Assembly (NCBI GenBank): GCA_037142615.1
Contig: JBAXAI010000011.1
Coordinates: 51,418-115,417 of the forward strand
Length of the DNA stretch: 64,000 bases
From: Spirochaetales bacterium
GTDB lineage: Bacteria > Spirochaetota > Spirochaetia > JABEVK01
Direction: 5' to 3'
Within the stretch, counting starts at the first letter, position 1, and every line of letters starts with the position of its first letter. The position numbers and the translations under genes were made by a program. The notes under the pieces are model-generated. The model saw only the letters and a list, made by a program, of their open reading frames with translations, had not been told where the DNA came from and did not search any database. This document shows positions 1-64,000 of the stretch, piece after piece.

Positions 1-1
1 G

Positions 2-1348
2 AGCCTGAGCCAGGCTGGAGCGATGCTGATGCAAACCCGTATGGGTGGTCCCCTCGGTCTTGTGGCCGGGCTCGCGCTGGGGCTGGGCCTGCTCATCAAG
101 GCAGGCGGTTTGGGGCTTCACGTTTGGCTGCCCTCAACCTACGCCGAGGCTGACGACGACATTTCGCCGCTGCTGAGCTCGGTGCTCAGCAAGGCCGGCG
201 TGCTCGGCCTCTTCTTGGCGGCCGGCTTTTTCGCCCAACCGCTGCTGGCCAACCTCGGTTACCTGCCGGGCGTGCTCGGTGGGTCCAAGCTCGAAGCCGC
301 GACGCTGGCCGACATTCTGGGCTGGGTCGGGGTGGCCACGGCGGTGGCGGGAGCGCTTTTGGCGCTGTTCCAAGAAGACATCAAGTACTCGCTGGCCTAT
401 TCCTCGATGAGCCAACTGGGCTACATCGTGCTGAGTTTTGCCATGATGACGCACCTGGGCTGGGTCAGCTCGCTGTACTTGTCGGTGACGCACCTGTTTA
501 TCAAGGGGATGATCTTTTTGGCGGTGGCCGGCATCATCCAGCGCACCGGCACACGCTACATGTACCAGATGGGGGGCCTGATCAAGCGCATGCCGATCAG
601 CTTTGTGTCGGTGCTCATCGGCATTATTGCCCTGTCGGGTGTGCCTCCCCTGGCGGGCTTCGGCGGCAAATGGCTGATGTACACCGCCCTGCTCGAAAAA
701 GGCTGGTACCTGCAAGCGGGCCTCGCGATGTTCTCGTCGGCCGTGGCCTTCCTGTATCTGTTCCGCCTCATCCATTCGATGTTCCTGGGGCAACTCAAAA
801 CCCGGCACCGCGAGGTGAAAGAAGCCTCGTTCTGGACCCTGCTGCCGCAGGTGGCGTTCATGCTGCTCATTGTGGGCTTCTCGATGTTCCCCACCTACCT
901 CATCCAACCGCTGCAAGCCGCCGTGGAACCCTGGTTCACCTCGACCGTGCATTGGGAAGGGTACACGGTGATTTCGAGCCTCGGGTACTGGAACGGCAAC
1001 TGGGTGATGTACGCCACCATGGGCGTGTTCCTGATTCCGCTGGCATGGCTGATGCTGGCCAAGGGCCGCACCTACTGGGTGAAGCAGTTCAACATCGTGT
1101 TCGCGGCCGAGCGCCCGTACAAGCCCGAAACCACGCATTACGCGTACAACTTCTACGGCCATTACCAAAAGGCTCTCGGCTTTTTGGCCAAGCCCTTCGT
1201 GCGTAATTTCTGGACGCGCGTCGGTAGTGTTGTCCACACGCTTTCGGACGGTTTGCGGCGCTGGAACACCGGCAACGCCCAAGGCTACGCCCTTCAGGTT
1301 TTCGCTTACCTCATCCTCGTCTACCTCGTCTTGAAGGGAGGGTTCTGA
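2..1348 (+). CDS. Antiporter-like proton-translocating subunit (NuoL/M/N, MrpD, MbxH family) of a complex-I-like oxidoreductase; 5' end lies outside the window
   Basis: Frame is open from base 2. Many TM helices; family motifs KAG..GLHVWLP..Y.EA, S.LLS.VLSKAG, LAYSSMSQLGYI, HLFIKG, GVPPLAGFGGKW. Confidence 0.9.
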   Translation, partial: SLSQAGAMLMQTRMGGPLGLVAGLALGLGLLIKAGGLGLHVWLPSTYAEADDDISPLLSSVLSKAGVLGLFLAAGFFAQPLLANLGYLPGVLGGSKLEAATLADILGWVGVATAVAGALLALFQEDIKYSLAYSSMSQLGYIVLSFAMMTHLGWVSSLYLSVTHLFIKGMIFLAVAGIIQRTGTRYMYQMGGLIKRMPISFVSVLIGIIALSGVPPLAGFGGKWLMYTALLEKGWYLQAGLAMFSSAVAFLYLFRLIHSMFLGQLKTRHREVKEASFWTLLPQVAFMLLIVGFSMFPTYLIQPLQAAVEPWFTSTVHWEGYTVISSLGYWNGNWVMYATMGVFLIPLAWLMLAKGRTYWVKQFNIVFAAERPYKPETTHYAYNFYGHYQKALGFLAKPFVRNFWTRVGSVVHTLSDGLRRWNTGNAQGYALQVFAYLILVYLVLKGGF

Positions 1349-1350
1349 TC

Positions 1351-2280
1351 GTGACTGACATCCTGATCAAAGCCGGCTTTCTGTTCATTTCGCTCATGGT
1401 GATCTTGAACTACTCGCTGGTGCTCATCGGCACGATGGCGCGCATCCGGGCCAAGGTGCAGGGTCGCATCGGCCAGCCCTTTTACCAGCCCTACATCGAC
1501 ATCATCAAGTCAAACGCCAAGCGCACCACCATCTCGCACGGCGTGATGTTCTACCTCGGACCGGTGTTCCGGTTGGCGGGCGGCCTGGGCACCTACATGT
1601 TCATTCCGGCCATTTACGGTTCGGTGATCTTCTCGAACCTGGCGTTTTCGGGCGACCTGCTGCTGGTGATGTACTTCATCTTTTTCGGTCAGCTCGGCAT
1701 GGCGCTGGGCGCCGGCGAAAGTGGGCACCCCCACTCGCCGCTGGGGGTGGCGCGCGGCTTGGCTCAGATGACAGCCTTCGAACTGCCCTTCGCGCTGGCC
1801 GTGATTTCGATCGCGGCGCAGTTCCATACGCTGTCGATCACTGAAATCGTGGCGCAGCAGCAGGGGGGCTGGCAGCACTGGGTGGCGTTCACCAACCCGC
1901 TGGCCATGGCGGCCGGCATGCTGGCCTTTTTGGGCATGAGCATGAACAACCCGTTCTCGGTGGTCATCGCGCCGCAAGAGATTCCCATCGGACCGCCCAC
2001 CGAGTATCAGGGCAGCTTTTTGGGCATGTTGCAGACCAACCGGGCCATCTTTAACGGTGCCAAGATGGTGCTGTTCATGAACCTGTTCTGGGGCGGCGCC
2101 GCGCACGAAATCCTGCTGGTCGCCATCCTCATCATGGTGCTCAAGACCTTCTTGATTTACCTGTACGTGACCATCGTGGGAGCCAGTTTTCCGCGCTTCC
2201 GCACCGAACAGTCGATCCGCTTCTTCCTCGGGGTTCCCACCCTGCTGGGCTTGGCGGCCGTGATCCTTCAGATGCTGTAA
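1351..2280 (+). CDS. mbxM: NuoH-like membrane subunit (MbxM/MbsM-like)
   Basis: ARIRAKVQGRIGQPFYQPYIDIIK N-terminal motif, EIPIGPPTEYQG loop, PRFR motif; directly follows the antiporter subunit. Confidence 0.85.
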   Translation: MTDILIKAGFLFISLMVILNYSLVLIGTMARIRAKVQGRIGQPFYQPYIDIIKSNAKRTTISHGVMFYLGPVFRLAGGLGTYMFIPAIYGSVIFSNLAFSGDLLLVMYFIFFGQLGMALGAGESGHPHSPLGVARGLAQMTAFELPFALAVISIAAQFHTLSITEIVAQQQGGWQHWVAFTNPLAMAAGMLAFLGMSMNNPFSVVIAPQEIPIGPPTEYQGSFLGMLQTNRAIFNGAKMVLFMNLFWGGAAHEILLVAILIMVLKTFLIYLYVTIVGASFPRFRTEQSIRFFLGVPTLLGLAAVILQML

Positions 2281-2292
2281 AGGGAGTACCCG

Positions 2293-3048
2293 ATGAGCGA
2301 CGAACTGAACAAAACAAGCGAATGGGGCGAGCTCGGCGCTCCGGCCGGAACCCCGGTCCGGAATCCTGATCCGCGCACCATCCCGGGCTCGCCCGAAGCC
2401 GACGAGTACTCGGTCGGTCAGCTGCGCATTCTGACCAAGGAACTGACCCTGGCCAACGAAGGCCTGGCCGACGAGGACAAGTACCTGTACTGCGACCAGG
2501 CGCCTGACGTGATCAAGCCCTTCCGGGGTTTCTGGGAAGACTTTCTGAACTGGGCGCGCGCCGAGAGCCTGTGGATTCTGGGCTTTGGCACCGGTTGTGG
2601 CGCCATCGAGTTGCGCCCCTTGATGACCAGCCGGTTCGACATGTACCGCTTCGGCATTCAGCCCCGGCCCACCCCGCGCCAATCGTCGGTGTTCGTCATC
2701 GGCGGCTACGCTTCGGTGAAGACCGTGAAGCGCATCGTGCGCAGCTACGAGCAGATGCAGGGACCCAAGTTCGTGGTCGCGCTGGGCAGCTGCACCATCA
2801 ACGGCGGCATGTACTGGGACAGCTACAACACCATCAACCGGATCGACCACTACATTCCCGTCGACATTTACATCGCCGGTTGCATGCCGCGCCCCGAAGC
2901 GCTTCTGGCCGGCTTCAAGAAACTCAAAGAGATGATCAAGGACGGGCAGTGCGAGGGTGCCAACCGCTACGCCGAGCACTTTGAGTGGTACAAGGGCAAC
3001 CAGAAGCGCGTCATCAAAGACTGGAACATGCCGGACTACAACTGGTAA
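2293..3048 (+). CDS. mbxJ: NuoB-like Fe-S subunit (MbxJ/MbsJ-like)
   Basis: SLWILGFGTGCGAIE, PLMTSRFD, GSCTINGGMYWDSY, PVDIYIAGCMPRPEA. The PLMTSR.D and GG.YWD.Y signatures match the Mbx/MBS clade as I recall it. SD agggag upstream. Confidence 0.85.
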   Translation: MSDELNKTSEWGELGAPAGTPVRNPDPRTIPGSPEADEYSVGQLRILTKELTLANEGLADEDKYLYCDQAPDVIKPFRGFWEDFLNWARAESLWILGFGTGCGAIELRPLMTSRFDMYRFGIQPRPTPRQSSVFVIGGYASVKTVKRIVRSYEQMQGPKFVVALGSCTINGGMYWDSYNTINRIDHYIPVDIYIAGCMPRPEALLAGFKKLKEMIKDGQCEGANRYAEHFEWYKGNQKRVIKDWNMPDYNW

Positions 3049-3059
3049 GGGGAACACAC

Positions 3060-3611
3060 ATGAACGATATGGAAAGGCTTCTGGAAGAGCTGGCCAGGCG
3101 TTTCGGCGCCACCAACCCCCTTCAGGTCAAGATGAACCAGTACTACGTGTCGGTGCCGTCAGCCCAGGCTGTGGCCGCGCTGACCCAGCTCAAGACGCTT
3201 GAGGGCTTCGGGCACCTCTCGTTTTTCACCTGCGTCGACTACCTGGAAGAAGACCGCTTCGAGCTGCTGTACCTGCTGCACTCGTACACCCGGGGGACAG
3301 ACCTCGGCGTGCGTGTGTCGATTCCGCGAACCTTGCCGGTGCAGATGGAAGGCATTCACCACCTGTGGGCCGCCGGCGAAACCTACCAGCGCGAACTACG
3401 CGAAATGTACGGCATCGAGTTTCCAGGCTCGCCCCGGCTCCACGACGACTTCGCGCTCGAAGGCTGGCAGGAAATGCCCCCCATGCGCCGCGACTTCGAC
3501 ACCAAGGAATACAGCCTGCGGACCTTTGAGGCGCGGCCCGGGCGCGCGAAGATCGACAACCGTGAGCATATGAAAAAAGAGCTTTACCCCAGCGAGGCCG
3601 AAACATGGTAA
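3060..3611 (+). CDS. mbxK: NuoC-like subunit (MbxK-like)
   Basis: ATG at 3060 after the previous stop; TCVDY, RELREMYGIEFPG, EGW...PPMRRDF motifs. Confidence 0.85.
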   Translation: MNDMERLLEELARRFGATNPLQVKMNQYYVSVPSAQAVAALTQLKTLEGFGHLSFFTCVDYLEEDRFELLYLLHSYTRGTDLGVRVSIPRTLPVQMEGIHHLWAAGETYQRELREMYGIEFPGSPRLHDDFALEGWQEMPPMRRDFDTKEYSLRTFEARPGRAKIDNREHMKKELYPSEAETW

Positions 3612-4840
3612 ACGCCCCCAAAATTTCGCCCAAGGCGGCCCGTGGGGTCGACCTTCGCCGCCGCAACCAGGCCCACATCAACGACAACCCGCTGATGCCG
3701 CCCATTGTGAACGGCAAGGCGGTGTTCGAGCTCGAGAGCGGCAAGTACCTCAAAACGTGGCAGGGCCCCCAGCACCCCGGCATCACCGGCAACATGAGCC
3801 TCGAGCTGGTCATCTGCGGCGACGAGATTGTCGAGTGCAAAACCCACGTTGGCTACCTGCACCGCGGGTTCGAAAAGCTCCTGGAGCGCCGCAAGTACAT
3901 CCAGTGCTTTCCGGTGGTGTGCCGCATCGCGGTACCCGAGCCCGATTTCAACGAATACCTGTTTGCCGAAACGCTCGAATCGCTCTCAGGCATACAGATT
4001 CCCGAAAAGGCGCAGTGGATCCGCACCATGCAGCTCGAAATGGCGCGGCTGGCGAGCTTTTTCATGTGGTTGGGCGGCCAGGGTGGCGCCTTCGGCATGG
4101 AGACGCAAGGCCAGTGGACGGTCACCATGCGCGACTACCTGCTCGACCGCTTCGAGGAGTTGACTGGTCACCGCATCTACCACATGTACATGTTGCCTGG
4201 CGGCGTCCGCTCCGACCTCCCCGAAGGGTTCTTGGGTCGGCTTCGCGACACCCTCGACACTTGCCAGACCACGCTTGACGACGTGGAACGCACCATGTTT
4301 CACAACGCCGTGTTCAAGATGCGGGCCAAGGGCTTGGGCGTGATCAATCCCGCCATCGTCGAAGAGTTTGGCATCACCGGGCCCAACGCCCGCGCCGCTG
4401 GTTTTGCCCGCGACCTGCGCAAGGACGAGCCCTACGGCGTTTACCCGCAACTCGACTTTGCGGTGATCACCCGCACCGATTCCGACGCCTACGCCCGCGC
4501 CGAAGTGCGGCTTGAGGAGATGTACCAGGGCATCAGCCTCTTGCGGCAGATCTGCGACCGCATGCCCAAGGACGGTCCGTTCTTCACCCCGCTGCCCAAC
4601 GTGCTGCATTGGCAGGTGCCCAAGGGCTTCATCTACACCAAGGCCGAATGCACCCGGGGCGAGTACGGGTACTACTTGGAGAGTGATGGCAGCGACAAGC
4701 CGCGACGCCTGTACGTTCGGGGCCCGAGCTACACCCACGCTGTGAGCCTGATGGAACACTTGTCGATTGGCTGCAACATTGCCGATACCGCGGGGCTCAT
4801 GGTGAGCCTCCACACCTATCCGCCGGAAGTCGAGAGGTAA
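3605..4840 (+). CDS. mbxL: NuoD-like large subunit without NiFe ligands (MbxL/MbsL-like)
   Basis: GPQHPG, GYLHRGFEKL, RIAVPEPD, E..RGE.G, C-terminal SLHTYPPEVER; no CxxC pairs for a NiFe site. Confidence 0.85.
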   Translation: MVNAPKISPKAARGVDLRRRNQAHINDNPLMPPIVNGKAVFELESGKYLKTWQGPQHPGITGNMSLELVICGDEIVECKTHVGYLHRGFEKLLERRKYIQCFPVVCRIAVPEPDFNEYLFAETLESLSGIQIPEKAQWIRTMQLEMARLASFFMWLGGQGGAFGMETQGQWTVTMRDYLLDRFEELTGHRIYHMYMLPGGVRSDLPEGFLGRLRDTLDTCQTTLDDVERTMFHNAVFKMRAKGLGVINPAIVEEFGITGPNARAAGFARDLRKDEPYGVYPQLDFAVITRTDSDAYARAEVRLEEMYQGISLLRQICDRMPKDGPFFTPLPNVLHWQVPKGFIYTKAECTRGEYGYYLESDGSDKPRRLYVRGPSYTHAVSLMEHLSIGCNIADTAGLMVSLHTYPPEVER

Positions 4841-4843
4841 GTC

Positions 4844-6631
4844 ATGAGCCTGAGAGATATTGTTCAACCCTTTACGGTGTGGAAGCGTGCCCTCGACAAG
4901 CCCTACACCAGCCTTAAACCCCTGGAAGAACGCCCGGGAGCCCCGCGCTACCGGGGGTTCCACATCAACAACACCGCCAAGTGCATCGGGTGTGGCACCT
5001 GCGAAACCATCTGCCAAAACGAGGCCATCGACCTGGTGGCGGTGCTCGGCCAAAAGACCAAGCACGGCGACTCGGGCCTGCGCCCGCAGATCGACTACGG
5101 CCGCTGTTGCTGGTGCGCGCTGTGCGTCGATATGTGCCCCACCTCGAGCCTCGGCATGTCGAACGAGTACGTCTGGATCGAGACCGACCCCGAAAAGTAC
5201 CGGTTCGTGCCTGGGGTCGACGACAAGTCGTGGAACGACTGTGAGCTGGGCTACCGACGTTCCGAGGGTTACGACCTTTTGACGGCCAAACGCGTCGAAA
5301 TGCCCATGCTGCCCTTCGCCGAAAGCCAAAAGAGCTTCGTCGAGATGGTGCAGGGCTACAGCAAAGAGCAGGCCATGAAAGAGGCCGACCGCTGCATCGA
5401 GTGTGGCCTCTGCATCGCCACCTGCCCCGCCCACATGAATGTGCCAGCCTACATCGCGGCCATCCGCAAGGACGAGGTCGAAGAGGGCCTGCGCATCGTG
5501 TACGAGGCCAACCCCCTGCCCGCCAGCTGTGGCCGCATCTGCTCGCACGCCTGCGAATACGTGTGCGCCATGAAGCACCGGGGCGAGGCGCTGAGCATCC
5601 GCTGGCTCAAGCGCTACATCGTCGACCAGATCTACGCCATGGACTACAAAAAGGTGCTCAAGACCGCCGAACCCGACAACGGCAAGACGATCGCCATCAT
5701 CGGTTCGGGCCCCGGGGGCCTGGCGGCGGCCTACTACCTGCGCATGCTCGGTTACGGCGTCACCATCTACGACAGCAAAGACAAAGCCGGCGGCATGTTG
5801 CGCTACGGCATCCCCGAATATCGCTTGCCCTACGACCAGATCGACAAGGACATCAACTGGCTCAAGGAGCTCGGCGTCAGCATCAACCAGAGCGTGCGCA
5901 TCGGCCGCGACATCTCGTTTGAGCAGCTGCACCGCGACAACGACGCGCTGTTCTTCTCAACGGGCTTGGGCAAGCCCTTTGGGCTCGAAATCCCCGGCGA
6001 CGACCTGCCGGGCGTCAAGGACGGCCTCAAGGTGCTCGAAGACGTCACCAACGGCGTCGACGCCGACCTGGGCGACTCGGTGGTGGTGGTCGGCGGCGGC
6101 AACGTCGCCATGGACGCCGCGCGGACCAGCCGCCGTTTCAATGCCGCCGTGACCATCCTGTACCGTCGCCGCATCGAAGACATGCCGGCCGATGTCGAAG
6201 AGGTTCACGAAAGCCAGGGCGAGGGCTGCGTCATCCGCGCTCAAGCCATCCCGCTGCGCGTCGAAAAGGGCACCACCAAGCGCCTGCGCCTCGTGTGGGG
6301 CAAGGCCGACATGGTCACCGACGGCAAGGGTGGCCGCCCCGTCCCGGTGCTGATTCCCGGCAGCGAGGAAGTCATCGAGTGCGACACCGTGGTCGCCGCT
6401 ATCGGCCAGGGCGCCGAGTACGAGTTCATTCCGCAAGACATCGCGGCGAAGCTGCAGTTCAACAAGGGCAACGTCGTCGTCAACGAGTTCAAACAGACCG
6501 GCGACCCCAAAGTGTTCGCGGGTGGCGATATTGTGAATCCGAAGAAAGATGCCATCTCGGGCATCGCCAACGGCCATTCTGCTGCCAAAGGCATTGACAT
6601 CTGGCTGACGAACTTCAAGGATAAGGCATGA
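4844..6631 (+). CDS. Fusion of NuoI/MbxN-like 2x[4Fe-4S] domain and GltD/NfnB-like FAD/NAD(P)H oxidoreductase
   Basis: N-terminus RYRGFH, CIGCGTCETIC, CCWCALCVDMCP (NuoI); then CIECGLCIATCP, CGRIC...C...C, GSGPGG (FAD), GGMLRYGIPEYRLP, GGGNVAMD, YRR, FAGGD. Confidence 0.9.
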   Translation: MSLRDIVQPFTVWKRALDKPYTSLKPLEERPGAPRYRGFHINNTAKCIGCGTCETICQNEAIDLVAVLGQKTKHGDSGLRPQIDYGRCCWCALCVDMCPTSSLGMSNEYVWIETDPEKYRFVPGVDDKSWNDCELGYRRSEGYDLLTAKRVEMPMLPFAESQKSFVEMVQGYSKEQAMKEADRCIECGLCIATCPAHMNVPAYIAAIRKDEVEEGLRIVYEANPLPASCGRICSHACEYVCAMKHRGEALSIRWLKRYIVDQIYAMDYKKVLKTAEPDNGKTIAIIGSGPGGLAAAYYLRMLGYGVTIYDSKDKAGGMLRYGIPEYRLPYDQIDKDINWLKELGVSINQSVRIGRDISFEQLHRDNDALFFSTGLGKPFGLEIPGDDLPGVKDGLKVLEDVTNGVDADLGDSVVVVGGGNVAMDAARTSRRFNAAVTILYRRRIEDMPADVEEVHESQGEGCVIRAQAIPLRVEKGTTKRLRLVWGKADMVTDGKGGRPVPVLIPGSEEVIECDTVVAAIGQGAEYEFIPQDIAAKLQFNKGNVVVNEFKQTGDPKVFAGGDIVNPKKDAISGIANGHSAAKGIDIWLTNFKDKA

Positions 6632-7506
6632 AGCACACCCCACACACCATCACGGGCAAGAGGCAATTGTCTGCCGACGTTTACCGGATGACCTTTTTGG
6701 CGCCGTACATTGTCGAGGCCCGCAAGGCCGGTCAGTTCATCATCATCCAGATCGACAGCAACTTTGGCGAGCGCATCCCGCTCACCATTGCCGACGCCGA
6801 TCCCGTGGCCGGATCGATCACCATCATCTTCCAGGCTGTGGGCAAAACGACCCTCAACCTGGCGGCCAAAAACGTGGGCGATGTGCTGGGCAATGTGCTA
6901 GGGCCTTTGGGCAAACCCACCGAAGTGCACCGCTATGGCACCGCCGACAAACCGGGCACCGTGGTGTGCGTCGGCGGCGGCATCGGCGTGGCTCCCATGC
7001 ACCCCATCGTGCAGGCTCACCACGCCATCGGCAACAAGGTCGTCACCATCATGGGCGCCCGCAACAAGGATCTTTTGATTCTCGAAGACGAAATGAAGGC
7101 CATCAGCAATGAGCTGATCGTGTGCACCGACGACGGCAGCTATGGCCGCAAAGATCTGGTCACGATTCCCCTCATCGAATGGTGCAAAACCGGCGAAGTC
7201 AGCGAAGTGATCGCGATCGGCCCGCCCATCATGATGAAGTTTGCCGCCGAGGCCACGCGCCCCTTTGGCGTCAAAACCATGGTGAGCCTGAACACCATCA
7301 TGGTCGACGGCACCGGCATGTGCGGCGGCTGCCGGGTGAACGTCGGCGGCGAAACCAAGTTTGTGTGCGTGGATGGGCCCGAGTTCGACGGCCACAAGGT
7401 CGATTTTGACAACATGATGATGCGGCTCAAGGCATACAAGGGCCAGGAAAGTGAGGCGGCGCACAAATGTCGTGTTGGGGCAACTCCGGCCGGAGCCGCG
7501 TCGTGA
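6628..7506 (+). CDS. nfnA: NfnA/SudB small subunit of electron-bifurcating NADH-dependent ferredoxin:NADP+ oxidoreductase
   Basis: GERIPLTIAD, GPLG, GGGIGVAP, IGPPIMMK, MVDGTGMCGGCRV...CVDGPEFD ([2Fe-2S] Asp/Cys motif); ATGA overlap with the previous gene. Confidence 0.9.
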   Translation: MKHTPHTITGKRQLSADVYRMTFLAPYIVEARKAGQFIIIQIDSNFGERIPLTIADADPVAGSITIIFQAVGKTTLNLAAKNVGDVLGNVLGPLGKPTEVHRYGTADKPGTVVCVGGGIGVAPMHPIVQAHHAIGNKVVTIMGARNKDLLILEDEMKAISNELIVCTDDGSYGRKDLVTIPLIEWCKTGEVSEVIAIGPPIMMKFAAEATRPFGVKTMVSLNTIMVDGTGMCGGCRVNVGGETKFVCVDGPEFDGHKVDFDNMMMRLKAYKGQESEAAHKCRVGATPAGAAS

Positions 7507-9020
7507 GCGAACACCACCACCGCACCCTGGCCGAACTCGACAGCGAGGCCGTCGCCGTCTGGAACGAATACGAGCCCCAAGTGGCCGCTGGTACCCTCAA
7601 GGCCAAGGACCGCGCCAAGATTCCGCAGATGGATATGCCCAGCCAGGACCCGTCGGTCCGTCGTCACAACCAGGGCGAAGTGGCCCTGGGCTACACCGAG
7701 GCGCAAGTGCGCGTCGAAGCGCTGCGCTGTCTGGACTGCAAGAACGCCCCCTGCGTGGCGGGTTGCCCCGTCACCATCGACATTCCCGGCTTCGTCAAGT
7801 TGGCCGCCGAGGGCAAGTTCCAGGAATCGATTGACCTGATCAAGCAGTCCAGCGTCCTGCCTGCGGTTTGTGGACGCGTGTGCCCCCAGGAAAGCCAGTG
7901 CATGGAACTGTGCACCGTGGGCAAAGTTGCCAAGGACCGCATGAAGTCGGTGGCCATCGGCCGCATCGAGCGCTTTGTGGCCGACAGGGAGCGCGAAAGC
8001 GGAGCCGTCAACGTTCCTGCCATCGCAGCGCACACCGGCTGCAGCGTCGCCATCATCGGCTCGGGACCCGCGGGGTTGACGGCTGCCGCCGATTTGCGCA
8101 AGGCCGGTCACGAGGTCTCGATCTTCGAAGCCTTCCACAAGGCCGGCGGCGTCATGGTGTACGGCATTCCCGAGTTCCGTCTGCCCAAGGCCATTGTCGA
8201 GCAAGAAATTGCCACGCTGGCTGCCATGGGGGTCGAGTTTCACCACAACTTTTTGATCGGGCGAACGCGTACCATCAAAGACCTCATCGAGAAGGACGGG
8301 TTCGACGCCATCTTCATCGGTTCCGGCGCAGGCCTGCCGCAGTTCATGAACATCGAGGGCGAGAACCTGGTCGGCGTGTTCAGCGCCAACGAGTACCTCA
8401 CCCGATCGAACCTGATGAAGGCCTACGACCGCGCCAACGTCGATACCCCCATCTTCCAGTCCAAAAAGGTGGCCGTGCTCGGTGGTGGCAACGTGGCCAT
8501 GGACGCCGCCCGCATGGCGTTGCGCCTGGGTGCCGAAGAGGTCAACATCATCTACCGCCGCACCCGCGACGAAATGCCAGCCCGCGCCGAAGAGGTCGAG
8601 CATGCCGCCGAAGAGGGCATCACGTTCCACTTTTTGTCGAACCCGGTGAGGATTTTGGGCGACGAGACCGGCCGCGTGAAGGCCGTCGAGTGCCAGCGCT
8701 ACGAACTGGGCGAGGCCGACGCCTCGGGTCGCCGCAAACCCTTGCCCATCGAAGGGGCATTTTTCACCCTTGAAATGGACACCGTGATTCCGGCGCTTGG
8801 CAACGTGTCGAACCCGCTGATCAAGCAGACCACCATCGAACTCGAAACCAACAAGCGGGGCAACATCGTGGTCGATGACCAAAAGCGCACGTCGATGCCG
8901 CGGGTCTACGCGGGCGGCGACATCGTGCTCGGCGCTGCCACGGTCATCCTGGCGATGGGCGAAGGTCGCACCGCCGCCGCTGCCATCACCAAGGACCTGG
9001 CCGAGCGGCGCTGGGGCTGA
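7503..9020 (+). CDS. nfnB: NfnB/SudA large subunit
   Basis: GTG start overlapping the nfnA stop (GTGA); EALRCLDC...CVAGCPV, CGRVCPQESQC, IGRIERF, GSGPAG, YGIPEFRLP, GGGNVAMD, GAATVILAMGEG. Confidence 0.9.
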   Translation: MSEHHHRTLAELDSEAVAVWNEYEPQVAAGTLKAKDRAKIPQMDMPSQDPSVRRHNQGEVALGYTEAQVRVEALRCLDCKNAPCVAGCPVTIDIPGFVKLAAEGKFQESIDLIKQSSVLPAVCGRVCPQESQCMELCTVGKVAKDRMKSVAIGRIERFVADRERESGAVNVPAIAAHTGCSVAIIGSGPAGLTAAADLRKAGHEVSIFEAFHKAGGVMVYGIPEFRLPKAIVEQEIATLAAMGVEFHHNFLIGRTRTIKDLIEKDGFDAIFIGSGAGLPQFMNIEGENLVGVFSANEYLTRSNLMKAYDRANVDTPIFQSKKVAVLGGGNVAMDAARMALRLGAEEVNIIYRRTRDEMPARAEEVEHAAEEGITFHFLSNPVRILGDETGRVKAVECQRYELGEADASGRRKPLPIEGAFFTLEMDTVIPALGNVSNPLIKQTTIELETNKRGNIVVDDQKRTSMPRVYAGGDIVLGAATVILAMGEGRTAAAAITKDLAERRWG

Positions 9021-9024
9021 CGCC

Positions 9025-9372
9025 ATGGAAACCCGCGAGCTGGTCGCCTCGGTCAAGGAACGCTTTCAAGACATCCGGTGTCTGCAGGTCGAGCACTACC
9101 TGGGCCTGATGTCGAGTCCGTTGCGGTTCCACATCCTGTGTGCGCTGAACACGCACTCGTTCTCGGTGGGCGAACTGGTCGAGATCTGCGAAGGCACGCT
9201 GTCGAACGTCAGTCAGCAGCTCAAGCTGCTCTGGATGGGCGGCTTGATCACCAAGGCCCGCCAGGGCAAAACCATCGTCTACTCGCTCGGTGACCAGCGT
9301 GTCGCCCAGCTCATCGCCACGCTCGAGGAGCTGTTCGCCAAAGAAGTGACAGCCTGCGTGGACGAGGACTAG
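9025..9372 (+). CDS. ArsR/SmtB-family regulator, BigR/SqrR-like
   Basis: ATG at 9025; PLRFHILCAL, SVGEL, SNVSQQLKLL, R.GKTIVYSL winged HTH; several Cys residues. Confidence 0.8.
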   Translation: METRELVASVKERFQDIRCLQVEHYLGLMSSPLRFHILCALNTHSFSVGELVEICEGTLSNVSQQLKLLWMGGLITKARQGKTIVYSLGDQRVAQLIATLEELFAKEVTACVDED

Positions 9373-9398
9373 GAGACTTCAGCGGCCACCGCGCCTTC

Positions 9399-10745
9399 CT
9401 ACAGGTCCAGCGCGACGCTCGCACTCACACTGCCCTGCGATTGCGCGCGCTGGGCGGCAGTCATTGACCCGTAGGTGCCCAGTTCGTAGGCCAAAAGCAG
9501 CGGCAAAGTTGCTGACACCGAGGCCCTCACCACCAGGAGTTTGGTGCTGAACCCGGCGGTGACGGCACCGAGCAGGGGGTCGAAGGTCGAGATCATGGTG
9601 CGATACTCACCGGGCAGAGGTTGCTGGTAGCCCAACCGTAAGAGCGCCTCGAGGCCGCTGGCCTTGATTCCAGCTTCGACTCCGGCCGCCAGTTGGCGAA
9701 GATTGACGTCACCCACCCGCGAAAGATCCAAGTCGGCGGCGAGCCAAAACGGGTTCGTGGTATCTGAGAACTTGTCGTCGGAAGGCATAACAGAGAACCC
9801 GACGGTGGTGGTGCTGAGCAAGGCCGTGGCCAACTCGCCGTTATAGGCCTTGTCCAAAAAGGGCAGCACGTTGGCGTTGTAGGCCGCCGCGTTGAGGATG
9901 CCAAGGGTGAACACCACGCCGAGGCCGACCTGAAGGCTTGAGTCGGCACCGAAGTTCGTTTGAGACGGGCCCAGAACCGAAACGAGCGACGGACCGCCAG
10001 GGTTGGAGAGTTCCTTGAGTCCCAAGAACGCGTCGTAGTGGCTGGTGGTGAAGTACCGAAGGTTCGCCCCCACCGCGACGGGCCCCAGAGGCAGACCAAG
10101 TCCGGCCACGGCGCCCAGCGTGCGCTGCACCGAAACTTCGATCGGGGTGTCGAGCCCCGCGTAGCCGGTCGGCAAAAGCGCCACGTGGTAGTCGCCGAGC
10201 AACGCAAGCCCCCAGAAACGCCCCCCCAGCAGCACGCGGGGCCTGAGGTCCAGCGGACCGAAGTTGCTCAGGTTGTCGTAGGCCGAGTACGACGCGTAGT
10301 ACTGCCGGTAGAGCAGGTACTTGTCGCCTGGGCTCAGCGAATCGAAACTCGCGGCGTCCCTGCCCAGTTCGGTCATCAACGCGGTCAGCTCGGTGCGGTA
10401 CACGGCAAAATCAACCGGGATCCAGGCTCCCAAAAAGTTGTCCCAGTACGCGTAGTGTTTGGCATTATCGGCGTACGCGAACCCGGTGCGTTCTTGCACA
10501 TCGGGCAACGAGGGAATACCGAGTAAACCCTTGTTGAACGAGGCCGAGGCGTTCAGCTCAGTGTCGAAAAAGCCCTTGCGCAAATACGCCAGCCCGGCGG
10601 GGTTGTAAAAAAGGGTGTTCATGTCGTCGCCCAAGGCGGTCATCGCCCCGGCCATTCCCTGAGCCCTGGTGTCGCCCGTTTGGGCCGAGAGCGCGAGCGG
10701 GAGCGTCAAGATGAGCGACCCAACGGTTCTGAGGATGTATTTCAT
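9399..10745 (-). CDS. Putative outer-membrane beta-barrel protein (FadL/TraF/PorV-like N-terminal motif)
   Basis: Signal peptide ending ALSA; GMAGAMTALGDDMNTLFYNPAGLA motif; alternating amphipathic strands toward the C-terminus. Confidence 0.6.
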   Translation of the reverse strand: MKYILRTVGSLILTLPLALSAQTGDTRAQGMAGAMTALGDDMNTLFYNPAGLAYLRKGFFDTELNASASFNKGLLGIPSLPDVQERTGFAYADNAKHYAYWDNFLGAWIPVDFAVYRTELTALMTELGRDAASFDSLSPGDKYLLYRQYYASYSAYDNLSNFGPLDLRPRVLLGGRFWGLALLGDYHVALLPTGYAGLDTPIEVSVQRTLGAVAGLGLPLGPVAVGANLRYFTTSHYDAFLGLKELSNPGGPSLVSVLGPSQTNFGADSSLQVGLGVVFTLGILNAAAYNANVLPFLDKAYNGELATALLSTTTVGFSVMPSDDKFSDTTNPFWLAADLDLSRVGDVNLRQLAAGVEAGIKASGLEALLRLGYQQPLPGEYRTMISTFDPLLGAVTAGFSTKLLVVRASVSATLPLLLAYELGTYGSMTAAQRAQSQGSVSASVALDL

Positions 10746-11326
10746 TGTGAAACCTTGACTTGAACGAAGTTCGACTTGCCCTGCCCGTCAGGCAGCGTGT
10801 CGCGGAACGTGACGCCTTCGACGATGTACCCGGCAGGACCGTAGCCCCACCAGCCATCGGAAGAGACCAAACCATAGCCGGTGAGTTTGTCAGCCGTCAG
10901 GCCAAACATCGAGTCCTTGAGCCATTCGAGACCTTCCCGATGGTCGTTCATCTTGAGCTCGAGAAGGTCAAAGGAGCCCTCGTAGTGAAGGACGCTCAGG
11001 TCTTTCGACAGGGGGAGTTGGTAAATGGCCCGGTAGGTGTCGTTGCCCATCAGGTCGTAAGCGCCGCTTTTCGACTGGGCGGCGAGCCAGAAGTACAGCA
11101 CCTCGGGCGAAAGGTAGTCCGACCCGAGTTCCCTCTGGAGCTCCTGGCGAGCCGCAGCGTTGATGTCAACCTGAAACAGAACGGTCGAAGGCTGGCCCGG
11201 CAGCTGGGAGGAACTGAGGGTGTAGATGGCGCGTCCAGGCAGACCTGAATCATTCCCTTGGTTGAGCGAGCACGAGAAAAGGGCAAAAAAGACAAGCGGT
11301 AGAACGCAAAGAGGTTTGCGGCGCAT
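10742..11326 (-). CDS. Hypothetical lipoprotein
   Basis: SD GGAGG, MRRK plus hydrophobic stretch and LFSC lipobox; its stop overlaps the start of the OMP gene. Confidence 0.65.
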   Translation of the reverse strand: MRRKPLCVLPLVFFALFSCSLNQGNDSGLPGRAIYTLSSSQLPGQPSTVLFQVDINAAARQELQRELGSDYLSPEVLYFWLAAQSKSGAYDLMGNDTYRAIYQLPLSKDLSVLHYEGSFDLLELKMNDHREGLEWLKDSMFGLTADKLTGYGLVSSDGWWGYGPAGYIVEGVTFRDTLPDGQGKSNFVQVKVSQ

Positions 11327-11429
11327 AGAAGCCTCCTGGGAGGACAACTTTTAGCTGATAGGGTGTTTATACACCTTAAACTCCGAAATTTCGGGGATTT
11401 CGCAAACAATTGTGGATTTTTTGGAGAAA

Positions 11430-11822
11430 TTATTCTTGGACCGGCTCGCGTGAGCGTGTCGCGGCCAATTCCCGCTCTTCGACCGTAGCGGGAAACAGGC
11501 GCTGTTCGCAACCAGCGAGGGTCACAGCCATGTGCTGGCCGGCGACGGTGAGCGAAAGGACCTTGCGGCGGCCGTCGCCCCGGCTGAGGTCACGGAAAAT
11601 GAGGCCCTTGAGGTCGAGAGTCTTGATGACCCGCGAAAGGCTGGCACCGTGGATTCGCAGCTCGTCGGCGAGATCACCTGCGCTGAGCGGACCTTTGGCC
11701 AAGCAACACAGGGCGAAGCTCTGGTTGAGATTCAGGCCGGTCTCCGTGCGCAGCGACGACTCCAGCTGCACCACCGTCGCCATGAGATCCTTGACCTGAC
11801 ACAGATCCTTGAGGTTCAGCAT
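11430..11822 (-). CDS. MarR-family transcriptional regulator
   Basis: GLNLNQ...L, SAGDLA, SLSRVIKTL..KGLI.R, DGRR..LSLT..G winged-helix signature. Confidence 0.85.
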   Translation of the reverse strand: MLNLKDLCQVKDLMATVVQLESSLRTETGLNLNQSFALCCLAKGPLSAGDLADELRIHGASLSRVIKTLDLKGLIFRDLSRGDGRRKVLSLTVAGQHMAVTLAGCEQRLFPATVEERELAATRSREPVQE

Positions 11823-11857
11823 GCGCCCATCCTAACGCCCAAGAAAGCCCTCGCCAA
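11823..11857 (-). promoter_or_regulatory. Candidate sigma70 promoter for a leaderless marR transcript
   Basis: Minus strand TTGGCG-17-TAGGAT-6 nt-ATG, with no SD. Confidence 0.45.
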
Positions 11858-11873
11858 CCTGCGTTGGCGAGGG
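11841..11873 (-). terminator. Intrinsic terminator downstream of sqr
   Basis: Perfect 11-bp stem ccctcgccaac/gttggcgaggg with a 4-nt loop, followed by CTTTCTT on the minus strand. Confidence 0.7.
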
Positions 11874-11881
11874 GTCAGCCT

Positions 11882-13159
11882 CTACTTCTTGAAGGTCTTG
11901 TAGCCCATCATGCTCAGGCCCATCTTTTCGTAAAAGGGCGCGGCAACCCCGTTGCGGATCTTACGGATGAAGTACTTTTCGAAAATGATCTTGCCCCAAT
12001 GCACCCAGATTCCCTTCTTGGCGATGGTGACGTTGCGGGGAGGAATCTGCGGAATGGCCACGAAGCCCATGCTGTTGCCGTCGCCGGTATCGGCCGCACA
12101 CAGCGCGTTCCACTCGGGAACCCTGGTCGGAGCCTGACCGTCGAGCTGCGAGCGGATGTTCACCGCGCTGGCAGCGGCCATCGATTCGATCATCACGCCC
12201 GTTTTGGGGATGCCGGTGGGAACCGCCGTCGGTTCCTTGGGAGCGATGGCCACGCACACCCCCACGCCGTAGATGTTGGGGAACTTAGGGTTCTGTTGCT
12301 GCGCGTTGATCAGGATGAACCCACGGGGGTTGGTGAGGCCTTCGATGCCCCTTACCGCGTCAACGCCAGTAAAAGCAGGCAGGATCATGGAATGCTTGAA
12401 CGGGAGCTCGTGAACCTTTTTGTCCTTGCCTTCCTCGTCGCATTCCATCACCGTCATTTTGCCGTCTTCGACCTTTTGGATCTTGGCGTTGGTGATCCAG
12501 CGGACGGTGCGGTCGCGCATCATGCCTTCCATCATCCCCTTGGAGTCGCCCACCCCACCCAAGCCGAGGTGCCCGATGTAGGGTTCGCTGGTGACGTAGG
12601 TGATGGGAACTTTGTCGCGGATGCTGCGCCGGCGCAGGTCGGTGTCGGCCTGCAGCATGTACTCGTAGGCAGGGCCAAAGCAACTGGCGCCTTGGGCAGC
12701 GCCCACGATCATCGGGCCGGGGGCTTCGCAGAACTTAGCCCAGGCGTCGAAGGTTTCGGCGGCGTGATCGACATGGCACACCGACTTGGTGAATCCTCCG
12801 TGGGGTCCAAGACCCGGGATTTCGTCAAAGGCGAGGCGGGGCCCCGTGGCGATCACGAGGTAATCGTAGGTGATCGAGGTGCCATCTTTCATCTCGATGC
12901 GATTTTCGGTGGGGTGAACCTTGGCGGCCGCCTGCTGCACAAAGGTGATCTTTTTGCGTTTGAACATGGGGGCGAGCGCCACCTTGATCTGGTCAGGACG
13001 GCGCCAGCCGAAGCCGACCCAAGGGTTCGAAGGGGTAAAGTGGAAAGTCGGACTGTCCGAGATCACCATCACCTCGTCTTCTTTCCGGGCGTGATGTTTC
13101 ATTTCGAGCGCAGCCGGTACACCGCCGACGCCAGCGCCAAGGATCACAATGCGTGCCAT
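11882..13159 (-). CDS. sqr: Sulfide:quinone oxidoreductase, type I-like
   Basis: GAGVGG FAD motif, SVCHVDHA, GASCFGPAYE, EPYIGHLGLGGVGDS, PKTG.MIESM, WNALCAAD, IPQIPPRN, FEKYF. Confidence 0.92.
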   Translation of the reverse strand: MARIVILGAGVGGVPAALEMKHHARKEDEVMVISDSPTFHFTPSNPWVGFGWRRPDQIKVALAPMFKRKKITFVQQAAAKVHPTENRIEMKDGTSITYDYLVIATGPRLAFDEIPGLGPHGGFTKSVCHVDHAAETFDAWAKFCEAPGPMIVGAAQGASCFGPAYEYMLQADTDLRRRSIRDKVPITYVTSEPYIGHLGLGGVGDSKGMMEGMMRDRTVRWITNAKIQKVEDGKMTVMECDEEGKDKKVHELPFKHSMILPAFTGVDAVRGIEGLTNPRGFILINAQQQNPKFPNIYGVGVCVAIAPKEPTAVPTGIPKTGVMIESMAAASAVNIRSQLDGQAPTRVPEWNALCAADTGDGNSMGFVAIPQIPPRNVTIAKKGIWVHWGKIIFEKYFIRKIRNGVAAPFYEKMGLSMMGYKTFKK

Positions 13160-13203
13160 GGTTCAAGTCTCCTATGGAGGAAATGTTAAGCCCACTTGCA
13201 GTA

Positions 13204-13218
13204 TTTAACAAGGTTAAA
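13204..13218. promoter_or_regulatory. Palindromic operator candidate upstream of sqr
   Basis: TTTAAC-aag-GTTAAA lies between a possible -35 (TGGACT) and -10 (AATACT) on the minus strand. Confidence 0.4.
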
Positions 13219-13230
13219 GGTTAGTCCAGT

Positions 13231-13839
13231 TTATCGGTTCACCCGGGTGCGGAATTGCTCGAGAGCCAGGAGTTCGGGGTCGCCCGAAAACCCTGCCTCG
13301 GACACCCCGACACCCTGGATGTAGCGGGCCCAAAAGTTCACTTGGGCCACCGTGGCCGCAATAACGGTAAAGGCCCTGTCCGAGAAGTGCCGGTGCAACG
13401 CCTCGATCACGGGGTCGGGAAAACGCACCGGCGTGGCACAGACGCACGCGGCGTAGCGCAAGGCAGCCGCCTCGCCGGCGGTTTCGGGGGTCGAGAACAA
13501 CGGAGAGTCCCACGGCTTGCCAGTGGCCAGGGCTTTCACCTCGGCAGCTGACACCCCTTCGGCCGCAAAGCCCTGACCGTTCAGGTCGATGCAAAACGGG
13601 CACGACACCTGGTACGAGGCGAACACCCGCAGCAGCTTGAGCAGCCGCCGGGGCACCTCGGGGTCATCGTGAATCACCAGCGCTTCCATCAGTCCCGTGC
13701 CGGCCAAAAGGCGCGGCGACCACGCGAGAATCCGGTTGGCCTCGAGGCGTTTGCCCAGCTTCCGCTCTACCTGCCCCAGCAGCCAACCCCACGGGAACGG
13801 TAGACGGGCCGGCGGGCGAACGAAGGGCTCGGGGGTCAC
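13231..13839 (-). CDS. Carboxymuconolactone decarboxylase/AhpD-like protein with CxxC
   Basis: GTG start overlapping the DUF2892 stop; S...SCPFCID motif, ALHRHFS, NFWAR. Confidence 0.75.
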   Translation of the reverse strand: MTPEPFVRPPARLPFPWGWLLGQVERKLGKRLEANRILAWSPRLLAGTGLMEALVIHDDPEVPRRLLKLLRVFASYQVSCPFCIDLNGQGFAAEGVSAAEVKALATGKPWDSPLFSTPETAGEAAALRYAACVCATPVRFPDPVIEALHRHFSDRAFTVIAATVAQVNFWARYIQGVGVSEAGFSGDPELLALEQFRTRVNR

Positions 13840-14045
13840 AACTTTTTGACCGAAATCGTCTTGACGCCAAAAACGGCCCAAATGGGGCACCAGCTGATGC
13901 TCGCAGTGACAGCCATAATAACGGCAGCGGCAAGCGCAACCCAAGCCGGCCAGCCGCTCGACCAGAACACGATTCCGGTGATGACCAGGCCAACGGCCAG
14001 CACGGCGCGGATGATTCGATCCAAAGTCCCTGTGTTTTTTTCCAT
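13836..14045 (-). CDS. DUF2892/YgaP-like small membrane protein
   Basis: MEKNTGTLDRIIR....G, two TM helices, WCP.W..FG.KT motif; SD AGGAG. Confidence 0.85.
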   Translation of the reverse strand: MEKNTGTLDRIIRAVLAVGLVITGIVFWSSGWPAWVALAAAVIMAVTASISWCPIWAVFGVKTISVKKL

Positions 14046-14063
14046 GTGTGTACTCCTAGGTTC

Positions 14064-14106
14064 AAGATAACCGGGCCGAGGCCCCTCGTCGGTGACCGCA
14101 GTCACA
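14064..14106 (-). promoter_or_regulatory. Class II Crp/Fnr-dependent promoter for DUF2892-AhpD
   Basis: Minus-strand TGTGA-ctgcgg-TCACC (14091-14106) is centred at about -41.5 relative to a TATCTT -10 element (14064-14069). Confidence 0.65.
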
Positions 14107-14755
14107 ATTGACGCAAAGTTTCGCGCTCGAGAAGCTTGAGCGAGCCCCGCGACGACTCGATCCACCCCTGACGCTCGAAGTCGCGCAGGATTCGGGTGAC
14201 CACCTCGCGGCTCGACCCGACGGCGTCGGCCAGTTCCTGATGGGTTTTGCGCACCGTGTCGTCGGCCGAGGCGACCAGCAGCGCCGCGACCCGTTGGTCG
14301 AGGTGGCGGAAGGCCAGCGCCTCGACCAGTTCGATCACCGAACCCAACCGCTGGGCCAGCTGACCAAACGCCAGCCGCCGGAACGACGGCGAGCGGCCGA
14401 CGAGCGCGACAAACAGTTCGGAAGGCACCATGACGGCCTGCGTGTCGCCATCGACCGAAACCTGAGCAGGGAAGCTGTCGCCGCCCATCAACGACGTGGC
14501 GGTGAGCGGGCAGCATTCGCCGGGACCGAGTGTGTACAGGCGGATGCGACGGGCCGAGTCGGTGGTCTTGGACACTTCCAACAGGCCTGCGAGCACCAAA
14601 GGCGCGGCCGAGCACTCGTCGCCGTCACGAACCAGCACCGTGCCACTTGGCCAGCGGACGACTTGGCGCCGGGTAAGCTCCGAGGCGAGCAAGGCATCGT
14701 CGCGGTCGAGGGAGGGGAAAGCGTTCCAGAATTGCCCGAGCTGAAGAGTGTCCAT
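14102..14755 (-). CDS. Crp/Fnr-family transcriptional regulator
   Basis: cNMP-like domain (LYTLGPGECC), LDQRVA, THQELADAVGSSREVVTRIL HTH. Confidence 0.9.
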   Translation of the reverse strand: MDTLQLGQFWNAFPSLDRDDALLASELTRRQVVRWPSGTVLVRDGDECSAAPLVLAGLLEVSKTTDSARRIRLYTLGPGECCPLTATSLMGGDSFPAQVSVDGDTQAVMVPSELFVALVGRSPSFRRLAFGQLAQRLGSVIELVEALAFRHLDQRVAALLVASADDTVRKTHQELADAVGSSREVVTRILRDFERQGWIESSRGSLKLLERETLRQL

Positions 14756-14829
14756 GGATCACCTCGGTTTCAGTGTAACAGTTCAGCCCACGGCTAGACA
14801 GTCAGGGCACTTTCGTTCAGGGTTTTGAC

Positions 14830-15747
14830 ATGAAGACCTTTTGCGTCGTTGGCAGCTTGAACATGGACATGGTGACCAGGCTCGACCACTTCCCGAGGCC
14901 GGGGGAAACCTTGACCGGCCAGTCGTTCACCATCTTCCCCGGCGGAAAAGGCGCCAATCAGGCCGTTGCCCTCGCCCGCTTGGGCTGCGACGTGGTGTTG
15001 GTCGGTTCGGTGGGCGACGATTTTCTGGGCCACCGTTACCGCGACACGCTGCGCCAGGAATCGGTGGGAGTCGACAGCGTGGTGCTGCAGGGCGGCGAAA
15101 CCGGGACCGCAAGCATTCAAGTCAACGCCACCGGCGAAAACACCATCGTCGTGGTGCCTGGGGCCAACGCCAAGGTGACCCCCGAAGTGGTCCGGCTGCA
15201 CGCCGAGCTCATCGCTCGCTCGGAACTCGTGCTGCTGCAGTTGGAAATTCCCATCGAAAGCACTCTCGAAGCGGCCAGGATTGCCCGCGCGGCGGGCCGC
15301 ACGGTGCTTCTCGACCCAGCGCCAGCCCGTCCCCTGCCCGACGAGCTGTGGGGTTTGGTCTCGATTCTGACCCCCAACGAAACCGAGGCGAGTCTGCTTT
15401 CGGGTTGCGACGCCTCGACCGAAGAGGGTCTGCGGGCAGCGGCGCATTGGCTAGTGAACCGGGGGGTCCCGACGGTGGTGATCAAGGCCGGCAGCCGGGG
15501 GGCCTACCTGGCCACCAGTGAGGGCGTGGTCGCGGTGCCGGGGTTTCCCGTCGAAGTGGTCGATACCGTGGCCGCCGGCGATTCGTTCAACGCCGGTTTA
15601 GCCTGCGCGCTGGGCAAAGGACAGCCCCTGGTCCGCGCCATCCGGTTTGCCAACGCGGTCGCGGCGCTATCGACCACGAGCACGGGGGCCCAGAGCGCCA
15701 TGCCCACCTACGCGGCGGCCCGCGAGCTGTTTGAGTCCTGGGACTAG
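14830..15747 (+). CDS. rbsK: Ribokinase (PfkB family)
   Basis: VVGSLNMD, GGKGANQA, LLQLEIP, PNETEA, DTVAAGDSF, GAQSAMP. Confidence 0.92.
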   Translation: MKTFCVVGSLNMDMVTRLDHFPRPGETLTGQSFTIFPGGKGANQAVALARLGCDVVLVGSVGDDFLGHRYRDTLRQESVGVDSVVLQGGETGTASIQVNATGENTIVVVPGANAKVTPEVVRLHAELIARSELVLLQLEIPIESTLEAARIARAAGRTVLLDPAPARPLPDELWGLVSILTPNETEASLLSGCDASTEEGLRAAAHWLVNRGVPTVVIKAGSRGAYLATSEGVVAVPGFPVEVVDTVAAGDSFNAGLACALGKGQPLVRAIRFANAVAALSTTSTGAQSAMPTYAAARELFESWD

Positions 15748-15812
15748 CCAGGGAATAGCCCCGCGTTTCGGGCCGCCCTTGACACCTCACCGGGGAAGAC
15801 CGATGATCGCGC

Positions 15813-17030
15813 ATGGGTGTGGCTATCCCCCTGCGGGAAAGAACGTCGGAAGAACTCTTGACGTCGCTGCTTGCTCTGGCCAAGGGCCACTCCGTTCTTT
15901 ATGTCGATGACCATCGGGTGGCGTGCGCCGACATCAAAGGCATGCTGGAGTCGGTGTTCACCCGGGTCGTTTCGGTCGAAACTGCCGCCGCCGCGCGCGA
16001 GGTGTTCGCCCTTGAGCCCTTCGCGCTGGTGATCACCGAACTGCTCCTACCCGATGCCAAGGGCCTTGACTTGATCACTGACCTGTGGGCAAGCCAGCCG
16101 CGACAGGCTTTCCTCGTCACGTCGAACTCGAGCCGGGCCGACGATCTGATCCCCCTGTTCAATTTGGGAATCGGCAGCTTTGTCCTCAAGCCCCTGAACT
16201 GGCGCCTGTTTCTGGGGTTGCTCCACCGGGAGCTGGCCTCGGCACAAGCGCTGCGCGAAGAAAACCGCTACCAGGAGCGCCTCGAAGCCGAGGTGCGCGA
16301 GCGTACGTCCCAATTGCAGGCCAGTCAGGGCCAAGTGCTTCGCTTGCAGGGAGCCAAAGACACGATGCTGAGCCTGATCAGCCACGAACTTCGCACGCCG
16401 CTGAATGGAATTCTGGGGTTTTTGGAGCTCGTCAAAATGGACCCGACCTCGGCCGACGTGGGAGAGTTCTTGGGGCAGATCGAAACCTCTGCGCATCGCC
16501 TGGAACGGTCGGCGGTGAGAATCCTGGACTACGCCTCGGCTTCCTCGGGGACCAGCGCTTCCCAATTGGGCCTCTACCCGCTGGCGGACCTGCTCGCCCT
16601 GGCCCGGGCGGCCCTGCGTGAGGGGATGGGCGAGTTGCTCGAGATCCGCTGGGCGACCGGGGCGGCCGGCGCCGACCTGCGCACCGACCGCGACCTCGCC
16701 GTCGAAGTGTTCCGCAGTCTGCTCGAAAACACCGCGAAGTACGCCGCGCACCCGACTGCCGTCGTTCAGGTGTCGTTGGTGCAGGAAACCAACTGGACCT
16801 TCGTTACCCTGCGCGATGATGGGCCCGGCTTCCCGCCAACCCTCCTGGGGACGGAGTTCGCTCCCTTCAGTTCGGGCAACGTGATGCATCACAAGGAAGG
16901 ACTGGGCCTTGGGCTGGCCTTGGTCGATGTCCTCATGCTCGGCCTGGGTGGCTTGGTCGAGGCGCGTAACCCCGAACACGGCGGCGCTGAGCTGCGGCTC
17001 AGGTTCCCTTCGTATAAATCTAGATCATAA
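15813..17030 (+). CDS. Hybrid receiver-histidine kinase with an atypical receiver
   Basis: LYVDD...VITELLLP...KP receiver, ISHELRTPL H-box, LLENTAKY, DDGPG, GLGLGLA. Confidence 0.85.
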   Translation: MGVAIPLRERTSEELLTSLLALAKGHSVLYVDDHRVACADIKGMLESVFTRVVSVETAAAAREVFALEPFALVITELLLPDAKGLDLITDLWASQPRQAFLVTSNSSRADDLIPLFNLGIGSFVLKPLNWRLFLGLLHRELASAQALREENRYQERLEAEVRERTSQLQASQGQVLRLQGAKDTMLSLISHELRTPLNGILGFLELVKMDPTSADVGEFLGQIETSAHRLERSAVRILDYASASSGTSASQLGLYPLADLLALARAALREGMGELLEIRWATGAAGADLRTDRDLAVEVFRSLLENTAKYAAHPTAVVQVSLVQETNWTFVTLRDDGPGFPPTLLGTEFAPFSSGNVMHHKEGLGLGLALVDVLMLGLGGLVEARNPEHGGAELRLRFPSYKSRS

Positions 17031-17092
17031 AAATAAATAGGCCCACCAAACCCTAGACACGGACGTCCGATAAACGGAGGATCAGGGAGGAC

Positions 17093-19234
17093 GTATCCCC
17101 CACGAAGAACACCATCAAGATCACCGGTTCCCTCGTTGCCGCGCTACTGCTGATCCTTGCCGTTCTGGCGGTTTCGTTTGCGGCGTACAACCGGATCGTG
17201 CTCGAAGGGGTGGCGCGTGACCACACCAGTGCTGTCATCCACCTGGCCGACGATTGGCTGATGTCGCTCATCGACGCCGAAACCGGACAGCGGGGGTACG
17301 CCCTCACCGGGGCCGAGACCTTTCTGCAGCCTTACCTGGCAGTGAAAGACACCATTGCCGAAAAAACCGACAACCTGATCCGGTTGACACAGGATCCCGG
17401 GGCCAAGGACCTGCTCAAGACCCTGGCTCCGGTTGTGAACGAAAAAATGGCCGAACTGGCTTTCGTGGTTGAGCTTCGCCGGGCGGGCGATGCCAAGGCC
17501 GTCGCCGCACGCGTGTCCGAGGGTCAGGGCAAGCGGTTGATGGATCAAATCCGTTCGGGAATGGCCAGCTTCGCGGTGATCGAGCAGGACCTTCTGGCCA
17601 CTCACAACAAGGAGTTTGAGGCCGGAATGGGGACCTTGTTCCTGCTGATCGCGGGAACCAGCCTTTTGGCGCTGCTGTTTGCCTTTTCGTTCGCCTATTT
17701 TGTGCTCCGCGAAACACAGTTCCGGCTACGGACGTCGGCCTTGGCCGAGTCGGAACGTCAACTCACCGTGCAGGAAAACCTCACCGAGCAACTTTCGGTC
17801 ACCTTGCGTTCGATCGGCGACGCTGTGTTGACCACCGACGCCGAGGGCCGCGTCACGCTGCTCAATCCCCTCGCCGAAACGTTGACCGGCTGGAGCCAGG
17901 ACCAAGCCGTCGGTCGACAGGTCGACGATGTCTTTGTCATTATCAACCAGGACACGCGGCTGCCGGTGGCGATCCCCGTGCGGGAAGTCCTCGCCAAGGG
18001 AACCATCCAAGGGCTGGCAAACCACACCGTTCTGCTGGCCCGCAACGGCTCGGGAGAATGCCCCATCGCCGACAGTTGCGCCCCTATCCGCGACAGCCGA
18101 GGCGCGGTGATCGGCTCGGTGTTGGTGTTCCGCGATGTTTCCCGTGAGTACGCCGACCAACTGGCCCTGCGCAACAACGCGGCCATTATTCAGGCCATCC
18201 TCGACACGGTTCCCGACGGCATCCTGACCGTGGTGGCCGCCGACGGCCGCATCGTGACGGCCAACCCGGCGGCCCGCGCCATTTTCGGCTTCGGCGCGCG
18301 GGAAATGGAAGGCCTGGGCATGGCTCAGATTCTGCCCGGCCTCGACTGGGGGCGAACCAAGGAAGGTGCCAAGTTCCCGGTCGAAATGGCCACCAGCGAA
18401 ATGTGGCTCGACGGCGAGCTCCACCTGACCTGCATCGTGCGCGACATTTCGGCCCGGCGCGAAATCGAGTCGGGCCTCGAAAAAAGCCACGAAGAGCTGC
18501 GAGTGGTCTCGGCCGAGCTGAAGCGGGCCGCCGAGGCCAAGTCAACGTTTTTGGCGAACATGTCGCACGAACTGAGAACACCGCTCAACTCGATCAACGG
18601 GTTCTCGGAGGTGCTCTCGGACGAGACGTTTGGTCCGCTGAACCCCAAGCAGCGCAAGTACGTGGCCAACGTGCTCACCAGCGGCAAGCACCTACTGCTG
18701 CTGATCAATCAGATCCTCGATGTCGCCCGAATCGAGTCGGGAAAAATGACGTTGCAGCGCACGACGGTTTCGCTCAACAGTTTGCTGTCCGAAATCCTCG
18801 AACTGGTGTCCGACATGGTCGACAAGAAGGGCCTGCAGTTGTCGGTCGAAGGAATCGACGAACTTCCCGACCTCCACATTGATGAGCTGAAGATCAAGCA
18901 AGTGGTGTACAACCTGCTTTCCAACGCGGTCAAGTTCACCCCGAACGGCGGCAATATCGGTCTGCGGGCCAAAAAAACCGCTCGCAACGTCGAAGTGTTT
19001 GTATGGGACACCGGCGTAGGCATCGCCGACGAGAACATGGAGAAGATCTTCGAGGGGTTTTTCCGGGTCGATACGCCGTACTCGCGCGTGACCGAGGGCA
19101 CCGGGCTGGGCCTGCCGCTGTCGAGAAAGATGGTCGAACTGCACGGCGGCAAACTGACCGTCGAATCCCGAGGTCTGGGCTTGGGCACCTCGGTGAAGTT
19201 CACGCTGCCGTTCGAACCCGCTGAGAAATCCTGA
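17093..19234 (+). CDS. CHASE3-PAS histidine kinase (start codon uncertain)
   Basis: DAETGQRGY.LTG...FLQPY (CHASE3), two PAS regions, MSHELRTPL, NLLSNAVKFT, GTGLGL. The first TM helix is encoded upstream of the first GTG (17198). Confidence 0.85.
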   Translation, partial: VSPTKNTIKITGSLVAALLLILAVLAVSFAAYNRIVLEGVARDHTSAVIHLADDWLMSLIDAETGQRGYALTGAETFLQPYLAVKDTIAEKTDNLIRLTQDPGAKDLLKTLAPVVNEKMAELAFVVELRRAGDAKAVAARVSEGQGKRLMDQIRSGMASFAVIEQDLLATHNKEFEAGMGTLFLLIAGTSLLALLFAFSFAYFVLRETQFRLRTSALAESERQLTVQENLTEQLSVTLRSIGDAVLTTDAEGRVTLLNPLAETLTGWSQDQAVGRQVDDVFVIINQDTRLPVAIPVREVLAKGTIQGLANHTVLLARNGSGECPIADSCAPIRDSRGAVIGSVLVFRDVSREYADQLALRNNAAIIQAILDTVPDGILTVVAADGRIVTANPAARAIFGFGAREMEGLGMAQILPGLDWGRTKEGAKFPVEMATSEMWLDGELHLTCIVRDISARREIESGLEKSHEELRVVSAELKRAAEAKSTFLANMSHELRTPLNSINGFSEVLSDETFGPLNPKQRKYVANVLTSGKHLLLLINQILDVARIESGKMTLQRTTVSLNSLLSEILELVSDMVDKKGLQLSVEGIDELPDLHIDELKIKQVVYNLLSNAVKFTPNGGNIGLRAKKTARNVEVFVWDTGVGIADENMEKIFEGFFRVDTPYSRVTEGTGLGLPLSRKMVELHGGKLTVESRGLGLGTSVKFTLPFEPAEKS

Positions 19235-19235
19235 A

Positions 19236-19618
19236 ATGGCACGCCGGGTCGTCGTGGTCGATGACAACGCGAACAACCTCGAACTCGAGGTCGACCTGTT
19301 TGAAGTGGCAGGCTTCGAGGTTTTTGCGGCCATTGACGGCGAATCCGCACTCGAAATGGTCCAAAGGGAACTCCCCGACGTCGTCGTGCTCGATGTCCGG
19401 CTTCCGGGCCTGAGCGGCATCGAAGTGGCCACTGCCCTCCGGCTCGACGGCCGGACCCGGGGTATTCCGATTGTGTTTGTCACCGCTTCGGTGATGGCCG
19501 ACGGCCGCGACTTGATCGCGTCGATTGCCCGCTGCGGGTTCATCGGCAAACCGATCAACACCCGCACGTTTGTGGCCGAAGTCAGCGCCTATTTTCTGCA
19601 AAAGGAGGGGGGACAAGC

Positions 19619-19622
<4 letters not shown>
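19236..19622 (+). CDS. Single-domain response regulator
   Basis: VVDDN, VVLDVRLP, VTAS, KPI. Confidence 0.9.
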
Positions 19623-20778
<1,156 letters not shown>

Positions 20779-20782
<4 letters not shown>

Positions 20783-21156
20783 ACAAGACTGCGCTTGTCG
20801 TGGACGACAACCAGAACAACCTCCTGCTCGAAAAAGACTTGCTCGAAGTCGCCGGCTTCAAAGTGCTCGAGGCCACCACCGGGGAGTCCGGGATCGCCAT
20901 GGCCCGCCGCGAGCGCCCCGACCTGGTGATCATGGACGTGCGCCTGCCCGACATGCGGGGCTCGGTGGCGGCCAAGATTTTGCGGCAGGGCCCCTACCCG
21001 TACGAAGGCACCATCATCTTTGTCACGGCCTCGGTGCTTGCCGAAGGCCGTAAGGAGCTGGAGGACATCGTCAACACCGGGTTCATCGGCAAACCGATCA
21101 ATACGCGAACCTTTGCTCGGGAAGTCCTTCAGTACTGCGGCGGTCAGCTCTCATGA
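20779..21156 (+). CDS. Single-domain response regulator
   Basis: VVDDN, VIMDVRLP, VTAS, KPI. Confidence 0.9.
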
Positions 21157-22298
21157 AAGAACACCCGCTGATCCTCGTTGTCGATGACACCTCACAAAAC
21201 GTAGACCTGCTCGAGGCCCACCTGCTCCCCTTCGGCTACGAGGTGATCAAGGCCTCGAGCGGGGCGCAGGCGCTCGAAATCCTCGCCACCCAGGCCATCG
21301 ACCTCGTGCTCCTCGACGTCATGATGCCCGGCCTGGATGGGTTTCAGGTGACCAAGAAAATCCGGGTTCAGCCCAAGTTCCGACTGCTGCCCATCGTGCT
21401 GGTCACGGCCCTGCGCGACACCGACGACCGCGTGCTGGGCATCGAAGCCGGGTGCGACGATTTCATTTCCAAGCCGGTCGAAAAGGCAGAATTGCTGGCC
21501 CGTGTGAAAGCCCTGCTCGAGGTCAAATCGTACAACGACCTGATGAGCCGGTACCGCGAGGCGTTGGAAAGCGAGGTAGCCCAGCGCACCGCCGAGCTTT
21601 CGCAGGCCTTGGCCAAGGTGAAGGCCTCGAGCCTCGACACCATCATGCGCCTGACGCTGGCAGCCGAGTACCGCGACGGCGAGACCGGTGCCCACGTGCA
21701 GCGCATGAGCCGCTACGCGGTCGCGATTGCCCGGCAAATGGGCCTGGACGAAGTGGCGCTGGAACAGCTGCTCCATGCGGCCCCGATGCACGATTTGGGC
21801 AAAATCGGCGTGCCCGACGAGATTCTCCTCAAGGCGGGCCAACTCGACCCGCTGGAATGGGAGATCATGAAGAAGCACACCCTGATCGGTGCCAGCATCT
21901 TGGCGCAGGCCGAGACGGACTTTTTCCAGATGGTCGAGACGATCGCGCTGTGCCACCACGAAAAGTGGGACGGCAGTGGCTATCCGCAGGGCCTGAGCGG
22001 CACGCAGATCCCCCTGGTGGGCCGCATCATCGCGGTCGCCGACGTGTTCGACGCGCTCACCAGCCAACGGCCCTACAAGGCGGCCTTTTTGGTCGATGAG
22101 GCCTTGGCTATCATGCGCGACGGACGCGGTTCGCACTTCGATCCGCAGGTGTGCGACGCCTTCTTCGCCTGCCTCGACGAAATCCTCACGATCAAGTCGA
22201 ACTTCAGCATCAAGACCATGGCCACCGTGCGGGTCGCTGGACTCAAGGAATTGATCGAGCGCTACGCCGAGGGAAAGGCGCCCGACGCCCTACGGTAA
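21153..22298 (+). CDS. Receiver + HD-GYP cyclic-dinucleotide phosphodiesterase (RpfG-like)
   Basis: Receiver (VVDD, LLDVMMP); ETGAH, MHDLGK, HHEKWDGSGYP, DVFDAL...RPYK. Confidence 0.92.
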   Translation: MKEHPLILVVDDTSQNVDLLEAHLLPFGYEVIKASSGAQALEILATQAIDLVLLDVMMPGLDGFQVTKKIRVQPKFRLLPIVLVTALRDTDDRVLGIEAGCDDFISKPVEKAELLARVKALLEVKSYNDLMSRYREALESEVAQRTAELSQALAKVKASSLDTIMRLTLAAEYRDGETGAHVQRMSRYAVAIARQMGLDEVALEQLLHAAPMHDLGKIGVPDEILLKAGQLDPLEWEIMKKHTLIGASILAQAETDFFQMVETIALCHHEKWDGSGYPQGLSGTQIPLVGRIIAVADVFDALTSQRPYKAAFLVDEALAIMRDGRGSHFDPQVCDAFFACLDEILTIKSNFSIKTMATVRVAGLKELIERYAEGKAPDALR

Positions 22299-22375
22299 CG
22301 TGAACTCCCCAAGGGACTTTTCGTCCCCTGGGTTCCATTGCAGTTCACGCGGCTCAACCTTGCGTTGGCGGCTGG

Positions 22376-23737
22376 TTACAGGCCTTCGGTGGCCAATTCG
22401 ATGGCCACGCGCCGGTTCTTCCACCGGTTGGCGGGGTCGTCAAAGGGCGCCAGCGGCTCAAGGGCTCCCACACCTTGGGTCAACATGCCTGCACCCGAAA
22501 GGCCGAGGCCGACAAGGGCCTTGCGCACGGTTTCGGCACGGGCCAACGACAGCGGCAGCAAGGTCTCGCTCTGCTCGAAGGCCGCCTTGGCCGCGTCGTA
22601 ATACAGCACCTGGTTGGCGTGCCCGACAACCGTCACCGCTGTGCCGGGGGACTGCATCAAAAGGGCGGCCAACTGCGACAGCGAACTGTGGTTCAAGGCG
22701 TCCAGCTCGGGCGAAGTGGCTTCCAGATCGGCCGTGTTCGGGGCAAACCACACGGGCAAAGCCGCCAATAACTGACCGTCAAGACTCACGGTGACCTCCA
22801 GCGGATGCTGTTGCACGCTCGGCTCCGGCGTAATGACGACAACCTCAGTAACCGTCGGGGGAGCCTCGGTTCCGGGTGCCGTCTCGGCGACCACGACCGG
22901 TTCCGGGCCCACAATGGCGAGGCCGCCGACCAGCAGGCCTCGGTTTCCGTAGCGCGAAAACACTTCGGCCTGCAGACGATAAGTGGTTCCTGCCTCAAGC
23001 TGTGCGTTGTTCAGGGCGCGGCCGTCCCAGACCACCGTGTTTTGCCGGTGTTCTTCGCTGATAAAGTCACGGAACAGGCGTCCGTCAGGGTGCAAGACTC
23101 CCAGCCGCCAGGTGGCCCAGCCGGTGCCGCCCGAAACCACCTGCAACTGGATCGTAACCAGGAACTCGGGGTTCACCAAAATATTGGCTGACACCAGGCG
23201 AAACGGCTGCGGGGTCACGGTGATGGTTCCCGAGGGCGGCACAATGTCGACCCAGAACGCCGAGCTCGGCGCTGCGGTCGCCACTTGGCCCGAAAGGTCG
23301 GTCCACGAAAGTACGGCGTGGTAGCTGCCTTGCTCAACCAACTGTCCGGCATCGTCACGGCCGTTCCAGGCGACCCCTGGCGTAGCCTTTTCGCCGGCCA
23401 GGCTGCGAACAACCCTGCCACCGGCGTCGGCGAAGTCCAACTGCCAGCGGGAGACCTGCGAAGGCTCGCCCCAGCGGAAGCTCAAAAACAGTTCGTTACC
23501 GGGGGCCTGGGCCTTGGGCGAAAAGCCGTCGGTCAGAATCTCGACCCTGCTCTGGGCCGGTTCCTGAACGAGCGCGACGGGCTCTGGCAGTGCAACGGGA
23601 GTGGTCACGGGCTCCACGATCGGGGCGACGATGGCGACAGGTACGTCGGCAACGACGGGTGCCGGCGGGGCCGAACTCTGGCACGAGCCCAGTGCAACGA
23701 GAAGTACAAGCGCCCCAAAACGAAGGATGGTGTTCAT
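22376..23737 (-). CDS. Lipoprotein with FlgD-like Ig domains and C-terminal OmpA domain
   Basis: LGSC lipobox, Pro/Val linker, FSP and WNGRD/WDGR repeats, VGHAN, LSLARAETV, NRRV. Confidence 0.8.
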   Translation of the reverse strand: MNTILRFGALVLLVALGSCQSSAPPAPVVADVPVAIVAPIVEPVTTPVALPEPVALVQEPAQSRVEILTDGFSPKAQAPGNELFLSFRWGEPSQVSRWQLDFADAGGRVVRSLAGEKATPGVAWNGRDDAGQLVEQGSYHAVLSWTDLSGQVATAAPSSAFWVDIVPPSGTITVTPQPFRLVSANILVNPEFLVTIQLQVVSGGTGWATWRLGVLHPDGRLFRDFISEEHRQNTVVWDGRALNNAQLEAGTTYRLQAEVFSRYGNRGLLVGGLAIVGPEPVVVAETAPGTEAPPTVTEVVVITPEPSVQQHPLEVTVSLDGQLLAALPVWFAPNTADLEATSPELDALNHSSLSQLAALLMQSPGTAVTVVGHANQVLYYDAAKAAFEQSETLLPLSLARAETVRKALVGLGLSGAGMLTQGVGALEPLAPFDDPANRWKNRRVAIELATEGL

Positions 23738-23835
23738 GATGACCTCTTGAGACCAACATACATTCATTAGAAGAGTACGTCTAGTATTAATGAAGGCATT
23801 TATGATTTCTCTAGATATTTTCTAATTAGTCTTCC

Positions 23836-23864
23836 TTCACGAATCTTATAAAATGTGCTATGTT
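23836..23864 (+). promoter_or_regulatory. Candidate sigma70 promoter of the OmpR-type pair, in an AT-rich divergent region
   Basis: TTCACG-17-TATGTT with an extended -10 TG; SD GGAGG downstream. Confidence 0.45.
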
Positions 23865-23883
23865 GGGAAGTGGAGGGGCCAAC

Positions 23884-24573
23884 ATGCGAGTCCTTGTGGT
23901 AGAAGACGAAGCGGGAATCCGTGAGTTGCTGGTCCGAGGGCTGAGCGAGGACGCCCACGAGGTGACAACGGCGGTGACGGCCGAAAGCGCCATGGGCCTG
24001 GTGTCAGAACGCGCCTTTGAGGCGTACCTGCTCGACATCACGCTGCCGGGGCTCTCGGGCAACGAACTGTGCCGGTGGCTGCGCGATCAAGGTTGCAAAC
24101 AACCGATCTTGATGCTGACGGCACGATCCACCCTCGATGACAAATTGCTGGGTCTCGACTCCGGAGCCGACGACTACCTGACCAAGCCCTTCGAAATCGC
24201 CGAGGTGCGGGCCAGGCTCAAGGCGTTCCAGCGCAAGAGTCAGGGCTACCCCCGTTCGACGGTGACCGTTGCCGATCTGGTGCTCGATCCCAACCAGCGC
24301 ACGGCTGCCCGTGGCGGGGTCGACCTGGACCTTTCCAAAAAGGAGTTCCAACTGTTGGAGTACCTGGCTCGCAACCACGACCGGGTTGTCAGCCGCTCCA
24401 TGATCGCTCAGGCCGTTTGGAACTCCGAGACCAATTTGTACACCAACGTCATCGACGTCTTTGTCGCCTACCTGCGCAAGAAGGTCGACACCGACCAACA
24501 GCTCAAACTCATCCACACCGTGCGGGGCAAGGGCTTCGTGCTGTCGGAACAACAACCGGGAGCCAAGCCGTGA
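23884..24573 (+). CDS. OmpR-family response regulator
   Basis: VVEDE, LLDITLP, GADDYLTKPF, NVIDVFVAYLRKK, IHTVRGKG. Confidence 0.93.
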   Translation: MRVLVVEDEAGIRELLVRGLSEDAHEVTTAVTAESAMGLVSERAFEAYLLDITLPGLSGNELCRWLRDQGCKQPILMLTARSTLDDKLLGLDSGADDYLTKPFEIAEVRARLKAFQRKSQGYPRSTVTVADLVLDPNQRTAARGGVDLDLSKKEFQLLEYLARNHDRVVSRSMIAQAVWNSETNLYTNVIDVFVAYLRKKVDTDQQLKLIHTVRGKGFVLSEQQPGAKP

Positions 24574-25961
24574 GTTCGTGGCTCTCGATCACGGGCCGCC
24601 TCTATTTGGGCTTTTTGGTCCTGCTGATTCTGGCGCTGGGCATTCTCGGAACCGTTTCGGCCTTCTGGTTCTCGAGCCAGCAATCGGCCAGTCTTGACCA
24701 GTTTCTGGAAGCCGAGGCCCGGGGGGTCGCCGACCGGTTGGAAGTGTTTTCTAATCCTGCCGAACGTGAGCAGGTGCTGGCGGGCCTGGTAGAGCAAAGG
24801 CTCAACCGACCACGGCCCTACAAGACCACGCTGCTGCTGCTCGATCAAAACCACAACGTGCTCCTTCAGTCCAACAAGGCTCTCGACCTCGCAAGGCGGC
24901 TACCCGGCCTGCGCGCTGGCGAAAGTGTGCTCGAAGACGTGATGGACTCCGGTTCGCCTTACCGCGTCATCTCGGCCACTTACTCGCTGGGGGGCGGTCA
25001 GGTGGGGATGTTCCGCATCGCCTGCCTGCTTTCGAGCCTCGACGCCGCTCTGCTGAGTTTCTTTTCGAGCCTGGCCGTGGTCTTGGGCGGAAGTTTTTTG
25101 CTGCTGTCGGTGTTGGCGCTGGGCTTGCTGCGCCTCACCCTGGGACCGGTGAACGCCATGGCCCTCGCTGCCGGTTCCATTTCCGAGAAGGACCTTGGCG
25201 CCCGCCTTCCGGTGCCGCCGGGTCGTGACGAACTGGCCCGGCTCGCCACCACGTTCAACAGCCTGCTGGCCCGGCTCGAAGCCGACTACGCGTTTCAGGA
25301 ACGCCTGGTGAGCGAGCTGACACACCAGCTCAAGACGCCGTTGACCATCCTTCGCGGGCGCAACGAACTGGGTTTGACCACCCGCCGGGAACAGACCGAG
25401 CTCCGTGAACTGCTGGAAGATAACGTCGCCGACATCGATGCGGTGGTGAATCTGCTCAACACCCTGTTGGAACTGGCGCGCCTGGATAGCCGCATCGACC
25501 GGTTAGCCACGGCGCCTGTGGCCCTGCGGCCCTTCCTCGAGGAACTGAGTGACGAGATGACCCCCCTTTGGCTGGCCCGTAACCTGAACTTCTCGCTGCA
25601 AGGTGAAGACGTGGTCGTGGCCGCCGATCGCGAGGCGCTGAGGCAGGTGTTTCTCAACCTGTACGACAACGCCTGCAAGTTCGCCACACAAGGTGGTCGG
25701 CTCACCACGTCGTGGGCCCAAGTCGGCGCCGAGGTGACGATCGTCGTGACGAACGACGGCCCGTCGATTCCCGAGGCCGAGCTGGAACTGGTCTTTCGTC
25801 GCTTTTTCCGTTCGGGCACTGTGGATCAAGACCACCCGGGGTCGGGTTTGGGGCTGAGCATCGTGCGCAGTCTGGTGCACCTGCACGGGGGCAGCATCCG
25901 GGCCTACACCCCGGCGCAGGGTGGCGCGGCGTTTGAAATGCGCTGGCCGGTGGCGTCATGA
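24570..25961 (+). CDS. Membrane HAMP histidine kinase
   Basis: GTGA overlap with the regulator; two TM helices, HAMP (DELARLA..FN), HQLKTPL, NLYDNACKF, GSGLGLSI. Confidence 0.9.
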   Translation: MSSWLSITGRLYLGFLVLLILALGILGTVSAFWFSSQQSASLDQFLEAEARGVADRLEVFSNPAEREQVLAGLVEQRLNRPRPYKTTLLLLDQNHNVLLQSNKALDLARRLPGLRAGESVLEDVMDSGSPYRVISATYSLGGGQVGMFRIACLLSSLDAALLSFFSSLAVVLGGSFLLLSVLALGLLRLTLGPVNAMALAAGSISEKDLGARLPVPPGRDELARLATTFNSLLARLEADYAFQERLVSELTHQLKTPLTILRGRNELGLTTRREQTELRELLEDNVADIDAVVNLLNTLLELARLDSRIDRLATAPVALRPFLEELSDEMTPLWLARNLNFSLQGEDVVVAADREALRQVFLNLYDNACKFATQGGRLTTSWAQVGAEVTIVVTNDGPSIPEAELELVFRRFFRSGTVDQDHPGSGLGLSIVRSLVHLHGGSIRAYTPAQGGAAFEMRWPVAS

Positions 25962-26938
25962 TCGACAAACAGTTGCGCGTTTCCGGTTGGATCACCGACC
26001 TGATCATCAAGGCCAAGAGCGAGGCCAAGTACCTCGAAAGTGTGCGCAAAGCTAAGGGTGGCATGAAAATCTTGGCCGGTAAGCCGCTCAAGGGAGCCGA
26101 TTGCCGCGAGGTCCAGGTGCCCCGCAGCGGCGGTGACGGCTCGGGCGGGACCCTCCGCGCCCGCGTGTACCGGCCTTTGGTCGCGAACGGAGCGCCTCGG
26201 CCGGGCCCATTGCCCGCCCTAGTCTGGCTTCACGGGGGTGGCTACGCCATCGGAGTGCCCGAGCTCGACCACGCAATGCTCAAGCGGTTCTTGGTAACGA
26301 GCCCCTGCGTGGTGGTGGCACCCGACTACCGGCTATCGATCGACGCACCCTACCCCGCCGCGCTCGACGACGGCTACGACGCCCTGCTGTGGACCAAGGC
26401 CCACGCCACGGAACTCGGGGTAAGCACCGACCAGCTCTTTGTGGGCGGCAACAGCGCCGGGGGAGGCCTGACGGCGGCGCTCACGCTGCTCGCCCGCGAC
26501 CGGGGCGAAGTGAACGTCGCGTTCCAAATGCCGCTCTACCCCATGCTCGACGACCGGATGACCCACCCTTCGGCCGTGAACAACACTGCTCCCGTGTGGG
26601 ACTCGAAGCTTAACCTGTGGGCGTGGAAGCTCTACCTCGGCGACCGGTTCGGCGGTGAAGTACCCGCTTACGCGGCCGCAGCCCGGGCGACCGACTACCG
26701 CGGCTTGCCGCCGACAGCGACCTTTGTCGGCGATCAGGAACCCTTTCTCGACGAAACAGTCGAGTACGTGCGCCGACTGCGCGAGGCCGGGGTGAGCGTC
26801 GACTTCAAAGTGTACCCGGGCTGCTACCACGGTTTTGACGCCGTGGCACCCCAGGCCGACGTCAGCAAACGGGCGCTGGCCTTTCTGATGGGGGCGTACA
26901 AGCGCGCAACGGAAACCTGCTTCGCGGCGCAGCGGTAG
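25958..26938 (+). CDS. HSL-family alpha/beta hydrolase (esterase)
   Basis: HGGGY, DYRL, GNSAGG nucleophile elbow, YPMLDDR, HGF. Confidence 0.9.
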   Translation: MIDKQLRVSGWITDLIIKAKSEAKYLESVRKAKGGMKILAGKPLKGADCREVQVPRSGGDGSGGTLRARVYRPLVANGAPRPGPLPALVWLHGGGYAIGVPELDHAMLKRFLVTSPCVVVAPDYRLSIDAPYPAALDDGYDALLWTKAHATELGVSTDQLFVGGNSAGGGLTAALTLLARDRGEVNVAFQMPLYPMLDDRMTHPSAVNNTAPVWDSKLNLWAWKLYLGDRFGGEVPAYAAAARATDYRGLPPTATFVGDQEPFLDETVEYVRRLREAGVSVDFKVYPGCYHGFDAVAPQADVSKRALAFLMGAYKRATETCFAAQR

Positions 26939-26948
26939 TTCGCTACCC

Positions 26949-26983
26949 TTGCTCCCCCGGGCCTTGCCCTCTATCCTAGGGCC
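26949..26983 (+). promoter_or_regulatory. Candidate promoter for a leaderless rluA-like transcript
   Basis: TTGCTC-17-TATCCT-6 nt-GTG. Confidence 0.5.
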
Positions 26984-27889
26984 GTGGACCAATCTTCGCG
27001 CGTTCCCCAGCTGGCCCAGGGCCGATTGCTTCTCGATTACCTCGTCGACCGGTTCCCCTATTTCGACCGCGACGCGTGGGCAGTGCGGATCTCCGAAGGT
27101 CTCCTGGTGCTCGACGGGACGGTGGCCACCGCCACGCAGAAGCTTCACAAAGGCCAGATTCTGACCTATCGGATGCCCGACATTCAGGAGCCGCCGGCCG
27201 ACCTGCGGTGGTCGGTGGCTGCCGAAGACGACTGGTACCTGATCGCGAACAAACCCGGAAATCTTTTGGTGCACCGCAAGGGGCGTTCGTACACCTCGAA
27301 TCTGCTGTACCTGGTAAGAAACGCCGGCAACCCCAGTTGGGCCGCAGCCGACCCCGCGCACCGGCTCGACCGCGAGACCTCGGGCCTTGTGCTGTTCGCC
27401 AAGAACAAGCAGGCCCTGGCGGCCATCCTCAACTTGTTCCTGGCCCACCAGATCACCAAGGAATACGTGGCCGTGGTCGCGCCGGTTCCGGGAGCGCTGG
27501 TTCCCGCCGAGGGTGCTCAAGGGACGATCGACCTCCCTCTGGGGCGTACCGACGATCCGGTGAGGGGGCAGATTCAAGCCGTCGGCGTTCCTGGGGCCCG
27601 AGCCGCGCGAACCCACTGGGTTTGGGGGACCGAGGTGGCCCCCGGGCGCCATCAGGTGATCGTTCGGCTCGAAACCGGGCGAACCCACCAGATTCGGGTG
27701 CACCTGACCGAGCAGGGTTGGCCCTTGGTGGGCGACAAGCTCTACGGCGGTCCAACCGCTGCACGCCATGCGCTGCATGCCCGACTCCTGGCCTTTGAAC
27801 ACCCCTTCACGGGAATGGCGGTCAGCTACGAGGCGCCGCTGCCGGACGACTGGCGGGGGCTTTGGGACGAGCGACCGCTGGGCCGGTGA
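26984..27889 (+). CDS. RluA-family pseudouridine synthase
   Basis: NKPG.L.VH, HRLDRETSG, KEY.A, ETGRTHQIR, GDKLY, LHA. Confidence 0.92.
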   Translation: MDQSSRVPQLAQGRLLLDYLVDRFPYFDRDAWAVRISEGLLVLDGTVATATQKLHKGQILTYRMPDIQEPPADLRWSVAAEDDWYLIANKPGNLLVHRKGRSYTSNLLYLVRNAGNPSWAAADPAHRLDRETSGLVLFAKNKQALAAILNLFLAHQITKEYVAVVAPVPGALVPAEGAQGTIDLPLGRTDDPVRGQIQAVGVPGARAARTHWVWGTEVAPGRHQVIVRLETGRTHQIRVHLTEQGWPLVGDKLYGGPTAARHALHARLLAFEHPFTGMAVSYEAPLPDDWRGLWDERPLGR

Positions 27890-27919
27890 CCCGACGCTGG
27901 GGTATCTCGGCTGCCGAAC

Positions 27920-27953
27920 TTGTGGTCTGGGGAATCTGGCCCTATACTGAAGA
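27920..27953 (+). promoter_or_regulatory. Candidate promoter for a leaderless araC-family transcript
   Basis: TTGTGG-17-TATACT-5 nt-ATG. Confidence 0.55.
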
Positions 27954-28880
27954 ATGATTCCCAAGAAAGAGTTTCACCTGTCGCACGTGGATTCGGGCGG
28001 GCTGACCTACCTCTTCTGCGGCTCCCACGACTGCCCTTCGGGCTACGCGTATGGCCCCATGGTGCGCGATGAGTACGTGCTTCACTTTGTGAACCGGGGT
28101 ACGGGTCTCTACCGCATCAACAAGACCACCTTTCCGGTTTCGGGTGGCTCGTCGTTCGTGCTGTTTCCAGGGTACATCCTTCAATACCAGGCCGACAGGA
28201 CCGATCCTTGGGAATACTTCTGGGTCGCCTTCGGCGGGCAGAGGGCACGGCACCTGCTCGAGTCCCTGGGGGTCTCGCCAACGGAACCGGTCATCACCCA
28301 CCGAAACCCCGAAACCGTGCGTCGGCTGTTTCAGGAACTCCTGGCCAACGTGCAGGAGAAGAGTCTTTGCGCGGACTTTGTCGCTCTGAGCCTGTTCCAC
28401 CAACTCTTCGCGGAGGTCGCCCGCGATGCGGAAGTCGGCCGCGAGGCCGAGGTGCAGACGTCAACCTCGCCCAAGCCTGTACCGGGCCCGGTGGAAGAGC
28501 CCATCCAGAAGGCCATCGCCTTTATCCAGGAAAACTACTCGGAGCACGACCTGTCGGTTGAGACCATTGCCAGCCACGTGTGCCTGGAAAGAACGTATTT
28601 CTCGACCTTGTTCAAAGAACAAGTAGGCACTTCGCCGGGGAGTTTCGTGCTGAACGTGCGCATGGAGAATGCCTGCCGCATGCTCTCCGACTCGGCCAAG
28701 CCGGTCAAGCTGGTCGCCATCGAAGTGGGGTTCCACGATCAGGGCTACTTCGACAAGGTGTTCCGCAAGCACATGAACGTCAACCCTTCCGAATATCGGC
28801 TGAAGGTCACCCAGGAGCAAGCCGGAACAGGGCCGAGTTTCGACTCGACCCAAGAACTCGACCGTTCCTTCTTTTCCTAA
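27954..28880 (+). CDS. AraC-family transcriptional regulator (sugar-responsive type)
   Basis: Cupin domain (YGP.VR..Y.LH.V..G.G, PWEY.W..F.G); double HTH (YFSTLFK, VGF.D..YF.KVFRK). Confidence 0.92.
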   Translation: MIPKKEFHLSHVDSGGLTYLFCGSHDCPSGYAYGPMVRDEYVLHFVNRGTGLYRINKTTFPVSGGSSFVLFPGYILQYQADRTDPWEYFWVAFGGQRARHLLESLGVSPTEPVITHRNPETVRRLFQELLANVQEKSLCADFVALSLFHQLFAEVARDAEVGREAEVQTSTSPKPVPGPVEEPIQKAIAFIQENYSEHDLSVETIASHVCLERTYFSTLFKEQVGTSPGSFVLNVRMENACRMLSDSAKPVKLVAIEVGFHDQGYFDKVFRKHMNVNPSEYRLKVTQEQAGTGPSFDSTQELDRSFFS

Positions 28881-28908
28881 GGGCGCACCGGGACAGGGGC
28901 CCGGGCAC

Positions 28909-31110
28909 TCACGCGTGCCGTGGTGGTGTCGTGAACGGCACCTCGACGCGGCCAAGCGTCTGTTCAAACGTCAGGTCCAGAAACACCACGCCGTCGGTCG
29001 CCGCGAACGGCCCCAACTTTGCTTCCAGACCGACTCCCGAGGGAGCCTGTGGCCGGAACCCCTGGGGAACCGTCAACCAACAGCGGAAAGTCTTGCCGGC
29101 CACACCGTGCAGTTCCAATAAGAGAGTTTCGCCTTGCCACTGTTCCCCAGCAACAAACTGTAAGCCCATCGAGATGTGCCGATTGTCGGCTAGGTAGGCC
29201 GGATGAGCGACCAATGGGACCAGGGTGATCACTTGGCAGTTACCGAGGGCCACCTGAGAAAGGTCTAACGATCCGTGTTGTTCGCCCAGATAGCGTTGCG
29301 CCCAGAAGTCGAAGCCATGGTAGGTTCCGCTCGGGTCCAAGCCCAGCTTTTCGAGGCCCAACGATCCGCGCTGAAGCGGCAACGTGGCAACCCGAGTGAC
29401 CACGCACCAGCGGCGCGGGCCCACTTGGTAGTGGGTTGCCCACAGGTTGCCAAAGCTGTGGTCCTGCAGGTCGTCCAGAGGCGAAGCCGAGATCTGCAAG
29501 GCTTCCTGCAAGGTCACGCTCTCGTCGATTCTCCAGGCACCAGGTGTGTAGCCTGAGGCGACCCGGTCCAGCCGCAAGGGACCGGTTTCCGCGGTCATCA
29601 CCGGCTGGGTGGGCATCGTCTTGCGGATCATCCCGAGCCGCGTTTCGTCGTAGCAGTCGACGTTGTCGCTGAGCATGTACAGGCCACCGGTTTGCGACAC
29701 GAGCGAAAGGAGGCTCCGCGTCCATTCGGGGGTCGACCGGGCGCAAACATGGTCGGGGTCGAGCTGAAACAGGATGCGTTGGGTGTGGAACCAACGCGCC
29801 GTCTCGAACACCTGCATCTGAAACGACCCCCAGGTGGTATTGGCGTCGCTGGCAACACGGCAGGCGTCGGCCAGGCCGATCACCTGGGTTAGCACACCCC
29901 AGCAAGACAAAAGAAAGGCCTGTTCGCCGATACCCTGTCGCAGGGTTTCGAGGTAATGGCGAAAGCGGAGCTCAGCCTCCTCGTGGGGGAAGAATCCCTC
30001 CTCAACGGCGCCGAGAAGCCCTTCGTACCACAAGTGCCGAAGGCTGTCGGCCTTAAAATAGCTGTAGCCCAGCTTGCGGAGCCCCTGGAACAGCGGCAAA
30101 ACCTCGCGCTCCAAAAAAGCCGGTTCGCAAGAAGGCACGAAGTTGACCCACGGTTTGTTGACAAGCTGCCCTTGCTTGTCCACCAAACAATTTCCGTCGC
30201 GGCCGGCAAACGACTCATCGGTCACCGCCGCGCTGGTCCAGATGCCGGGAACGAGTCCCGCATCGGCGATCACTCCCTGGATCGACTCATGGCCCTTGGG
30301 AAAACGGTCGTTGGGGTTGAGCCAAACTTCTGAAAGGTTAGTTTGGTCTGATGCAGTTGGGGTGTGGCCCTGGTAGCCATCGTCCACCTGCACGTACTCC
30401 AAGCCATAGGGGGCCAGTTCGCGCCTCACGAACTCGACGCTCTTGGCCAGGGCCGGAGCATCGATGGCTTTTCCAAAGGCCTCCCACGAGCACCAACCCG
30501 TGATCGGCGTGAGCTTGGGCCGCCACTGTTGGGGCGCATGCTCGCGGTAGCCCAGGTGGTCGCGGTAGTACCGTGTCCGAATCTGCAGAACCCAAGGCGC
30601 CTCGGAGAGTTCGACCGCGAGCCGGGCTGCCAGGCCCACCACTACGCCATCGCTTGCCGCCTGTTTATCGCTGTCGGAAAACACCACGTTGTCGGTGGCG
30701 GCCCGGTAGCTGGCGGGCCGTAGCTCACTGTCAAGCCACCGCCAGTTGATGCCTTCCCACGAAACAAGAAGGTCCTGGGTAACGTCGTAAAGGCCATTCA
30801 CTCCATAGAGCAGGGGCCGACCCACCTGGGCCAAGATGGCTTCACCCCGGGAGGCCCTCTGGGGCTTCAAGTTCACGGCGTCGCGCCCCAGGAACACGGT
30901 CAGTACCGTCTCGCCGCCCCCGGCCTTGGCCAGAAACAACTGTTGCACCAGCGGCGTGCTCTGCACGTTTCCATCCGCCTGTTTGCGGTAGAAGGGGCGG
31001 TCGGCTTCGACGAGGTCGGTCAGGATCAGCGGAACACCCGCGTGGTAATAACCTAGGTAACCTGTTGCAGGGCTGAACGCGTGGCGAAAGTAACCAAAGC
31101 GATTTTTCAT
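28909..31110 (-). CDS. Clan GH-D glycosidase (GH36/GH27-like, putative alpha-galactosidase)
   Basis: GWCSW, QVDDGYQ, YFKAD (nucleophile), RVASD (acid/base), DPD. Confidence 0.75.
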   Translation of the reverse strand: MKNRFGYFRHAFSPATGYLGYYHAGVPLILTDLVEADRPFYRKQADGNVQSTPLVQQLFLAKAGGGETVLTVFLGRDAVNLKPQRASRGEAILAQVGRPLLYGVNGLYDVTQDLLVSWEGINWRWLDSELRPASYRAATDNVVFSDSDKQAASDGVVVGLAARLAVELSEAPWVLQIRTRYYRDHLGYREHAPQQWRPKLTPITGWCSWEAFGKAIDAPALAKSVEFVRRELAPYGLEYVQVDDGYQGHTPTASDQTNLSEVWLNPNDRFPKGHESIQGVIADAGLVPGIWTSAAVTDESFAGRDGNCLVDKQGQLVNKPWVNFVPSCEPAFLEREVLPLFQGLRKLGYSYFKADSLRHLWYEGLLGAVEEGFFPHEEAELRFRHYLETLRQGIGEQAFLLSCWGVLTQVIGLADACRVASDANTTWGSFQMQVFETARWFHTQRILFQLDPDHVCARSTPEWTRSLLSLVSQTGGLYMLSDNVDCYDETRLGMIRKTMPTQPVMTAETGPLRLDRVASGYTPGAWRIDESVTLQEALQISASPLDDLQDHSFGNLWATHYQVGPRRWCVVTRVATLPLQRGSLGLEKLGLDPSGTYHGFDFWAQRYLGEQHGSLDLSQVALGNCQVITLVPLVAHPAYLADNRHISMGLQFVAGEQWQGETLLLELHGVAGKTFRCWLTVPQGFRPQAPSGVGLEAKLGPFAATDGVVFLDLTFEQTLGRVEVPFTTPPRHA

Positions 31111-31112
31111 GT

Positions 31113-32006
31113 TCAACCTTTGACGGAGCCGATTGTCAGGCCACCGATGAAGTATTTCTGGAGGAACGGGTACACCAGCAGCACGGGAAGAACGACAACC
31201 ATGGTCGTGGCCGCGTTGAGAGTGAGCGGCGTCAAGCTGCTGAACTTGTGGTAGAGCAGCTGCTGGTCGCGGATCAGACCGATTCCTTCTACCTCCAAAA
31301 GGATTCGTCGCAGGAGCACCTGAAGCGTGTCGAAAGCGCCGCTTGGATTGTAGAGAACCACATCAAACCACGAGTTCCAGTGAGCAACCGCACTGTAGAT
31401 GCTCACCGCCGCATACACGGGGACGGCGATAGGCATGACGATCCGCAGGTAAATCCGGAACTCGCTGGCTCCATCGATTCGAGCCGAGTCAAAGATGGCA
31501 TCGGGAATGTTTTGAAAATACGAGGACATCAGCAGCATGAAGTAGACGTTGAACAGACCAGGCACGATATAAACCAGAAACGTGTCGGTGAGGCCCAACT
31601 TGAGCATCAACAGGTAGGTGGGAATCAGGCCACCATTGAAGTACATCGTAACAAAGAACAGCGTCCGAAGAAACTTCCTCCCGGAAAAGCGCTGATTGGT
31701 TATGACGAAAGCAAGCAAGCCAGTCACAAAAAGTGAAGTCGAGGTGCCGACAACGACCCTCAGCACAGACCACATGAAACCCTGGGCCATCTTGGGGTTT
31801 TGCGCCAGAAGCTCGTACGCTCCCAAAGAAAACTTCCGAGGCCAGAAATAGATCCCACCGCGCATTGCATCGTTGCCTTCGTTGAGGGAAATTGCCATGA
31901 GGTTCACGAAAGGATAGAGGAAAAGCACGACAATACCGAACATAAAGGTGTAGTTAAAGATATCGAAAATCAAGCTAGGAATTGTCGCTTTTGGGCGAGT
32001 GCTCAT
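31113..32006 (-). CDS. Carbohydrate ABC transporter permease
   Basis: TMYFNGGLIP.Y, DSARIDGA (EAA motif), HWNSWF, YPFLQKYF..G...G.VKG. Confidence 0.93.
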   Translation of the reverse strand: MSTRPKATIPSLIFDIFNYTFMFGIVVLFLYPFVNLMAISLNEGNDAMRGGIYFWPRKFSLGAYELLAQNPKMAQGFMWSVLRVVVGTSTSLFVTGLLAFVITNQRFSGRKFLRTLFFVTMYFNGGLIPTYLLMLKLGLTDTFLVYIVPGLFNVYFMLLMSSYFQNIPDAIFDSARIDGASEFRIYLRIVMPIAVPVYAAVSIYSAVAHWNSWFDVVLYNPSGAFDTLQVLLRRILLEVEGIGLIRDQQLLYHKFSSLTPLTLNAATTMVVVLPVLLVYPFLQKYFIGGLTIGSVKG

Positions 32007-32025
32007 GGTCAATATCCCCTTACCT

Positions 32026-32937
32026 TCAAAAAATTGATGTGTCGAGAATCTTCCTGGACAAGCGATTGACCAAGACGACAAGCGCGACTCCCAAGACCGA
32101 TTTCATCAGGCCTACGGCCGCCCCGAAGGAGTAGTTGCCAAGTTGGACTCCGTAGCGATAAACATACGTGTCGATGACTTCATAGTACTCGCGCGTCATT
32201 GGATTACCAAGCAATAGATGTTGCTCAAAGCCCGCATTGAGAATCCCGCCCAGCCCCAAGATCCAAAGAAGAACTATAGTTGTCCTAATTCCTGGAAGAG
32301 TGATGTGCCAGACCAGACCGAAGCGCCCCAAGCCATCGATCCTCCCGGCCTCATACAGCTCTGAGTCGACTGCAGCGATGGCGGAAAGGTAGATAATCGT
32401 GTTGAAGCCCACATCTTTCCAGAGGTTGGCAAGGGCGATCATGATCCAATAGAACTTGCCCTCGCCGAGAAACAAAATTGGTTTGTTGGTCAGGCCTAAT
32501 GACTGGAGCAACTCGTTGAATACGCCCTCAGTCCGCAGGAAAGTAAACAGAATATTGGTGACGACAACCCAGGAGATGAAGTACGGAATATAGGAGACCG
32601 TCTGGGTGAACTTCTTGATTCTCCGGCCGCGCAATTCGCTGAACATCAGGGCGAGAATGATCGGACCAGGAAGGCTGAAGGCCATGGTTAGGAGACTCAT
32701 GGCTATGGTATTCCGCATGATATTTCCGAACTCAGGGATGTCGAAAAAGCGGACAAAGTTATCAAGACCCACCCAAGGTCCTGCAAGATAGGAGTTCCCG
32801 GGGATGAAGTTCTGGAACGCGATGATCAGCCCATAGATGGGCAGGTAGGAAAACGTGAACACCCAGATCAGCATGGGAATCACTAAGATCCAGATCTGCC
32901 GTTCTACCCAGAACCGGCGAAGGAGCCGTTTGACCAT
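32026..32937 (-). CDS. Carbohydrate ABC transporter permease (LplB-like)
   Basis: PWVGL.NF, QTVSY.PYFISWVV, LYEAGRIDG, IDTYVY..G. Confidence 0.93.
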   Translation of the reverse strand: MVKRLLRRFWVERQIWILVIPMLIWVFTFSYLPIYGLIIAFQNFIPGNSYLAGPWVGLDNFVRFFDIPEFGNIMRNTIAMSLLTMAFSLPGPIILALMFSELRGRRIKKFTQTVSYIPYFISWVVVTNILFTFLRTEGVFNELLQSLGLTNKPILFLGEGKFYWIMIALANLWKDVGFNTIIYLSAIAAVDSELYEAGRIDGLGRFGLVWHITLPGIRTTIVLLWILGLGGILNAGFEQHLLLGNPMTREYYEVIDTYVYRYGVQLGNYSFGAAVGLMKSVLGVALVVLVNRLSRKILDTSIF

Positions 32938-32964
32938 GATTCCATTCTCCTTGCTACACAAAAG

Positions 32965-33003
32965 TGGGGGAAGAGGCCACAAGTGGAGTCACCCCTTCCC
33001 CCA
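32965..33003 (-). terminator. Stem-loop between the solute-binding gene and the permeases (partial terminator or mRNA stabiliser)
   Basis: Arms TGGGGGAAG/CTTCCCCCA, followed by CTTTTG on the minus strand. Confidence 0.55.
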
Positions 33004-33020
33004 GAAGAAACGTCGTGCTA

Positions 33021-34673
33021 CTAGAGCTTCATCTTTGCGAGGTTCTTCTTGTATTCCACGTTCTGGAACTTCTCAAGATCGGCCAGACCCAACTTGTTCA
33101 AGGTGGCCTTGAGCGCGTTGAAGTTGGCGGTAGCTTCGGCTACGGTGTTGCTCTGAACAGCCTTCACAAAGCCCGTGTACTCGGCGTCCTTGATCTGCTG
33201 GCGCTTGGTTGTCAAAACATTTTCCGGCAAGAACTTGATGGCTTCGAAAGCCGTGAAGTCAAACTCGGTACCTTCCAGGTTCTTGTTCATCAGCACGCGC
33301 CACTTGGCTTCGGGAGCCGGGTCGGAATTGAAGTTCTGGTCGGCCCAGACGGTCGAAGGCTTGGCATCCTTGGTCAGCGCCTGGCCCTGGGTGATAAAGA
33401 ACTCACCCGTACCGCGAAGATTCCAGTTCGGCACCTGGTCGTAGGCACCGGCCATGATGATCTTCTTCATCTGGTCGTTGAACTCCCAGTTCTTGCCATC
33501 GGTGGTCCAGAACGAAGCCTTACCGTCGCTGGCGTCGGTCAGGTTGGGAACGCCCCAGCCAAAGATCCGCACAGCCATCGGACTGATCGCCCATTCGAAG
33601 AAGCGCATGTAGTCGGCGCGGTCCTGAGCGGTTGCCTTGTTGGTGATGACCGTATAGTTCCAGCCCAAGGTATTCTTGGGGGTGAAATAGGCGACCTTGG
33701 CTGCAGGATCCTTGATGCTGATCTGCACGTAGCGCTTGTCGTCGGTCCAGCCGGGTGACTTGCTCCAAATTTCGTGCCCGGCATTCCAGGACTGCCACCA
33801 GCCACCAATGTGACCGACGATCCGCTCGGCGGAGAACTTGGCCTTCCAGTTGTCGTACTTGTTGACGAACGCTTCGGGATCCATGAGTCCTTCGCGGTAG
33901 AACTTGTTCAGCCACAGCACGGCCTGCAGGCCTTCGGGGGTGTTGACCCAGTGACTCAAGTTGTTCTGAGCGTCTTCCTTGTAGCCATCTTTGAGACCCC
34001 AGATAGCCATCAGGTCGGCGACCTTAACCTGGTCAGTGCTCCACGAAATGCCGTAGACTTTTTCGCCGTTGGCGTTCTTGGGGTGGGCGGCTACCATCTT
34101 CTTGATGACGTTGTAGTAGTCATCGGGAGTGGCGATCTTCGGCGAGCCCATCTCTTGGTACCAGTCCCAGCGGATGTGGGCGCTCTGGTCGGGAATCGGG
34201 AGCAGACCCCAGCCACGCGGCAGGCCAAAGAGTTCTTTCTTGTCGGTCAGGTACATGCCGTACAAGTAGCCGAGTGTCGACTTGATTCCCTTGTAGGTTT
34301 TTTCCACATCGGGAGCCATGTTGTACAGGTGGCCCTGAGCAGCCCACTGCGAAACCGTATCGGCGCTCATGGCCATGATGATCTTCGGGTAATTGCCCGA
34401 AGCCAGCATCAGGTTGAGCTTTTCGGTGGTGTCAACATCGCTGACATTCTTGACCAGCTTAACGTTGAACTCCTTGAGCATAAAGTCGCGGATCTGCTGG
34501 GTGTCGCGATCGTGCTGAGCCTGGTCACCACGGTCGGCCTGGTAGAAATTGATTTCGAGGGTCTTCTCGGGTACCACCCATCCGAACATATTCGTCTTGC
34601 CGGGTGCGGTCTGCGCGAAAACCAAAATCGGTATACACGCGATCACGGCTAGAACAACTAATCTCTTGATCAT
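33021..34673 (-). CDS. Oligosaccharide ABC solute-binding protein
   Basis: Signal peptide, KLNLMLASG.YP, IRWDW...G.P, NK.YREGL.DPE.F; strong SD AGGAGG. Confidence 0.88.
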   Translation of the reverse strand: MIKRLVVLAVIACIPILVFAQTAPGKTNMFGWVVPEKTLEINFYQADRGDQAQHDRDTQQIRDFMLKEFNVKLVKNVSDVDTTEKLNLMLASGNYPKIIMAMSADTVSQWAAQGHLYNMAPDVEKTYKGIKSTLGYLYGMYLTDKKELFGLPRGWGLLPIPDQSAHIRWDWYQEMGSPKIATPDDYYNVIKKMVAAHPKNANGEKVYGISWSTDQVKVADLMAIWGLKDGYKEDAQNNLSHWVNTPEGLQAVLWLNKFYREGLMDPEAFVNKYDNWKAKFSAERIVGHIGGWWQSWNAGHEIWSKSPGWTDDKRYVQISIKDPAAKVAYFTPKNTLGWNYTVITNKATAQDRADYMRFFEWAISPMAVRIFGWGVPNLTDASDGKASFWTTDGKNWEFNDQMKKIIMAGAYDQVPNWNLRGTGEFFITQGQALTKDAKPSTVWADQNFNSDPAPEAKWRVLMNKNLEGTEFDFTAFEAIKFLPENVLTTKRQQIKDAEYTGFVKAVQSNTVAEATANFNALKATLNKLGLADLEKFQNVEYKKNLAKMKL

Positions 34674-34727
34674 TCTTGTCCTCCTGTTTCTGTCGGTGTT
34701 CACAACGTGAACTTTTGCTTCATCCTA

Positions 34728-34792
34728 AGCGTACATCTGCTTTGCAAAACGCGAACTTGTAATATTGTTGGCTCGTGCAGGACATTTGTTGG
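34728..34792 (-). promoter_or_regulatory. Putative AraC-activated promoter of the ABC operon
   Basis: Minus-strand CCAACAA direct repeats at a 21-bp period (34765-71, 34786-92), upstream of a -10 TACGCT. Confidence 0.5.
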
Positions 34793-34813
34793 TACACCCG
34801 CCCTCCTTTTTCA

Positions 34814-37387
34814 CTAGTTGCGAAACTTCACTCGGATATTGAGCAGCGCACCGGCCACAGCGTTCACCGTCAGGCTGTCGGCTCGTACCACGAGTTCGTT
34901 CAACGGTTGATCGAGCGTATCGACGAGCCAGGCCTGCCCAAGGGTGCGTTTTGGAAACCTCAAACGAGCCTGAACCCCGGTGGCCGAGACACTCTTCAGC
35001 CGCACCAGAAGAGTCTCCGGTTCCTTGGCGGGCCTGACGTACAGCAGCGTCAGTCCGGCGCCCTCGAGCTCGAGCAGGCAGCCCTGCTCGGCGGCCGGGC
35101 AGGTGACGGCGGCGGCCAACTGCACCGCCCGCGCGGCCCGGTGGCCACAGGCCAGGGCCTGCTGGGGGTCGAAGGTCTCGAAGGTCTCGAGCTCATAGTG
35201 AAAGCGGTTGAGTCCAGGCTGCTTGACGGGAAAGTTGGTCTCCCAGTAGTTGTTCATGGGCCAGGCCAGCAGCAAGGGCGGCGAGTTGCGCGGGATCGAG
35301 CTTCGCTTTTTGCCGAAGCCGAAACCACCGGGTTGAACCAGGGGTGCGTCGGGGCACGCCAGAGTGACGCCGTGTTTGCCGTCGTACACCGAGAGGGTTT
35401 GATCCACCGTGACCCAGTCGCGCGAGGCTCCCGGAAGCTGCTCGTCATCGAGTTCGACAAAAACGCCGGCCGTGTCGAACTTGGCTTTCCAGGTTCCCAG
35501 GGCCAGCGGAAAGGCAAAGTAGAGGCCCTCGGGGGTGCGCGTGTCGAGTTTGTCGAACAGAACATCGAACCCCAGGCCCGGCCGATGGTCGTACAGGGTG
35601 ATCCTCTGTTCCAGGCTCCGAACCCCCGGGGCCTCCCAGTTGAGGATGAGTTGGGCCCCCTCGGGTGCGAACTCGGCGCGGCAGCCGAGCAGGCGGCTCG
35701 CACCCAGGCGGCGGGCCTGCCAATCGGGGTTCCAGGCTCCGTCGCGGTAGAAGGTTTTGCGGGTGTCGGGGTTCCGGAGGGTATCGATCGACTCATGCAC
35801 GTACTGGAAGAAGTTCCAGTCACTGGCGGTGTCAACCAGTTGCCAGTTGCGGGCCTTGTCCCAGAGCTCGAGGATGCGGCCCGTCCTGGAGTCGAACTTC
35901 AGCCGGTAGCGGGCGTTTTCGAGCGAGTCGTCGGTGACCGTCGCGCTGCGTTTGGCCTCCTGGGCAGCGAGGCCGGCCAGGGGGAGCTTTTTCCAGGTAA
36001 AGGGCGCGAGGTCCACCTCGCCGACGTAGGTAGCCTCGGCCTGCCGGTCTTCGAGGTCGGTACTTTGGGTGTAGAACTCCAGTCGCTTGCAGGCCAGGTG
36101 GCGGCCCTCGGCCCAGTACGCCTTGGGCACGTACAGGCTGTGGGTCTGCGCCGTCGGCGTGGGGTTGAACACCAGCACCCCTTCGGGAGGCCCCGACTGC
36201 TCGGGGTTACCGGCCAGGTGCTCCATCTGCTTGCCCAAAAGGTAGGTGGTAAGCCCCGCCGCGTCGTAGGCGTAGTGGGCCTTGTGGTTCCAAGCTTCGT
36301 CCACGTCGGGGCGGTCTGGAGAGTCGGCGTTGGCGGCGTGGCCCCAGGTATGCTCGGTGTAGAGGTTGGTCTGGTCCCAGGCTCGCTTGGCCGCATCACG
36401 GTACTGCGGACTCAAGGTGCCCTGAAGCGAGGCCAGCAGATCGGCGGCGGCCAGCCCCTGTCGCGCCTTGCGGTGAAGCCGGGTCTGCTTTGCCGAGCTT
36501 CCGCTGCCGAAGTTCCAGTAGTCGGTCCAGTCGCCGCCGTGCACGGGGATGGCCTCGCGAGGGACGGTCGCCACGCGGTCGAGCAGCATTTCCGACGTGG
36601 CGAAGCGGATTTTGACCTCGTGGCCGGTCTCGTTCCAGCGGCGGATCACCTCGGCCAGCGTGTGGTCGGGTGCGTTGTTGTCGGGCATCGGGGGGTTGGT
36701 CGCGGTAAGGAACACGAAGTCGTGCGGGTAGCCGCTGTTCTCGAGCTCGGCGACGTAGGCCTCCAGCTTCTCGCGCAGGTAGTCCAGGTCGTTGAGTTCG
36801 GGCTTGAACATCCAGTTGAACAGCACGTAGATTTCGCCGTTGAACGCGAGCAGTTCCCGGTTGTCGGGGGTTCGCCAGCGAAACAGGTAGCGCCGTTCGA
36901 GCGGAAAGCCGCCAAAGTGGGTGTTGATGCCCATGATGTGGAGCTTGATGCCGGCATCGAGCAAGAGTTGGCTCATTGGCCAAGGTTGGCCATTGACGTC
37001 GTGGTTGATCGAGGTGTCGAGGCGGATGCCAAAGCGGTCGCGCAGGTATTTCACGGGCTGCAGCATCTGGTTGATCTGCTCGGCGTTCGCCAGCGGCGTC
37101 GCGTGGAAGGGCTGGGCGGCAATGCAGATCTGTCCGTTGGTGAGGAAGTGTTGCAGCCGTGCCACCGACTCGGGTTCGGCCACTTCAAGCCACTTCATCA
37201 CCGGCAAGGTGGTTTCGCACGTCCAGCGGAAGCGCGACTCCTCGGGCCAGGTTTCGGTCTTGGCGCAAAGCTCGAGCACCTGGTCAAGGTAGTCGAGATG
37301 CATCTGGATCAGGGCCGGCTGCACGTGCGTGTAGCCGACATCGAGGTGGGTGTGGTGCATGCAAAGCACCTCTTTGATTTTTCCCAT
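34814..37387 (-). CDS. GH38-like glycosidase (alpha-mannosidase family)
   Basis: HHTHLDVGYT metal motif, NHDVNG, EHTWG, MNNYWETNF. Confidence 0.8.
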   Translation of the reverse strand: MGKIKEVLCMHHTHLDVGYTHVQPALIQMHLDYLDQVLELCAKTETWPEESRFRWTCETTLPVMKWLEVAEPESVARLQHFLTNGQICIAAQPFHATPLANAEQINQMLQPVKYLRDRFGIRLDTSINHDVNGQPWPMSQLLLDAGIKLHIMGINTHFGGFPLERRYLFRWRTPDNRELLAFNGEIYVLFNWMFKPELNDLDYLREKLEAYVAELENSGYPHDFVFLTATNPPMPDNNAPDHTLAEVIRRWNETGHEVKIRFATSEMLLDRVATVPREAIPVHGGDWTDYWNFGSGSSAKQTRLHRKARQGLAAADLLASLQGTLSPQYRDAAKRAWDQTNLYTEHTWGHAANADSPDRPDVDEAWNHKAHYAYDAAGLTTYLLGKQMEHLAGNPEQSGPPEGVLVFNPTPTAQTHSLYVPKAYWAEGRHLACKRLEFYTQSTDLEDRQAEATYVGEVDLAPFTWKKLPLAGLAAQEAKRSATVTDDSLENARYRLKFDSRTGRILELWDKARNWQLVDTASDWNFFQYVHESIDTLRNPDTRKTFYRDGAWNPDWQARRLGASRLLGCRAEFAPEGAQLILNWEAPGVRSLEQRITLYDHRPGLGFDVLFDKLDTRTPEGLYFAFPLALGTWKAKFDTAGVFVELDDEQLPGASRDWVTVDQTLSVYDGKHGVTLACPDAPLVQPGGFGFGKKRSSIPRNSPPLLLAWPMNNYWETNFPVKQPGLNRFHYELETFETFDPQQALACGHRAARAVQLAAAVTCPAAEQGCLLELEGAGLTLLYVRPAKEPETLLVRLKSVSATGVQARLRFPKRTLGQAWLVDTLDQPLNELVVRADSLTVNAVAGALLNIRVKFRN

Positions 37388-37390
37388 GGG

Positions 37391-38830
37391 TTACTCCTGG
37401 TCGGGTGAAAGTGAGACTTGAAAGTCCGAACTCGTAACAGTGGCCCTCAGGAGGTACCCGCCCGCCGGCCCAGGCCGCAGGATGTCGGTCAACCCCGTGC
37501 CTGAAGCATGGTGCGTGGCGGCCGAACTTCCAGTCCAAAGCAAAAGTTCGGTGCCAGGGGTTGCCCCCGTGGCCCTCAGGGAGAAACGGCCGGTCTGGAA
37601 GTCGCTCTCGAGGGTGACCACCCGCCCAGGCACCGCCCTGGGGTACGGCCGTGAAAGGATGGCCAACAGCGGCGTGTTGGGCCCCAGGGGCACGTTTCCG
37701 GGGCACTCGAGAACCTGCAGGTGCCCTTGAACACTCACGGCCCCGCGGCGAAACGCCGGGTCGTCTGGCACCGAGTGAGGGTCGCCGCACGACTGGCACC
37801 ATTGCCACCAGGCGCCGCCCTGGGCCTTGGCGTCTTGGTCGGCCGCAAAACGCCTGGCGGCGTCGACGCTGGCCGCTTCGGCGTCCCACCAGCCGTACTC
37901 GCCCACCCACAGGCCGATTTTGAGGCCCATGGACACCTGAACGAACAGGTCGCTGCCCTGCTCGAGGGACAGACCTCCCTGCTGGATCGAGTCGAAGTAG
38001 TTGTGGGGGGCCGCCACGAGGTTGTCACCCGGATAGCCCCAGCGGGCCGGGTCGGGGACGCAGTAACCCCACTCGGGGTGGGCCGTGGCCAGAGCGGGCT
38101 CCAGGAACAGCAGGTGCCCAAAAGCAGCAACCGACTCGGCCTTGCGAAGGGCCAGCAGGGTTTCGCCCACGAGCCGCTGATAGAGGGGCTCGAAGGTTTC
38201 GAGCGGCTGCGACATCTCGGGCTCGTTGAGCAGGTCGTAGCCGGCCACCTCGCTGCGGCCCGCGAACCGCTGGGCCACAAAGGCCCACGCCTGGATGAAC
38301 TCGTCGCGCAGCCCTTCGGTATTGTGGTAGAAGTTGTTCCAAGCTGTTTGTACCGCCTCGGAATCGTTTCGCTCGGTGCGGATGCAGGTGCTCTTGCCCT
38401 CAGTGAGGCAGGCCCAGGCTGGGGCACCGTCCCAGCCCTTGGCGGGCTTGTAGCCCGGGGGACAGACCTCGCCTTCGGGGGTAAAAATGTACGCGCTGTA
38501 GGCGTCTTGATGCATGTCGATCAGGGTGTACATTCCGTGGCGGGCGGCCGAGCGCACGTAGCCATCAATGGCGTCGAGGTACGCGGTATCGAAGAAGCCC
38601 CGGCGAGGCTCCAGCAGCGACCAATGAACAATCAGCCGGATCACCGAGAAACCGCAGTCTGCCAAGGCAGCCCAGTCGTCTTCTTCAAGAGGCAAGGTAG
38701 GGGGCGTGTCGGCGAGGCCCTGCCAATATTCCCCGAGCGAGGTGATGTTGACGCCACGAAGAAGCACCTCACGGTCCAGGTCGTCTACGATGCGCAGGTC
38801 GGCCGACAGCGAGAGCGGGCGCAGCGTCAT
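37391..38830 (-). CDS. GH5 endoglycoceramidase-like glycosidase
   Basis: LRGVN, W..LEP..G, DMHQD, DGAPAWA, GYDLLNEP (acid/base), VGEYG (nucleophile), RPYPRAV.G. Confidence 0.8.
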   Translation of the reverse strand: MTLRPLSLSADLRIVDDLDREVLLRGVNITSLGEYWQGLADTPPTLPLEEDDWAALADCGFSVIRLIVHWSLLEPRRGFFDTAYLDAIDGYVRSAARHGMYTLIDMHQDAYSAYIFTPEGEVCPPGYKPAKGWDGAPAWACLTEGKSTCIRTERNDSEAVQTAWNNFYHNTEGLRDEFIQAWAFVAQRFAGRSEVAGYDLLNEPEMSQPLETFEPLYQRLVGETLLALRKAESVAAFGHLLFLEPALATAHPEWGYCVPDPARWGYPGDNLVAAPHNYFDSIQQGGLSLEQGSDLFVQVSMGLKIGLWVGEYGWWDAEAASVDAARRFAADQDAKAQGGAWWQWCQSCGDPHSVPDDPAFRRGAVSVQGHLQVLECPGNVPLGPNTPLLAILSRPYPRAVPGRVVTLESDFQTGRFSLRATGATPGTELLLWTGSSAATHHASGTGLTDILRPGPAGGYLLRATVTSSDFQVSLSPDQE

Positions 38831-40905
38831 GCCAGGGCCCTCCGCAAGGCCACTCCGGCAAACGAGGCAAACCCGTGGTTCAAACTTGCCGACGTGTTCT
38901 TATGCTCCCAGAGGGTGCCGCTGCTCTCGGCCATCGGGCCAAAGAACGCCTCGACCTCGTCGATAAGCCTTTGGTGTTCACCCAGCTTGAGCAGCACTTC
39001 CAGACGCAAGTACAGGCCCATGAAGGCGTTGGCTGGCTCTACCCCGGCATGGACCCCGGCCGCCCGCTTCGGCCCCAGCTCGGTGAGGAGGCGCTCACGG
39101 AACTCCGACCACGCTGGCTGCTCCAGGTCGACCAACCCGAAAACACTGGCGTAGTACTGGCAGACCTCCGACACGTTGCCCGTGTTGACCAGGTTCCCCG
39201 CAGGGTCGCGGACGGCGTTGTCGGTGAAGAAGGTGCCGTTGTACGAGAGCCTGAGCACCACTTCGCGGATCTTACGGCAACGCTCCAAGAGCGCTGGCTG
39301 GTCGTACAGGTTGCCCAGGATTTCGAGTACCCGGGCGTACAGCATGTTGGTGGGGTAGTTGACGTCTTGAACCCAGTCGTTGGCCTTCGACCACTCGACG
39401 AAGTTCCAGCCGGGGAGCCGCTCCAGCAGGCCTTGGCCGTTGGCGTATTGTTCCAGGAGGCCCACCAGGTCAAGGCACAGCCGCTGGAACTCGCTTTTGT
39501 CCACGTCTGGGCACCGCACCAGGAACTGGTCGAGTTCGAGCACGTACCAAAGGCACCATTGCGGAATCCAGGCCGCGTCGCCGTGGTCGGCCGGGTAGCA
39601 CATGGGCAGCGCTCCCGGTGGCAAGGCAGGGTTGCGCTCGTTCAGCACGAAGTTCTTCAGAAACACCCGCTCGACGTCGGACTTGCCGGTGAAGAAGAAC
39701 TCGGCCTGCGCCAGGAAGTAGCTGTCGCACAGCCAACCGCCCCGCTCGCGCGACGGGCAGTCCATGTAGACGTCGAGGGTGTTCTGCCGCCAGGTTTCCT
39801 GCGCCGCTTGGTAGATGCCATCCAGCACCGGCCGTCCGCTGCCCAAGCTCTGGATCTCGAGCGGATAGATGTAGCTTCGAAGCCCCACGTGCGAGAGTTC
39901 CAACTCGCCCTCGAGCACCGACAGCAGCACGTAGCGGAACTCGTACACCTCGAAGGTTTCCAGGTGGTAGGGTTGAGCTTGGCCGGGAAGCCGGTAGTCG
40001 ACCACGTTGACCATGTCGATGTGCTGGGGATCCACCACCCCGTCGACCAATTTCTCGTCCCAAGTCACCAGGAAGCGGCAAGACTTCGCGGCCTTGACCT
40101 GGCACTGCAGGAACCCGGTGAAGTTGCGCCCCGCATCGAGAACCACGTAGTCCCCGGCCGAAAGGCGCTCCCCAGCAAGGGTGCGGGGTGGATTGCCAGA
40201 CGGTGTGAACCGCTGCTGCTGGTTCACATAGGTGGGCGTAGCCTCGAGTTCGGCTTCCGGGAAGCCGCTGAGAATGTGGGACACCCCCTGGATATAGCGG
40301 TTCTTCTTCGCGGGAACCGAAGGATCGAGCACAAAGGTACCGTCTGAGACAACGCGCTCCACCGTCGTCCGGGTGTAATCGGGCGGCGCCGTCCCCCGGG
40401 GCAGCCATTTTTGGGCCGGGCGCACCTGCAGCGTCGCCTCGACGGCAGGGCGCTCAAGGTCCCAGACCTCTGAAAAGGTCCGCTGGAAGCTGTAGCGCAT
40501 CACTTTTTGCAGGCGCGCCAGGTTCCGCTTGCCGGTGAAATGTCGTCCCGTCCAGACCACCGGCTTGTCGTTCACCAAAACCTCGGCGCACAGGAACGAG
40601 CCCTGCTTGAGGGTGTAGAACGAAAGGCAGTGGTACCCTGCCACCTCGACCTGAAGACGGTTGGGTCCGGGTACGACGAGCCCCGAAAGGTCGAGCTGAT
40701 CAACTCGGGCGTAGTCGTGCGGAGCGCGGGCGGGGCCGTAGGCCACAAAGGCGCCATTGAGCGTGAGCCGGTACAGCGAGGCGGCCGTAAGGGTCACAGC
40801 TACCGGCTGGTGGGCCTCGACCTCAAACTCGACGTCAAAGTTCGCCTGCACGTTCATCACCGAGCTCAGGCCATCGAGCCACACCGGGAGGGCTTTCTTA
40901 AACAT
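38827..40905 (-). CDS. GH78-like alpha-L-rhamnosidase
   Basis: GPAR, FRY, MDCPSRERGGWLCD, FVEW, TLWE, SLNHG. Confidence 0.75.
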   Translation of the reverse strand: MFKKALPVWLDGLSSVMNVQANFDVEFEVEAHQPVAVTLTAASLYRLTLNGAFVAYGPARAPHDYARVDQLDLSGLVVPGPNRLQVEVAGYHCLSFYTLKQGSFLCAEVLVNDKPVVWTGRHFTGKRNLARLQKVMRYSFQRTFSEVWDLERPAVEATLQVRPAQKWLPRGTAPPDYTRTTVERVVSDGTFVLDPSVPAKKNRYIQGVSHILSGFPEAELEATPTYVNQQQRFTPSGNPPRTLAGERLSAGDYVVLDAGRNFTGFLQCQVKAAKSCRFLVTWDEKLVDGVVDPQHIDMVNVVDYRLPGQAQPYHLETFEVYEFRYVLLSVLEGELELSHVGLRSYIYPLEIQSLGSGRPVLDGIYQAAQETWRQNTLDVYMDCPSRERGGWLCDSYFLAQAEFFFTGKSDVERVFLKNFVLNERNPALPPGALPMCYPADHGDAAWIPQWCLWYVLELDQFLVRCPDVDKSEFQRLCLDLVGLLEQYANGQGLLERLPGWNFVEWSKANDWVQDVNYPTNMLYARVLEILGNLYDQPALLERCRKIREVVLRLSYNGTFFTDNAVRDPAGNLVNTGNVSEVCQYYASVFGLVDLEQPAWSEFRERLLTELGPKRAAGVHAGVEPANAFMGLYLRLEVLLKLGEHQRLIDEVEAFFGPMAESSGTLWEHKNTSASLNHGFASFAGVALRRALA

Positions 40906-42844
40906 GGTTCACCTCGAGCAGCAGGGGAGTTCGCGCCGGTACGTGGAGCCTGACAAGCCCGCTGGACACGTGGACCGTGGGCGCAGCGACGTTTCCACCC
41001 AGCGCCCTCACCTTCAGGTCCTTGTCGCGCCAGGTTGGCGGCAAAAGGCGTTCCAGGTCGGTGTCGAGGGTCGAGTACACGTAGATGCGATCGGGAAACG
41101 GAAGAAACCGCGTGGTCAGGTCGGCGATCAGCGTTTGGTTGCACAGAACAAGAAGCGCCTCAGGGCCCAGCGAGCCCCGGGCCGAAACGCCGTCGGAATA
41201 GCGGGCCAGGGCCCACGACTTGCGGTCACTGCGGAACTCCAGCAGGTCGTACTGCAGCAGGAACCGGTAAAGCATGCTATCGAGGGCAATCTGGTCGACG
41301 AGTTCGTTCGACAAGCCTGCCAGGTGGTCGCCGCGGTAGTCGGTATTGAGCGCTGAGCCCGCCGCCGAAGCCAGGGGGTTGTGCCCGCGAGCGCCACCGT
41401 ACACCCGGTTGTGGTACAAGACCGGCAACAGGTCACCGTGATGCCATAAACCGCTGTACACGCCCGCCATTTCAAAGCCAACTCCGTTGAGGCTTTCGGT
41501 GGTGACGTCGAGGCCCTTGGCTTTCAGAAAGGCCAGAATGGGCAGAACGCCGCAGAACAGTTCCTCGGCCTCACCGATGAAGCCGTCGGGTTCCCAGCTG
41601 AAGTTCCTCGTCCGAAACGCGTCCAGGTGCACCGTCTCGGTGATCGGGAACAGTTCGAGCATCGACTCCAGCCGACGGAAAACGCTGCCCGACTCGACGT
41701 CTTTGGTGTGGCTCAGGTGGTAGCACTGCACGCCGTTGAAAACCTCCCAGGGCATGGGCGAACCGTCGAGGTCGAGGCTCATCAGGGCCGGGTCCCACAA
41801 GGGATGCAGGGGATAGGCGTCGTCGAGGTTGGCGTGAAGGCTGACGTTGCAGCGGTAGAGCTTCTTGGCCTCGGCGATCAGGTGCAGCAGGTCGTCGCGG
41901 GTTCCGAGGGCGGGGTTGAGCCGGTCGAGCGCCGGGTAGCCGGTGTCATGGCCGTCGTACTGCCAGCCGGTCAGGTACATGACCTGGGGGCAGCCACCCG
42001 AGACTTCCCAGACGCGGCGGGCGAGGGACAGACACTGGGCAAAGGTGGTGTCGGCCCTTCCAGGCGAAGCGCAGAAGACCTTGTACCAGATTGCTTCGCG
42101 GTACAGGGGCAAGGGTTGCGGCAGGCGGGCCCGGAGCGCCAGTTGGTACTCGTTCTCATCGGCCTTGCCGTCGCCGTTGAGGTCCTCGGCAAACACCACT
42201 TCGGCCCGAAACAGGTCGGTCGTCTTGTCGCGCACCCGATATTGCCACGGGTTGAGCCCCAGCTCAAAAAACGAGCTGCGGCCCGGCACGGCCGAATCGG
42301 AACCCAGGCGAGACCAGAGGGGAAGCAGGGGCCAATTGGAGTGGACGAAGCAGCACAAGTCACCGGCAAAGCCACAGGCATGCACCGAGCTTTCGGGTCC
42401 CGTGTCGGGCCAGCCCGAGTCGGCCCGCCCCTGCTCGTGGGTAACGTCGCGCAAGCCCCTGCCAATCGGGTTGTCCCAGGCGCGCTGCGTTTGGCGGTCG
42501 CGGAAGTACGACCAGGTTCGGTCGAACACGACGAAGGCGCCTTTCCAGCCCAAGGTGCGCACCTTCTGGGCTCCCTCGGTGAGGTGTTCCAGTTGGTAGA
42601 GCAGCGAGGCTTCCAGCAGCGAGAACCGGAACCGCAGCAGCAGGCCGTCGGGGCCCAGCAGTTCGTAGACCACCGCGTCCGCCTGCGGCAGGGCTGTGCA
42701 AGCTTTCCAGGTGACCTCGAGGCCGTTCACGAGCAGGCCTTCGACGGCGCACCCCAGGGTTCGCCCTGTCGGCTTGTGAACGTAGGAAACCGGTGCCGCA
42801 AACGCGCCGAACTCAACTCGAAGAACTTCGTTTTCCAGGATCAT
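40898..42844 (-). CDS. GH101-like glycosidase (endo-alpha-N-acetylgalactosaminidase family)
   Basis: GWQYDGHDTGYP, SLHANLDDAY, VHLDAF and TTE motifs resemble the GH101 catalytic barrel. Confidence 0.55.
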   Translation of the reverse strand: MILENEVLRVEFGAFAAPVSYVHKPTGRTLGCAVEGLLVNGLEVTWKACTALPQADAVVYELLGPDGLLLRFRFSLLEASLLYQLEHLTEGAQKVRTLGWKGAFVVFDRTWSYFRDRQTQRAWDNPIGRGLRDVTHEQGRADSGWPDTGPESSVHACGFAGDLCCFVHSNWPLLPLWSRLGSDSAVPGRSSFFELGLNPWQYRVRDKTTDLFRAEVVFAEDLNGDGKADENEYQLALRARLPQPLPLYREAIWYKVFCASPGRADTTFAQCLSLARRVWEVSGGCPQVMYLTGWQYDGHDTGYPALDRLNPALGTRDDLLHLIAEAKKLYRCNVSLHANLDDAYPLHPLWDPALMSLDLDGSPMPWEVFNGVQCYHLSHTKDVESGSVFRRLESMLELFPITETVHLDAFRTRNFSWEPDGFIGEAEELFCGVLPILAFLKAKGLDVTTESLNGVGFEMAGVYSGLWHHGDLLPVLYHNRVYGGARGHNPLASAAGSALNTDYRGDHLAGLSNELVDQIALDSMLYRFLLQYDLLEFRSDRKSWALARYSDGVSARGSLGPEALLVLCNQTLIADLTTRFLPFPDRIYVYSTLDTDLERLLPPTWRDKDLKVRALGGNVAAPTVHVSSGLVRLHVPARTPLLLEVNHV

Positions 42845-44223
42845 TTTTTTACCCTCGCTGTCAGTTGAGCCGTGTGACCAAGCGGCAGGCGAACCTCGGC
42901 CCAGGTGACGGCACGGCCGTCCCAGCGCCGCTCCGCCGTCGTTTCGAGTTTGCGGCCGTCGCAGAGAACCTCGAGGTTCTCGCCCCAGAACCCGGCCTGC
43001 CAGCGGAGGTCTGTCCCCACCAGGTTGGTGAGGCAGCTCTTGCTCCCCCCTGGGGACTGGGTGTGCTCGAGCTGGATTTCGCCGTCAAACACCGGCAGGT
43101 GGTCCAAGGCGGCGCGATGGAGGCCCGTGGGAAGCTGGGCCAAGGTGCGGACCGTCCGTTGGTAGGCCACGGGCTGTACGCCCATCAGGCCCGAGGCCAC
43201 GGCGCCCACCACAGAAAAACCGACTTCGGGGTACTCGCGTCGTCCCAAGCCCGGATCGGTGAGCTTCAACAGGTACTCCCGGGCTTTGTCGGGCCTGCCG
43301 TAGGCGTAGAACACCTCGGGAATGTAGGCCAGCGTTTCGACTTGCGGGTCTGTCGCTCCCAGGAGTTCCAGATGCCGGGCGATCCGTTCGGGGTTGGCGA
43401 GCAACCGGTAGTACAGCGGCAGGTGACCCGGGTTGCTCCCCTCGGAATACTGGAACCGGCCGTCACGCAGCAGCACGTTGAAGAAGCGCTGCTGGGCAGG
43501 GTCCCACCAGCCGTTCTCGAACCTCTGCCGCAGTTCGGTGGCCCGGGCCTGAAACACGGCAGTACGGTTCCGGTTGTACTTCTCGCGATGAAGATGGCCG
43601 TAAGCCTCGTAGGCGGCCGCCTGCGTTGCCAAGAGGTCGCTGAGCATCAGCGCATCGTCGAGCCCCGGGCCCTCGTCGTACGAGGCCAGGCCCCGGCGAC
43701 TGCCCGGTTGCTGCCGCTCGGGCACACCGTCGCCGTTGCGATCCCAGGTCTCGACGTACTGGTTCACCGTCCAGTCGTAGAACCGGTTGAAGTCGGCATC
43801 GTGAAGGTAGTCCGGCTCGTCGGTCCAAAGGTACATGCGCCAGCACGCGTCGAGCACGTCGAAGTTGGCCGGCAGGTTGTACCAGAAGTCACTGTCGTCG
43901 GTGTAGTCGATGGGGGCGGGCTTGCCATCGCCGTTGATTTCCCAGTAGCCGCAGTAGTCGCGCGAAGGCTGAACGCTGCGGGCAAACTGACCAAGCATGT
44001 TGAGGTTGTGCCGGGCCAAACCCAGAACTTGCGCGCCGGTGGCCTGATGCGCGACGTCGCGCATGCAAAAGGCGTTGCGTCCGGGGAGAGCGGCTTCGTA
44101 CCAGTCGCCCGCGGGGGTGCCTTCGTTAACATACGAGAGTGCCATGGCCTTGGCCCAGTAAAAACCGCGCTCGAGTCGAAGATCATCGCAACTGAACTCG
44201 ACTTTTCCCTTTGCTGGTTTCAT
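42841..44223 (-). CDS. Putative (alpha/alpha)6-barrel glycosidase of unclear family
   Basis: WYEAALPGR.AFCMRD..HQ, D.NGDGVPE, SYDE, REYPEV; first gene of the glycosidase operon. Confidence 0.5.
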   Translation of the reverse strand: MKPAKGKVEFSCDDLRLERGFYWAKAMALSYVNEGTPAGDWYEAALPGRNAFCMRDVAHQATGAQVLGLARHNLNMLGQFARSVQPSRDYCGYWEINGDGKPAPIDYTDDSDFWYNLPANFDVLDACWRMYLWTDEPDYLHDADFNRFYDWTVNQYVETWDRNGDGVPERQQPGSRRGLASYDEGPGLDDALMLSDLLATQAAAYEAYGHLHREKYNRNRTAVFQARATELRQRFENGWWDPAQQRFFNVLLRDGRFQYSEGSNPGHLPLYYRLLANPERIARHLELLGATDPQVETLAYIPEVFYAYGRPDKAREYLLKLTDPGLGRREYPEVGFSVVGAVASGLMGVQPVAYQRTVRTLAQLPTGLHRAALDHLPVFDGEIQLEHTQSPGGSKSCLTNLVGTDLRWQAGFWGENLEVLCDGRKLETTAERRWDGRAVTWAEVRLPLGHTAQLTARVKK

Positions 44224-44249
44224 GTACCCTCCCGGAGTAGACTCAACTG

Positions 44250-44313
44250 ACTATACCAGCGGACCCGGAAGTCACGGTGGTAAGGTTGTGGGATGGAATG
44301 GTGTAAATGTTGG
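44250..44313 (-). promoter_or_regulatory. Putative AraC-activated promoter of the leftward glycosidase operon
   Basis: Minus-strand CCAACAT and CCCACAA at a 21-bp period (44307-13, 44286-92), upstream of a -10 TATAGT. Confidence 0.5.
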
Positions 44314-44398
44314 TCTGGCCGGAAAAACAATTGGGAGTTGCTTGCTGAGTTTGCCGGGAGTGCGTAAGAGTTAGGAGAACCACCCGGGAGGAGCCCTG

Positions 44399-46726
44399 TT
44401 GAGACTATTTTACCAGCAGCCCGCACAAAAATGGGAGCAGGCACTCCCTTTGGGCAACGGACGCCTCGGGGCCATGGTCTACGGCGGAACAAGCAAAGAA
44501 CTCATTATGCTCAATGAAGATACACTTTGGTCTGGCTTCCCCCGCGACGTGCAGAATCCGACAGCGCTCTCGCACCTGCCCCGAGTCAGGGAACTGCTTG
44601 CGGCCGACAGGTTCCACGAGGCCCAACTGCTGATCGAGTCGACCATGCTGGGTCCGTGGAACGAGTCGTACCAGCCCCTGGGTTCTTTGCACCTGAACTG
44701 GCTGAACGAGCCCGAGGTGTCGGTGTACGAGCGGGAGCTGGTCCTGGAGACCGCCGTTGCGGCCTCGAGCTACGGCACGCCCGGACGGCTGATCCACACC
44801 GAGTGCTTTGTGTCGCAGCCGGACCAGCTGTTGATGTACACGATGCGCGGCCCGGACTTGCGGGTCGAGCTCGCACTCGACAGCCTGCTTCCCCACCGCG
44901 TGAGCGCTCAGGCCTCGGAGCTTCTTCTGACGGGGCAAGCACCGACCCACGTGGAACCCTCCTACATCGACACGGCCGATTCCGGGGTGTTTTTTGACGA
45001 GGCTCAACCGGGAATGCGCTTCGCGGTGCAGTTGAGGGTACGGCAAGAGGGGGGAACCCTCGAAGTCCGCGACGGAAGGCTGGTGGTGCTCGGGGCCACC
45101 CTGCTCGAGCTGAGACTGGCCGCCGCGACCTCGTTTGCCGGCGTAGCGGTGAAGCCGAACCTGGGGCCCGAGCCCTTGGAACTCTGCCGGCAAGTCCACA
45201 CCCGCGCCGAGGCGTTCTCGGGCCCGACGCTGCGGGAGCGTCACCTCGCCGACCACGCCCAGGCGTTCGGGCGGGTTGAGCTGGAACTCGAAGACGAGGA
45301 TCAGTGGGCCACCGGGCAGACACTGCCGACCGATCAGCGGCTGCAGCGTTTCGCCAAAGGCAAGCCCGACAACGCTTTGGCCGTGCTGCTGTTTCAGTAC
45401 GGCCGCTACCTTCTGGTGGCCAGTTCACGCGTGGGCACCCAACCGGCCAACCTGCAGGGAATCTGGAGCCACGAGCTAAGGCCCGCCTGGAGCGCCAACT
45501 GGACCACGAACATCAACGCCCAGATGAACTACTGGCCGGTGGAAACGTGCGGCTTGGGCGAGTTGTCGGAGCCCCTGTTCCGGATGATCCGCGAACTCTC
45601 ACAAACAGGCGCCGAGACGGCCCGAAAGCAGTTCGGCTGCCGAGGCTGGACGGCCAACCACAACGTCGACCTGTGGCGCGCCAGCGTGCCGGTGGGTGGT
45701 TACGCCGGTTACGCCTACTGGCCGCTGGGCGGTGCGTGGCTGTGCCGCCATCTGTGGGAGCACTTTCTGTTCACCGAGGACCTGTCGTGGCTGAGAACCG
45801 AGGGCTTCCCGCTCATGGCGGAGGCGGCGCTTTTTCTTCTGGACTGGCTGGTCGAAACCCCGGAAGGCTACCTGGGCACGGCGCCTTCCATTTCGCCCGA
45901 AAACAACTATCTGGTCGCAGACGGAACCATGTGTTCGGTCAGCCGGTCTTCGACGATGGACGTATCGATCATCCGGGACCTGTTTCAGGCCTGCCTGACG
46001 GCCCATCAGCTTCTCGGGGGTCCCGAACCCGTGCAGGGCCTGGTTGCGGGAATCCGTTCGTCGCTGCCCAGGCTTCGCCCGCAGCTGGTCGGGCGGCACG
46101 GCCAATTGCAGGAGTGGTTCCGTGACTTTGACGAGCACGATCCGCACCACCGGCACCTGTCCCACCTGTACGGGGCCTACCCGGCAGCCGAGCTCACCCC
46201 CGAGGACACGCCGGAACTGATCCACGCGGTGCGGACTTCGCTGGAGCGCCGGGGCGACGAGGGCACTGGCTGGAGCCTGGCTTGGAAAGTCAACCTGTGG
46301 GCCCGGCTGGGCGACGGCGACCACGCCTGGAAGCTCATTGGCAGGCAACTCAGGCCAGCCGAGAGCGAAGGCAGCGAAAACGGCAGCGGGGCCTACCCCA
46401 ACCTGCTGGGAGCTCATCCGCCGTTCCAGATCGACGGCAACTTCGGGGTCACAGCCGGAATCGCCGAGATGCTGCTTCAGAGTCACCGGGGCGAGGTGCA
46501 CCTCCTCCCTGCCCTTCCTGCGGCCTGGAAGGGTGGTCGGGTGAGCGGTCTGAAGGCCCGGGGCAACCTGCAGGTGGGCATGACCTGGAGCGGGGGCCGC
46601 CTTACGTCGGCGTGGCTGGAGTGCCCCCACGCCAAAGACGTTACGGTGCGCTGCGGGCACCAAACCTGGGCCGTTTCGCTGGGCGCCGGTGAGCGCCGAA
46701 CTCTGAGTTTGGATTCCAAGGAGTAA
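44399..46726 (+). CDS. GH95 alpha-1,2-L-fucosidase
   Basis: ALPLGNGRLGAM, NEDTLWSG, FQYGRYLL, NLQGIW, NINAQMNYW, HRHLSHL, PPFQIDGNFG; TTG start. Confidence 0.92.
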   Translation: MRLFYQQPAQKWEQALPLGNGRLGAMVYGGTSKELIMLNEDTLWSGFPRDVQNPTALSHLPRVRELLAADRFHEAQLLIESTMLGPWNESYQPLGSLHLNWLNEPEVSVYERELVLETAVAASSYGTPGRLIHTECFVSQPDQLLMYTMRGPDLRVELALDSLLPHRVSAQASELLLTGQAPTHVEPSYIDTADSGVFFDEAQPGMRFAVQLRVRQEGGTLEVRDGRLVVLGATLLELRLAAATSFAGVAVKPNLGPEPLELCRQVHTRAEAFSGPTLRERHLADHAQAFGRVELELEDEDQWATGQTLPTDQRLQRFAKGKPDNALAVLLFQYGRYLLVASSRVGTQPANLQGIWSHELRPAWSANWTTNINAQMNYWPVETCGLGELSEPLFRMIRELSQTGAETARKQFGCRGWTANHNVDLWRASVPVGGYAGYAYWPLGGAWLCRHLWEHFLFTEDLSWLRTEGFPLMAEAALFLLDWLVETPEGYLGTAPSISPENNYLVADGTMCSVSRSSTMDVSIIRDLFQACLTAHQLLGGPEPVQGLVAGIRSSLPRLRPQLVGRHGQLQEWFRDFDEHDPHHRHLSHLYGAYPAAELTPEDTPELIHAVRTSLERRGDEGTGWSLAWKVNLWARLGDGDHAWKLIGRQLRPAESEGSENGSGAYPNLLGAHPPFQIDGNFGVTAGIAEMLLQSHRGEVHLLPALPAAWKGGRVSGLKARGNLQVGMTWSGGRLTSAWLECPHAKDVTVRCGHQTWAVSLGAGERRTLSLDSKE

Positions 46727-46728
46727 CC

Positions 46729-47739
46729 ATGAAGCCGACCAAAGCGCTGGCTGAACTGCAGAAAGATCTCATGAACCTGCGCTTCGGCATGTTCATTCAC
46801 TTCAGCCCGGCCACCTTCCTGAAGGTGGCCGACCGGTTGCAACCCGATCACGCTCCGCCGCGCCAGGGCAAGGATGGCGTGGCCGGCACCGCCGACGATC
46901 TCAGCCCGGCGCTGTTCCATCCGACCAAGCTCGACTGCGATCAGTGGGCCGAGGCGGCCGTGAGCGCCGGGATGAAGTTCGGGGTCTTGACCACCAAGCA
47001 CCACGATGGGTTCTGCCTGTGGCCGAGCGAGCGGTCCGACTACACCGTGGCCCAGGGGTTTGGTCGGGACGTGGTGCACGAGTTCAGCCAGGCCTTCCGC
47101 AAGCGAGGCCTGAAGGTGGGGTTCTACTACTCCATCCGCGACCGCACCGTCGGGATTGCCGACAAAGCCCATGGGGGCGTCACCAGGGCCCACGTTCAAC
47201 TGATCAAGGACCAGCTGACCGAGCTTCTGACCGACTACGGCCCGGTCCTGTATCTGGTGTTTGACGCCTGGGGCAACGATTGGCACGAAAGCCCCACCTA
47301 CGAAGACCTTTCGTATGCCGAAATCTACCACCACATCAAGGGCCTGCAGCCCGACTGTCTGGTGCTCAACCACACCACCGACCCCACCGTGTGCGACGTG
47401 CTGCAACTCGAACTGGCGGCTCAGATGAAACTTCCCGACGGCGCTGATCTGCCGGCCGTGGGGGGCGATTGCCTTCAGCAGGCCTGGTTTTGGGCGCCCG
47501 ACTACCCAGCCACGCCGGTCAAGTCGCTCGACTGGATCGTCGAGAAGTACCTGAAGGCCTTCAACCGACGCAGCGCGGTCTTTCAGCTCAACTGCGCACC
47601 AAACCCGGAAGGCCTGCTGGACGACAACGTGCTGCGGCGTCTGGCCGAGGTTGGCAAGGCCTGGGCCCCACCACCACCGCTGGCTGAGGCGCCTGCCGCG
47701 TGGAGCCGCTGGCCCGTGCCGCCAAAGTCGGAAGCGTAG
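46729..47739 (+). CDS. GH29 alpha-L-fucosidase (short, catalytic domain only)
   Basis: FGMFIHF, LTTKHHDGFCLW, GFYYS, QLTELLTDYG, FD nucleophile, LNCAP..G. Confidence 0.82.
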   Translation: MKPTKALAELQKDLMNLRFGMFIHFSPATFLKVADRLQPDHAPPRQGKDGVAGTADDLSPALFHPTKLDCDQWAEAAVSAGMKFGVLTTKHHDGFCLWPSERSDYTVAQGFGRDVVHEFSQAFRKRGLKVGFYYSIRDRTVGIADKAHGGVTRAHVQLIKDQLTELLTDYGPVLYLVFDAWGNDWHESPTYEDLSYAEIYHHIKGLQPDCLVLNHTTDPTVCDVLQLELAAQMKLPDGADLPAVGGDCLQQAWFWAPDYPATPVKSLDWIVEKYLKAFNRRSAVFQLNCAPNPEGLLDDNVLRRLAEVGKAWAPPPPLAEAPAAWSRWPVPPKSEA

Positions 47740-47766
47740 TCCCGCCAAGGAAGACGAGCACCAACC

Positions 47767-49245
47767 ATGAACGTCAAGCTCCGGCAGCATCTCGACCGCA
47801 TCGACGCGGTCCTGGCCAACGGAAAGTACAAAGACACCTGGCAATCACTGGCCGAATACCCTGTGCCCGAATGGTATGCCAAGGCCAAGTTCGGCATCTT
47901 CATCCATTGGGGGGTGTACAGCGTTCCGGCCTTCGGCAACGAGTGGTACCCGCACAACATGTACCTCAAGGGTTCGAGCGAGTACGAGCATCACCTCGTC
48001 CACTACGGTGACCACAAGAGTTTTGGCTACAAGGACTTCATCCCCTTGTTCCGAGGCGAACACTTCAGCGCCCAACGGTGGGTAGAACTGTTCCGGCGGG
48101 CCGGTGCCAAATACATCATGCCGGTGGCCGAGCACCACGATGGCTTTCAGATGTACGCCAGCGAGCTCTCGCGCTGGAACGCCGCCGAAATGGGGCCCCA
48201 GCGCGACGTGTTGGGCGAGCTCAAGGCGGCGGCCGAAGCGGCCGGTCTGGTGTTCTGCGCCTCCAACCACCGCGCCGAAAACTACTGGTTCTTTGGTCCT
48301 GGCCGTGAGTTTGACTCGGGCCTTTCCCCGGGCACCCACGAACCCTACGGCTGCGCCGACCCGAGCTACAATCGCCGCGAACACCTGTTGTGGGACGACC
48401 TTCGGGGGCCCGCACCCACCAAGGTGCATCTGGACGACTGGCTGGCCCGGGCCTGCGAGCTGGTCGACAAGTACCAGCCCAAGGTCGTCTGGTTCGACTG
48501 GTGGATCCAGCACCTGGCCTTCAAGCCCTACCTCAAAAAGTTCGCGGCCTATTACTACAACCGGGCTCTGGAATGGGGCGTCGAAGTGGCAATCAACCAA
48601 AAGTACGATGCCTTCCTCTACTCCAGCGCCGTCTACGATATCGAGCGGGGCCAACTCAGCGGCATCCGCCCCCGCCTGTGGCAGTGCGATACCGCCATCG
48701 CGAAAAACTCCTGGGGCTACACCACCGGCAATGAGTTCAAGGACCCGGTGGAACTCGTGTGCGACCTGATCGATGTAGTGAGCAAGAACGGCTGTTTTCT
48801 GCTCAACGTGGGCCCCAAGGCCGATGGCAGTATTACCGACGAGGAGACCGAGGTGCTTCTGGGCATCGGCGACTGGTTGAAGGTCAACGGCGAAGCGATT
48901 TACGACACCACGTTCTGGAACACTCACGGGGAAGGAGAAACCCCGGTTCCTGAAGGGGATTTTTCGGATGGAAAGCGGTCAGCCTACAACAGCACCGATC
49001 TGCGATTCACCTTCAAGGCCCCCTACCTGTACGTTCACGTGCTGAAGTGGCCGGTCGCCGGCGAGGTGGTCGTCACCTCTTTGGGGGCCAAGAGCCAGCA
49101 CTTCCGGGGCTCCATCGAAGCCGTCGAGCTGGTGGGGTTTCCCTACCCGGCAACGTTCACCCGCACCGACCAAGGCTTACAGGTTCGGGTAGCAGGGGCG
49201 CTGGAGACCCGGTACCCGGTTTGCTTGCGGATCACGCTGGAATGA
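47767..49245 (+). CDS. GH29 alpha-L-fucosidase
   Basis: AKFGIFIHWG.YSVP, EWY, AEHHDGF, WFDWW, DIERG, SKNG..LLNVGP, NGEAIY. Confidence 0.92.
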   Translation: MNVKLRQHLDRIDAVLANGKYKDTWQSLAEYPVPEWYAKAKFGIFIHWGVYSVPAFGNEWYPHNMYLKGSSEYEHHLVHYGDHKSFGYKDFIPLFRGEHFSAQRWVELFRRAGAKYIMPVAEHHDGFQMYASELSRWNAAEMGPQRDVLGELKAAAEAAGLVFCASNHRAENYWFFGPGREFDSGLSPGTHEPYGCADPSYNRREHLLWDDLRGPAPTKVHLDDWLARACELVDKYQPKVVWFDWWIQHLAFKPYLKKFAAYYYNRALEWGVEVAINQKYDAFLYSSAVYDIERGQLSGIRPRLWQCDTAIAKNSWGYTTGNEFKDPVELVCDLIDVVSKNGCFLLNVGPKADGSITDEETEVLLGIGDWLKVNGEAIYDTTFWNTHGEGETPVPEGDFSDGKRSAYNSTDLRFTFKAPYLYVHVLKWPVAGEVVVTSLGAKSQHFRGSIEAVELVGFPYPATFTRTDQGLQVRVAGALETRYPVCLRITLE

Positions 49246-51848
49246 GAGCCCTCGGCCTGCGCTGCGAGTACCGGGAAAATCCCGAGGGACTGGACGTCGC
49301 CAGGCCGCGACTAAGCTGGGTGCTCGAGGCCCAGGAGCGCAACCAGGTACAGCGGGCCTACCAGGTCAGGGTGTCGGCGGCCGGGCTCCTGTGGGATTCG
49401 GGCAAACGGGAATCTTCGGAGCAGAACCAGATCGAGTACGCGGGCCCCACGCTGTTGTCGCACCAGAAATGCACCTGGTCGGTGCGGGTATGGGACAAAG
49501 CCGACCAACCCGGTCCCTGGAGTCCTCCCGCGAGCTGGAGCATGGGCATTCTGGAGCCGCAAGACTGGAAGGCTCAGTGGATCTGTGCGCCCACGGCCAC
49601 CCGACTGCCGCTGTTCCGGCAGGAGTTTGAGGTAAACGGGCCTGTTGATCGCGCCATCCTCTACGCCTGCGGCCTGGGTTTTCACGAAGTGACCGTCAAC
49701 GGGGTGATCGCCACCGACCTTTTCGAGCCGGGGTGGACCAACTACCGCAAAACCTGCCTCTACAGCGCGGTCGACGTCACGTCTCTGCTCAAGCCCAAAG
49801 GCAATACCGTGGGCGTCCTGCTCGGCAACGGGATGTACCACGTCCCCGGCGGGCGCTACGCAAAGTTCACCGGTTCTTTCGGCCAGCCCAAGGTCCTGTT
49901 GCAGTTGCACCTCGAGTACACGGATGGCACCGTGGGTGAGTTCGGCACCGACGCCGGTTGGCGTACTTCGCCGGGTGCCCTGGAGTTTTCATGCATCTAC
50001 GGCGGTGAGGATTACGATGCCAGACGCGAGTTGCCGGGGTGGGATGCGGCGGGCTTCGATGACTCGCGGTGGGAGTACGCCACCATAACGCAGGGGCCGG
50101 GCGGAAGGCTTTCTTCGGCCGCTGCGCCCCCCATCCAGGTGAAGCAGACCTTTGTGCCGGTGAGTGTGACCCGGCCCGTCGATGGGGTTCTCGTCTACGA
50201 TCTGGGCCAAAACTTCGCCGGTCGTCCGTGTCTCGAGGCTTGGGGCCCTCGGGGGGCCGTGCTGAAACTCCTACCCGGCGAACTATTGGACGAAGCGGGG
50301 TTGGTCACCCAGCGCAGTTGCGGCGGGCCAACTTGGTTCGGCTATACGCTCAAAGGCGGCGAGCTCGAACACTGGCGTCCGCGGTTCACTTACACCGGCT
50401 TCCGCTACCTGCAAGTAGAAGGAGCAGGCGACCTGGAGCTGCTGGAAATCCGGGGCGAAAGCACGCACTCCAGCGCGCAGGTAGTCGGCGCTTTTGAGTG
50501 CTCCAACCCACTGGTCAACCAGATTCACACGCTCATCCTCGCGTCGATGGAAAGCAACCTTCAAAGTGTGTTGACCGACTGCCCTCACCGCGAAAAACTG
50601 GGCTGGCTGGAAGTGACTCATCTGCTGGGCGACGCGCTGATGAAAAACTACGATCTGGCTCAGTTCTACACGAAGGTACAGCAGGATATCGCCGATGCGC
50701 AACTCGAAAACGGCCTCGTAACGGGCATCGCACCCGAAATGACCGTTTTCAGCGGTGGCTTCCGCGACTCACCCGAGTGGGGAAGTGCCTGCGTGATCAA
50801 CCCCTGGAACCTGTGGTTGACGTACGCTGACCGGCGAGTCCTGGAAGCGTCCTACGAGTCGATGTGCCGGTACGTCGACTACCTCGACACTACGGCTTTG
50901 GGCAACCTGCTTTGGCACGGCCTGGGCGACTGGTACGACGTTGGTCCCGGCGAGCCAGGAGGGTCCAAGCTGACCCCAAAAGGGCTGACAGCCTCGGCTA
51001 TTTACTTTCAGGACCTCACCATCCTGCGGGAAGTTGCCCTCCTTTTGGGAAAACCAAGAGACGCTGAGGCCTTCCAAACGCGGGCCCTGGCCGTGAAGCT
51101 CGCGTTTCAGGCGACCTTCTTCGACCGGGTGGCCGGCAGCTATGGCGGGACAAGCCAAACCGCCAATTCCATGCCCCTGGTTCTCGGTCTGGCCGACGAA
51201 ACCGAGCGCCCAAAGGTACTCGAGAGTCTTCTCGACTTGCTGCGCAAAGGTGGCGGACAAGTCACGGCCGGAGACGTCGGTTTTTCCTACCTCGTAAGCG
51301 CCTTGACCGAGGCGGAAGCGGCCGACAGCCTGTACCAACTGATGTGTCAGACCGCCGGCCCGGGCTACGCGCGCCAACTCGAGCGCGGCGCCACCTCGCT
51401 CACCGAGGCTTGGGACGCCAATCCTGCCTCCTCGCAGAACCATTGCATGCTTGGCCATGCCGACGCCTGGCTCTACCGCGGTCTGGCAGGTATCCGGATC
51501 GATGAGTCAGCGCCGGGCTATCGTCACTTTGTGCTTAGGCCGCAGTTTCCTGCGGGCTTGACTTGGGTGAAGGCAACCTACGAGTCGATCCGGGGTACAA
51601 TTCTGAGCCACTGGCGCCAACAAGACGGCTACACCACCTGGAAACTCCAGATTCCCCCGAACACCACGGCCACTGTCTGCTTTCCTGGGGCCGAGCCAGC
51701 CGGCATCATGGAAGGCACAAGACCGCTTGGCGATGTCGAGTCGGTCCGAGACGTGTTGGCTGGCGCCGCCTTTGTTCAGTGTGAGCTGAGTTCCGGTGAG
51801 TTCTGCTTCGTGTGGCCCCACCAGGCCGGCCCCAGGGTCAGCCTGTGA
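49242..51848 (+). CDS. GH78 alpha-L-rhamnosidase
   Basis: ATGA overlap; PRLSW, DLGQNFAG, FTYTGFRY, TDCPHREKLGWL, GDW, TSLTEAW, SQNHCMLG. Confidence 0.92.
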   Translation: MRALGLRCEYRENPEGLDVARPRLSWVLEAQERNQVQRAYQVRVSAAGLLWDSGKRESSEQNQIEYAGPTLLSHQKCTWSVRVWDKADQPGPWSPPASWSMGILEPQDWKAQWICAPTATRLPLFRQEFEVNGPVDRAILYACGLGFHEVTVNGVIATDLFEPGWTNYRKTCLYSAVDVTSLLKPKGNTVGVLLGNGMYHVPGGRYAKFTGSFGQPKVLLQLHLEYTDGTVGEFGTDAGWRTSPGALEFSCIYGGEDYDARRELPGWDAAGFDDSRWEYATITQGPGGRLSSAAAPPIQVKQTFVPVSVTRPVDGVLVYDLGQNFAGRPCLEAWGPRGAVLKLLPGELLDEAGLVTQRSCGGPTWFGYTLKGGELEHWRPRFTYTGFRYLQVEGAGDLELLEIRGESTHSSAQVVGAFECSNPLVNQIHTLILASMESNLQSVLTDCPHREKLGWLEVTHLLGDALMKNYDLAQFYTKVQQDIADAQLENGLVTGIAPEMTVFSGGFRDSPEWGSACVINPWNLWLTYADRRVLEASYESMCRYVDYLDTTALGNLLWHGLGDWYDVGPGEPGGSKLTPKGLTASAIYFQDLTILREVALLLGKPRDAEAFQTRALAVKLAFQATFFDRVAGSYGGTSQTANSMPLVLGLADETERPKVLESLLDLLRKGGGQVTAGDVGFSYLVSALTEAEAADSLYQLMCQTAGPGYARQLERGATSLTEAWDANPASSQNHCMLGHADAWLYRGLAGIRIDESAPGYRHFVLRPQFPAGLTWVKATYESIRGTILSHWRQQDGYTTWKLQIPPNTTATVCFPGAEPAGIMEGTRPLGDVESVRDVLAGAAFVQCELSSGEFCFVWPHQAGPRVSL

Positions 51849-53152
51849 TTCTGGAACCCATCCGTCGGGCCCTGAAGCTCGATCACCTCAAGAGCGAAGA
51901 CCGAAACGCCTCGTTCCTGATCGCCGAAATCTTCTGGTCCTCGATTCTCGGGTGTGCCGCGAGCTTTTTCGCCGCCTTTGCCTTGCGTTTGGGCGCGAGC
52001 AATACCGATATCGGACTGCTCAGTTCCATTCCTCCGTTGCTGGTCATCCTCGTTGCTCTGCCAGCCGGGCGTTTTTTGCAGGGGGTTCACAATCCGCGCA
52101 AGTGGATTCTCGGGGGGCTCGCGGTGCACCGGGCGCTCTACACGTTTATCTTCCTGGTGCCATTTTTTGCGGGGCTGGGCCTTCCACTGGGCACCATCGC
52201 CGTGTGGATCTTCATCCTGATCGGTCTACCGGGCCATCTGTTCAACATCGGTTTTGTGTCGCTGTTGGCCGATGTGGTGAGCGAGCAACGCAGGGCTGCC
52301 GTATTTTCGGCCCGAGGCATCGTCAACAACGCCGCCTCGGCGCTGCTCATTTTCGCGTTTGGGGTGTGGCTCAAGGAAGCCCCCTTTCCCTGGAGCTATC
52401 AGGCCATGTTCGGGTTCGGCATTGTCACGTCGTTCATCAGTGTCCGTTACCTGGCCCGAATCGAGGTGCCCGCCCGCGCTCCCCATCCCCCGACCCCACT
52501 CTCGCTGTCCGACGAACTACGCAAGATCAAGTTCGCCTTGGTGCACAACGCAGCGTTCCGTTCGCTCGTTCGCAACACCTTCTTGCAGTCGCTGATGCTC
52601 TGGATGTCGGGGCCCCTTTTTATTCTCTACTATATCAAGACCTGTGGTGCGGATGAGGGCTGGCTTGGCGTCAACGGGACGGTTTCGGGCCTGGTGACGA
52701 TCGCCTCGTTCGTGCTGTGGCGACGCTGGATGCACCGGTTCGGCGAGAGCACCATTCTGAAGGTCACCATGGTCCTTGCAGGCACCTTCCCGCTGCTGGT
52801 GGGTGCCACCACCTCGCTGACCTTGATTGTCGCGGCCAATGCCCTCAATGCCTTTGCCAACGCCGGTGTCGGCCTGAGCCATTTCAATACCCTGCTCAAG
52901 GTGATGCCCGAAAAAAGCCGCACCGAGTACACCGCCTATTGGTCAATCCTGATGAATGCCGGGGCGTTCGCCGCACCCATGCTCGGCGTGCTGTTGGCCG
53001 GGTGGTTCGGCCTGGCACCGACCCTGTTGTTCTGCGGCGCCGTTTCTACCGTCGGTGCGCTCAGCTTCACGCTTTGGCCGGTGCGCGTCCCTTCGAGCGA
53101 TACAAACAAAATCACCAGCGTTGCCAACAATCCCCCGAAGGCGGGTTGGTGA
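51845..53152 (+). CDS. MFS transporter
   Basis: GTGA overlap; about 12 TM segments with LGAS...IGL and MPEKSR..Y motifs. Confidence 0.8.
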   Translation: MILEPIRRALKLDHLKSEDRNASFLIAEIFWSSILGCAASFFAAFALRLGASNTDIGLLSSIPPLLVILVALPAGRFLQGVHNPRKWILGGLAVHRALYTFIFLVPFFAGLGLPLGTIAVWIFILIGLPGHLFNIGFVSLLADVVSEQRRAAVFSARGIVNNAASALLIFAFGVWLKEAPFPWSYQAMFGFGIVTSFISVRYLARIEVPARAPHPPTPLSLSDELRKIKFALVHNAAFRSLVRNTFLQSLMLWMSGPLFILYYIKTCGADEGWLGVNGTVSGLVTIASFVLWRRWMHRFGESTILKVTMVLAGTFPLLVGATTSLTLIVAANALNAFANAGVGLSHFNTLLKVMPEKSRTEYTAYWSILMNAGAFAAPMLGVLLAGWFGLAPTLLFCGAVSTVGALSFTLWPVRVPSSDTNKITSVANNPPKAGW

Positions 53153-53189
53153 GGCGGTTGTAAACTCAAGGCAGTACAAGGAGTCACAC

Positions 53190-54521
53190 ATGCCCAAAGT
53201 CACGTTTATCGGCGCCGGAAGCACGGTGTTCGCCAAGAACATTCTCGGAGACTGCTTGTCTTCACCTCAGATCAGCGCCAACCTCGAGCTCGCCCTGTAC
53301 GACATCGACGGCGTCAGGCTTGCCGAGTCGCTCCAAATGGTCGAAACCCTCAACAGGAACCTTGTTGGTGGCAGGGCCCGCATCAAGGCGTACCTGGGCA
53401 CCGAAAACCGCAAAGAGGCCCTGCGCGGCGCCCATTACGTGGTCAACGCCATCCAGGTGGGCGGTTACGAGCCTTCCACCGTGATCGACTTCGAGATTCC
53501 CAAGAAGTACGGCTTGCGCCAAACCATCGCCGACACCCTGGGAATCGGGGGCCTGTTCCGGGCCCTTCGGACAATCCCTGTCTTGATGGACCTTGCCGAT
53601 GACATCCTGGAGGTTTGTCCCGAGGTCTGGTTCCTGAACTATAGCAATCCGATGGCGATGCTCACGATGGCCCTGTTGCGCCGGGGCATCAAGACCGTTG
53701 GCCTGTGCCACAGCGTGCAGGTGTGCGCCGACCACTTGCTCAGCTCGCTCGATCTGCCCACCGACAATCTGCAGTGGAAAATCGCCGGCATCAATCACAT
53801 GGCGTGGCTGCTCGAGCTCTCGCGCGGGGGCGTCGATCTTTACCCCGAGGTCAAGCGCCGGGCGGCGGCCAAGAACGCGGCAGCCCTGGCCGAGGGTGGA
53901 ACCAAACACGACGACATGGTTCGCTTTGAAATGCTGCGGCGCTTTGGCTACTACATCACAGAGTCGTCAGAGCACAACGCCGAGTACACGCCCTACTGGA
54001 TCAAGTCGAAGTACCCGCAGCTGGTCGATCAGTACAACATTCCTCTGGATGAGTACCCCCGTCGATGCCGCGAACAGATCACCCGCTGGGCCCAAATGCG
54101 TGACGATATCCTGATGGACCACACCCTGACTCACCAGCGGAGTCTCGAATACGGCTCGCACATCATCGAGGCCATCGAGACCGACGTGCCCTATCGGATC
54201 GGTGGCAATGTTCTCAACGACGGGCTCATCACCAACCTGCCCAGCGAAGCGGTTGTCGAGGTGGCCTGCTTGGTCGACCGCAACGGGGTGCAACCCACGG
54301 TGGTGGGCAAACTTCCGGCGCACCTGGCAGCCCTCAATCTCACCAACATCAACCTGCAGATTGTCGGTGTCGAGGCGGCCCTGAGCCGAAGCCGCGAAGG
54401 CATCTACCACGCCGCCTACCTCGACCCCCACACCAGCGCCGAACTCAGCTTGGGCGACATCCAACTGCTGTGTGATGACTTGATCGCGGCGCACGGAGAC
54501 TGGCTGCCGCAGTACCGGTAG
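53190..54521 (+). CDS. melA: GH4 NAD+-dependent alpha-galactosidase
   Basis: FIGAGSTVF, DFEIPKKYGLRQTIADTLGIGG, NYSNPM, GLCHSVQ, GINHMAW, TESSEH.AEY. Confidence 0.9.
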   Translation: MPKVTFIGAGSTVFAKNILGDCLSSPQISANLELALYDIDGVRLAESLQMVETLNRNLVGGRARIKAYLGTENRKEALRGAHYVVNAIQVGGYEPSTVIDFEIPKKYGLRQTIADTLGIGGLFRALRTIPVLMDLADDILEVCPEVWFLNYSNPMAMLTMALLRRGIKTVGLCHSVQVCADHLLSSLDLPTDNLQWKIAGINHMAWLLELSRGGVDLYPEVKRRAAAKNAAALAEGGTKHDDMVRFEMLRRFGYYITESSEHNAEYTPYWIKSKYPQLVDQYNIPLDEYPRRCREQITRWAQMRDDILMDHTLTHQRSLEYGSHIIEAIETDVPYRIGGNVLNDGLITNLPSEAVVEVACLVDRNGVQPTVVGKLPAHLAALNLTNINLQIVGVEAALSRSREGIYHAAYLDPHTSAELSLGDIQLLCDDLIAAHGDWLPQYR

Positions 54522-54524
54522 GCA

Positions 54525-54542
54525 GGCGGGGGCCATCCCGCC
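54525..54542 (+). terminator. GC hairpin after the GH4 gene
   Basis: GGCGGG...CCCGCC stem; no clear U tract. Confidence 0.3.
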
Positions 54543-54547
54543 AAGCT

Positions 54548-55726
54548 TGGCTAGGGAAACCTGTCATCAAGGTCTTGTCGGGAATGCGGCGCTCAGGCAA
54601 GAGCACCCTCCTGGACTTGCTGGCTCGCCACCTGAAGGAACAGGGGCGCCCCGCCCCGCTCAAGGTCAATCTGGAAGAGATGGTTCACGGCGACCTCGGC
54701 GATGCCCAGGCGCTGTACCGTTACTGCAAGTCGGTCTTCCCATCGCCCGATTTGAGCCAGGTTCTCATGCTGGATGAGGTCCAGGAAGTTCCGGGCTGGG
54801 AGCGGTGCGTTAACTCCCTGCTTGCCGAAGGCTGGTGTGATCTTGTGGTCACCGGGTCCAATGCCCACCTTTTCTCGGCGGGACTCGCAACACTTCTTTC
54901 TGGGCGGTTTGTGATCCTTCCCGTCTACCCACTTTCTTTTCAGGAGTACTGCTCGTTTCGGGCTTGCACGGCCTCCGAGGCCGCCTTCCTGGATTGGCTT
55001 CGTTGGGGTGGCTTGCCCGGCCTCCATCGGCTGGGGTACCAGGAGCTGACCCAGGATTCCCCCGAACTGGGGCGTGACTACCTCAAGTCGATTCTCGATA
55101 CGGTCGTGCTCAAAGACGTGATTGAGCGCCATCCCGTCCGTGACGCGGCGTTCTTGGCGCAATTGCTGCGGTTTGTCATGGGCAATCTGGGGAACTTGGT
55201 GTCGGCCAAGTCGATCGCCGATTGGGTCAAGTCAGAACGACGAACCGTGTCGGTCGAGACCGTGCAAAACTACTTGGCGCACTTGGGCGATGCGCAACTG
55301 GTTTACCCGGTTCAGCGCTTTGACATCAAGGGTAAAGCGCTGTTGGCGTATCAAGAAAAGGTCTTCGTTGCCGACCTTGGCCTCAGGCATGCCTTGGTGC
55401 CGTGGACTCTGGGCGACCTTGGCGGGATGCTCGAAAACGTCGTCTACTTGGAACTGATCCGCCGGGGGATGCGGGTCACGGTCGGCAAACTCGGAGACCG
55501 CGAGATTGACTTCGTGGCTGAACAGGGCGAAGCCCGGCTGTACCTTCAAGTGGCCTACCTGCTGGCCACTCCCGAAACCATCGAGCGTGAGTTTCAGCCG
55601 CTCGAAGACATCCGTGATCACTTCCCCAAGCTGGTGCTGTCGATGGACCGCTTCAACCAAGGAGGCCGCAACGGCGTGCTGCACCGGTATCTGCCGGAAT
55701 GGTTGGTAACTCGAGGGTCCGTTTGA
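54548..55726 (+). CDS. AAA_14 ATPase with DUF4143-type C-terminus, apparently 5'-truncated
   Basis: GKPVIKVL-GMRRSGKST, LDEVQ, TGSNA, LENVVYLEL, EIDF, YLQV. The first start codon (TTG 54575) falls after the strand that precedes Walker A. Confidence 0.75.
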   Translation, partial: WLGKPVIKVLSGMRRSGKSTLLDLLARHLKEQGRPAPLKVNLEEMVHGDLGDAQALYRYCKSVFPSPDLSQVLMLDEVQEVPGWERCVNSLLAEGWCDLVVTGSNAHLFSAGLATLLSGRFVILPVYPLSFQEYCSFRACTASEAAFLDWLRWGGLPGLHRLGYQELTQDSPELGRDYLKSILDTVVLKDVIERHPVRDAAFLAQLLRFVMGNLGNLVSAKSIADWVKSERRTVSVETVQNYLAHLGDAQLVYPVQRFDIKGKALLAYQEKVFVADLGLRHALVPWTLGDLGGMLENVVYLELIRRGMRVTVGKLGDREIDFVAEQGEARLYLQVAYLLATPETIEREFQPLEDIRDHFPKLVLSMDRFNQGGRNGVLHRYLPEWLVTRGSV

Positions 55727-55739
55727 GTTTCGCGGCAAA

Positions 55740-55844
55740 GAACCGATCAGGGAGTCCTAGGACCGGGAGAACTTCCACTGCGGTGAACCAGCGCTGAATG
55801 AGTTTCTGCACCACCACGCCCGAATTTCATCGCGCAACCGATAG
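55740..55844 (+). pseudogene. Remnant of a GNAT acetyltransferase toxin (TacT/AtaT-like N-terminus)
   Basis: Translates EPIRES*DRENFHCGEPALNEFLHHHAR, matching the family pattern EPL...HDR..F.CG...LN.FL...A; internal TAG, no start, no C-terminal part. Confidence 0.6.
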
Positions 55845-55863
55845 GAACGAGAAGTCGGTCGAG

Positions 55864-57927
55864 CTAAGTCAGCATGTCGTCCAGGAACTCCGACGTGTTC
55901 CCTCCACTGGAAAGGTGGAGGTAATCGCGGGCTCGGGTACAGGCAACGTAGAGCAAGTTGCGTTCGGTGGTGTAAATCTCGTCGAGGTCTGCGGTGTCAG
56001 AGGCCGAGCCGATCCTCTCGTCGGAGGGAAGAACACCTTCGTCACAGGCCATGACGGCGACGCCTCGGAACTCGAGTCCCTTGGCCATGTGCATCGTCAC
56101 GATGGAAAGCCGCCCGGGCATCGGCAGGGCGTGTTCATCCAGAACGACGAAAGGAAGTCCCGCTTCGGCAGCAACCTCGTGGGCTCGCGAAAACTCTGCG
56201 GAAGACCGCACAATGAGCGCGACTTCGTGCGGTTTGCAGCCCAGTGCCCAAAGATCCTTCAGCCACCCTACGACAGCCCTGCACTCCTCTGGCCGGCTGG
56301 AGCACTTTCGCGTGATCGGGAGCGGCCCATTGAACACCGAAACCGTGGTGCTACGGTCGTCCACGTTGCCATCGACGTCGCTCACCGACTTTCCCAGCAA
56401 ACGGTCGGCCTGCCGGCGAATCTGGTGCGACGTACGGTAGTTCACTCTGAGGGTTCGGCAGCGCCCTCGCAGGTCGACTCCGGCTGCCTTCCAAGAGAAG
56501 GGAGTCCGAAAAATCCTCTGGGCCGTATCCCCGGCGAAGAAGAGTCGGTTGGGCACATTGCCCCCGAAAGCAGCAAGAAACCGAAGTTGAGGCAGGCTGA
56601 TATCCTGGGCTTCATCGACCACCACAAAATCAAAAGGAGGGTTTTTGCGCCCGGCCACTTGGCGTTTCAGGACGTTGAACAGGCCGGCCTCTGTAACCTG
56701 CTTGTTTCGAGACAAAGCCTCGTGGACAGCCTCGAAGACTTGCCAGAGGGCACGACGTTGCACCTCGGGAAGTCTGGTCTTTCGTCCCAAACGGACCACA
56801 TCACGGTAGGACTCCCACGTGTCCAAGTCCCAGGCCTCGACGATTTCCGTCCATTCGGATTTCAGAAAAGAGTGTGTGAACCGATTGTCGGCGAATTCTT
56901 GCGCGGCATGGGCCAGAACAGGGTCAAAAGCCGCATCAGACAGAACGTCGAGGCTTGCCGCCGACGTGTCGAGCATTCGCATCCCGAACGAAAGCAGCGA
57001 GCGGACTTCAATCCTTTCGGCCAGGCGGGGCTCACCGGCGATCAAACGGTGAAGTTTGTCTTTCAAAGAATGCGCTAGGGCCTCGGTGAAGGTCGCCAGC
57101 AGAACCCTCGAGTCCGGGTTGCATCGTGCCAGATGCACGGCCCTGTGGAGGGCCACGATTGTTTTTCCGGTGCCCGAGGAACCGGAAACGCGAAAGGGAC
57201 CGGTCAGATCGGCACTGACGAGGGCAAGCTGGTCTGGGTGCAGGAAGGTGATCCACTTTTCCCAAGGGGCATCGAGTGCTTTCTGGAGGGCTTCCGAGTC
57301 CGCCAGGACTTGAAAACGTCGCTGAGCATCGGGGTGCTCGTACGGGTCCACAGGAACGGTGCCCGCCTGTTTCGCCGTCGGCCATCCTCCCACAGCGACT
57401 TCGAGTAGTGCCTCTGCTGCCTCAGCCGGCAGGTGGTCGGCGAGTTGCAGAACGGAGTCCTCGGTTGCTCCTCGAACGTCCGCAAGCCATTCGACGGGCA
57501 CCCCCCAAGAGAGGAGGTCGTCGTCGCTGCACTTTCGAAAAAGCAGTGGTTTTGAGGCCACTGCTTCCACATATTTGGGAATCACGATCTCTTGAACGGT
57601 CTCGCGAACTTCCACCAACTGGGCGGCCCGAGTCTGCGGGTGCACCTCGAGTTTTCGCCGCTCGGCCCATTCGTAGGCTTTGTCATGGTGATCCACGTAG
57701 CAGAGCATAAGGCTCTGCTCCGTCCGGTGGACGATGATCCGCAGATCGCTCGATACGCGGACAGACCAGAACGCCTTGTCGCGTGCCCGTTCAAGCTTGT
57801 GAAACTGGTGACCGGGATTTGCCGGGTTCACCTGGAGGTCAAAGGCGGTCGTCTTGGAGACTTTCTGCTCGTCGGAAGTGAGTTTGGCGAGGCTGTCGGT
57901 AAAGGTGGAGGAGAGGAGGAAGGTCAT
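55864..57927 (-). CDS. SF1 UvrD-like helicase with an N-terminal RelE/ParE-like domain
   Basis: N-terminal F..SL.KL...P..PG..FHKL...WSVRV..DLRII...VDHHD.AY; helicase motifs GSSGTGKT, DEAQD, GD..QRI, NYRT, HMAKGLEF, LYVACTRAR. Confidence 0.85.
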   Translation of the reverse strand: MTFLLSSTFTDSLAKLTSDEQKVSKTTAFDLQVNPANPGHQFHKLERARDKAFWSVRVSSDLRIIVHRTEQSLMLCYVDHHDKAYEWAERRKLEVHPQTRAAQLVEVRETVQEIVIPKYVEAVASKPLLFRKCSDDDLLSWGVPVEWLADVRGATEDSVLQLADHLPAEAAEALLEVAVGGWPTAKQAGTVPVDPYEHPDAQRRFQVLADSEALQKALDAPWEKWITFLHPDQLALVSADLTGPFRVSGSSGTGKTIVALHRAVHLARCNPDSRVLLATFTEALAHSLKDKLHRLIAGEPRLAERIEVRSLLSFGMRMLDTSAASLDVLSDAAFDPVLAHAAQEFADNRFTHSFLKSEWTEIVEAWDLDTWESYRDVVRLGRKTRLPEVQRRALWQVFEAVHEALSRNKQVTEAGLFNVLKRQVAGRKNPPFDFVVVDEAQDISLPQLRFLAAFGGNVPNRLFFAGDTAQRIFRTPFSWKAAGVDLRGRCRTLRVNYRTSHQIRRQADRLLGKSVSDVDGNVDDRSTTVSVFNGPLPITRKCSSRPEECRAVVGWLKDLWALGCKPHEVALIVRSSAEFSRAHEVAAEAGLPFVVLDEHALPMPGRLSIVTMHMAKGLEFRGVAVMACDEGVLPSDERIGSASDTADLDEIYTTERNLLYVACTRARDYLHLSSGGNTSEFLDDMLT

Positions 57928-58578
57928 TCAGGGACCCGAGACTAGTCGGAGGAGTCCGTTACGGAATTTTTGGAAACTGGGCGATGGGTTAGACTCGATC
58001 GAGATCAGAGGAGTTATCCGCTCGGCCCATTCATGCTTGAGTTCTCCTGAACGCGGCCATCCGTCCGCCTTCACTTGGGCACGACCGCCCACAACGACAG
58101 CGTCAGCCAAGGTTTCCCAGGTATCGCAGACGGAATCGGGAACATAGGAGTTCAGCACCTGCCGTTTTGCACTCGGGTATGCCGCGAGCACTGCGGCCTG
58201 ATCACTGAGATACCACGCTTCGACCTCCTCGATGGCGAGGCGAAACAGAACCCTTACCCGACGAGTTGTGAGGGCTGACAGGGACTGAAGCTCCTGCAAA
58301 AACGCACGGCAGTCGTGTCGATCCGTATCAACGATCACAACCACGGCATCTATTCCAGGAGTCTTGTCATAGCCACCAAGCAGCCTCGGAAGGTTGTCGA
58401 GGAGAATGCGTTTCGCTGCATCGGTCGCGTTCGACATGCCCTTGGGAATAGTCCCGACGCCCTTGTATTTGTGGATCCTCCACGTATGGGGCATGGACTC
58501 CTGCCCGATGATCCGAGGAATGAGGTTTTCGACCGCCCTCGCCCCCGAACTGTCTTCGACAAGGAACTCAATATGCAT
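57928..58578 (-). CDS. DUF4276-family TOPRIM-like protein
   Basis: FLVED.S, VIVDTD..DC, IEEVEAWYL.D, N.SPSF. Confidence 0.75.
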   Translation of the reverse strand: MHIEFLVEDSSGARAVENLIPRIIGQESMPHTWRIHKYKGVGTIPKGMSNATDAAKRILLDNLPRLLGGYDKTPGIDAVVVIVDTDRHDCRAFLQELQSLSALTTRRVRVLFRLAIEEVEAWYLSDQAAVLAAYPSAKRQVLNSYVPDSVCDTWETLADAVVVGGRAQVKADGWPRSGELKHEWAERITPLISIESNPSPSFQKFRNGLLRLVSGP

Positions 58579-58580
58579 GG

Positions 58581-59810
58581 CTACGTCCTGTCGAGGTAGT
58601 CGCTGTACCAGAGACTTCCGAGGGGAAGGCCCTCTGCGACGAGGTTCTTGACCACCTCAATTTCGGCCACCCGGCGAATCGTGGAAAATCCGTCTGCTCC
58701 TTTCTCAAGAATCCAGACATTTTCAGGCGACAACCCGTCCACAAAGTACGGCTGATGCGTCGTAACGAAAATCTGAGGGGAGTTCTTGCGGCCCGTGGCC
58801 TGCTGTCGGAACTCACGGGCCAGAGAATCCAAGAGTTTATGGTAGAGCCCATTTTCGGGCTCTTCGATGCAGATGAACGGAGCAGGATCGGGATCTTCGA
58901 GTAACAAGAGATAGGCGAGCATCTTCAAAGTGCCGTCGGACATCTGCGGCGCAAGGAAGGGGTCGCTGAAGTCGCCCCCGTTGAAGCCAAGCAAGACTCG
59001 CTTGTCCTTGGTCACCTCAAACTGGATCGAGGTGATGCCCGGAATGCGCGCGGCGATTCGATGAAGAATGTCATTGAATTTTTTGGGGTGTTCGACCTTC
59101 ATGTACTGAACCACATTGGCAATGTTGTCGCCACGGATATTGAGGTGTTTTTGGGGGCCAGATACCGGAATAGTCCGTGCGGCATCGGGGTAGAAGTACG
59201 AGAGATACCACCCCTTGAGGAAGTCCCGGAACAGCTTGATCCGAGGGTGTTCCTTGAGCGTCCCCAGCGTGGCAATGCCAAGTTGTTTTGTGTCGGTGAG
59301 CTCAACGGCCAGTTTGGAGGTGTCTTCCTCCCCTTCAGACTCTACCGCTGAGTCGCCCGCCCACACGTGTCCCTTGCCCCGGGACAGCCTAAGGAACGGG
59401 TAAGGACGACCGTAGTCCTGGCCTTTGCGACGCTGTTTCAGAATCTCGGACTCGACAAAGGGTCGTCCGGCCGAGTCAACGTTGATGGCGACTTCATAGG
59501 TGATCGGCCGCTCACTTCTGGACTCGCGGTAGTAAACCTCAAACTGGATGGGCCCTTGGCAATCTTTCGATCGCAGCCAATCGAATCCACCCCTCTGCTT
59601 GGCGTTGCAGGCGGTCTCAATGTCAAAAGTGATGCAGTCCGAAAGAAACCCAAAGGCGTCAAACAACGAACTCTTGCCTACCCCGTTCTTTCCGATGACG
59701 ACGGTAAATGGCGTCAGGGAAATCGCATCCTGAGTGTTGGAAAGTCGACCGAGAGAGATGTCTTTCAGGGCACGGTAGTTCTGGACTCGAAAGCCCTCAA
59801 TCAATGCCAT
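58581..59810 (-). CDS. AAA_21-type ABC ATPase
   Basis: VQNYRAL, GKNGVGKS, MSDGT signature, IEEPENGL, TTHQP. Confidence 0.9.
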   Translation of the reverse strand: MALIEGFRVQNYRALKDISLGRLSNTQDAISLTPFTVVIGKNGVGKSSLFDAFGFLSDCITFDIETACNAKQRGGFDWLRSKDCQGPIQFEVYYRESRSERPITYEVAINVDSAGRPFVESEILKQRRKGQDYGRPYPFLRLSRGKGHVWAGDSAVESEGEEDTSKLAVELTDTKQLGIATLGTLKEHPRIKLFRDFLKGWYLSYFYPDAARTIPVSGPQKHLNIRGDNIANVVQYMKVEHPKKFNDILHRIAARIPGITSIQFEVTKDKRVLLGFNGGDFSDPFLAPQMSDGTLKMLAYLLLLEDPDPAPFICIEEPENGLYHKLLDSLAREFRQQATGRKNSPQIFVTTHQPYFVDGLSPENVWILEKGADGFSTIRRVAEIEVVKNLVAEGLPLGSLWYSDYLDRT

Positions 59811-59834
59811 CGTTCACCACCTGTTGAACTCCCA

Positions 59835-62585
59835 TTATACCCTAAACACCTTCATCACCTCGTCGCCAAGATGATTGATCACTTTCACGGCGATTCGTCC
59901 GTTCTTCGGCTTCTCGAACGGCCGCGACACGGCGCTGTTCAGCGTGGCCCAGGCGTCGGCGTTGATTTCGGCCTTGAGCGTGGTCTTGAGTGATCCGTAG
60001 GGGTCGTTGGCCCCCAGGAAGTACGCGTGGCGGACGAAGAATGACTCCTCGTTGTAGTCGGTGTCGATGAACCAACAAGCGATCCCGTCGGGACCATCGG
60101 AGCGGACGTCGCCGCTGCGGGGGTCGAACACGTCGACACCTTTGACCTCGATGGTCACCTGGTTGTTACCCGCTTCCTGAACTTCGATGTCAGGCTCGCC
60201 GAAGATGACGAACAGGTTGCCCTGCCCGTTGTTTCGGAGGTCTTCGGCCATGTGCAGGTCGGCGTTCATGCGGGCCTTGAGCACGGGGATGCGGCCGAGC
60301 TTGTGGAACTCGGTACTATGGGCGTCGTAGTTGAACGCGCAGGCGATGAGCACGTCGAAGTTGGCTTCGGCAGCCTCGCGGGCAGCTTCGACCAGGTCGG
60401 GGCGGCTGACGGTGCCGAACTCCGGCCCCAGGAAGATGGCGGCGCGCTTGTCGTCGTAGCGGCCTTCGGCGCAGATGAGGCGACCGGGCCACGGGGTCAG
60501 CGACGTGAAGGTGATCTTGTCGGCCTTGTCGGGTTGCTGAACGCCGGCTTTGAGCAGGTTATCGAGGATGAGCCCGGCGAAGTCGTGCACGTCGAAACCG
60601 GGCGCCGGCTCTTTGAGTTCGTCGATCAGTTCGTCGTTTTCGTCGACCGCGAAGGTGCGGTGAGGCGACAGACTCTCGACGGTGAACGGTCCTGCGACCC
60701 TCACTTTCTTCTTGTCTTCGTAGGGCTTGTCGTACAGGTACTCGTACTCCGCCTTGGCGGCGATGCTGGCGTCGATCTCTTTCTGGCGGGCGATGCGGGC
60801 CTTCCACCATTCGGGAGCGACGTCGCGGGGAATCTCCCACTCTTCCCAGTTTTTGCCCAGGGACTGGTTCAGTTGAGCACGCAGGGGCTCGAGGATGGCC
60901 TGCCATTTGTCCCAGATGACATCGATTTCGGCGTTATTCGCAATGCTTTTCAGGGTGATGTGGGGCACGCGCTCGTACACAAAACCGTGCTTGAGGTTGC
61001 GGTAGGTGGGTTTGCTGCTCAGAGGAGTCCGGGTGACCTCGCTCTCCTTGGCTTGCCCTTCGGGGCTGTCGGCCATCAGGTAGTACGGGTAACGTGCTCC
61101 CATGATTCGGGCCCGGGCGAGGGCCAAGGCGACGCGACTGGTATCGATGGTGATCCACCGGCGGCCCCACTGTTCGGCGACATAGGCTGTCGTTCCAGAC
61201 CCACAGGTCGGGTCGAGGACCAGGTCGCCAGGGTCAGAGGCAAGTAACATGCACCGTTGGATGACGCGGACATTGGTTTGGACAACATAGACTTTGTCCG
61301 CCCCAATTGTTCCTCCCGTATCCTCCCAAGAACTGGTAAGTGGAAAGTAAGGCGACTCGTCAAAATATCGCACCAGACTAAGCGACCGTCCCCCTCCGTG
61401 AAGACGGGTCGCTCTTGCGGCTCGGACCATTCCTGGCTCAGTTGTGCTCCATCCTCGGGTACCGGCGGGTCGATATGTGTCCCCTCGGAAAATGAACGGA
61501 AAACCCATGGCCGAAGCGTCGCCAGCTTCTCTTCCCTGTCGCTGTGAGGTCGCATCGCCAAGTCGGGCGATGCGGACGCCCGGTGACTCGAGCTTTTGAC
61601 CTGAAGAAAGGTAGTCTGTGAGGCGCGTGCGAGCTGTGTCTACTTCGACGATTTGCCAAGGACCAGGGTCGGAGACATCGAACGGGCGCTCAATGAACAA
61701 AGGTCGATACTTCGTGTTCTGGTGATCCTTTGCAAACCAAAGAACGTAGTTCTTGGGATTGGAGAGAAACTCAGACGTAGAGCCTGACGTGGCGTGGTAC
61801 CCAATTTGACTTACATAGTTCTCATCGCCGAAGACTTCCTCGAGCAGGCACCTCACCCGATGAACATTCTCTTCCCCAATCTGCACAAAGATACTGCCGC
61901 TGTCGGTCAGCAAATCCCGCGCCACGGTCAGTCGGTCCCGCAGGTATGTCAAATAGCTGTGGATGCCGTCGCGCCAGGTGTCGCGGAAGGCTTTCACCTG
62001 CTCGGGCTCGCGGGTAATGTGCTCCAGGTTGCCGTCTTTCACGTCGCGGCTCGTGGTGCTCCACTGGAAGTTGCTGTTGAACTTGATGCCGTACGGCGGG
62101 TCGAAGTAGATGCACTGCACCTTGCCCCGCAGGCCCTCGCGCTCGGCCAGGCTGGCCATCACCTGCAGGCTGTCGCCCAGAATCATCCGGTTGGTCCAGT
62201 GGGCATCGTGCTGGTAGAACTCGGTCTTGGCGCCCTCGCTCGGCAACCCATTGAAGTCAGCAAACAGATCGAACTGGTCCTCAGGCTTTTGTCCCTTCTG
62301 GGTCTGCTTCACCAGGTCATCGATGAGCACCTTGGGGTGGACTTTCTCTTGGATGTACAGCGGCGGCGCGTTGACCACCAGGTCGCTCCAGTCTTGTTCG
62401 TCCTTTCCGCGCCACACGAGCTGAGGGTCTAGGTCGCGGTTTCGTCGGTCGTAGGCCACCCGGATGGGTGTCTTGGTGTCGGACTCGACCATGGCCTGGT
62501 ATTCGGCGGTCGGGATGTTTTTGCGCGTCTGCTCGGTGTGGGTGAAAGTCGAGATCGGCTTGGGGGTCGGGTCAGTCTTGGCCAT
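59835..62585 (-). CDS. Type III R-M-like beta-class adenine DNA methyltransferase with a long C-terminal extension
   Basis: NRMILGDSL, YFDPPYG (motif IV) precedes DPTCGSGTT (motif I); C-terminal WFIDTDY and IAVKVINHLGDE. Confidence 0.88.
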   Translation of the reverse strand: MAKTDPTPKPISTFTHTEQTRKNIPTAEYQAMVESDTKTPIRVAYDRRNRDLDPQLVWRGKDEQDWSDLVVNAPPLYIQEKVHPKVLIDDLVKQTQKGQKPEDQFDLFADFNGLPSEGAKTEFYQHDAHWTNRMILGDSLQVMASLAEREGLRGKVQCIYFDPPYGIKFNSNFQWSTTSRDVKDGNLEHITREPEQVKAFRDTWRDGIHSYLTYLRDRLTVARDLLTDSGSIFVQIGEENVHRVRCLLEEVFGDENYVSQIGYHATSGSTSEFLSNPKNYVLWFAKDHQNTKYRPLFIERPFDVSDPGPWQIVEVDTARTRLTDYLSSGQKLESPGVRIARLGDATSQRQGREAGDASAMGFPFIFRGDTYRPAGTRGWSTTEPGMVRAARATRLHGGGRSLSLVRYFDESPYFPLTSSWEDTGGTIGADKVYVVQTNVRVIQRCMLLASDPGDLVLDPTCGSGTTAYVAEQWGRRWITIDTSRVALALARARIMGARYPYYLMADSPEGQAKESEVTRTPLSSKPTYRNLKHGFVYERVPHITLKSIANNAEIDVIWDKWQAILEPLRAQLNQSLGKNWEEWEIPRDVAPEWWKARIARQKEIDASIAAKAEYEYLYDKPYEDKKKVRVAGPFTVESLSPHRTFAVDENDELIDELKEPAPGFDVHDFAGLILDNLLKAGVQQPDKADKITFTSLTPWPGRLICAEGRYDDKRAAIFLGPEFGTVSRPDLVEAAREAAEANFDVLIACAFNYDAHSTEFHKLGRIPVLKARMNADLHMAEDLRNNGQGNLFVIFGEPDIEVQEAGNNQVTIEVKGVDVFDPRSGDVRSDGPDGIACWFIDTDYNEESFFVRHAYFLGANDPYGSLKTTLKAEINADAWATLNSAVSRPFEKPKNGRIAVKVINHLGDEVMKVFRV

Positions 62586-62636
62586 GATTTTTCCTGCAAC
62601 AATCCTGTAATTTCTTCTTGGGAATAAAGATAGACG

Positions 62637-62664
62637 ATTGTATTGCATCTAAATGCAATACAAT
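62637..62664. repeat. Perfect 12-bp inverted repeat upstream of the methyltransferase gene
   Basis: ATTGTATTGCAT-ctaa-ATGCAATACAAT. Confidence 0.8.
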
Positions 62665-62674
62665 GCAATGGGTG

Positions 62675-64000
62675 CTATTCACGGTGACACCCCTCAGTCA
62701 TAGGCCCAGGGTACCAAAGTCCCGCGTTGGTATTCCCATGCGAGTGAATCTTTTCCTCTTCACGTAACTCGCGGAGGAGTGTTTGAACTGCCCCTCGGTC
62801 CAAATAGGGAACAACCTGCCTCAACTCTTTCAACGGACTTCCCTGCTGAGAAGTTTTTTTGATGTGAGCTTGAAGGAGGGCTTTGTGGGTCTCGCGGTCG
62901 AGGCCAACTTTACGGGTATGAACTCCAGCTTTCCCAATAGCCGAAAACAGCTTTCGAGCGAGAATCCAGGGGTTGTCCTTGCTGTGTGGAACTTTTTCAA
63001 TCAGGCCCTCTTCCAGAAGCTTACGGGCTACCGGTTCTAATCGGTCCGAAAGCACCGTCCCGGTGTACACGGCCTGGATGACGATAAAATCCTCGGTGGA
63101 AAAGCTTCGCAATCTTTCATCGCCGATTTTTTCAAGAACTCTTAGGAACTCTGGTTGTTGAATCGTTCCATGGAGGGTAAGGCACACATTCCACTTGTCG
63201 GTATTCCGGAAGTCCGGGTCGCCCTTGCTCTCGCGAATGCAGGATTCGAAAATCCGGTTCATCCCCTGCCCGGACCGCTCAACCAGACCACACTTGGCCA
63301 GAATATCGGCCACACGCCGATTCCGAGGGTTTTGTTTCCATAGGATGTTCTCCACGGTCACGCCTACGGGAAAACCTCCAGGACTGCTAATCTCAATGCG
63401 CTCTGGGTATTGGCGGACAAAGGCAGACTCTCCCGAACGATAGTCGCGATGACTCACCGCATTGAGGATTGCTTCGCGGATGGCCCCTTCGTTGAAGGTC
63501 TTGATGTCCCAAATGAAGAGCCCATCCTGGTAGTGCTGAACCGTGTTGCGAAGCTCAATCAGGTCCCAGAGCTTGTCGTAGAAACTGAAAAACCCCTGCC
63601 GGAATTCAACCCTTTGTTGGGCTGGACCAGTCAGATCGTTGGCTCGGTATTCGAAAATCACTTCGGCCTGACCGAGAAGGCGACCTAACGACAACCGTTT
63701 TCCAAACAGAATCAGGGCTGCATAGGTCATTTGCTCACCGAAGGCCAACTCGGCATCTGCCAGGAGTTGGACCCTGTTCACGTCCTTGAGAGCAGCGTTC
63801 CCCGACTTCTTGATCCAACGACGACGAAACTCCTCGATGCACTCGGTGTCCAAGTCGTCCCAGGTGGCCTCGCGGCAAATCTCTGCCGAATAATCCGGGC
63901 CTGCCTCGCTGAGGATGGACTGAATTTGGTCGATGTTCATCGCCACCAAAGACTCGCCGGAGCGCATCAGATAGCGACCTTCCACGTGAACGGGACGACC
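62675..64000 (-). CDS. Schlafen/AlbA_2 + HATPase_c_4-type ATP-binding protein with C-terminal HTH; 5' end lies outside the window
   Basis: Frame is open to base 64000; YLMRSGES, AALILFG, REAILNAVSHRDY, SPGGFP, PRN, GLVERSGQG. Confidence 0.8.
   Translation of the reverse strand, partial: GRPVHVEGRYLMRSGESLVAMNIDQIQSILSEAGPDYSAEICREATWDDLDTECIEEFRRRWIKKSGNAALKDVNRVQLLADAELAFGEQMTYAALILFGKRLSLGRLLGQAEVIFEYRANDLTGPAQQRVEFRQGFFSFYDKLWDLIELRNTVQHYQDGLFIWDIKTFNEGAIREAILNAVSHRDYRSGESAFVRQYPERIEISSPGGFPVGVTVENILWKQNPRNRRVADILAKCGLVERSGQGMNRIFESCIRESKGDPDFRNTDKWNVCLTLHGTIQQPEFLRVLEKIGDERLRSFSTEDFIVIQAVYTGTVLSDRLEPVARKLLEEGLIEKVPHSKDNPWILARKLFSAIGKAGVHTRKVGLDRETHKALLQAHIKKTSQQGSPLKELRQVVPYLDRGAVQTLLRELREEEKIHSHGNTNAGLWYPGPMTEGCHRE

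Follow-up and report, generated by a model that had tools for sequence, protein, structure and literature searches.

The window analysed here, a stretch of 64,000 nucleotides from a Spirochaetales bacterium (assembly GCA_037142615.1, contig JBAXAI010000011.1), opens within an operon on the + strand that brings together Mrp-like, antiporter-like, NuoH-, NuoB-, NuoC-, NuoD- and NuoI-like subunits, according to Pfam and NCBIfam matches in the window and in the 19 kb upstream of it; this is the gene set of the Pyrococcus furiosus MBS. The genes preceding the antiporter subunit correspond to MrpE, MrpF, MrpG, MbhD, MbhE/MnhB and NuoK-like proteins. The antiporter-like frame itself starts upstream of the window, which holds its C-terminal part (2..1348, Pfam Proton_antipo_M); at full length (L001:13449-16766) it encodes a protein of 1105 residues with two antiporter modules, in which, at variance with MBS, the equivalents of MbsH and MbsH' are fused. 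Next come an MbsM/NuoH-like membrane anchor subunit (1351..2280, Pfam NADHdh, E 2.8e-44), an MbsJ/NuoB-like small subunit (2293..3048, 251 residues), an MbsK/NuoC-like subunit (3057..3611, Pfam Complex1_30kDa, E 3.6e-23, with the start codon picked by eye) and an MbsL/NuoD-like large subunit (3605..4840, 411 residues).

Immediately downstream lies a gene for a protein of 595 residues (4844..6631, with Pfam and NCBIfam PRK13984 matches), which consists of an MbsN/NuoI-like 2x[4Fe-4S] domain (residues 7-123, matching 6u8y_N at 2.1e-21) fused to an NfnB/GltD-like FAD-NAD(P)H flavoprotein (residues 148-590, matching the NfnI large subunit 5jca_L at 2.1e-76), whereas MbsN in MBS is free and takes its electrons from ferredoxin. 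Of 80 related loci, 76 have the flavoprotein fusion downstream of their MbsL-like gene, and the remaining 4 run into a contig edge. Its stop codon overlaps (ATGA) the start of a gene for an NfnA/SudB-like FAD/NAD and [2Fe-2S] subunit (6628..7506; 381 bits to NCBIfam NF004862, whose cut-off is 220), which is adjacent in just 4/80 related loci and is followed by an NfnB/SudA-like flavoprotein (7467..9020, start uncertain; 606 bits to TIGR01316, whose cut-off is 472). The last gene encodes an ArsR-family regulator (9025..9372) which among solved structures comes closest to SqrR and BigR, two persulfide sensors (6o8k, E 2.8e-9; 3pqj, E 9e-9); of their two sensing cysteines only the first is matched in the alignment, and the score against NCBIfam BigR (52.9 bits) lies under the cut-off of 155. 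A sulfide:quinone reductase (SQR) is encoded 3 kb downstream of the operon (1e-137 to 3sz0). The genomic context is thus sulfur-related, with an SqrR/BigR-like regulator closing the operon and an SQR nearby. All reading frames are open from the Mrp-like genes through the regulator.

A layout of this kind has precedents, since in the bacterial mbx-like operons of Thermotoga and proteobacteria a NuoI-type subunit is likewise joined to a gltD-like flavoprotein behind the Mrp-Nuo set, and the arrangement was in print by 2015 (Degli Esposti, PMC4758237). According to the account given there, the vestigial Cys of mbx-like operons stand at Thermus positions 86 and 403; the spirochaete locus has neither. 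A rubrerythrin-type gene follows in 24 of 58 related loci and is lacking after the query locus, which instead carries the NfnAB-like pair and the ArsR-type regulator. A tie between the cysteine state and the accessory genes was considered and rejected, as loci with the rubrerythrin-like gene include C109 as well as A109 forms of the large subunit.

The best solved relatives of the small subunit, the large subunit and the MbsN-like domain are all chains of the MBS structure 6U8Y. The comparison with Pyrococcus MbsJ and MbsL, which the sequence-only reading had proposed as a check, aligned the small subunit with MbsJ (6u8y_J) over 162 residues without a gap (query 81-242 on MbsJ 7-168, E 3.1e-67). 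The translation of 2293-3048 on the + strand contains LGFGTGCGAIEL, and its codons were read directly: G99 is encoded by ggc at 2587-2589 and C102 by tgt at 2596-2598. Five cysteines are present in total (67, 102, 167, 197 and 220). The three that had been taken for cluster ligands in the motifs GTGC, GSC and GCMP are indeed there as C102, C167 and C197, and they align on MbsJ C28, C93 and C123, while G99 falls on MbsJ C25. The aligned stretch has 119 residues compared with 122 in MbhJ which, together with the gap-free alignment to MbsJ, agrees with the three-residue shortening that puts C25 out of reach in MBS; the alignment thus gives the small subunit the same three ligands as MBS and the same shortened loop excluding a fourth cysteine. 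The small subunit differs from its MBS counterpart by an N-terminal extension of about 74 residues, which carries C67. The host, unlike that of MBS, is bacterial and of mesophilic type.

As read earlier from the letters, the strings FGTGCG in the small subunit and RIAVPEPD and SLHTYPPEVER in the large one are encoded on the + strand of this pair. The large subunit contains VVCRIAVPEPD, with C106 (tgc, 3920-3922) three residues ahead of A109 (gcg, 3929-3931), and terminates in SLHTYPPEVER*, with Y405 encoded by tat at 4817-4819. In the alignment to MbsL (E 6.8e-93), A109 falls on C85 (RICVPEPD) and Y405 on C385 (SLDNCPPDIDR), in agreement with the earlier statement that archaeal MBS keeps a single Cys at each of these sites. 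The AlphaFold2 model of the large subunit (pLDDT 90.5) has 6u8y_L as its best fold match (TM 0.87/0.96, rmsd 1.8 A), so that MbsL is its closest relative in both sequence and fold. MbsJ C25, MbsL C85 and MbsL C385 are hence replaced by Gly, Ala and Tyr in the spirochaete locus, where Cys106 and His403 are new: MBS has Leu, Asp and Cys at the 105/106, 403 and 405 sites. The description of the active site as cysteine-stripped was overstated, since a Cys stands at large-subunit position 105 or 106 in 80/80 homologous rows. For the same reason, rows typed VAY, tentatively viewed as pockets wholly free of cysteine, were rejected as such, the Cys being merely shifted to position 105. The idea that position 106 might correspond to the hydrogenase proton-gate Glu was dropped as unsupported.

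The family comprises at least 583 loci in one-genome-per-species data, distributed among Spirochaetota, Cloacimonadota, sulfur-oxidising Gammaproteobacteria, Bacteroidota and others, and many of the hosts are sulfur oxidisers or aerobes (Thiothrix, Sedimenticola, Thiodiazotropha, Roseobacteraceae). By their record and source names, carriers include Thiothrix caldifontis DSM 21228, Celeribacter litoreus, Aliiruegeria sabulilitoris, Marispirochaeta aestuarii and Spirochaeta isovalerica. The cluster ligands are retained throughout: C167 and C197 in the 74 of 74 loci with a small-subunit match, C102 in the 72 of 72 whose match covers it, and all three in the 120/120 closest small-subunit proteins. 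Far from being peculiar to this locus, the substitutions either predominate or are common among members of the bacterial clade. Small-subunit position 99 is Gly in 70 and Ala in 2 of 72 species-level loci; large-subunit position 405 is Tyr in 71 and Cys in 7 of 78; and position 109 is Cys in 50 and Ala in 30 of 80, requiring at least six changes on a tree of 83 rows. The starred five-row clade of the query locus itself comprises four CAY rows and one CCY row (L005). A second spirochaete subfamily has lost the same two large-subunit sites in another manner (N109 and V405) and has kept the equivalent of MbsJ C25. Position 403 is His in 75 of 78 rows, a near-invariant state that, like the Cys at 105/106, is specific to the clade, and the motifs V110-P111-E112-P113 and C-terminal H-T-Y-P-P-E are strictly conserved. 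As judged from these homologues, the G99, A109 and Y405 states are inherited and conserved and not the product of chance degeneration.

The significance of these losses can be weighed against published work on P. furiosus MBS, whose proximal [4Fe-4S] cluster, as described from cryo-EM in PMC7684303, has C28, C93 and C123 as its only ligands, C25 being present yet too far off to bind. The same source reports that C25A and C85A/C385A mutants retain DMTS-reductase activity, and that the enzyme is inactivated by ferricyanide and restored by Fe2+, a reversible [3Fe-4S] conversion that supports three-Cys ligation (PMC7684303). The C85/C385 pair is conserved in archaeal MBS and was shown to be non-catalytic, so that its retention constitutes a descriptive rather than a functional criterion. 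The proposal that the locus would serve as a natural test of cluster-based catalysis had thus largely been anticipated at the bench, and the locus adds natural evidence to that published result: across bacteria, the three non-ligand MBS cysteines have been repeatedly lost, and hardly any of the loci examined lacks one of the three ligands of the open-iron cluster. This pattern of loss and retention fits a catalysis carried by the cluster alone, and it fits the stepwise route that has been proposed to lead from hydrogenase to complex I by way of MBS. A site-differentiated cluster with an open iron, also proposed earlier, follows from homology to MBS and would not have been created by the Cys-to-Gly change, given that C25 is no ligand in MBS; because the MBS cluster is already a three-Cys one, the open iron in the spirochaete would be an expected, inherited state and not a new one. 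Since the cysteines absent here are the three that experiments on MBS showed to be unnecessary, the spirochaete pair is an ordinary member of a known and widespread set of bacterial MBS relatives.

Taken together, we propose, with a probability of roughly 0.6, that 2293-4840 encodes the catalytic MbsJ/MbsK/MbsL module of a bacterial MBS-type, Mrp-linked ion-translocating oxidoreductase with a three-Cys open-iron cluster, sulfane sulfur being the likeliest substrate. The NfnB/GltD-like FAD-NAD(P)H domain of the fusion protein would be the point where electrons enter or leave, with NAD(P)H as the probable partner, and they would cross the [4Fe-4S] clusters of its MbsN/NuoI-like ferredoxin part on their way to the proximal [4Fe-4S] cluster of the small subunit. 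The proximal cluster would be bound by C102, C167 and C197 alone, as in P. furiosus MBS, which would leave one iron free for the substrate, most likely sulfane sulfur in the form of polysulfide or persulfide, whose conversion would be coupled to ion translocation. G99, A109 and Y405 would replace cysteines that MBS keeps as non-functional relics of its [NiFe] hydrogenase ancestor, and the loss of these three relics may represent drift, neutral or adaptive, on the known route that runs from hydrogenase by way of MBS to complex I. The induction of T. maritima mbxA by S0, 4.4-fold as reported in PMC9431562, is a further sulfur-related observation on a bacterial relative; a literature search for activity, cofactor or structure data returned none for any bacterial member.

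Other known systems resemble the locus to different degrees. Complex I (T. thermophilus Nqo6/Nqo4) has homologous subunits of shared fold and, like the spirochaete large subunit, no longer has the NiFe-ligand cysteines (Thermus positions 86 and 403); the spirochaete locus has instead Mrp-type modules and a GltD-like input in place of the NuoEFG module. The tandem Cys-Cys of cluster N2, present in the NdhK and NDUFS7 chains as C-C, reads G-T-G-C-G, and the quinone-binding His38 and Tyr87 are replaced by T61 and V110 (2fug_4 alignment, Thermus numbering). Group 4 [NiFe] hydrogenases differ at the ligand sites, as A109 and E112 fall within the segment that is C-G-I-C in hydrogenase-like representatives, Y405 occupies the C-terminal ligand site, and the small subunit has GxxC instead of CxxC. 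Ferredoxin:thioredoxin reductase (FTR) and heterodisulfide reductase, from the first of which Yu et al. partly drew the MBS mechanism, are alike in working principle only, namely a special iron of a [4Fe-4S] cluster acting on an S-S bond, and share no sequence relationship. Most clade members do have a pocket CxxC (C106/C109), which is incomplete in the spirochaete locus because of A109; the equivalent site lies about 12 A from the cluster in MBS (PMC7684303).

The pocket is unlike that of MBS, with its invariant Cys at L105/106, H403 and Y405, and this counts against the preferred reading. MBS chemistry has been described as requiring no protons or residues, so the polar pocket residues of the bacterial clade may mean a different chemistry. 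The energetics count against it as well, the span between NAD(P)H (about -320 mV) and polysulfide (about -260 to -270 mV) being narrow for an enzyme equipped with two pump modules; MBS, which is driven by ferredoxin, yields 42 kJ per 2e-. Furthermore, the sulfur-oxidising and aerobic hosts of the family sit poorly with sulfur respiration, and the probable presence of quinones in the host of the present locus is another point against the preferred reading.

The strongest alternative, a possible although doubtful one, is in line with the different acceptor that the sequence-only reading had raised; in it the architecture and the three-Cys cluster are as proposed and the substrate is not inorganic polysulfide: Cys106, His403 and Tyr405, all missing in P. 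furiosus MbsL, would form a site that works by proton coupling or through a thiol and acts on a quinone, thiosulfate, or a persulfide or disulfide of organic nature, or on some other acceptor or donor, or else the complex would run in reverse in sulfur oxidisers, making NAD(P)H from the ion gradient. The conservation of the three residues, the C106-x-x-C109 pair in 50/80 rows and the many sulfur-oxidising and aerobic hosts speak for it. As for quinone, the genome carries cytochrome bd, UbiA-family genes and the SQR, which is why quinones are probably present in the host, and for the NuoB-, NuoC-, NuoD- and NuoH-like proteins of the window no match other than the MBS-like complex was found in the assembly; the complex I quinone ligands and the tandem CC of N2 are nevertheless missing. 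A thiol-based site meets the difficulty that C109 is dispensable in nature, so that a C106-C109 disulfide cannot be essential when Ala109 occurs in 30/80 rows, and that the equivalent MBS site is remote from the cluster. A more specific and rather unlikely proposal is that the bacterial clade is not simply MBS with an NADPH adaptor, the vestigial C85/C385 pair having been exchanged for the Cys at L105/106, His403 and Tyr405 by the open-iron cluster, which would make a residue-assisted, proton-coupled site for another sulfur species (for example an organic or protein persulfide), reversible through the bifurcation-capable NfnB-type flavoprotein. Were this the case, the complex would be an ion-gradient-driven sulfane-sulfur:NAD(P)+ oxidoreductase in its many sulfur-oxidising hosts.

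It is improbable that a fourth protein ligand, supplied by C67 of the small subunit, C106 of the large one or an O/N ligand, turns the cluster from a catalytic, site-differentiated one into one that simply relays electrons. C67 attracts attention as part of an F-C-D-x-x-P motif that is conserved in 116/120 closest homologues and missing from P. furiosus MbsJ, and the Cys at L105/106 is invariant. Among the 72 species-level loci, however, 10 have Ser and 3 have Ala at position 67, and in L088 and L089 the G-type small subunit begins with a short N-terminus that lacks the extension, so C67 was rejected as an obligatory ligand; L106 stands three residues from the distant C85 site, and in the comparison with MbsJ no new Cys, His or Asp was found beside the three ligand motifs.

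The older idea of an 'Mbx', a ferredoxin:NAD(P)+ oxidoreductase whose chemistry takes place in the peripheral arm only, with a small- and large-subunit pocket that holds no substrate, draws on the fused NAD(P)H flavoprotein and the co-transcribed NfnAB-like pair, and is the interpretation in print for mbx-like operons, including a Mesotoga preprint. For P. furiosus it has given way to a mechanism in which the proximal cluster reduces polysulfide directly, and here the strict conservation of the three ligands and of both large-subunit motifs argues for a working pocket, while two rnfC-type loci in the genome already provide for the ferredoxin:NAD(P)+ reaction; we therefore hold it to be very unlikely. 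That the cysteine losses mark a decaying, non-functional complex is barely conceivable, since the replacement of residues at ligand positions is accompanied by frames that are open along the operon, the same states across phyla in highly conserved surroundings, and a confident model of the large subunit. A second spirochaete subfamily has lost the same two large-subunit sites in another manner (N109 and V405) and has kept the equivalent of MbsJ C25.

The window opens in the interior of a long forward-strand operon, comprising an antiporter-like gene (2-1348, open at its 5' end), NuoH-like (1351-2280), NuoB-like (2293-3048), NuoC-like (about 3057-3611) and NuoD-like (3605-4840) genes, a 595-aa gene (4844-6631) in which a GltD/NfnB-like flavoprotein is fused to a NuoI-like two-cluster ferredoxin domain, NfnA/SudB-like (6628-7506) and NfnB/SudA-like (7467-9020) genes, and an ArsR-type regulator (9025-9372), all on the + strand. 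Within 19 kb upstream in the genome lie MrpE-, MrpF-, MrpG-, MbhD-, MbhE/MnhB- and NuoK-like genes. At full length (13449-16766 of L001, the window's locus with its upstream DNA), the antiporter-like gene encodes a single fused protein of 1105 aa with two modules, of which the window holds the end, whereas MbsH and MbsH' are separate in Pyrococcus furiosus. Mrp-Nuo operons whose NuoI subunit carries a gltD-like flavoprotein were described from genomes in 2015 (PMC4758237), and the same layout is named MBX in Thermotoga maritima (PMC9431562).

The sequence-only reading had proposed a cysteine-stripped active site in the NuoB/NuoD-like pair, and every motif it quoted was found in the DNA, namely ttt ggc acc ggt tgt ggc (F-G-T-G-C-G) in the small subunit, and tgc cgc atc gcg gta ccc (C-R-I-A-V-P) and, at the C-terminal end, cac acc tat ccg ccg (H-T-Y-P-P) in the large subunit. 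The feature is thus real and was correctly observed, and the pair belongs to a known family. The small subunit matched MbsJ of MBS, the membrane-bound enzyme of P. furiosus that reduces sulfane sulfur, with an E value of 3.1e-67, the large subunit matched MbsL (6.8e-93), and residues 7-123 of the fusion protein matched MbsN (2.1e-21); chains of complex I, NDH-1 and the membrane-bound hydrogenase MBH scored more weakly than MBS chains. Further, the AlphaFold2 model of the large subunit (pLDDT 90.5, from a 56-row alignment) had 6u8y_L as its top fold match (TM 0.87/0.96, rmsd 1.8 Å). The alignment to MbsJ covers 162 residues with no gap, so that G99, C102, C167 and C197 correspond to C25, C28, C93 and C123, respectively, while A109 and Y405 of the large subunit align with C85 and C385 of MbsL.

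In MBS, the proximal cluster is ligated by C28, C93 and C123 only; C25 is present, out of the cluster's reach because its loop is three residues shorter than that of MBH, and C85 and C385, some 12 Å away from the cluster, are remnants of the NiFe site (Yu et al., 2020, PMC7684303). The C25A and C85A/C385A variants kept wild-type DMTS-reductase activity, and ferricyanide treatment removed the unique iron along with about 98% of activity, which Fe2+ restored (PMC7684303). A 2021 review termed the conservation of the non-catalytic C85 and C385 surprising. Compared with MBS, the window pair keeps exactly the three cluster ligands and lacks exactly the three dispensable cysteines; therefore, the proposed site-differentiated [4Fe-4S] cluster with an open iron is a reasonable inference. 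As judged from the sequences, however, it would be the inherited MBS condition, not a product of the Cys-to-Gly change. What makes the pair of interest is that it lends natural support to a mechanism already in print and has a few conserved residues in its pocket.

This residue state is ordinary within its clade. G-T-G-C was found in 120/120 closest small-subunit homologues; among the 120 closest large-subunit homologues (the window's own protein included), position 109 was C in 99 and A in 21, position 405 was Y in 118, C in 1 and N in 1, and position 106 was C in 119 and S in 1. When a single genome was scanned for each species, at least 583 related loci were recovered, and species-level counts refer to the best 80 of these (59-81% identity), from Spirochaetota, Cloacimonadota, Gammaproteobacteria (Thiothrix, Sedimenticola, Thiodiazotropha, Thiosymbion, Thioalkalivibrio, Thiobacillus), Alphaproteobacteria (Celeribacter, Aliiruegeria), Bacteroidota, Fidelibacterota and Calditrichota. 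Small-subunit position 99 was G in 70/72 and A in 2/72 of the best-80 loci covering it, C102 was present in 72/72 covering that site, and C167 and C197 in all 74 with a small-subunit match. Position 109 of the large subunit was C in 50 and A in 30 of the 80, and position 405 was Y in 71/78 and C in 7/78.

A quick maximum-likelihood tree (LG+G4, SH-aLRT only) was built from 83 rows, i.e., the window, 79 loci (L003 was left out as too short) and 3 distant representatives, and rooted on the two archaeal-like ones. Lineages with both cysteines (Calditrichaceae, some Cloacimonadota) lie near its base, at least 6 changes are required at position 109 and 2 at position 405, and the window groups with L002 and L006 in a starred A/Y clade of three rows, whose sister pair joins an A form (L004) and a C form (L005). 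Other spirochaete subfamilies (42-54% identity, fusion subunit in all) combine a C25-type small subunit with C/C in the large one (L082, L086), or a G-type small subunit with C/C (L088, L089). In a second spirochaete subfamily among them, likewise with the fusion subunit (L083, L084, L085 and L087, from genomes G022, G060, G134 and G007; 42-44% identity), a C25-type small subunit accompanies N109/V405 with Cys106 kept, which indicates that the NiFe-relic cysteines were lost independently. These varied combinations show that vestigial-cysteine loss is recurrent, and it is apparently tolerated. For mbx-like NuoD, positions 86 and 403 (Thermus numbering) were described as vestigial cysteines (PMC4758237); our literature searches found no description of recurrent vestigial-cysteine loss, the small-subunit Gly, or conserved Cys106/His403/Tyr405. 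The L084 small subunit (4865-5515) reads G-S-R-P-V at the second cluster ligand, where all others have G-S-C, and may be either an error in sequencing or a genuine variant with two Cys.

The pocket does contain cysteine, which the sequence-only reading had overlooked: in 80/80 bacterial-clade rows the large subunit carries Cys at position 106 (105 in the six 'V106' rows), whereas MBS has Leu there. Most clade members display C106-x-x-C109, while the window's locus has C106 only. Furthermore, H403 (75/78), T404 (78/78) and Y405 form a conserved H-T-Y-P-P-E motif in place of the D-N-C-P-P-D of MBS. At its N-terminus the small subunit is also extended by about 74 residues, among which lies a conserved F-C-D-x-x-P motif including C67 (L-x3-D-x3-F-C-D-x2-P-x4-P; window 2449-2535, residues 53-81); the motif is absent from P. 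furiosus MbsJ, L088 and L089. C67 occurs in 116/120 close homologues and 59/72 species-level loci. As an obligatory fourth ligand it is ruled out by Ser (10) or Ala (3) in 13/72 loci and by L088 and L089, whose G-type subunits lack the extension.

By homology, NAD(P)H would react at the FAD of the NfnB/GltD-like domain, whose top solved relatives, 8oh5_C (which we take to be the large subunit of the Stn complex), 9n5u_A (deposited as NfnA) and 5jca_L (NfnI large subunit), are bifurcating-type modules. Electrons would then travel through the fusion protein's four [4Fe-4S] clusters and on to the proximal cluster with its three Cys, where substrate would bind the free iron, its reaction being coupled to the Mrp and antiporter modules.

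A possible alternative acceptor is a quinone: quinones are probably present in this genome, given its cytochrome bd, four UbiA-family genes and a sulfide:quinone reductase (SQR), and NuoB-, NuoC-, NuoD- and NuoH-like matches in the assembly belong to the MBS-like complex only. The quinone ligands and the tandem CC of complex I are absent from the window's proteins. Two rnfC-type loci are also present in the genome. Our best guess for the substrate is sulfane sulfur, on account of the MBS homology, the SqrR/BigR-like regulator at the operon end, the SQR 3 kb downstream and the induction of T. maritima mbxA by S0 (PMC9431562). The regulator (9025-9372, +) starts 4 nt past the last operon gene, among solved structures it is closest to the persulfide sensors SqrR (6o8k, 2.8e-9) and BigR (3pqj), and regulators resembling it sit behind the operon in L004, L005 and L007; its first sensing Cys is aligned (ILCAL), with Ala at the second site and a Cys five residues on. 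The SQR is full-length (11882-13159, -; 1e-137 to Acidithiobacillus ferrooxidans SQR 3sz0). Beside it lie a gene of MarR type (11430-11822) and an ORF (13836-14615) that matches the YgaP-like TM domain in its C-terminal part, so that the three make up a sulfide/sulfane-sulfur neighbourhood. Against sulfane sulfur, the difference in potential between NAD(P)H and polysulfide is a small one for a machine of this kind, and many hosts oxidize sulfur or respire oxygen. Literature searches found no assay of any bacterial member.

The NfnA-like start lies on the fusion-gene stop in an ATGA overlap (6628-6631), and the NfnA/SudB-like and NfnB/SudA-like pair (6628-9020, +) is translationally coupled to the MBS-type operon. 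Such a pair adjoins the operon in just 4/80 loci (L002, L004, L005 and L006), all from the spirochaete clade of the window itself. A rubrerythrin-like gene, not present in the window, comes after the fusion gene in 24/58 related loci with enough downstream DNA (L039, 9451-9972, and 23 others), in agreement with a remark by Degli Esposti (2015, PMC4758237); it encodes ~173 aa and resembles rubrerythrin weakly (6e-8).

Follow-up and report, generated by a model that had tools for sequence, protein, structure and literature searches.

The genes for an ABC-type ATPase and a DUF4276 protein that separate a DNA methyltransferase gene (mod) from a helicase gene in the analysed stretch of DNA (64,000 nucleotides, hereafter the window) are HEC-01, a catalogued two-gene candidate defence cassette, and they lie as guests within a widespread, unnamed three-gene restriction-modification (R-M) operon. 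A first-pass annotation had joined methylase, ATPase, DUF4276 protein and helicase into one candidate new defence system on account of their tight spacing and intact catalytic motifs. The ORF coordinates confirmed that the minus strand of the window carries four co-oriented ORFs with intergenic gaps of 24, 2 and 0 nt, each named motif was present in the translation of its gene, and the family matches in Pfam and PADLOC agreed with all four domain calls (Table 1). The connection of a defence locus with a Type III-like methylase was likewise upheld, while the restriction subunit gene, res, had been out of sight, since the window comprises the terminal 64 kb of contig C11, whose end cuts the operon. 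We consider it highly likely that the locus is a Type III-like R-M operon composed of res, mod and a gene for an ArmD-like helicase, and that it has two guest slots, with a Schlafen/AlbA_2-HATPase_c_4 gene in slot 1 and the self-contained HEC-01 in slot 2.

Table 1. Features of the operon within the window.
Feature	Coordinates	Strand	Description
Slot-1 gene (between res and mod)	62675..64000	-	Schlafen/AlbA_2 + HATPase_c_4; 5' end lost at contig end
Perfect inverted repeat	62637..62664	.	12-bp arms, 4-nt loop
mod	59835..62585	-	beta-class N6/N4 DNA methyltransferase, Type III kind
HEC-01A	58581..59810	-	409 aa; ABC-type (AAA_21/AAA_15) ATPase; guest gene 1, slot 2
HEC-01B	57928..58578	-	216 aa; DUF4276 TOPRIM-like putative nuclease; guest gene 2, slot 2
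ArmD-like helicase	55864..57927	-	687 aa; third conserved gene of res-mod-helicase operon

The longest ORF of mod starts at 62648 (59835..62648, 937 aa); since homologues align from about residue 19-22, the start is probably the ATG at 62585. The inverted repeat lies within the 89 nt that separate the slot-1 gene from this likely start, has 12 pairs of which 3 are G-C in a terminator-like scan, and could serve as an operator or form a terminator-like hairpin. Mod matched N6_N4_Mtase of Pfam (4.8e-29) and the PADLOC model MTase_III PDLC03632 (1370 bits), and its translation contains the motifs DPPY (183-186) and DPTCGSGT (479-486). As in Type III methyltransferases, DPPY (motif IV) precedes the FxGxG motif I with a variable target-recognition region between them; among 16 sequences Mod was hypervariable only in this region, at about residues 275-450, and conserved elsewhere, and its closest solved relatives were the Type III Mod chains 6k0w and EcoP15I 4zcf. 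The conserved C-terminal extension of ~400 aa is predicted, with moderate confidence, to adopt a PD-(D/E)xK-like fold (Z 10.1 to NucS) followed by a beta-sandwich. This nuclease-like fold came from a VIA-align wide search with a model whose pLDDT was only 66, and Foldseek returned no match for the C-terminal model at E <= 0.001. A predicted complex of the extension (418 aa) with the N-terminal 230 aa of the helicase had a score of 0.05 (mark 0.32) and was informative neither way. Relatives of Mod were present in 6 of 301 genomes of the same phylum, this genome included, the others at 46-55% identity, which is too few for a co-occurrence test.

The res gene was identified as ORF 293..3397 of contig C66, which encodes ResIII and RE_endonuc domains and scored 1298 bits on the NCBIfam BPTD_3080 family (NF046055, cut-off 800). 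The first ~90 residues of the slot-1 gene were matched on the same contig at 290..36 on the minus strand, and because this gene is split across two contigs we infer that C66 abuts the end of the window, which would place res next to the slot-1 gene and mod. No sequence overlap between C11 and C66 was found, and ARAGORN reported no tRNA on C66, though its last bases resemble the 3' half of a tRNA. Given this adjacency, the operon would contain a Res subunit with an SF2 ATPase and a C-terminal endonuclease, as expected of Type III systems. Here, "Type III" denotes a likeness and not a proven class, since Res of C66 barely matched the PADLOC Type III REase models (23 bits) and the order res-mod is the reverse of that in the classical mod-res pair on contig C2 of this genome. 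The slot-1 gene matched HATPase_c_4 of Pfam (2e-16), and a full-length homologue with 63% identity in comparison locus L049, combining SLFN_AlbA_2 and HATPase_c_4, is located directly upstream of Mod. A phmmer search over the 160 comparison loci recovered 12 ORFs related to it, of which about 10 lie in the slot between res and mod. Contig C7 carries another complete, paralogous operon, whose three-gene guest is a different one and whose Mod is 79% identical to that of the operon described here.

The helicase consists of a predicted RelE/YoeB-fold domain at residues 1-95 (57643..57927), a helical linker and a UvrD-type SF1 core at residues 230-687 (55867..57240), the latter matching UvrD-helicase (2.4e-18) and UvrD_C (3.8e-17) of Pfam. 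The extra toxin-like N-terminus pointed out in the first-pass annotation is real: its predicted fold matched YoeB/RelE with TM 0.69-0.78, which backs the weak match to HigB-like_toxin (E 0.0032, below the Pfam cut-off). The domain reached no gathering cut-off of Pfam (22.2 bits vs 27). A profile of the domain matched only YoeB among PDB sequences (E = 1), and this alignment served residue mapping only, the RelE claim being carried by the fold match. R65 and H83 of YoeB align to R63 and H81 of the helicase, and with R63, H81 and Y85 conserved the domain may be an RNase. The Walker motif GSSGTGKT is located at 249-256, and the helicase motifs were invariant in 21 sequences. The combination of RelE-like and UvrD domains is already described as ArmD of ARMADA type II. 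Compared to an E. coli ArmD orthologue, whose gene has 97.8% DNA identity to the chromosomal gene of EDL933, the helicase showed 32% identity (E 1e-97, residues 5-682 on 10-701), with Walker A K255 aligned to ArmD K266 and Walker B D438 to D454. According to the accessible part of the ARMADA report, ArmD is needed for ARMADA II defence, which is lost in a K266A mutant (PMC12458937). The accessible text further reports that loss of armD in EDL933 had a smaller effect on post-infection growth than loss of armA-C, and that ARMADA acts directly and not abortively; on this account, a suicidal function of the RelE-like domain is less plausible.

The ATPase matched the PADLOC HEC-01A model PDLC04182 nearly end to end (2e-183, 608 bits, residues 1-408 on 1-402 of 406 model positions), and the DUF4276 protein, encoded after a gap of 2 nt, matched the HEC-01B model PDLC04205 (1.1e-88, residues 1-211), with all 12 of its PADLOC matches being HEC-01 models. 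In Pfam, the ATPase matched AAA_21 (1.1e-38) and the second protein matched DUF4276 as its sole family (1.5e-09), a family placed in the TOPRIM superfamily (PMC12065111). The translations contain the Walker motif GKNGVGKS at 40-47 of the ATPase and the acidic residues E8/D9, D84-T85-D86 (DTD, 84-86) and E117/E118/E120 of the DUF4276 protein. This pair is already listed in PADLOC-DB as Hma-embedded candidate 01 from the preprint of Payne et al. (2024; 10.1101/2024.01.29.577857). As far as the available portion of that preprint goes, HEC-01 protected E. coli from none of the phages tested, and its role in defence is therefore putative. HEC-01 is independent of the res-mod-helicase operon, as a Pseudomonas plasmid of the conjugative kind carries the pair by itself, with neither methylase nor helicase (60% identity), and a Meiothermus plasmid carries it within a Type I R-M operon (41% identity), in both cases with no UvrD neighbour. 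Conversely, no DUF4276 relative occurred in 160 comparison loci with the methylase and/or the helicase, and relatives of HEC-01A, even weak ones, occupied the slot in only 3 of the 160.

The linkage between res, mod and the helicase gene is conserved in other genomes while the contents of the slots vary. In the helicase-anchored set, the best 80 of at least 593 confirmed loci in species genomes, 56 loci had at least 3 kb upstream of the helicase, and Mod was encoded upstream on the same strand in 50 of them, directly next to the helicase gene in 13 and with an insert in between in 37. Two further loci of these best 80 of at least 593 had only the 3' tip of Mod at the locus edge, and in the 4 of 56 that had no Mod upstream, 3 kept Mod/Res remnants. 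Res preceded Mod in 34 of 35 loci of the same selection, the 35th having the 3' part of Res at its edge. In the Mod-anchored set, the best 80 of at least 581 confirmed metagenome loci, Res was upstream in 47 of 47, and among the 34 whose downstream DNA reached 6 kb or more a full helicase was encoded in 26, a partial one in 1 and none in 7, indicating that the R-M core can exist without the helicase. Thus, the expected co-occurrence of the four genes was borne out for the methylase and the helicase, which were nearly always together and accompanied by Res, and failed for the ATPase/DUF4276 pair, with no DUF4276 relative in the 160 loci. A Mantel test on 54 complete loci gave r 0.71 for res-helicase, 0.53 for modC-helicase and 0.49 for res-modC, values that are possibly inflated by near-identical loci (minimum distance 0.0). 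Slot 2 was vacant in about a quarter of the comparison loci, with the helicase start then only 5-20 nt from the Mod stop. The slot contained 177 ORFs over 83 loci, of which 164 were co-oriented, and its guests were varied and mostly of defence type, including IetAS, AbiP2, SIR2-HerA, GmrSD and ABC ATPases, with ABC-ATPase cassettes among the commonest (AriA/mad3-like models in 7 of 142 ORFs, AbiLi in 6).

These observations bear directly on how the four genes should be grouped. Their common strand, tight spacing and intact motifs would agree with a single new system of methylase, ABC ATPase, DUF4276 protein and RelE-UvrD helicase; however, the DUF4276 protein has no relative in any of the 160 loci, the same slot is empty or filled by many unrelated cassettes elsewhere, and HEC-01 pairs occur elsewhere, both inside a Type I R-M operon and, with neither methylase nor helicase, on a conjugative plasmid, so that we regard such a system as exceedingly improbable. 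We also judged it very improbable that ATPase, TOPRIM protein and UvrD helicase cooperate as a split Gabija-like unit with the methylase as a mere neighbour. Both the match of the helicase to GajB models (at best 2.2e-25, 87 bits) and the description of ArmD as GajB-like in the consulted part of its report (PMC12458937) point in that direction, as does a weak match of the ATPase to GajA (1.3e-9), but the GajB models are matched partially and far more weakly than the ArmD orthologue, the helicase travels with Res and Mod and not with ATPase-TOPRIM pairs, and HEC-01 pairs elsewhere have no UvrD neighbour. The RelE-UvrD gene might instead be an independent single-gene defence that often lands downstream of a methylase and has no part in R-M. 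This is improbable given that Mod was missing upstream in only 4 of 56 loci, 3 of them with Mod/Res remnants (best 80 of at least 593), that divergence of the helicase tracks that of Res, that the helicase follows Mod so closely when the slot is empty and that ArmD was required for defence by plasmid-borne ARMADA in the part of the study at hand (PMC12458937), although the helicase is missing in 7 of 34 Mod-anchored loci (best 80 of at least 581), its homologues serve the very different ARMADA system and, in the excerpt available, armD loss in EDL933 was milder than loss of armA-C.

A further question is whether HEC-01 acts as a guard of the host R-M system in the manner of PrrC/EcoprrI, being silent while R-M is intact and triggered by anti-restriction proteins. 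The accessible text of the Payne preprint argues for embedded systems in general that an ATPase-nuclease may back up R-M as a layered defence, and with PrrC/EcoprrI it offers a precedent and an argument for embedded ABC ATPases (10.1101/2024.01.29.577857); the abundance of ABC-ATPase cassettes among slot-2 guests is in keeping with this, and co-orientation with gaps of 2 and 24 nt suggests co-transcription. On the other hand, the 160 loci revealed no conserved association between this HEC-01 subtype and this family of R-M systems, the same pair turns up within a Type I R-M operon and by itself on a plasmid, HEC-01 has no known trigger, and the same portion of the preprint reports no protection of E. 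coli. A guard function is thus rather unlikely, and we favour a res-mod-helicase host operon in which HEC-01 is a self-contained guest.

In such an operon, Mod would methylate a short, asymmetric sequence that its variable region specifies, and unmethylated DNA would be cut by Res in the fashion of EcoP15I. The ArmD-like protein may join the R-M core in acting on a DNA intermediate, for example ends made by Res or stalled complexes, using ATP through Walker A K255 and possibly cleaving RNA with its RelE-like domain. HEC-01A and HEC-01B would form an ATPase-nuclease complex similar to MAD3-MAD4 that senses a phage cue independently and is probably transcribed together with the host operon. More tentatively, and with somewhat less than even chances, the operon could represent a distinct, very widespread and unnamed three-component restriction system, in which the RelE-fold/UvrD protein is integral through RNA cleavage or sensing of DNA ends, Mod contributes a nuclease-like domain, the slots are a standing landing site that co-expresses immune guests, and HEC-01 fires if the host R-M is blocked.

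The analysis is corrective in that an apparently new four-gene system resolves into catalogued HEC-01 inside another operon. Judging by this locus, tight spacing alone says little about where one system ends and the next begins within a defence island. More interest attaches to the host operon, which ties an ArmD-type protein to an ordinary-looking Type III-like R-M core, so that the role of this protein could be studied in a simpler context of three genes. The two slots extend "guilt by embedding", for which the hosts named in the available part of Payne et al. are Hma, BREX, DISARM and Type I R-M (10.1101/2024.01.29.577857), to a Type III-like host, and they bring to light many guest genes yet to be characterised, among them the three genes hosted by the operon copy on C7. 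A res-mod-ArmD-like operon was not found described in the literature, although supplementary tables (e.g., Table S2 of PMC12458937, or those of Payne et al., 2024) might list it; "BPTD_3080" was not found in the literature searched, and among the papers listed for RelE-UvrD proteins with methyltransferases or Type III restriction, and for ARMADA, only the two ARMADA preprints were of relevance.

Among known systems, Type III R-M of the EcoP15I type is resembled in the solved relatives of Mod, in a Res with ResIII and endonuclease domains that passes NF046055 and in the variable target-recognition region. Systems of Type III need ATP and two inversely oriented unmethylated sites for cleavage, and their Mod subunits hemimethylate the target. 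The present operon differs in its res-mod order, the nuclease-like C-terminal extension of Mod, a third conserved gene, two guest slots and the poor fit of Res to the PADLOC REase_III models. The likeness to ARMADA type II lies in the full-length ArmD architecture of RelE-like N-terminus, helical linker and UvrD core, as given in the accessible parts of its descriptions (PMC12458937; 10.1101/2025.09.22.677730), and in an ArmD-type gene being the last of a helicase-nuclease/methylase operon. The partners differ, being a BPTD_3080-type Res and a beta-class Type III-like Mod here, whereas none of ArmA (Swi2/Snf2), ArmB (PglX-like methylase) and ArmC (YprA-like helicase, DUF1998) is present at the locus. 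Gabija and PARIS share the logic of ABC ATPase and TOPRIM, and the UvrD-type partner resembles GajB; however, GajA is an ATPase-TOPRIM fusion whereas the genes are separate here, the GajA match covers only residues 5-56, and the helicase does not co-occur with ATPase-TOPRIM pairs in the 160 loci. PARIS differs in that AriA models score well below HEC-01A and in that the partner is DUF4276 and not the DUF4435 of AriB, two domains that the PARIS paper lists separately. Hma, composed of the helicase HmaA, the m5C methyltransferase HmaB and the ATPase HmaC, was rejected as an identity of the host operon because mod is of the N6/N4 type, and no Hma model was among the best 25 PADLOC matches listed for mod or helicase.

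MADS is similar in having a separate ABC-type ATPase and a DUF4276/TOPRIM-like protein, MAD3 and MAD4, which the accessible part of the MADS report describes as a 2:2 ATPase with DNA-cleaving activity (PMC13662399). D81/E83 and E119/E121 of MAD4, as given in the same part, are similar to the acidic residues of HEC-01B in position only, without alignment (PMC13662399), and as sequence searches gave no solved-structure match for HEC-01A or HEC-01B the comparison with MAD3-MAD4 rests on family names and residue positions. Differences from MADS are that the ATPase scores 86 bits on NCBIfam MAD3 (NF047739, cut-off 420), that HEC-01B matches no mad4 model and that the eight-gene mad1-8 operon is absent at the locus. 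As for HEC-01 itself, both genes match its models over their full length and, like the pair in the preprint, lie side by side on one strand within a defence operon of several genes, with the difference that the host is Hma in the preprint and a Type III-like res-mod-helicase operon here.

The ORF listing confirmed the four co-oriented genes of the first-pass annotation, separated in order by 24, 2 and 0 nt (see table), and the motifs DPPY, GKNGVGKS, DTD and GSSGTGKT were each found in the translations. Homologues of the methylase (Mod) begin to align at about residue 19-22 of the longest ORF, so its likely start is the ATG at 62585, in agreement with the start proposed originally. Mod matched Pfam N6_N4_Mtase and the PADLOC model MTase_III (PDLC03632, 1370 bits), the ATPase Pfam AAA_21/AAA_15 and PADLOC HEC-01A (2e-183), the third protein Pfam DUF4276 and PADLOC HEC-01B (1.1e-88), and the helicase Pfam UvrD-helicase and UvrD_C and, weakly, HigB-like, with only partial GajB matches in PADLOC (best 87 bits). 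A perfect inverted repeat with 12-bp arms at 62637..62664, in the spacer ahead of mod, may serve as an operator controlling the operon, or as a hairpin that terminates the upstream gene's transcript.

Coordinates of the operon genes in the window and of related features on other contigs of the same genome
Feature	Location	Strand	Remark
Methylase, longest ORF	window 59835..62648	minus	ORF listing
Mod C-terminal extension, about 400 aa, residues 520-937	window 59835..61091		conserved
ATPase ORF	window 58581..59810	minus	ORF listing
DUF4276 ORF	window 57928..58578	minus	ORF listing
Helicase ORF	window 55864..57927	minus	ORF listing
Slot-1 gene upstream of methylase, HATPase_c_4	window 62675..64000		5' part beyond contig end
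Res, intact ORF	C66 293..3397	minus	1298 bits on NF046055
Second complete res-mod-helicase operon	C7 66449..76778 (L082 6447..16929)

The helicase belongs to a large family whose members are highly conserved (about 60% identity over many phyla); this family anchored one set of comparison loci, the best 80 of at least 593 confirmed in a scan of species genomes; the second set, anchored on Mod, comprised 80 of at least 581 loci confirmed in a metagenome scan. Within the best 80 helicase-anchored loci, 56 had at least 3 kb of upstream sequence, and a methylase of the window's type stood upstream on the same strand in 50 of them, adjoining the helicase in 13 and set apart by an insert in 37. At two further loci (L028 and L046) the 3' tip of the methylase alone was visible at the locus edge, and at four (L013, L041, L053, and L078) it was missing, with L013 retaining a 55-residue Mod remnant and L041 and L053 retaining fragments of Res. 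This Res, a protein of about 1020 aa upstream of the methylase, has ResIII and RE_endonuc domains and scores above the cut-off of the NCBIfam model NF046055, named 'BPTD_3080 family restriction endonuclease'. It was found in 34 of the 35 helicase-anchored loci with room for it, the 35th showing its 3' part at the edge, and upstream of Mod in the Mod-anchored loci (47/47). Where Mod-anchored loci had at least 6 kb downstream (n = 34), the helicase was full-length in 26, partial in one and absent in seven. Taken together, the counts from both sets indicate that the helicase almost never occurs without Res-Mod, and that about one fifth of Res-Mod pairs occur without the helicase. In one of the latter (L119), a 692-aa type IA topoisomerase (Toprim and Topoisom_bac) is encoded at 11463..13541, downstream of Mod with three other genes between. 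In Mantel tests on the 54 loci where res, mod and helicase are all complete, helicase divergence correlated with Res divergence (r 0.71) and with divergence of the Mod C-terminus (r 0.53) at least as strongly as Res did with Mod (r 0.49), values possibly raised by near-identical loci. The trio was also found on RefSeq-annotated plasmids from Pseudomonas amygdali and from Rhizobium leguminosarum, where the annotations read 'BPTD_3080 family restriction endonuclease', 'site-specific DNA-methyltransferase' and 'UvrD-helicase domain-containing protein' or "3'-5' exonuclease".

The gap between mod and helicase (slot 2) is a slot for guest genes. Of the 66 helicase-anchored loci showing the 3' end of Mod, 20 had a gap no longer than 123 nt and the remaining 46 one of 346-9878 nt; in the Mod-anchored set, 12 of 50 loci had a gap of up to 150 nt and 38 one of 238-5206 nt. 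Counting ORFs of 90 aa or longer, slot 2 held 177 over 83 loci, 164 of them co-oriented, and the guests sampled included IetA/IetS, AbiP2, SIR2-HerA, a CapP/RmrA-like peptidase with DUF4411, GmrSD, a SIR2 fusion, an AEP-reverse transcriptase, SMC-like and AAA_21 ATPases, and DUF429. The PADLOC scan covered 142 of these 177 ORFs, and the models matched most often were AriA/mad3-type ABC ATPases (7), AbiLi (6) and IetA (6), followed by IetS (5), AbiP2 (4) and PDC-M25A (4). Four metagenome loci (L095, L098, L103, and L114) carried the same slot-2 insert of 613-614 nt, which in L095 encodes a protein of about 204 aa with a weak DUF429 match. The gap between res and mod (slot 1) was likewise occupied, in 19 of 47 loci from the Mod-anchored set and in 14 of 34 from the helicase-anchored set. 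HATPase_c_4 proteins resembling the window's gene upstream of mod recur there (L035, L048, L049, L075, L096, L121, L126, L136, L143, and L154), with N-termini that vary between an AlbA_2/Schlafen, a DUF4062 and a cytidine-deaminase domain.

The first-pass annotation had read the methylase, ATPase, DUF4276 protein and helicase as one new four-part system. Among the ORFs of the 160 comparison loci, no relative of the DUF4276 protein was found, and relatives of the ATPase were limited to three weak ones in slot 2 and one elsewhere; the four genes thus do not co-occur in these loci, an outcome that the first-pass annotation had itself named as refuting its reading, and the set is not a new system. 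Instead, the ATPase and DUF4276 protein are the catalogued candidate HEC-01, which the available part of the preprint describes as a gene pair embedded in Hma systems, an ABC ATPase plus a TOPRIM-like protein (Payne et al., 2024); DUF4276 has been assigned to the TOPRIM superfamily (PMC12065111). One relative of the pair (60% identity) lies alone among the transfer genes of a conjugative plasmid from Pseudomonas, and another (41% identity), whose partner is annotated 'DUF4276 family protein', lies within a Type I R-M operon of a Meiothermus plasmid. These other settings show that the pair is a self-contained mobile module. HEC-01A/B would be an ATPase-nuclease pair co-transcribed with its host operon; that it guards the host R-M system, as PrrC does, we consider unlikely. 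In E. coli, HEC-01 gave no protection against any phage tested, as reported in the available part of that preprint (Payne et al., 2024).

The window is the final 64 kb of contig C11, and an intact Res gene is found on contig C66 (5470 nt). Just downstream of this Res, positions 290..36 match a homologue from the slot-1 protein family over its residues 1-90, and the truncated slot-1 gene of the window matches it over residues 107-536. No sequence overlap between C11 and C66 was found, and from this split of one gene we infer that C66 almost certainly continues the window. Upstream of res, C66 encodes a DDE transposase (DDE_Tnp_1, DUF772; L081 3727..5470), and the terminal bases of the contig are similar to a tRNA 3' half (CAT anticodon loop and T arm), in which ARAGORN calls no tRNA; the island may lie beside a tRNA gene. 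G+C is 0.60-0.67 at 44-50 kb and drops to 0.52-0.60 across the operon. On the plus strand, convergent with the operon, an AAA_14 and DUF4143 ATPase (54575..55726) matches the PADLOC single-gene candidate PDC-S01 (1.1e-124), giving the island one more candidate defence gene. The island is bordered at 38827..54521 by a long run of glycoside-hydrolase genes (GH95, two alpha-L-fucosidases, rhamnosidases, GH4) together with an MFS transporter, apparently a housekeeping part of the chromosome devoted to glycan use.

The second operon, on contig C7, consists of Res, Mod (79% identical), three guests and helicase (77% identical). The 220-aa and 199-aa guests matched no Pfam or PADLOC family, and the 381-aa guest matched the metallo-beta-lactamase fold only weakly, making the three an uncharacterised cassette. 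Contig C2 carries a classical mod-res pair (35% and 33% identity) without such a helicase.

The N-terminal 95 residues of the helicase are predicted to fold (pLDDT 76-93) into a model that matches YoeB, RelE and YafQ structures (Foldseek E 5e-4 to 1e-2; target-normalised TM 0.64-0.78). Pfam HigB-like_toxin weakly matched 32 of 33 family members (best 3.4e-6), the window's helicase scoring 22.2 bits, under the cut-off of 27. A weak profile alignment places YoeB positions 65 and 83, which we take to be its catalytic residues, on the invariant helicase residues R63 and H81. The SF1 motifs were all invariant across 21 helicase sequences. Moreover, the protein aligned over its full length (32% identity, E 1e-97) with the terminal gene of an operon of ARMADA II layout on an E. 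coli plasmid, a gene 97.8% identical in DNA to one on the chromosome of EDL933; a Thermus plasmid offers one more ARMADA-like context. In this alignment K255 corresponds to K266 and D438 to D454. According to the available part of the source, ArmD is required for defence, with full loss in K266A and partial loss in D454N (PMC12458937), and in the second ARMADA preprint, on strain EDL933, the armD mutant was less affected than the armA-C mutants. The full-length alignment, together with the linkage to Res-Mod, argues that the helicase is an ArmD homologue working with a partner set unlike that of ARMADA.

Mod is conserved throughout except for residues ~275-450, between motif IV and motif I, a position that fits a target-recognition domain, as expected. 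The model of its C-terminal extension has a pLDDT of only 66 and gave no Foldseek match at E <= 0.001. A wide structural search aligned model residues 171-278 to PD-(D/E)xK nucleases (NucS, Z 10.1, rmsd 2.7, 98 aligned; AF1548, Z 9.1; LlaBIII nuclease domain, Z 8.0), and the final ~120 residues matched beta-sandwich domains. We treat a PD-(D/E)xK nuclease-like fold followed by a beta-sandwich as a lead rather than a finding.

The data establish the gene families, their linkage, the slots and HEC-01 as independent of the operon; beyond them, Mod would mark host DNA and Res would cut unmarked DNA, with the ArmD-like protein probably using ATP on a DNA intermediate of the Res-Mod reaction, while the RelE-like domain may cleave RNA. 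Since ARMADA is reported not to act abortively, a suicide role for this domain is doubtful.

As for known systems, we found no description of the res-mod-ArmD-like operon in the paper listings and main-text passages available, the Res family is already named by NCBI (BPTD_3080, NF046055), and embedding of defence systems as a phenomenon has been published, as the available part of the preprint shows (Payne et al., 2024). Membership of the window's ATPase in MADS was ruled out by its MAD3 score (86 bits, cut-off 420). The closest studied relative of the ATPase/DUF4276 pair is the MAD3-MAD4 module of MADS, which, according to the available part of the source, is a 2:2 ATPase-nuclease complex that cuts plasmid DNA (PMC13662399).
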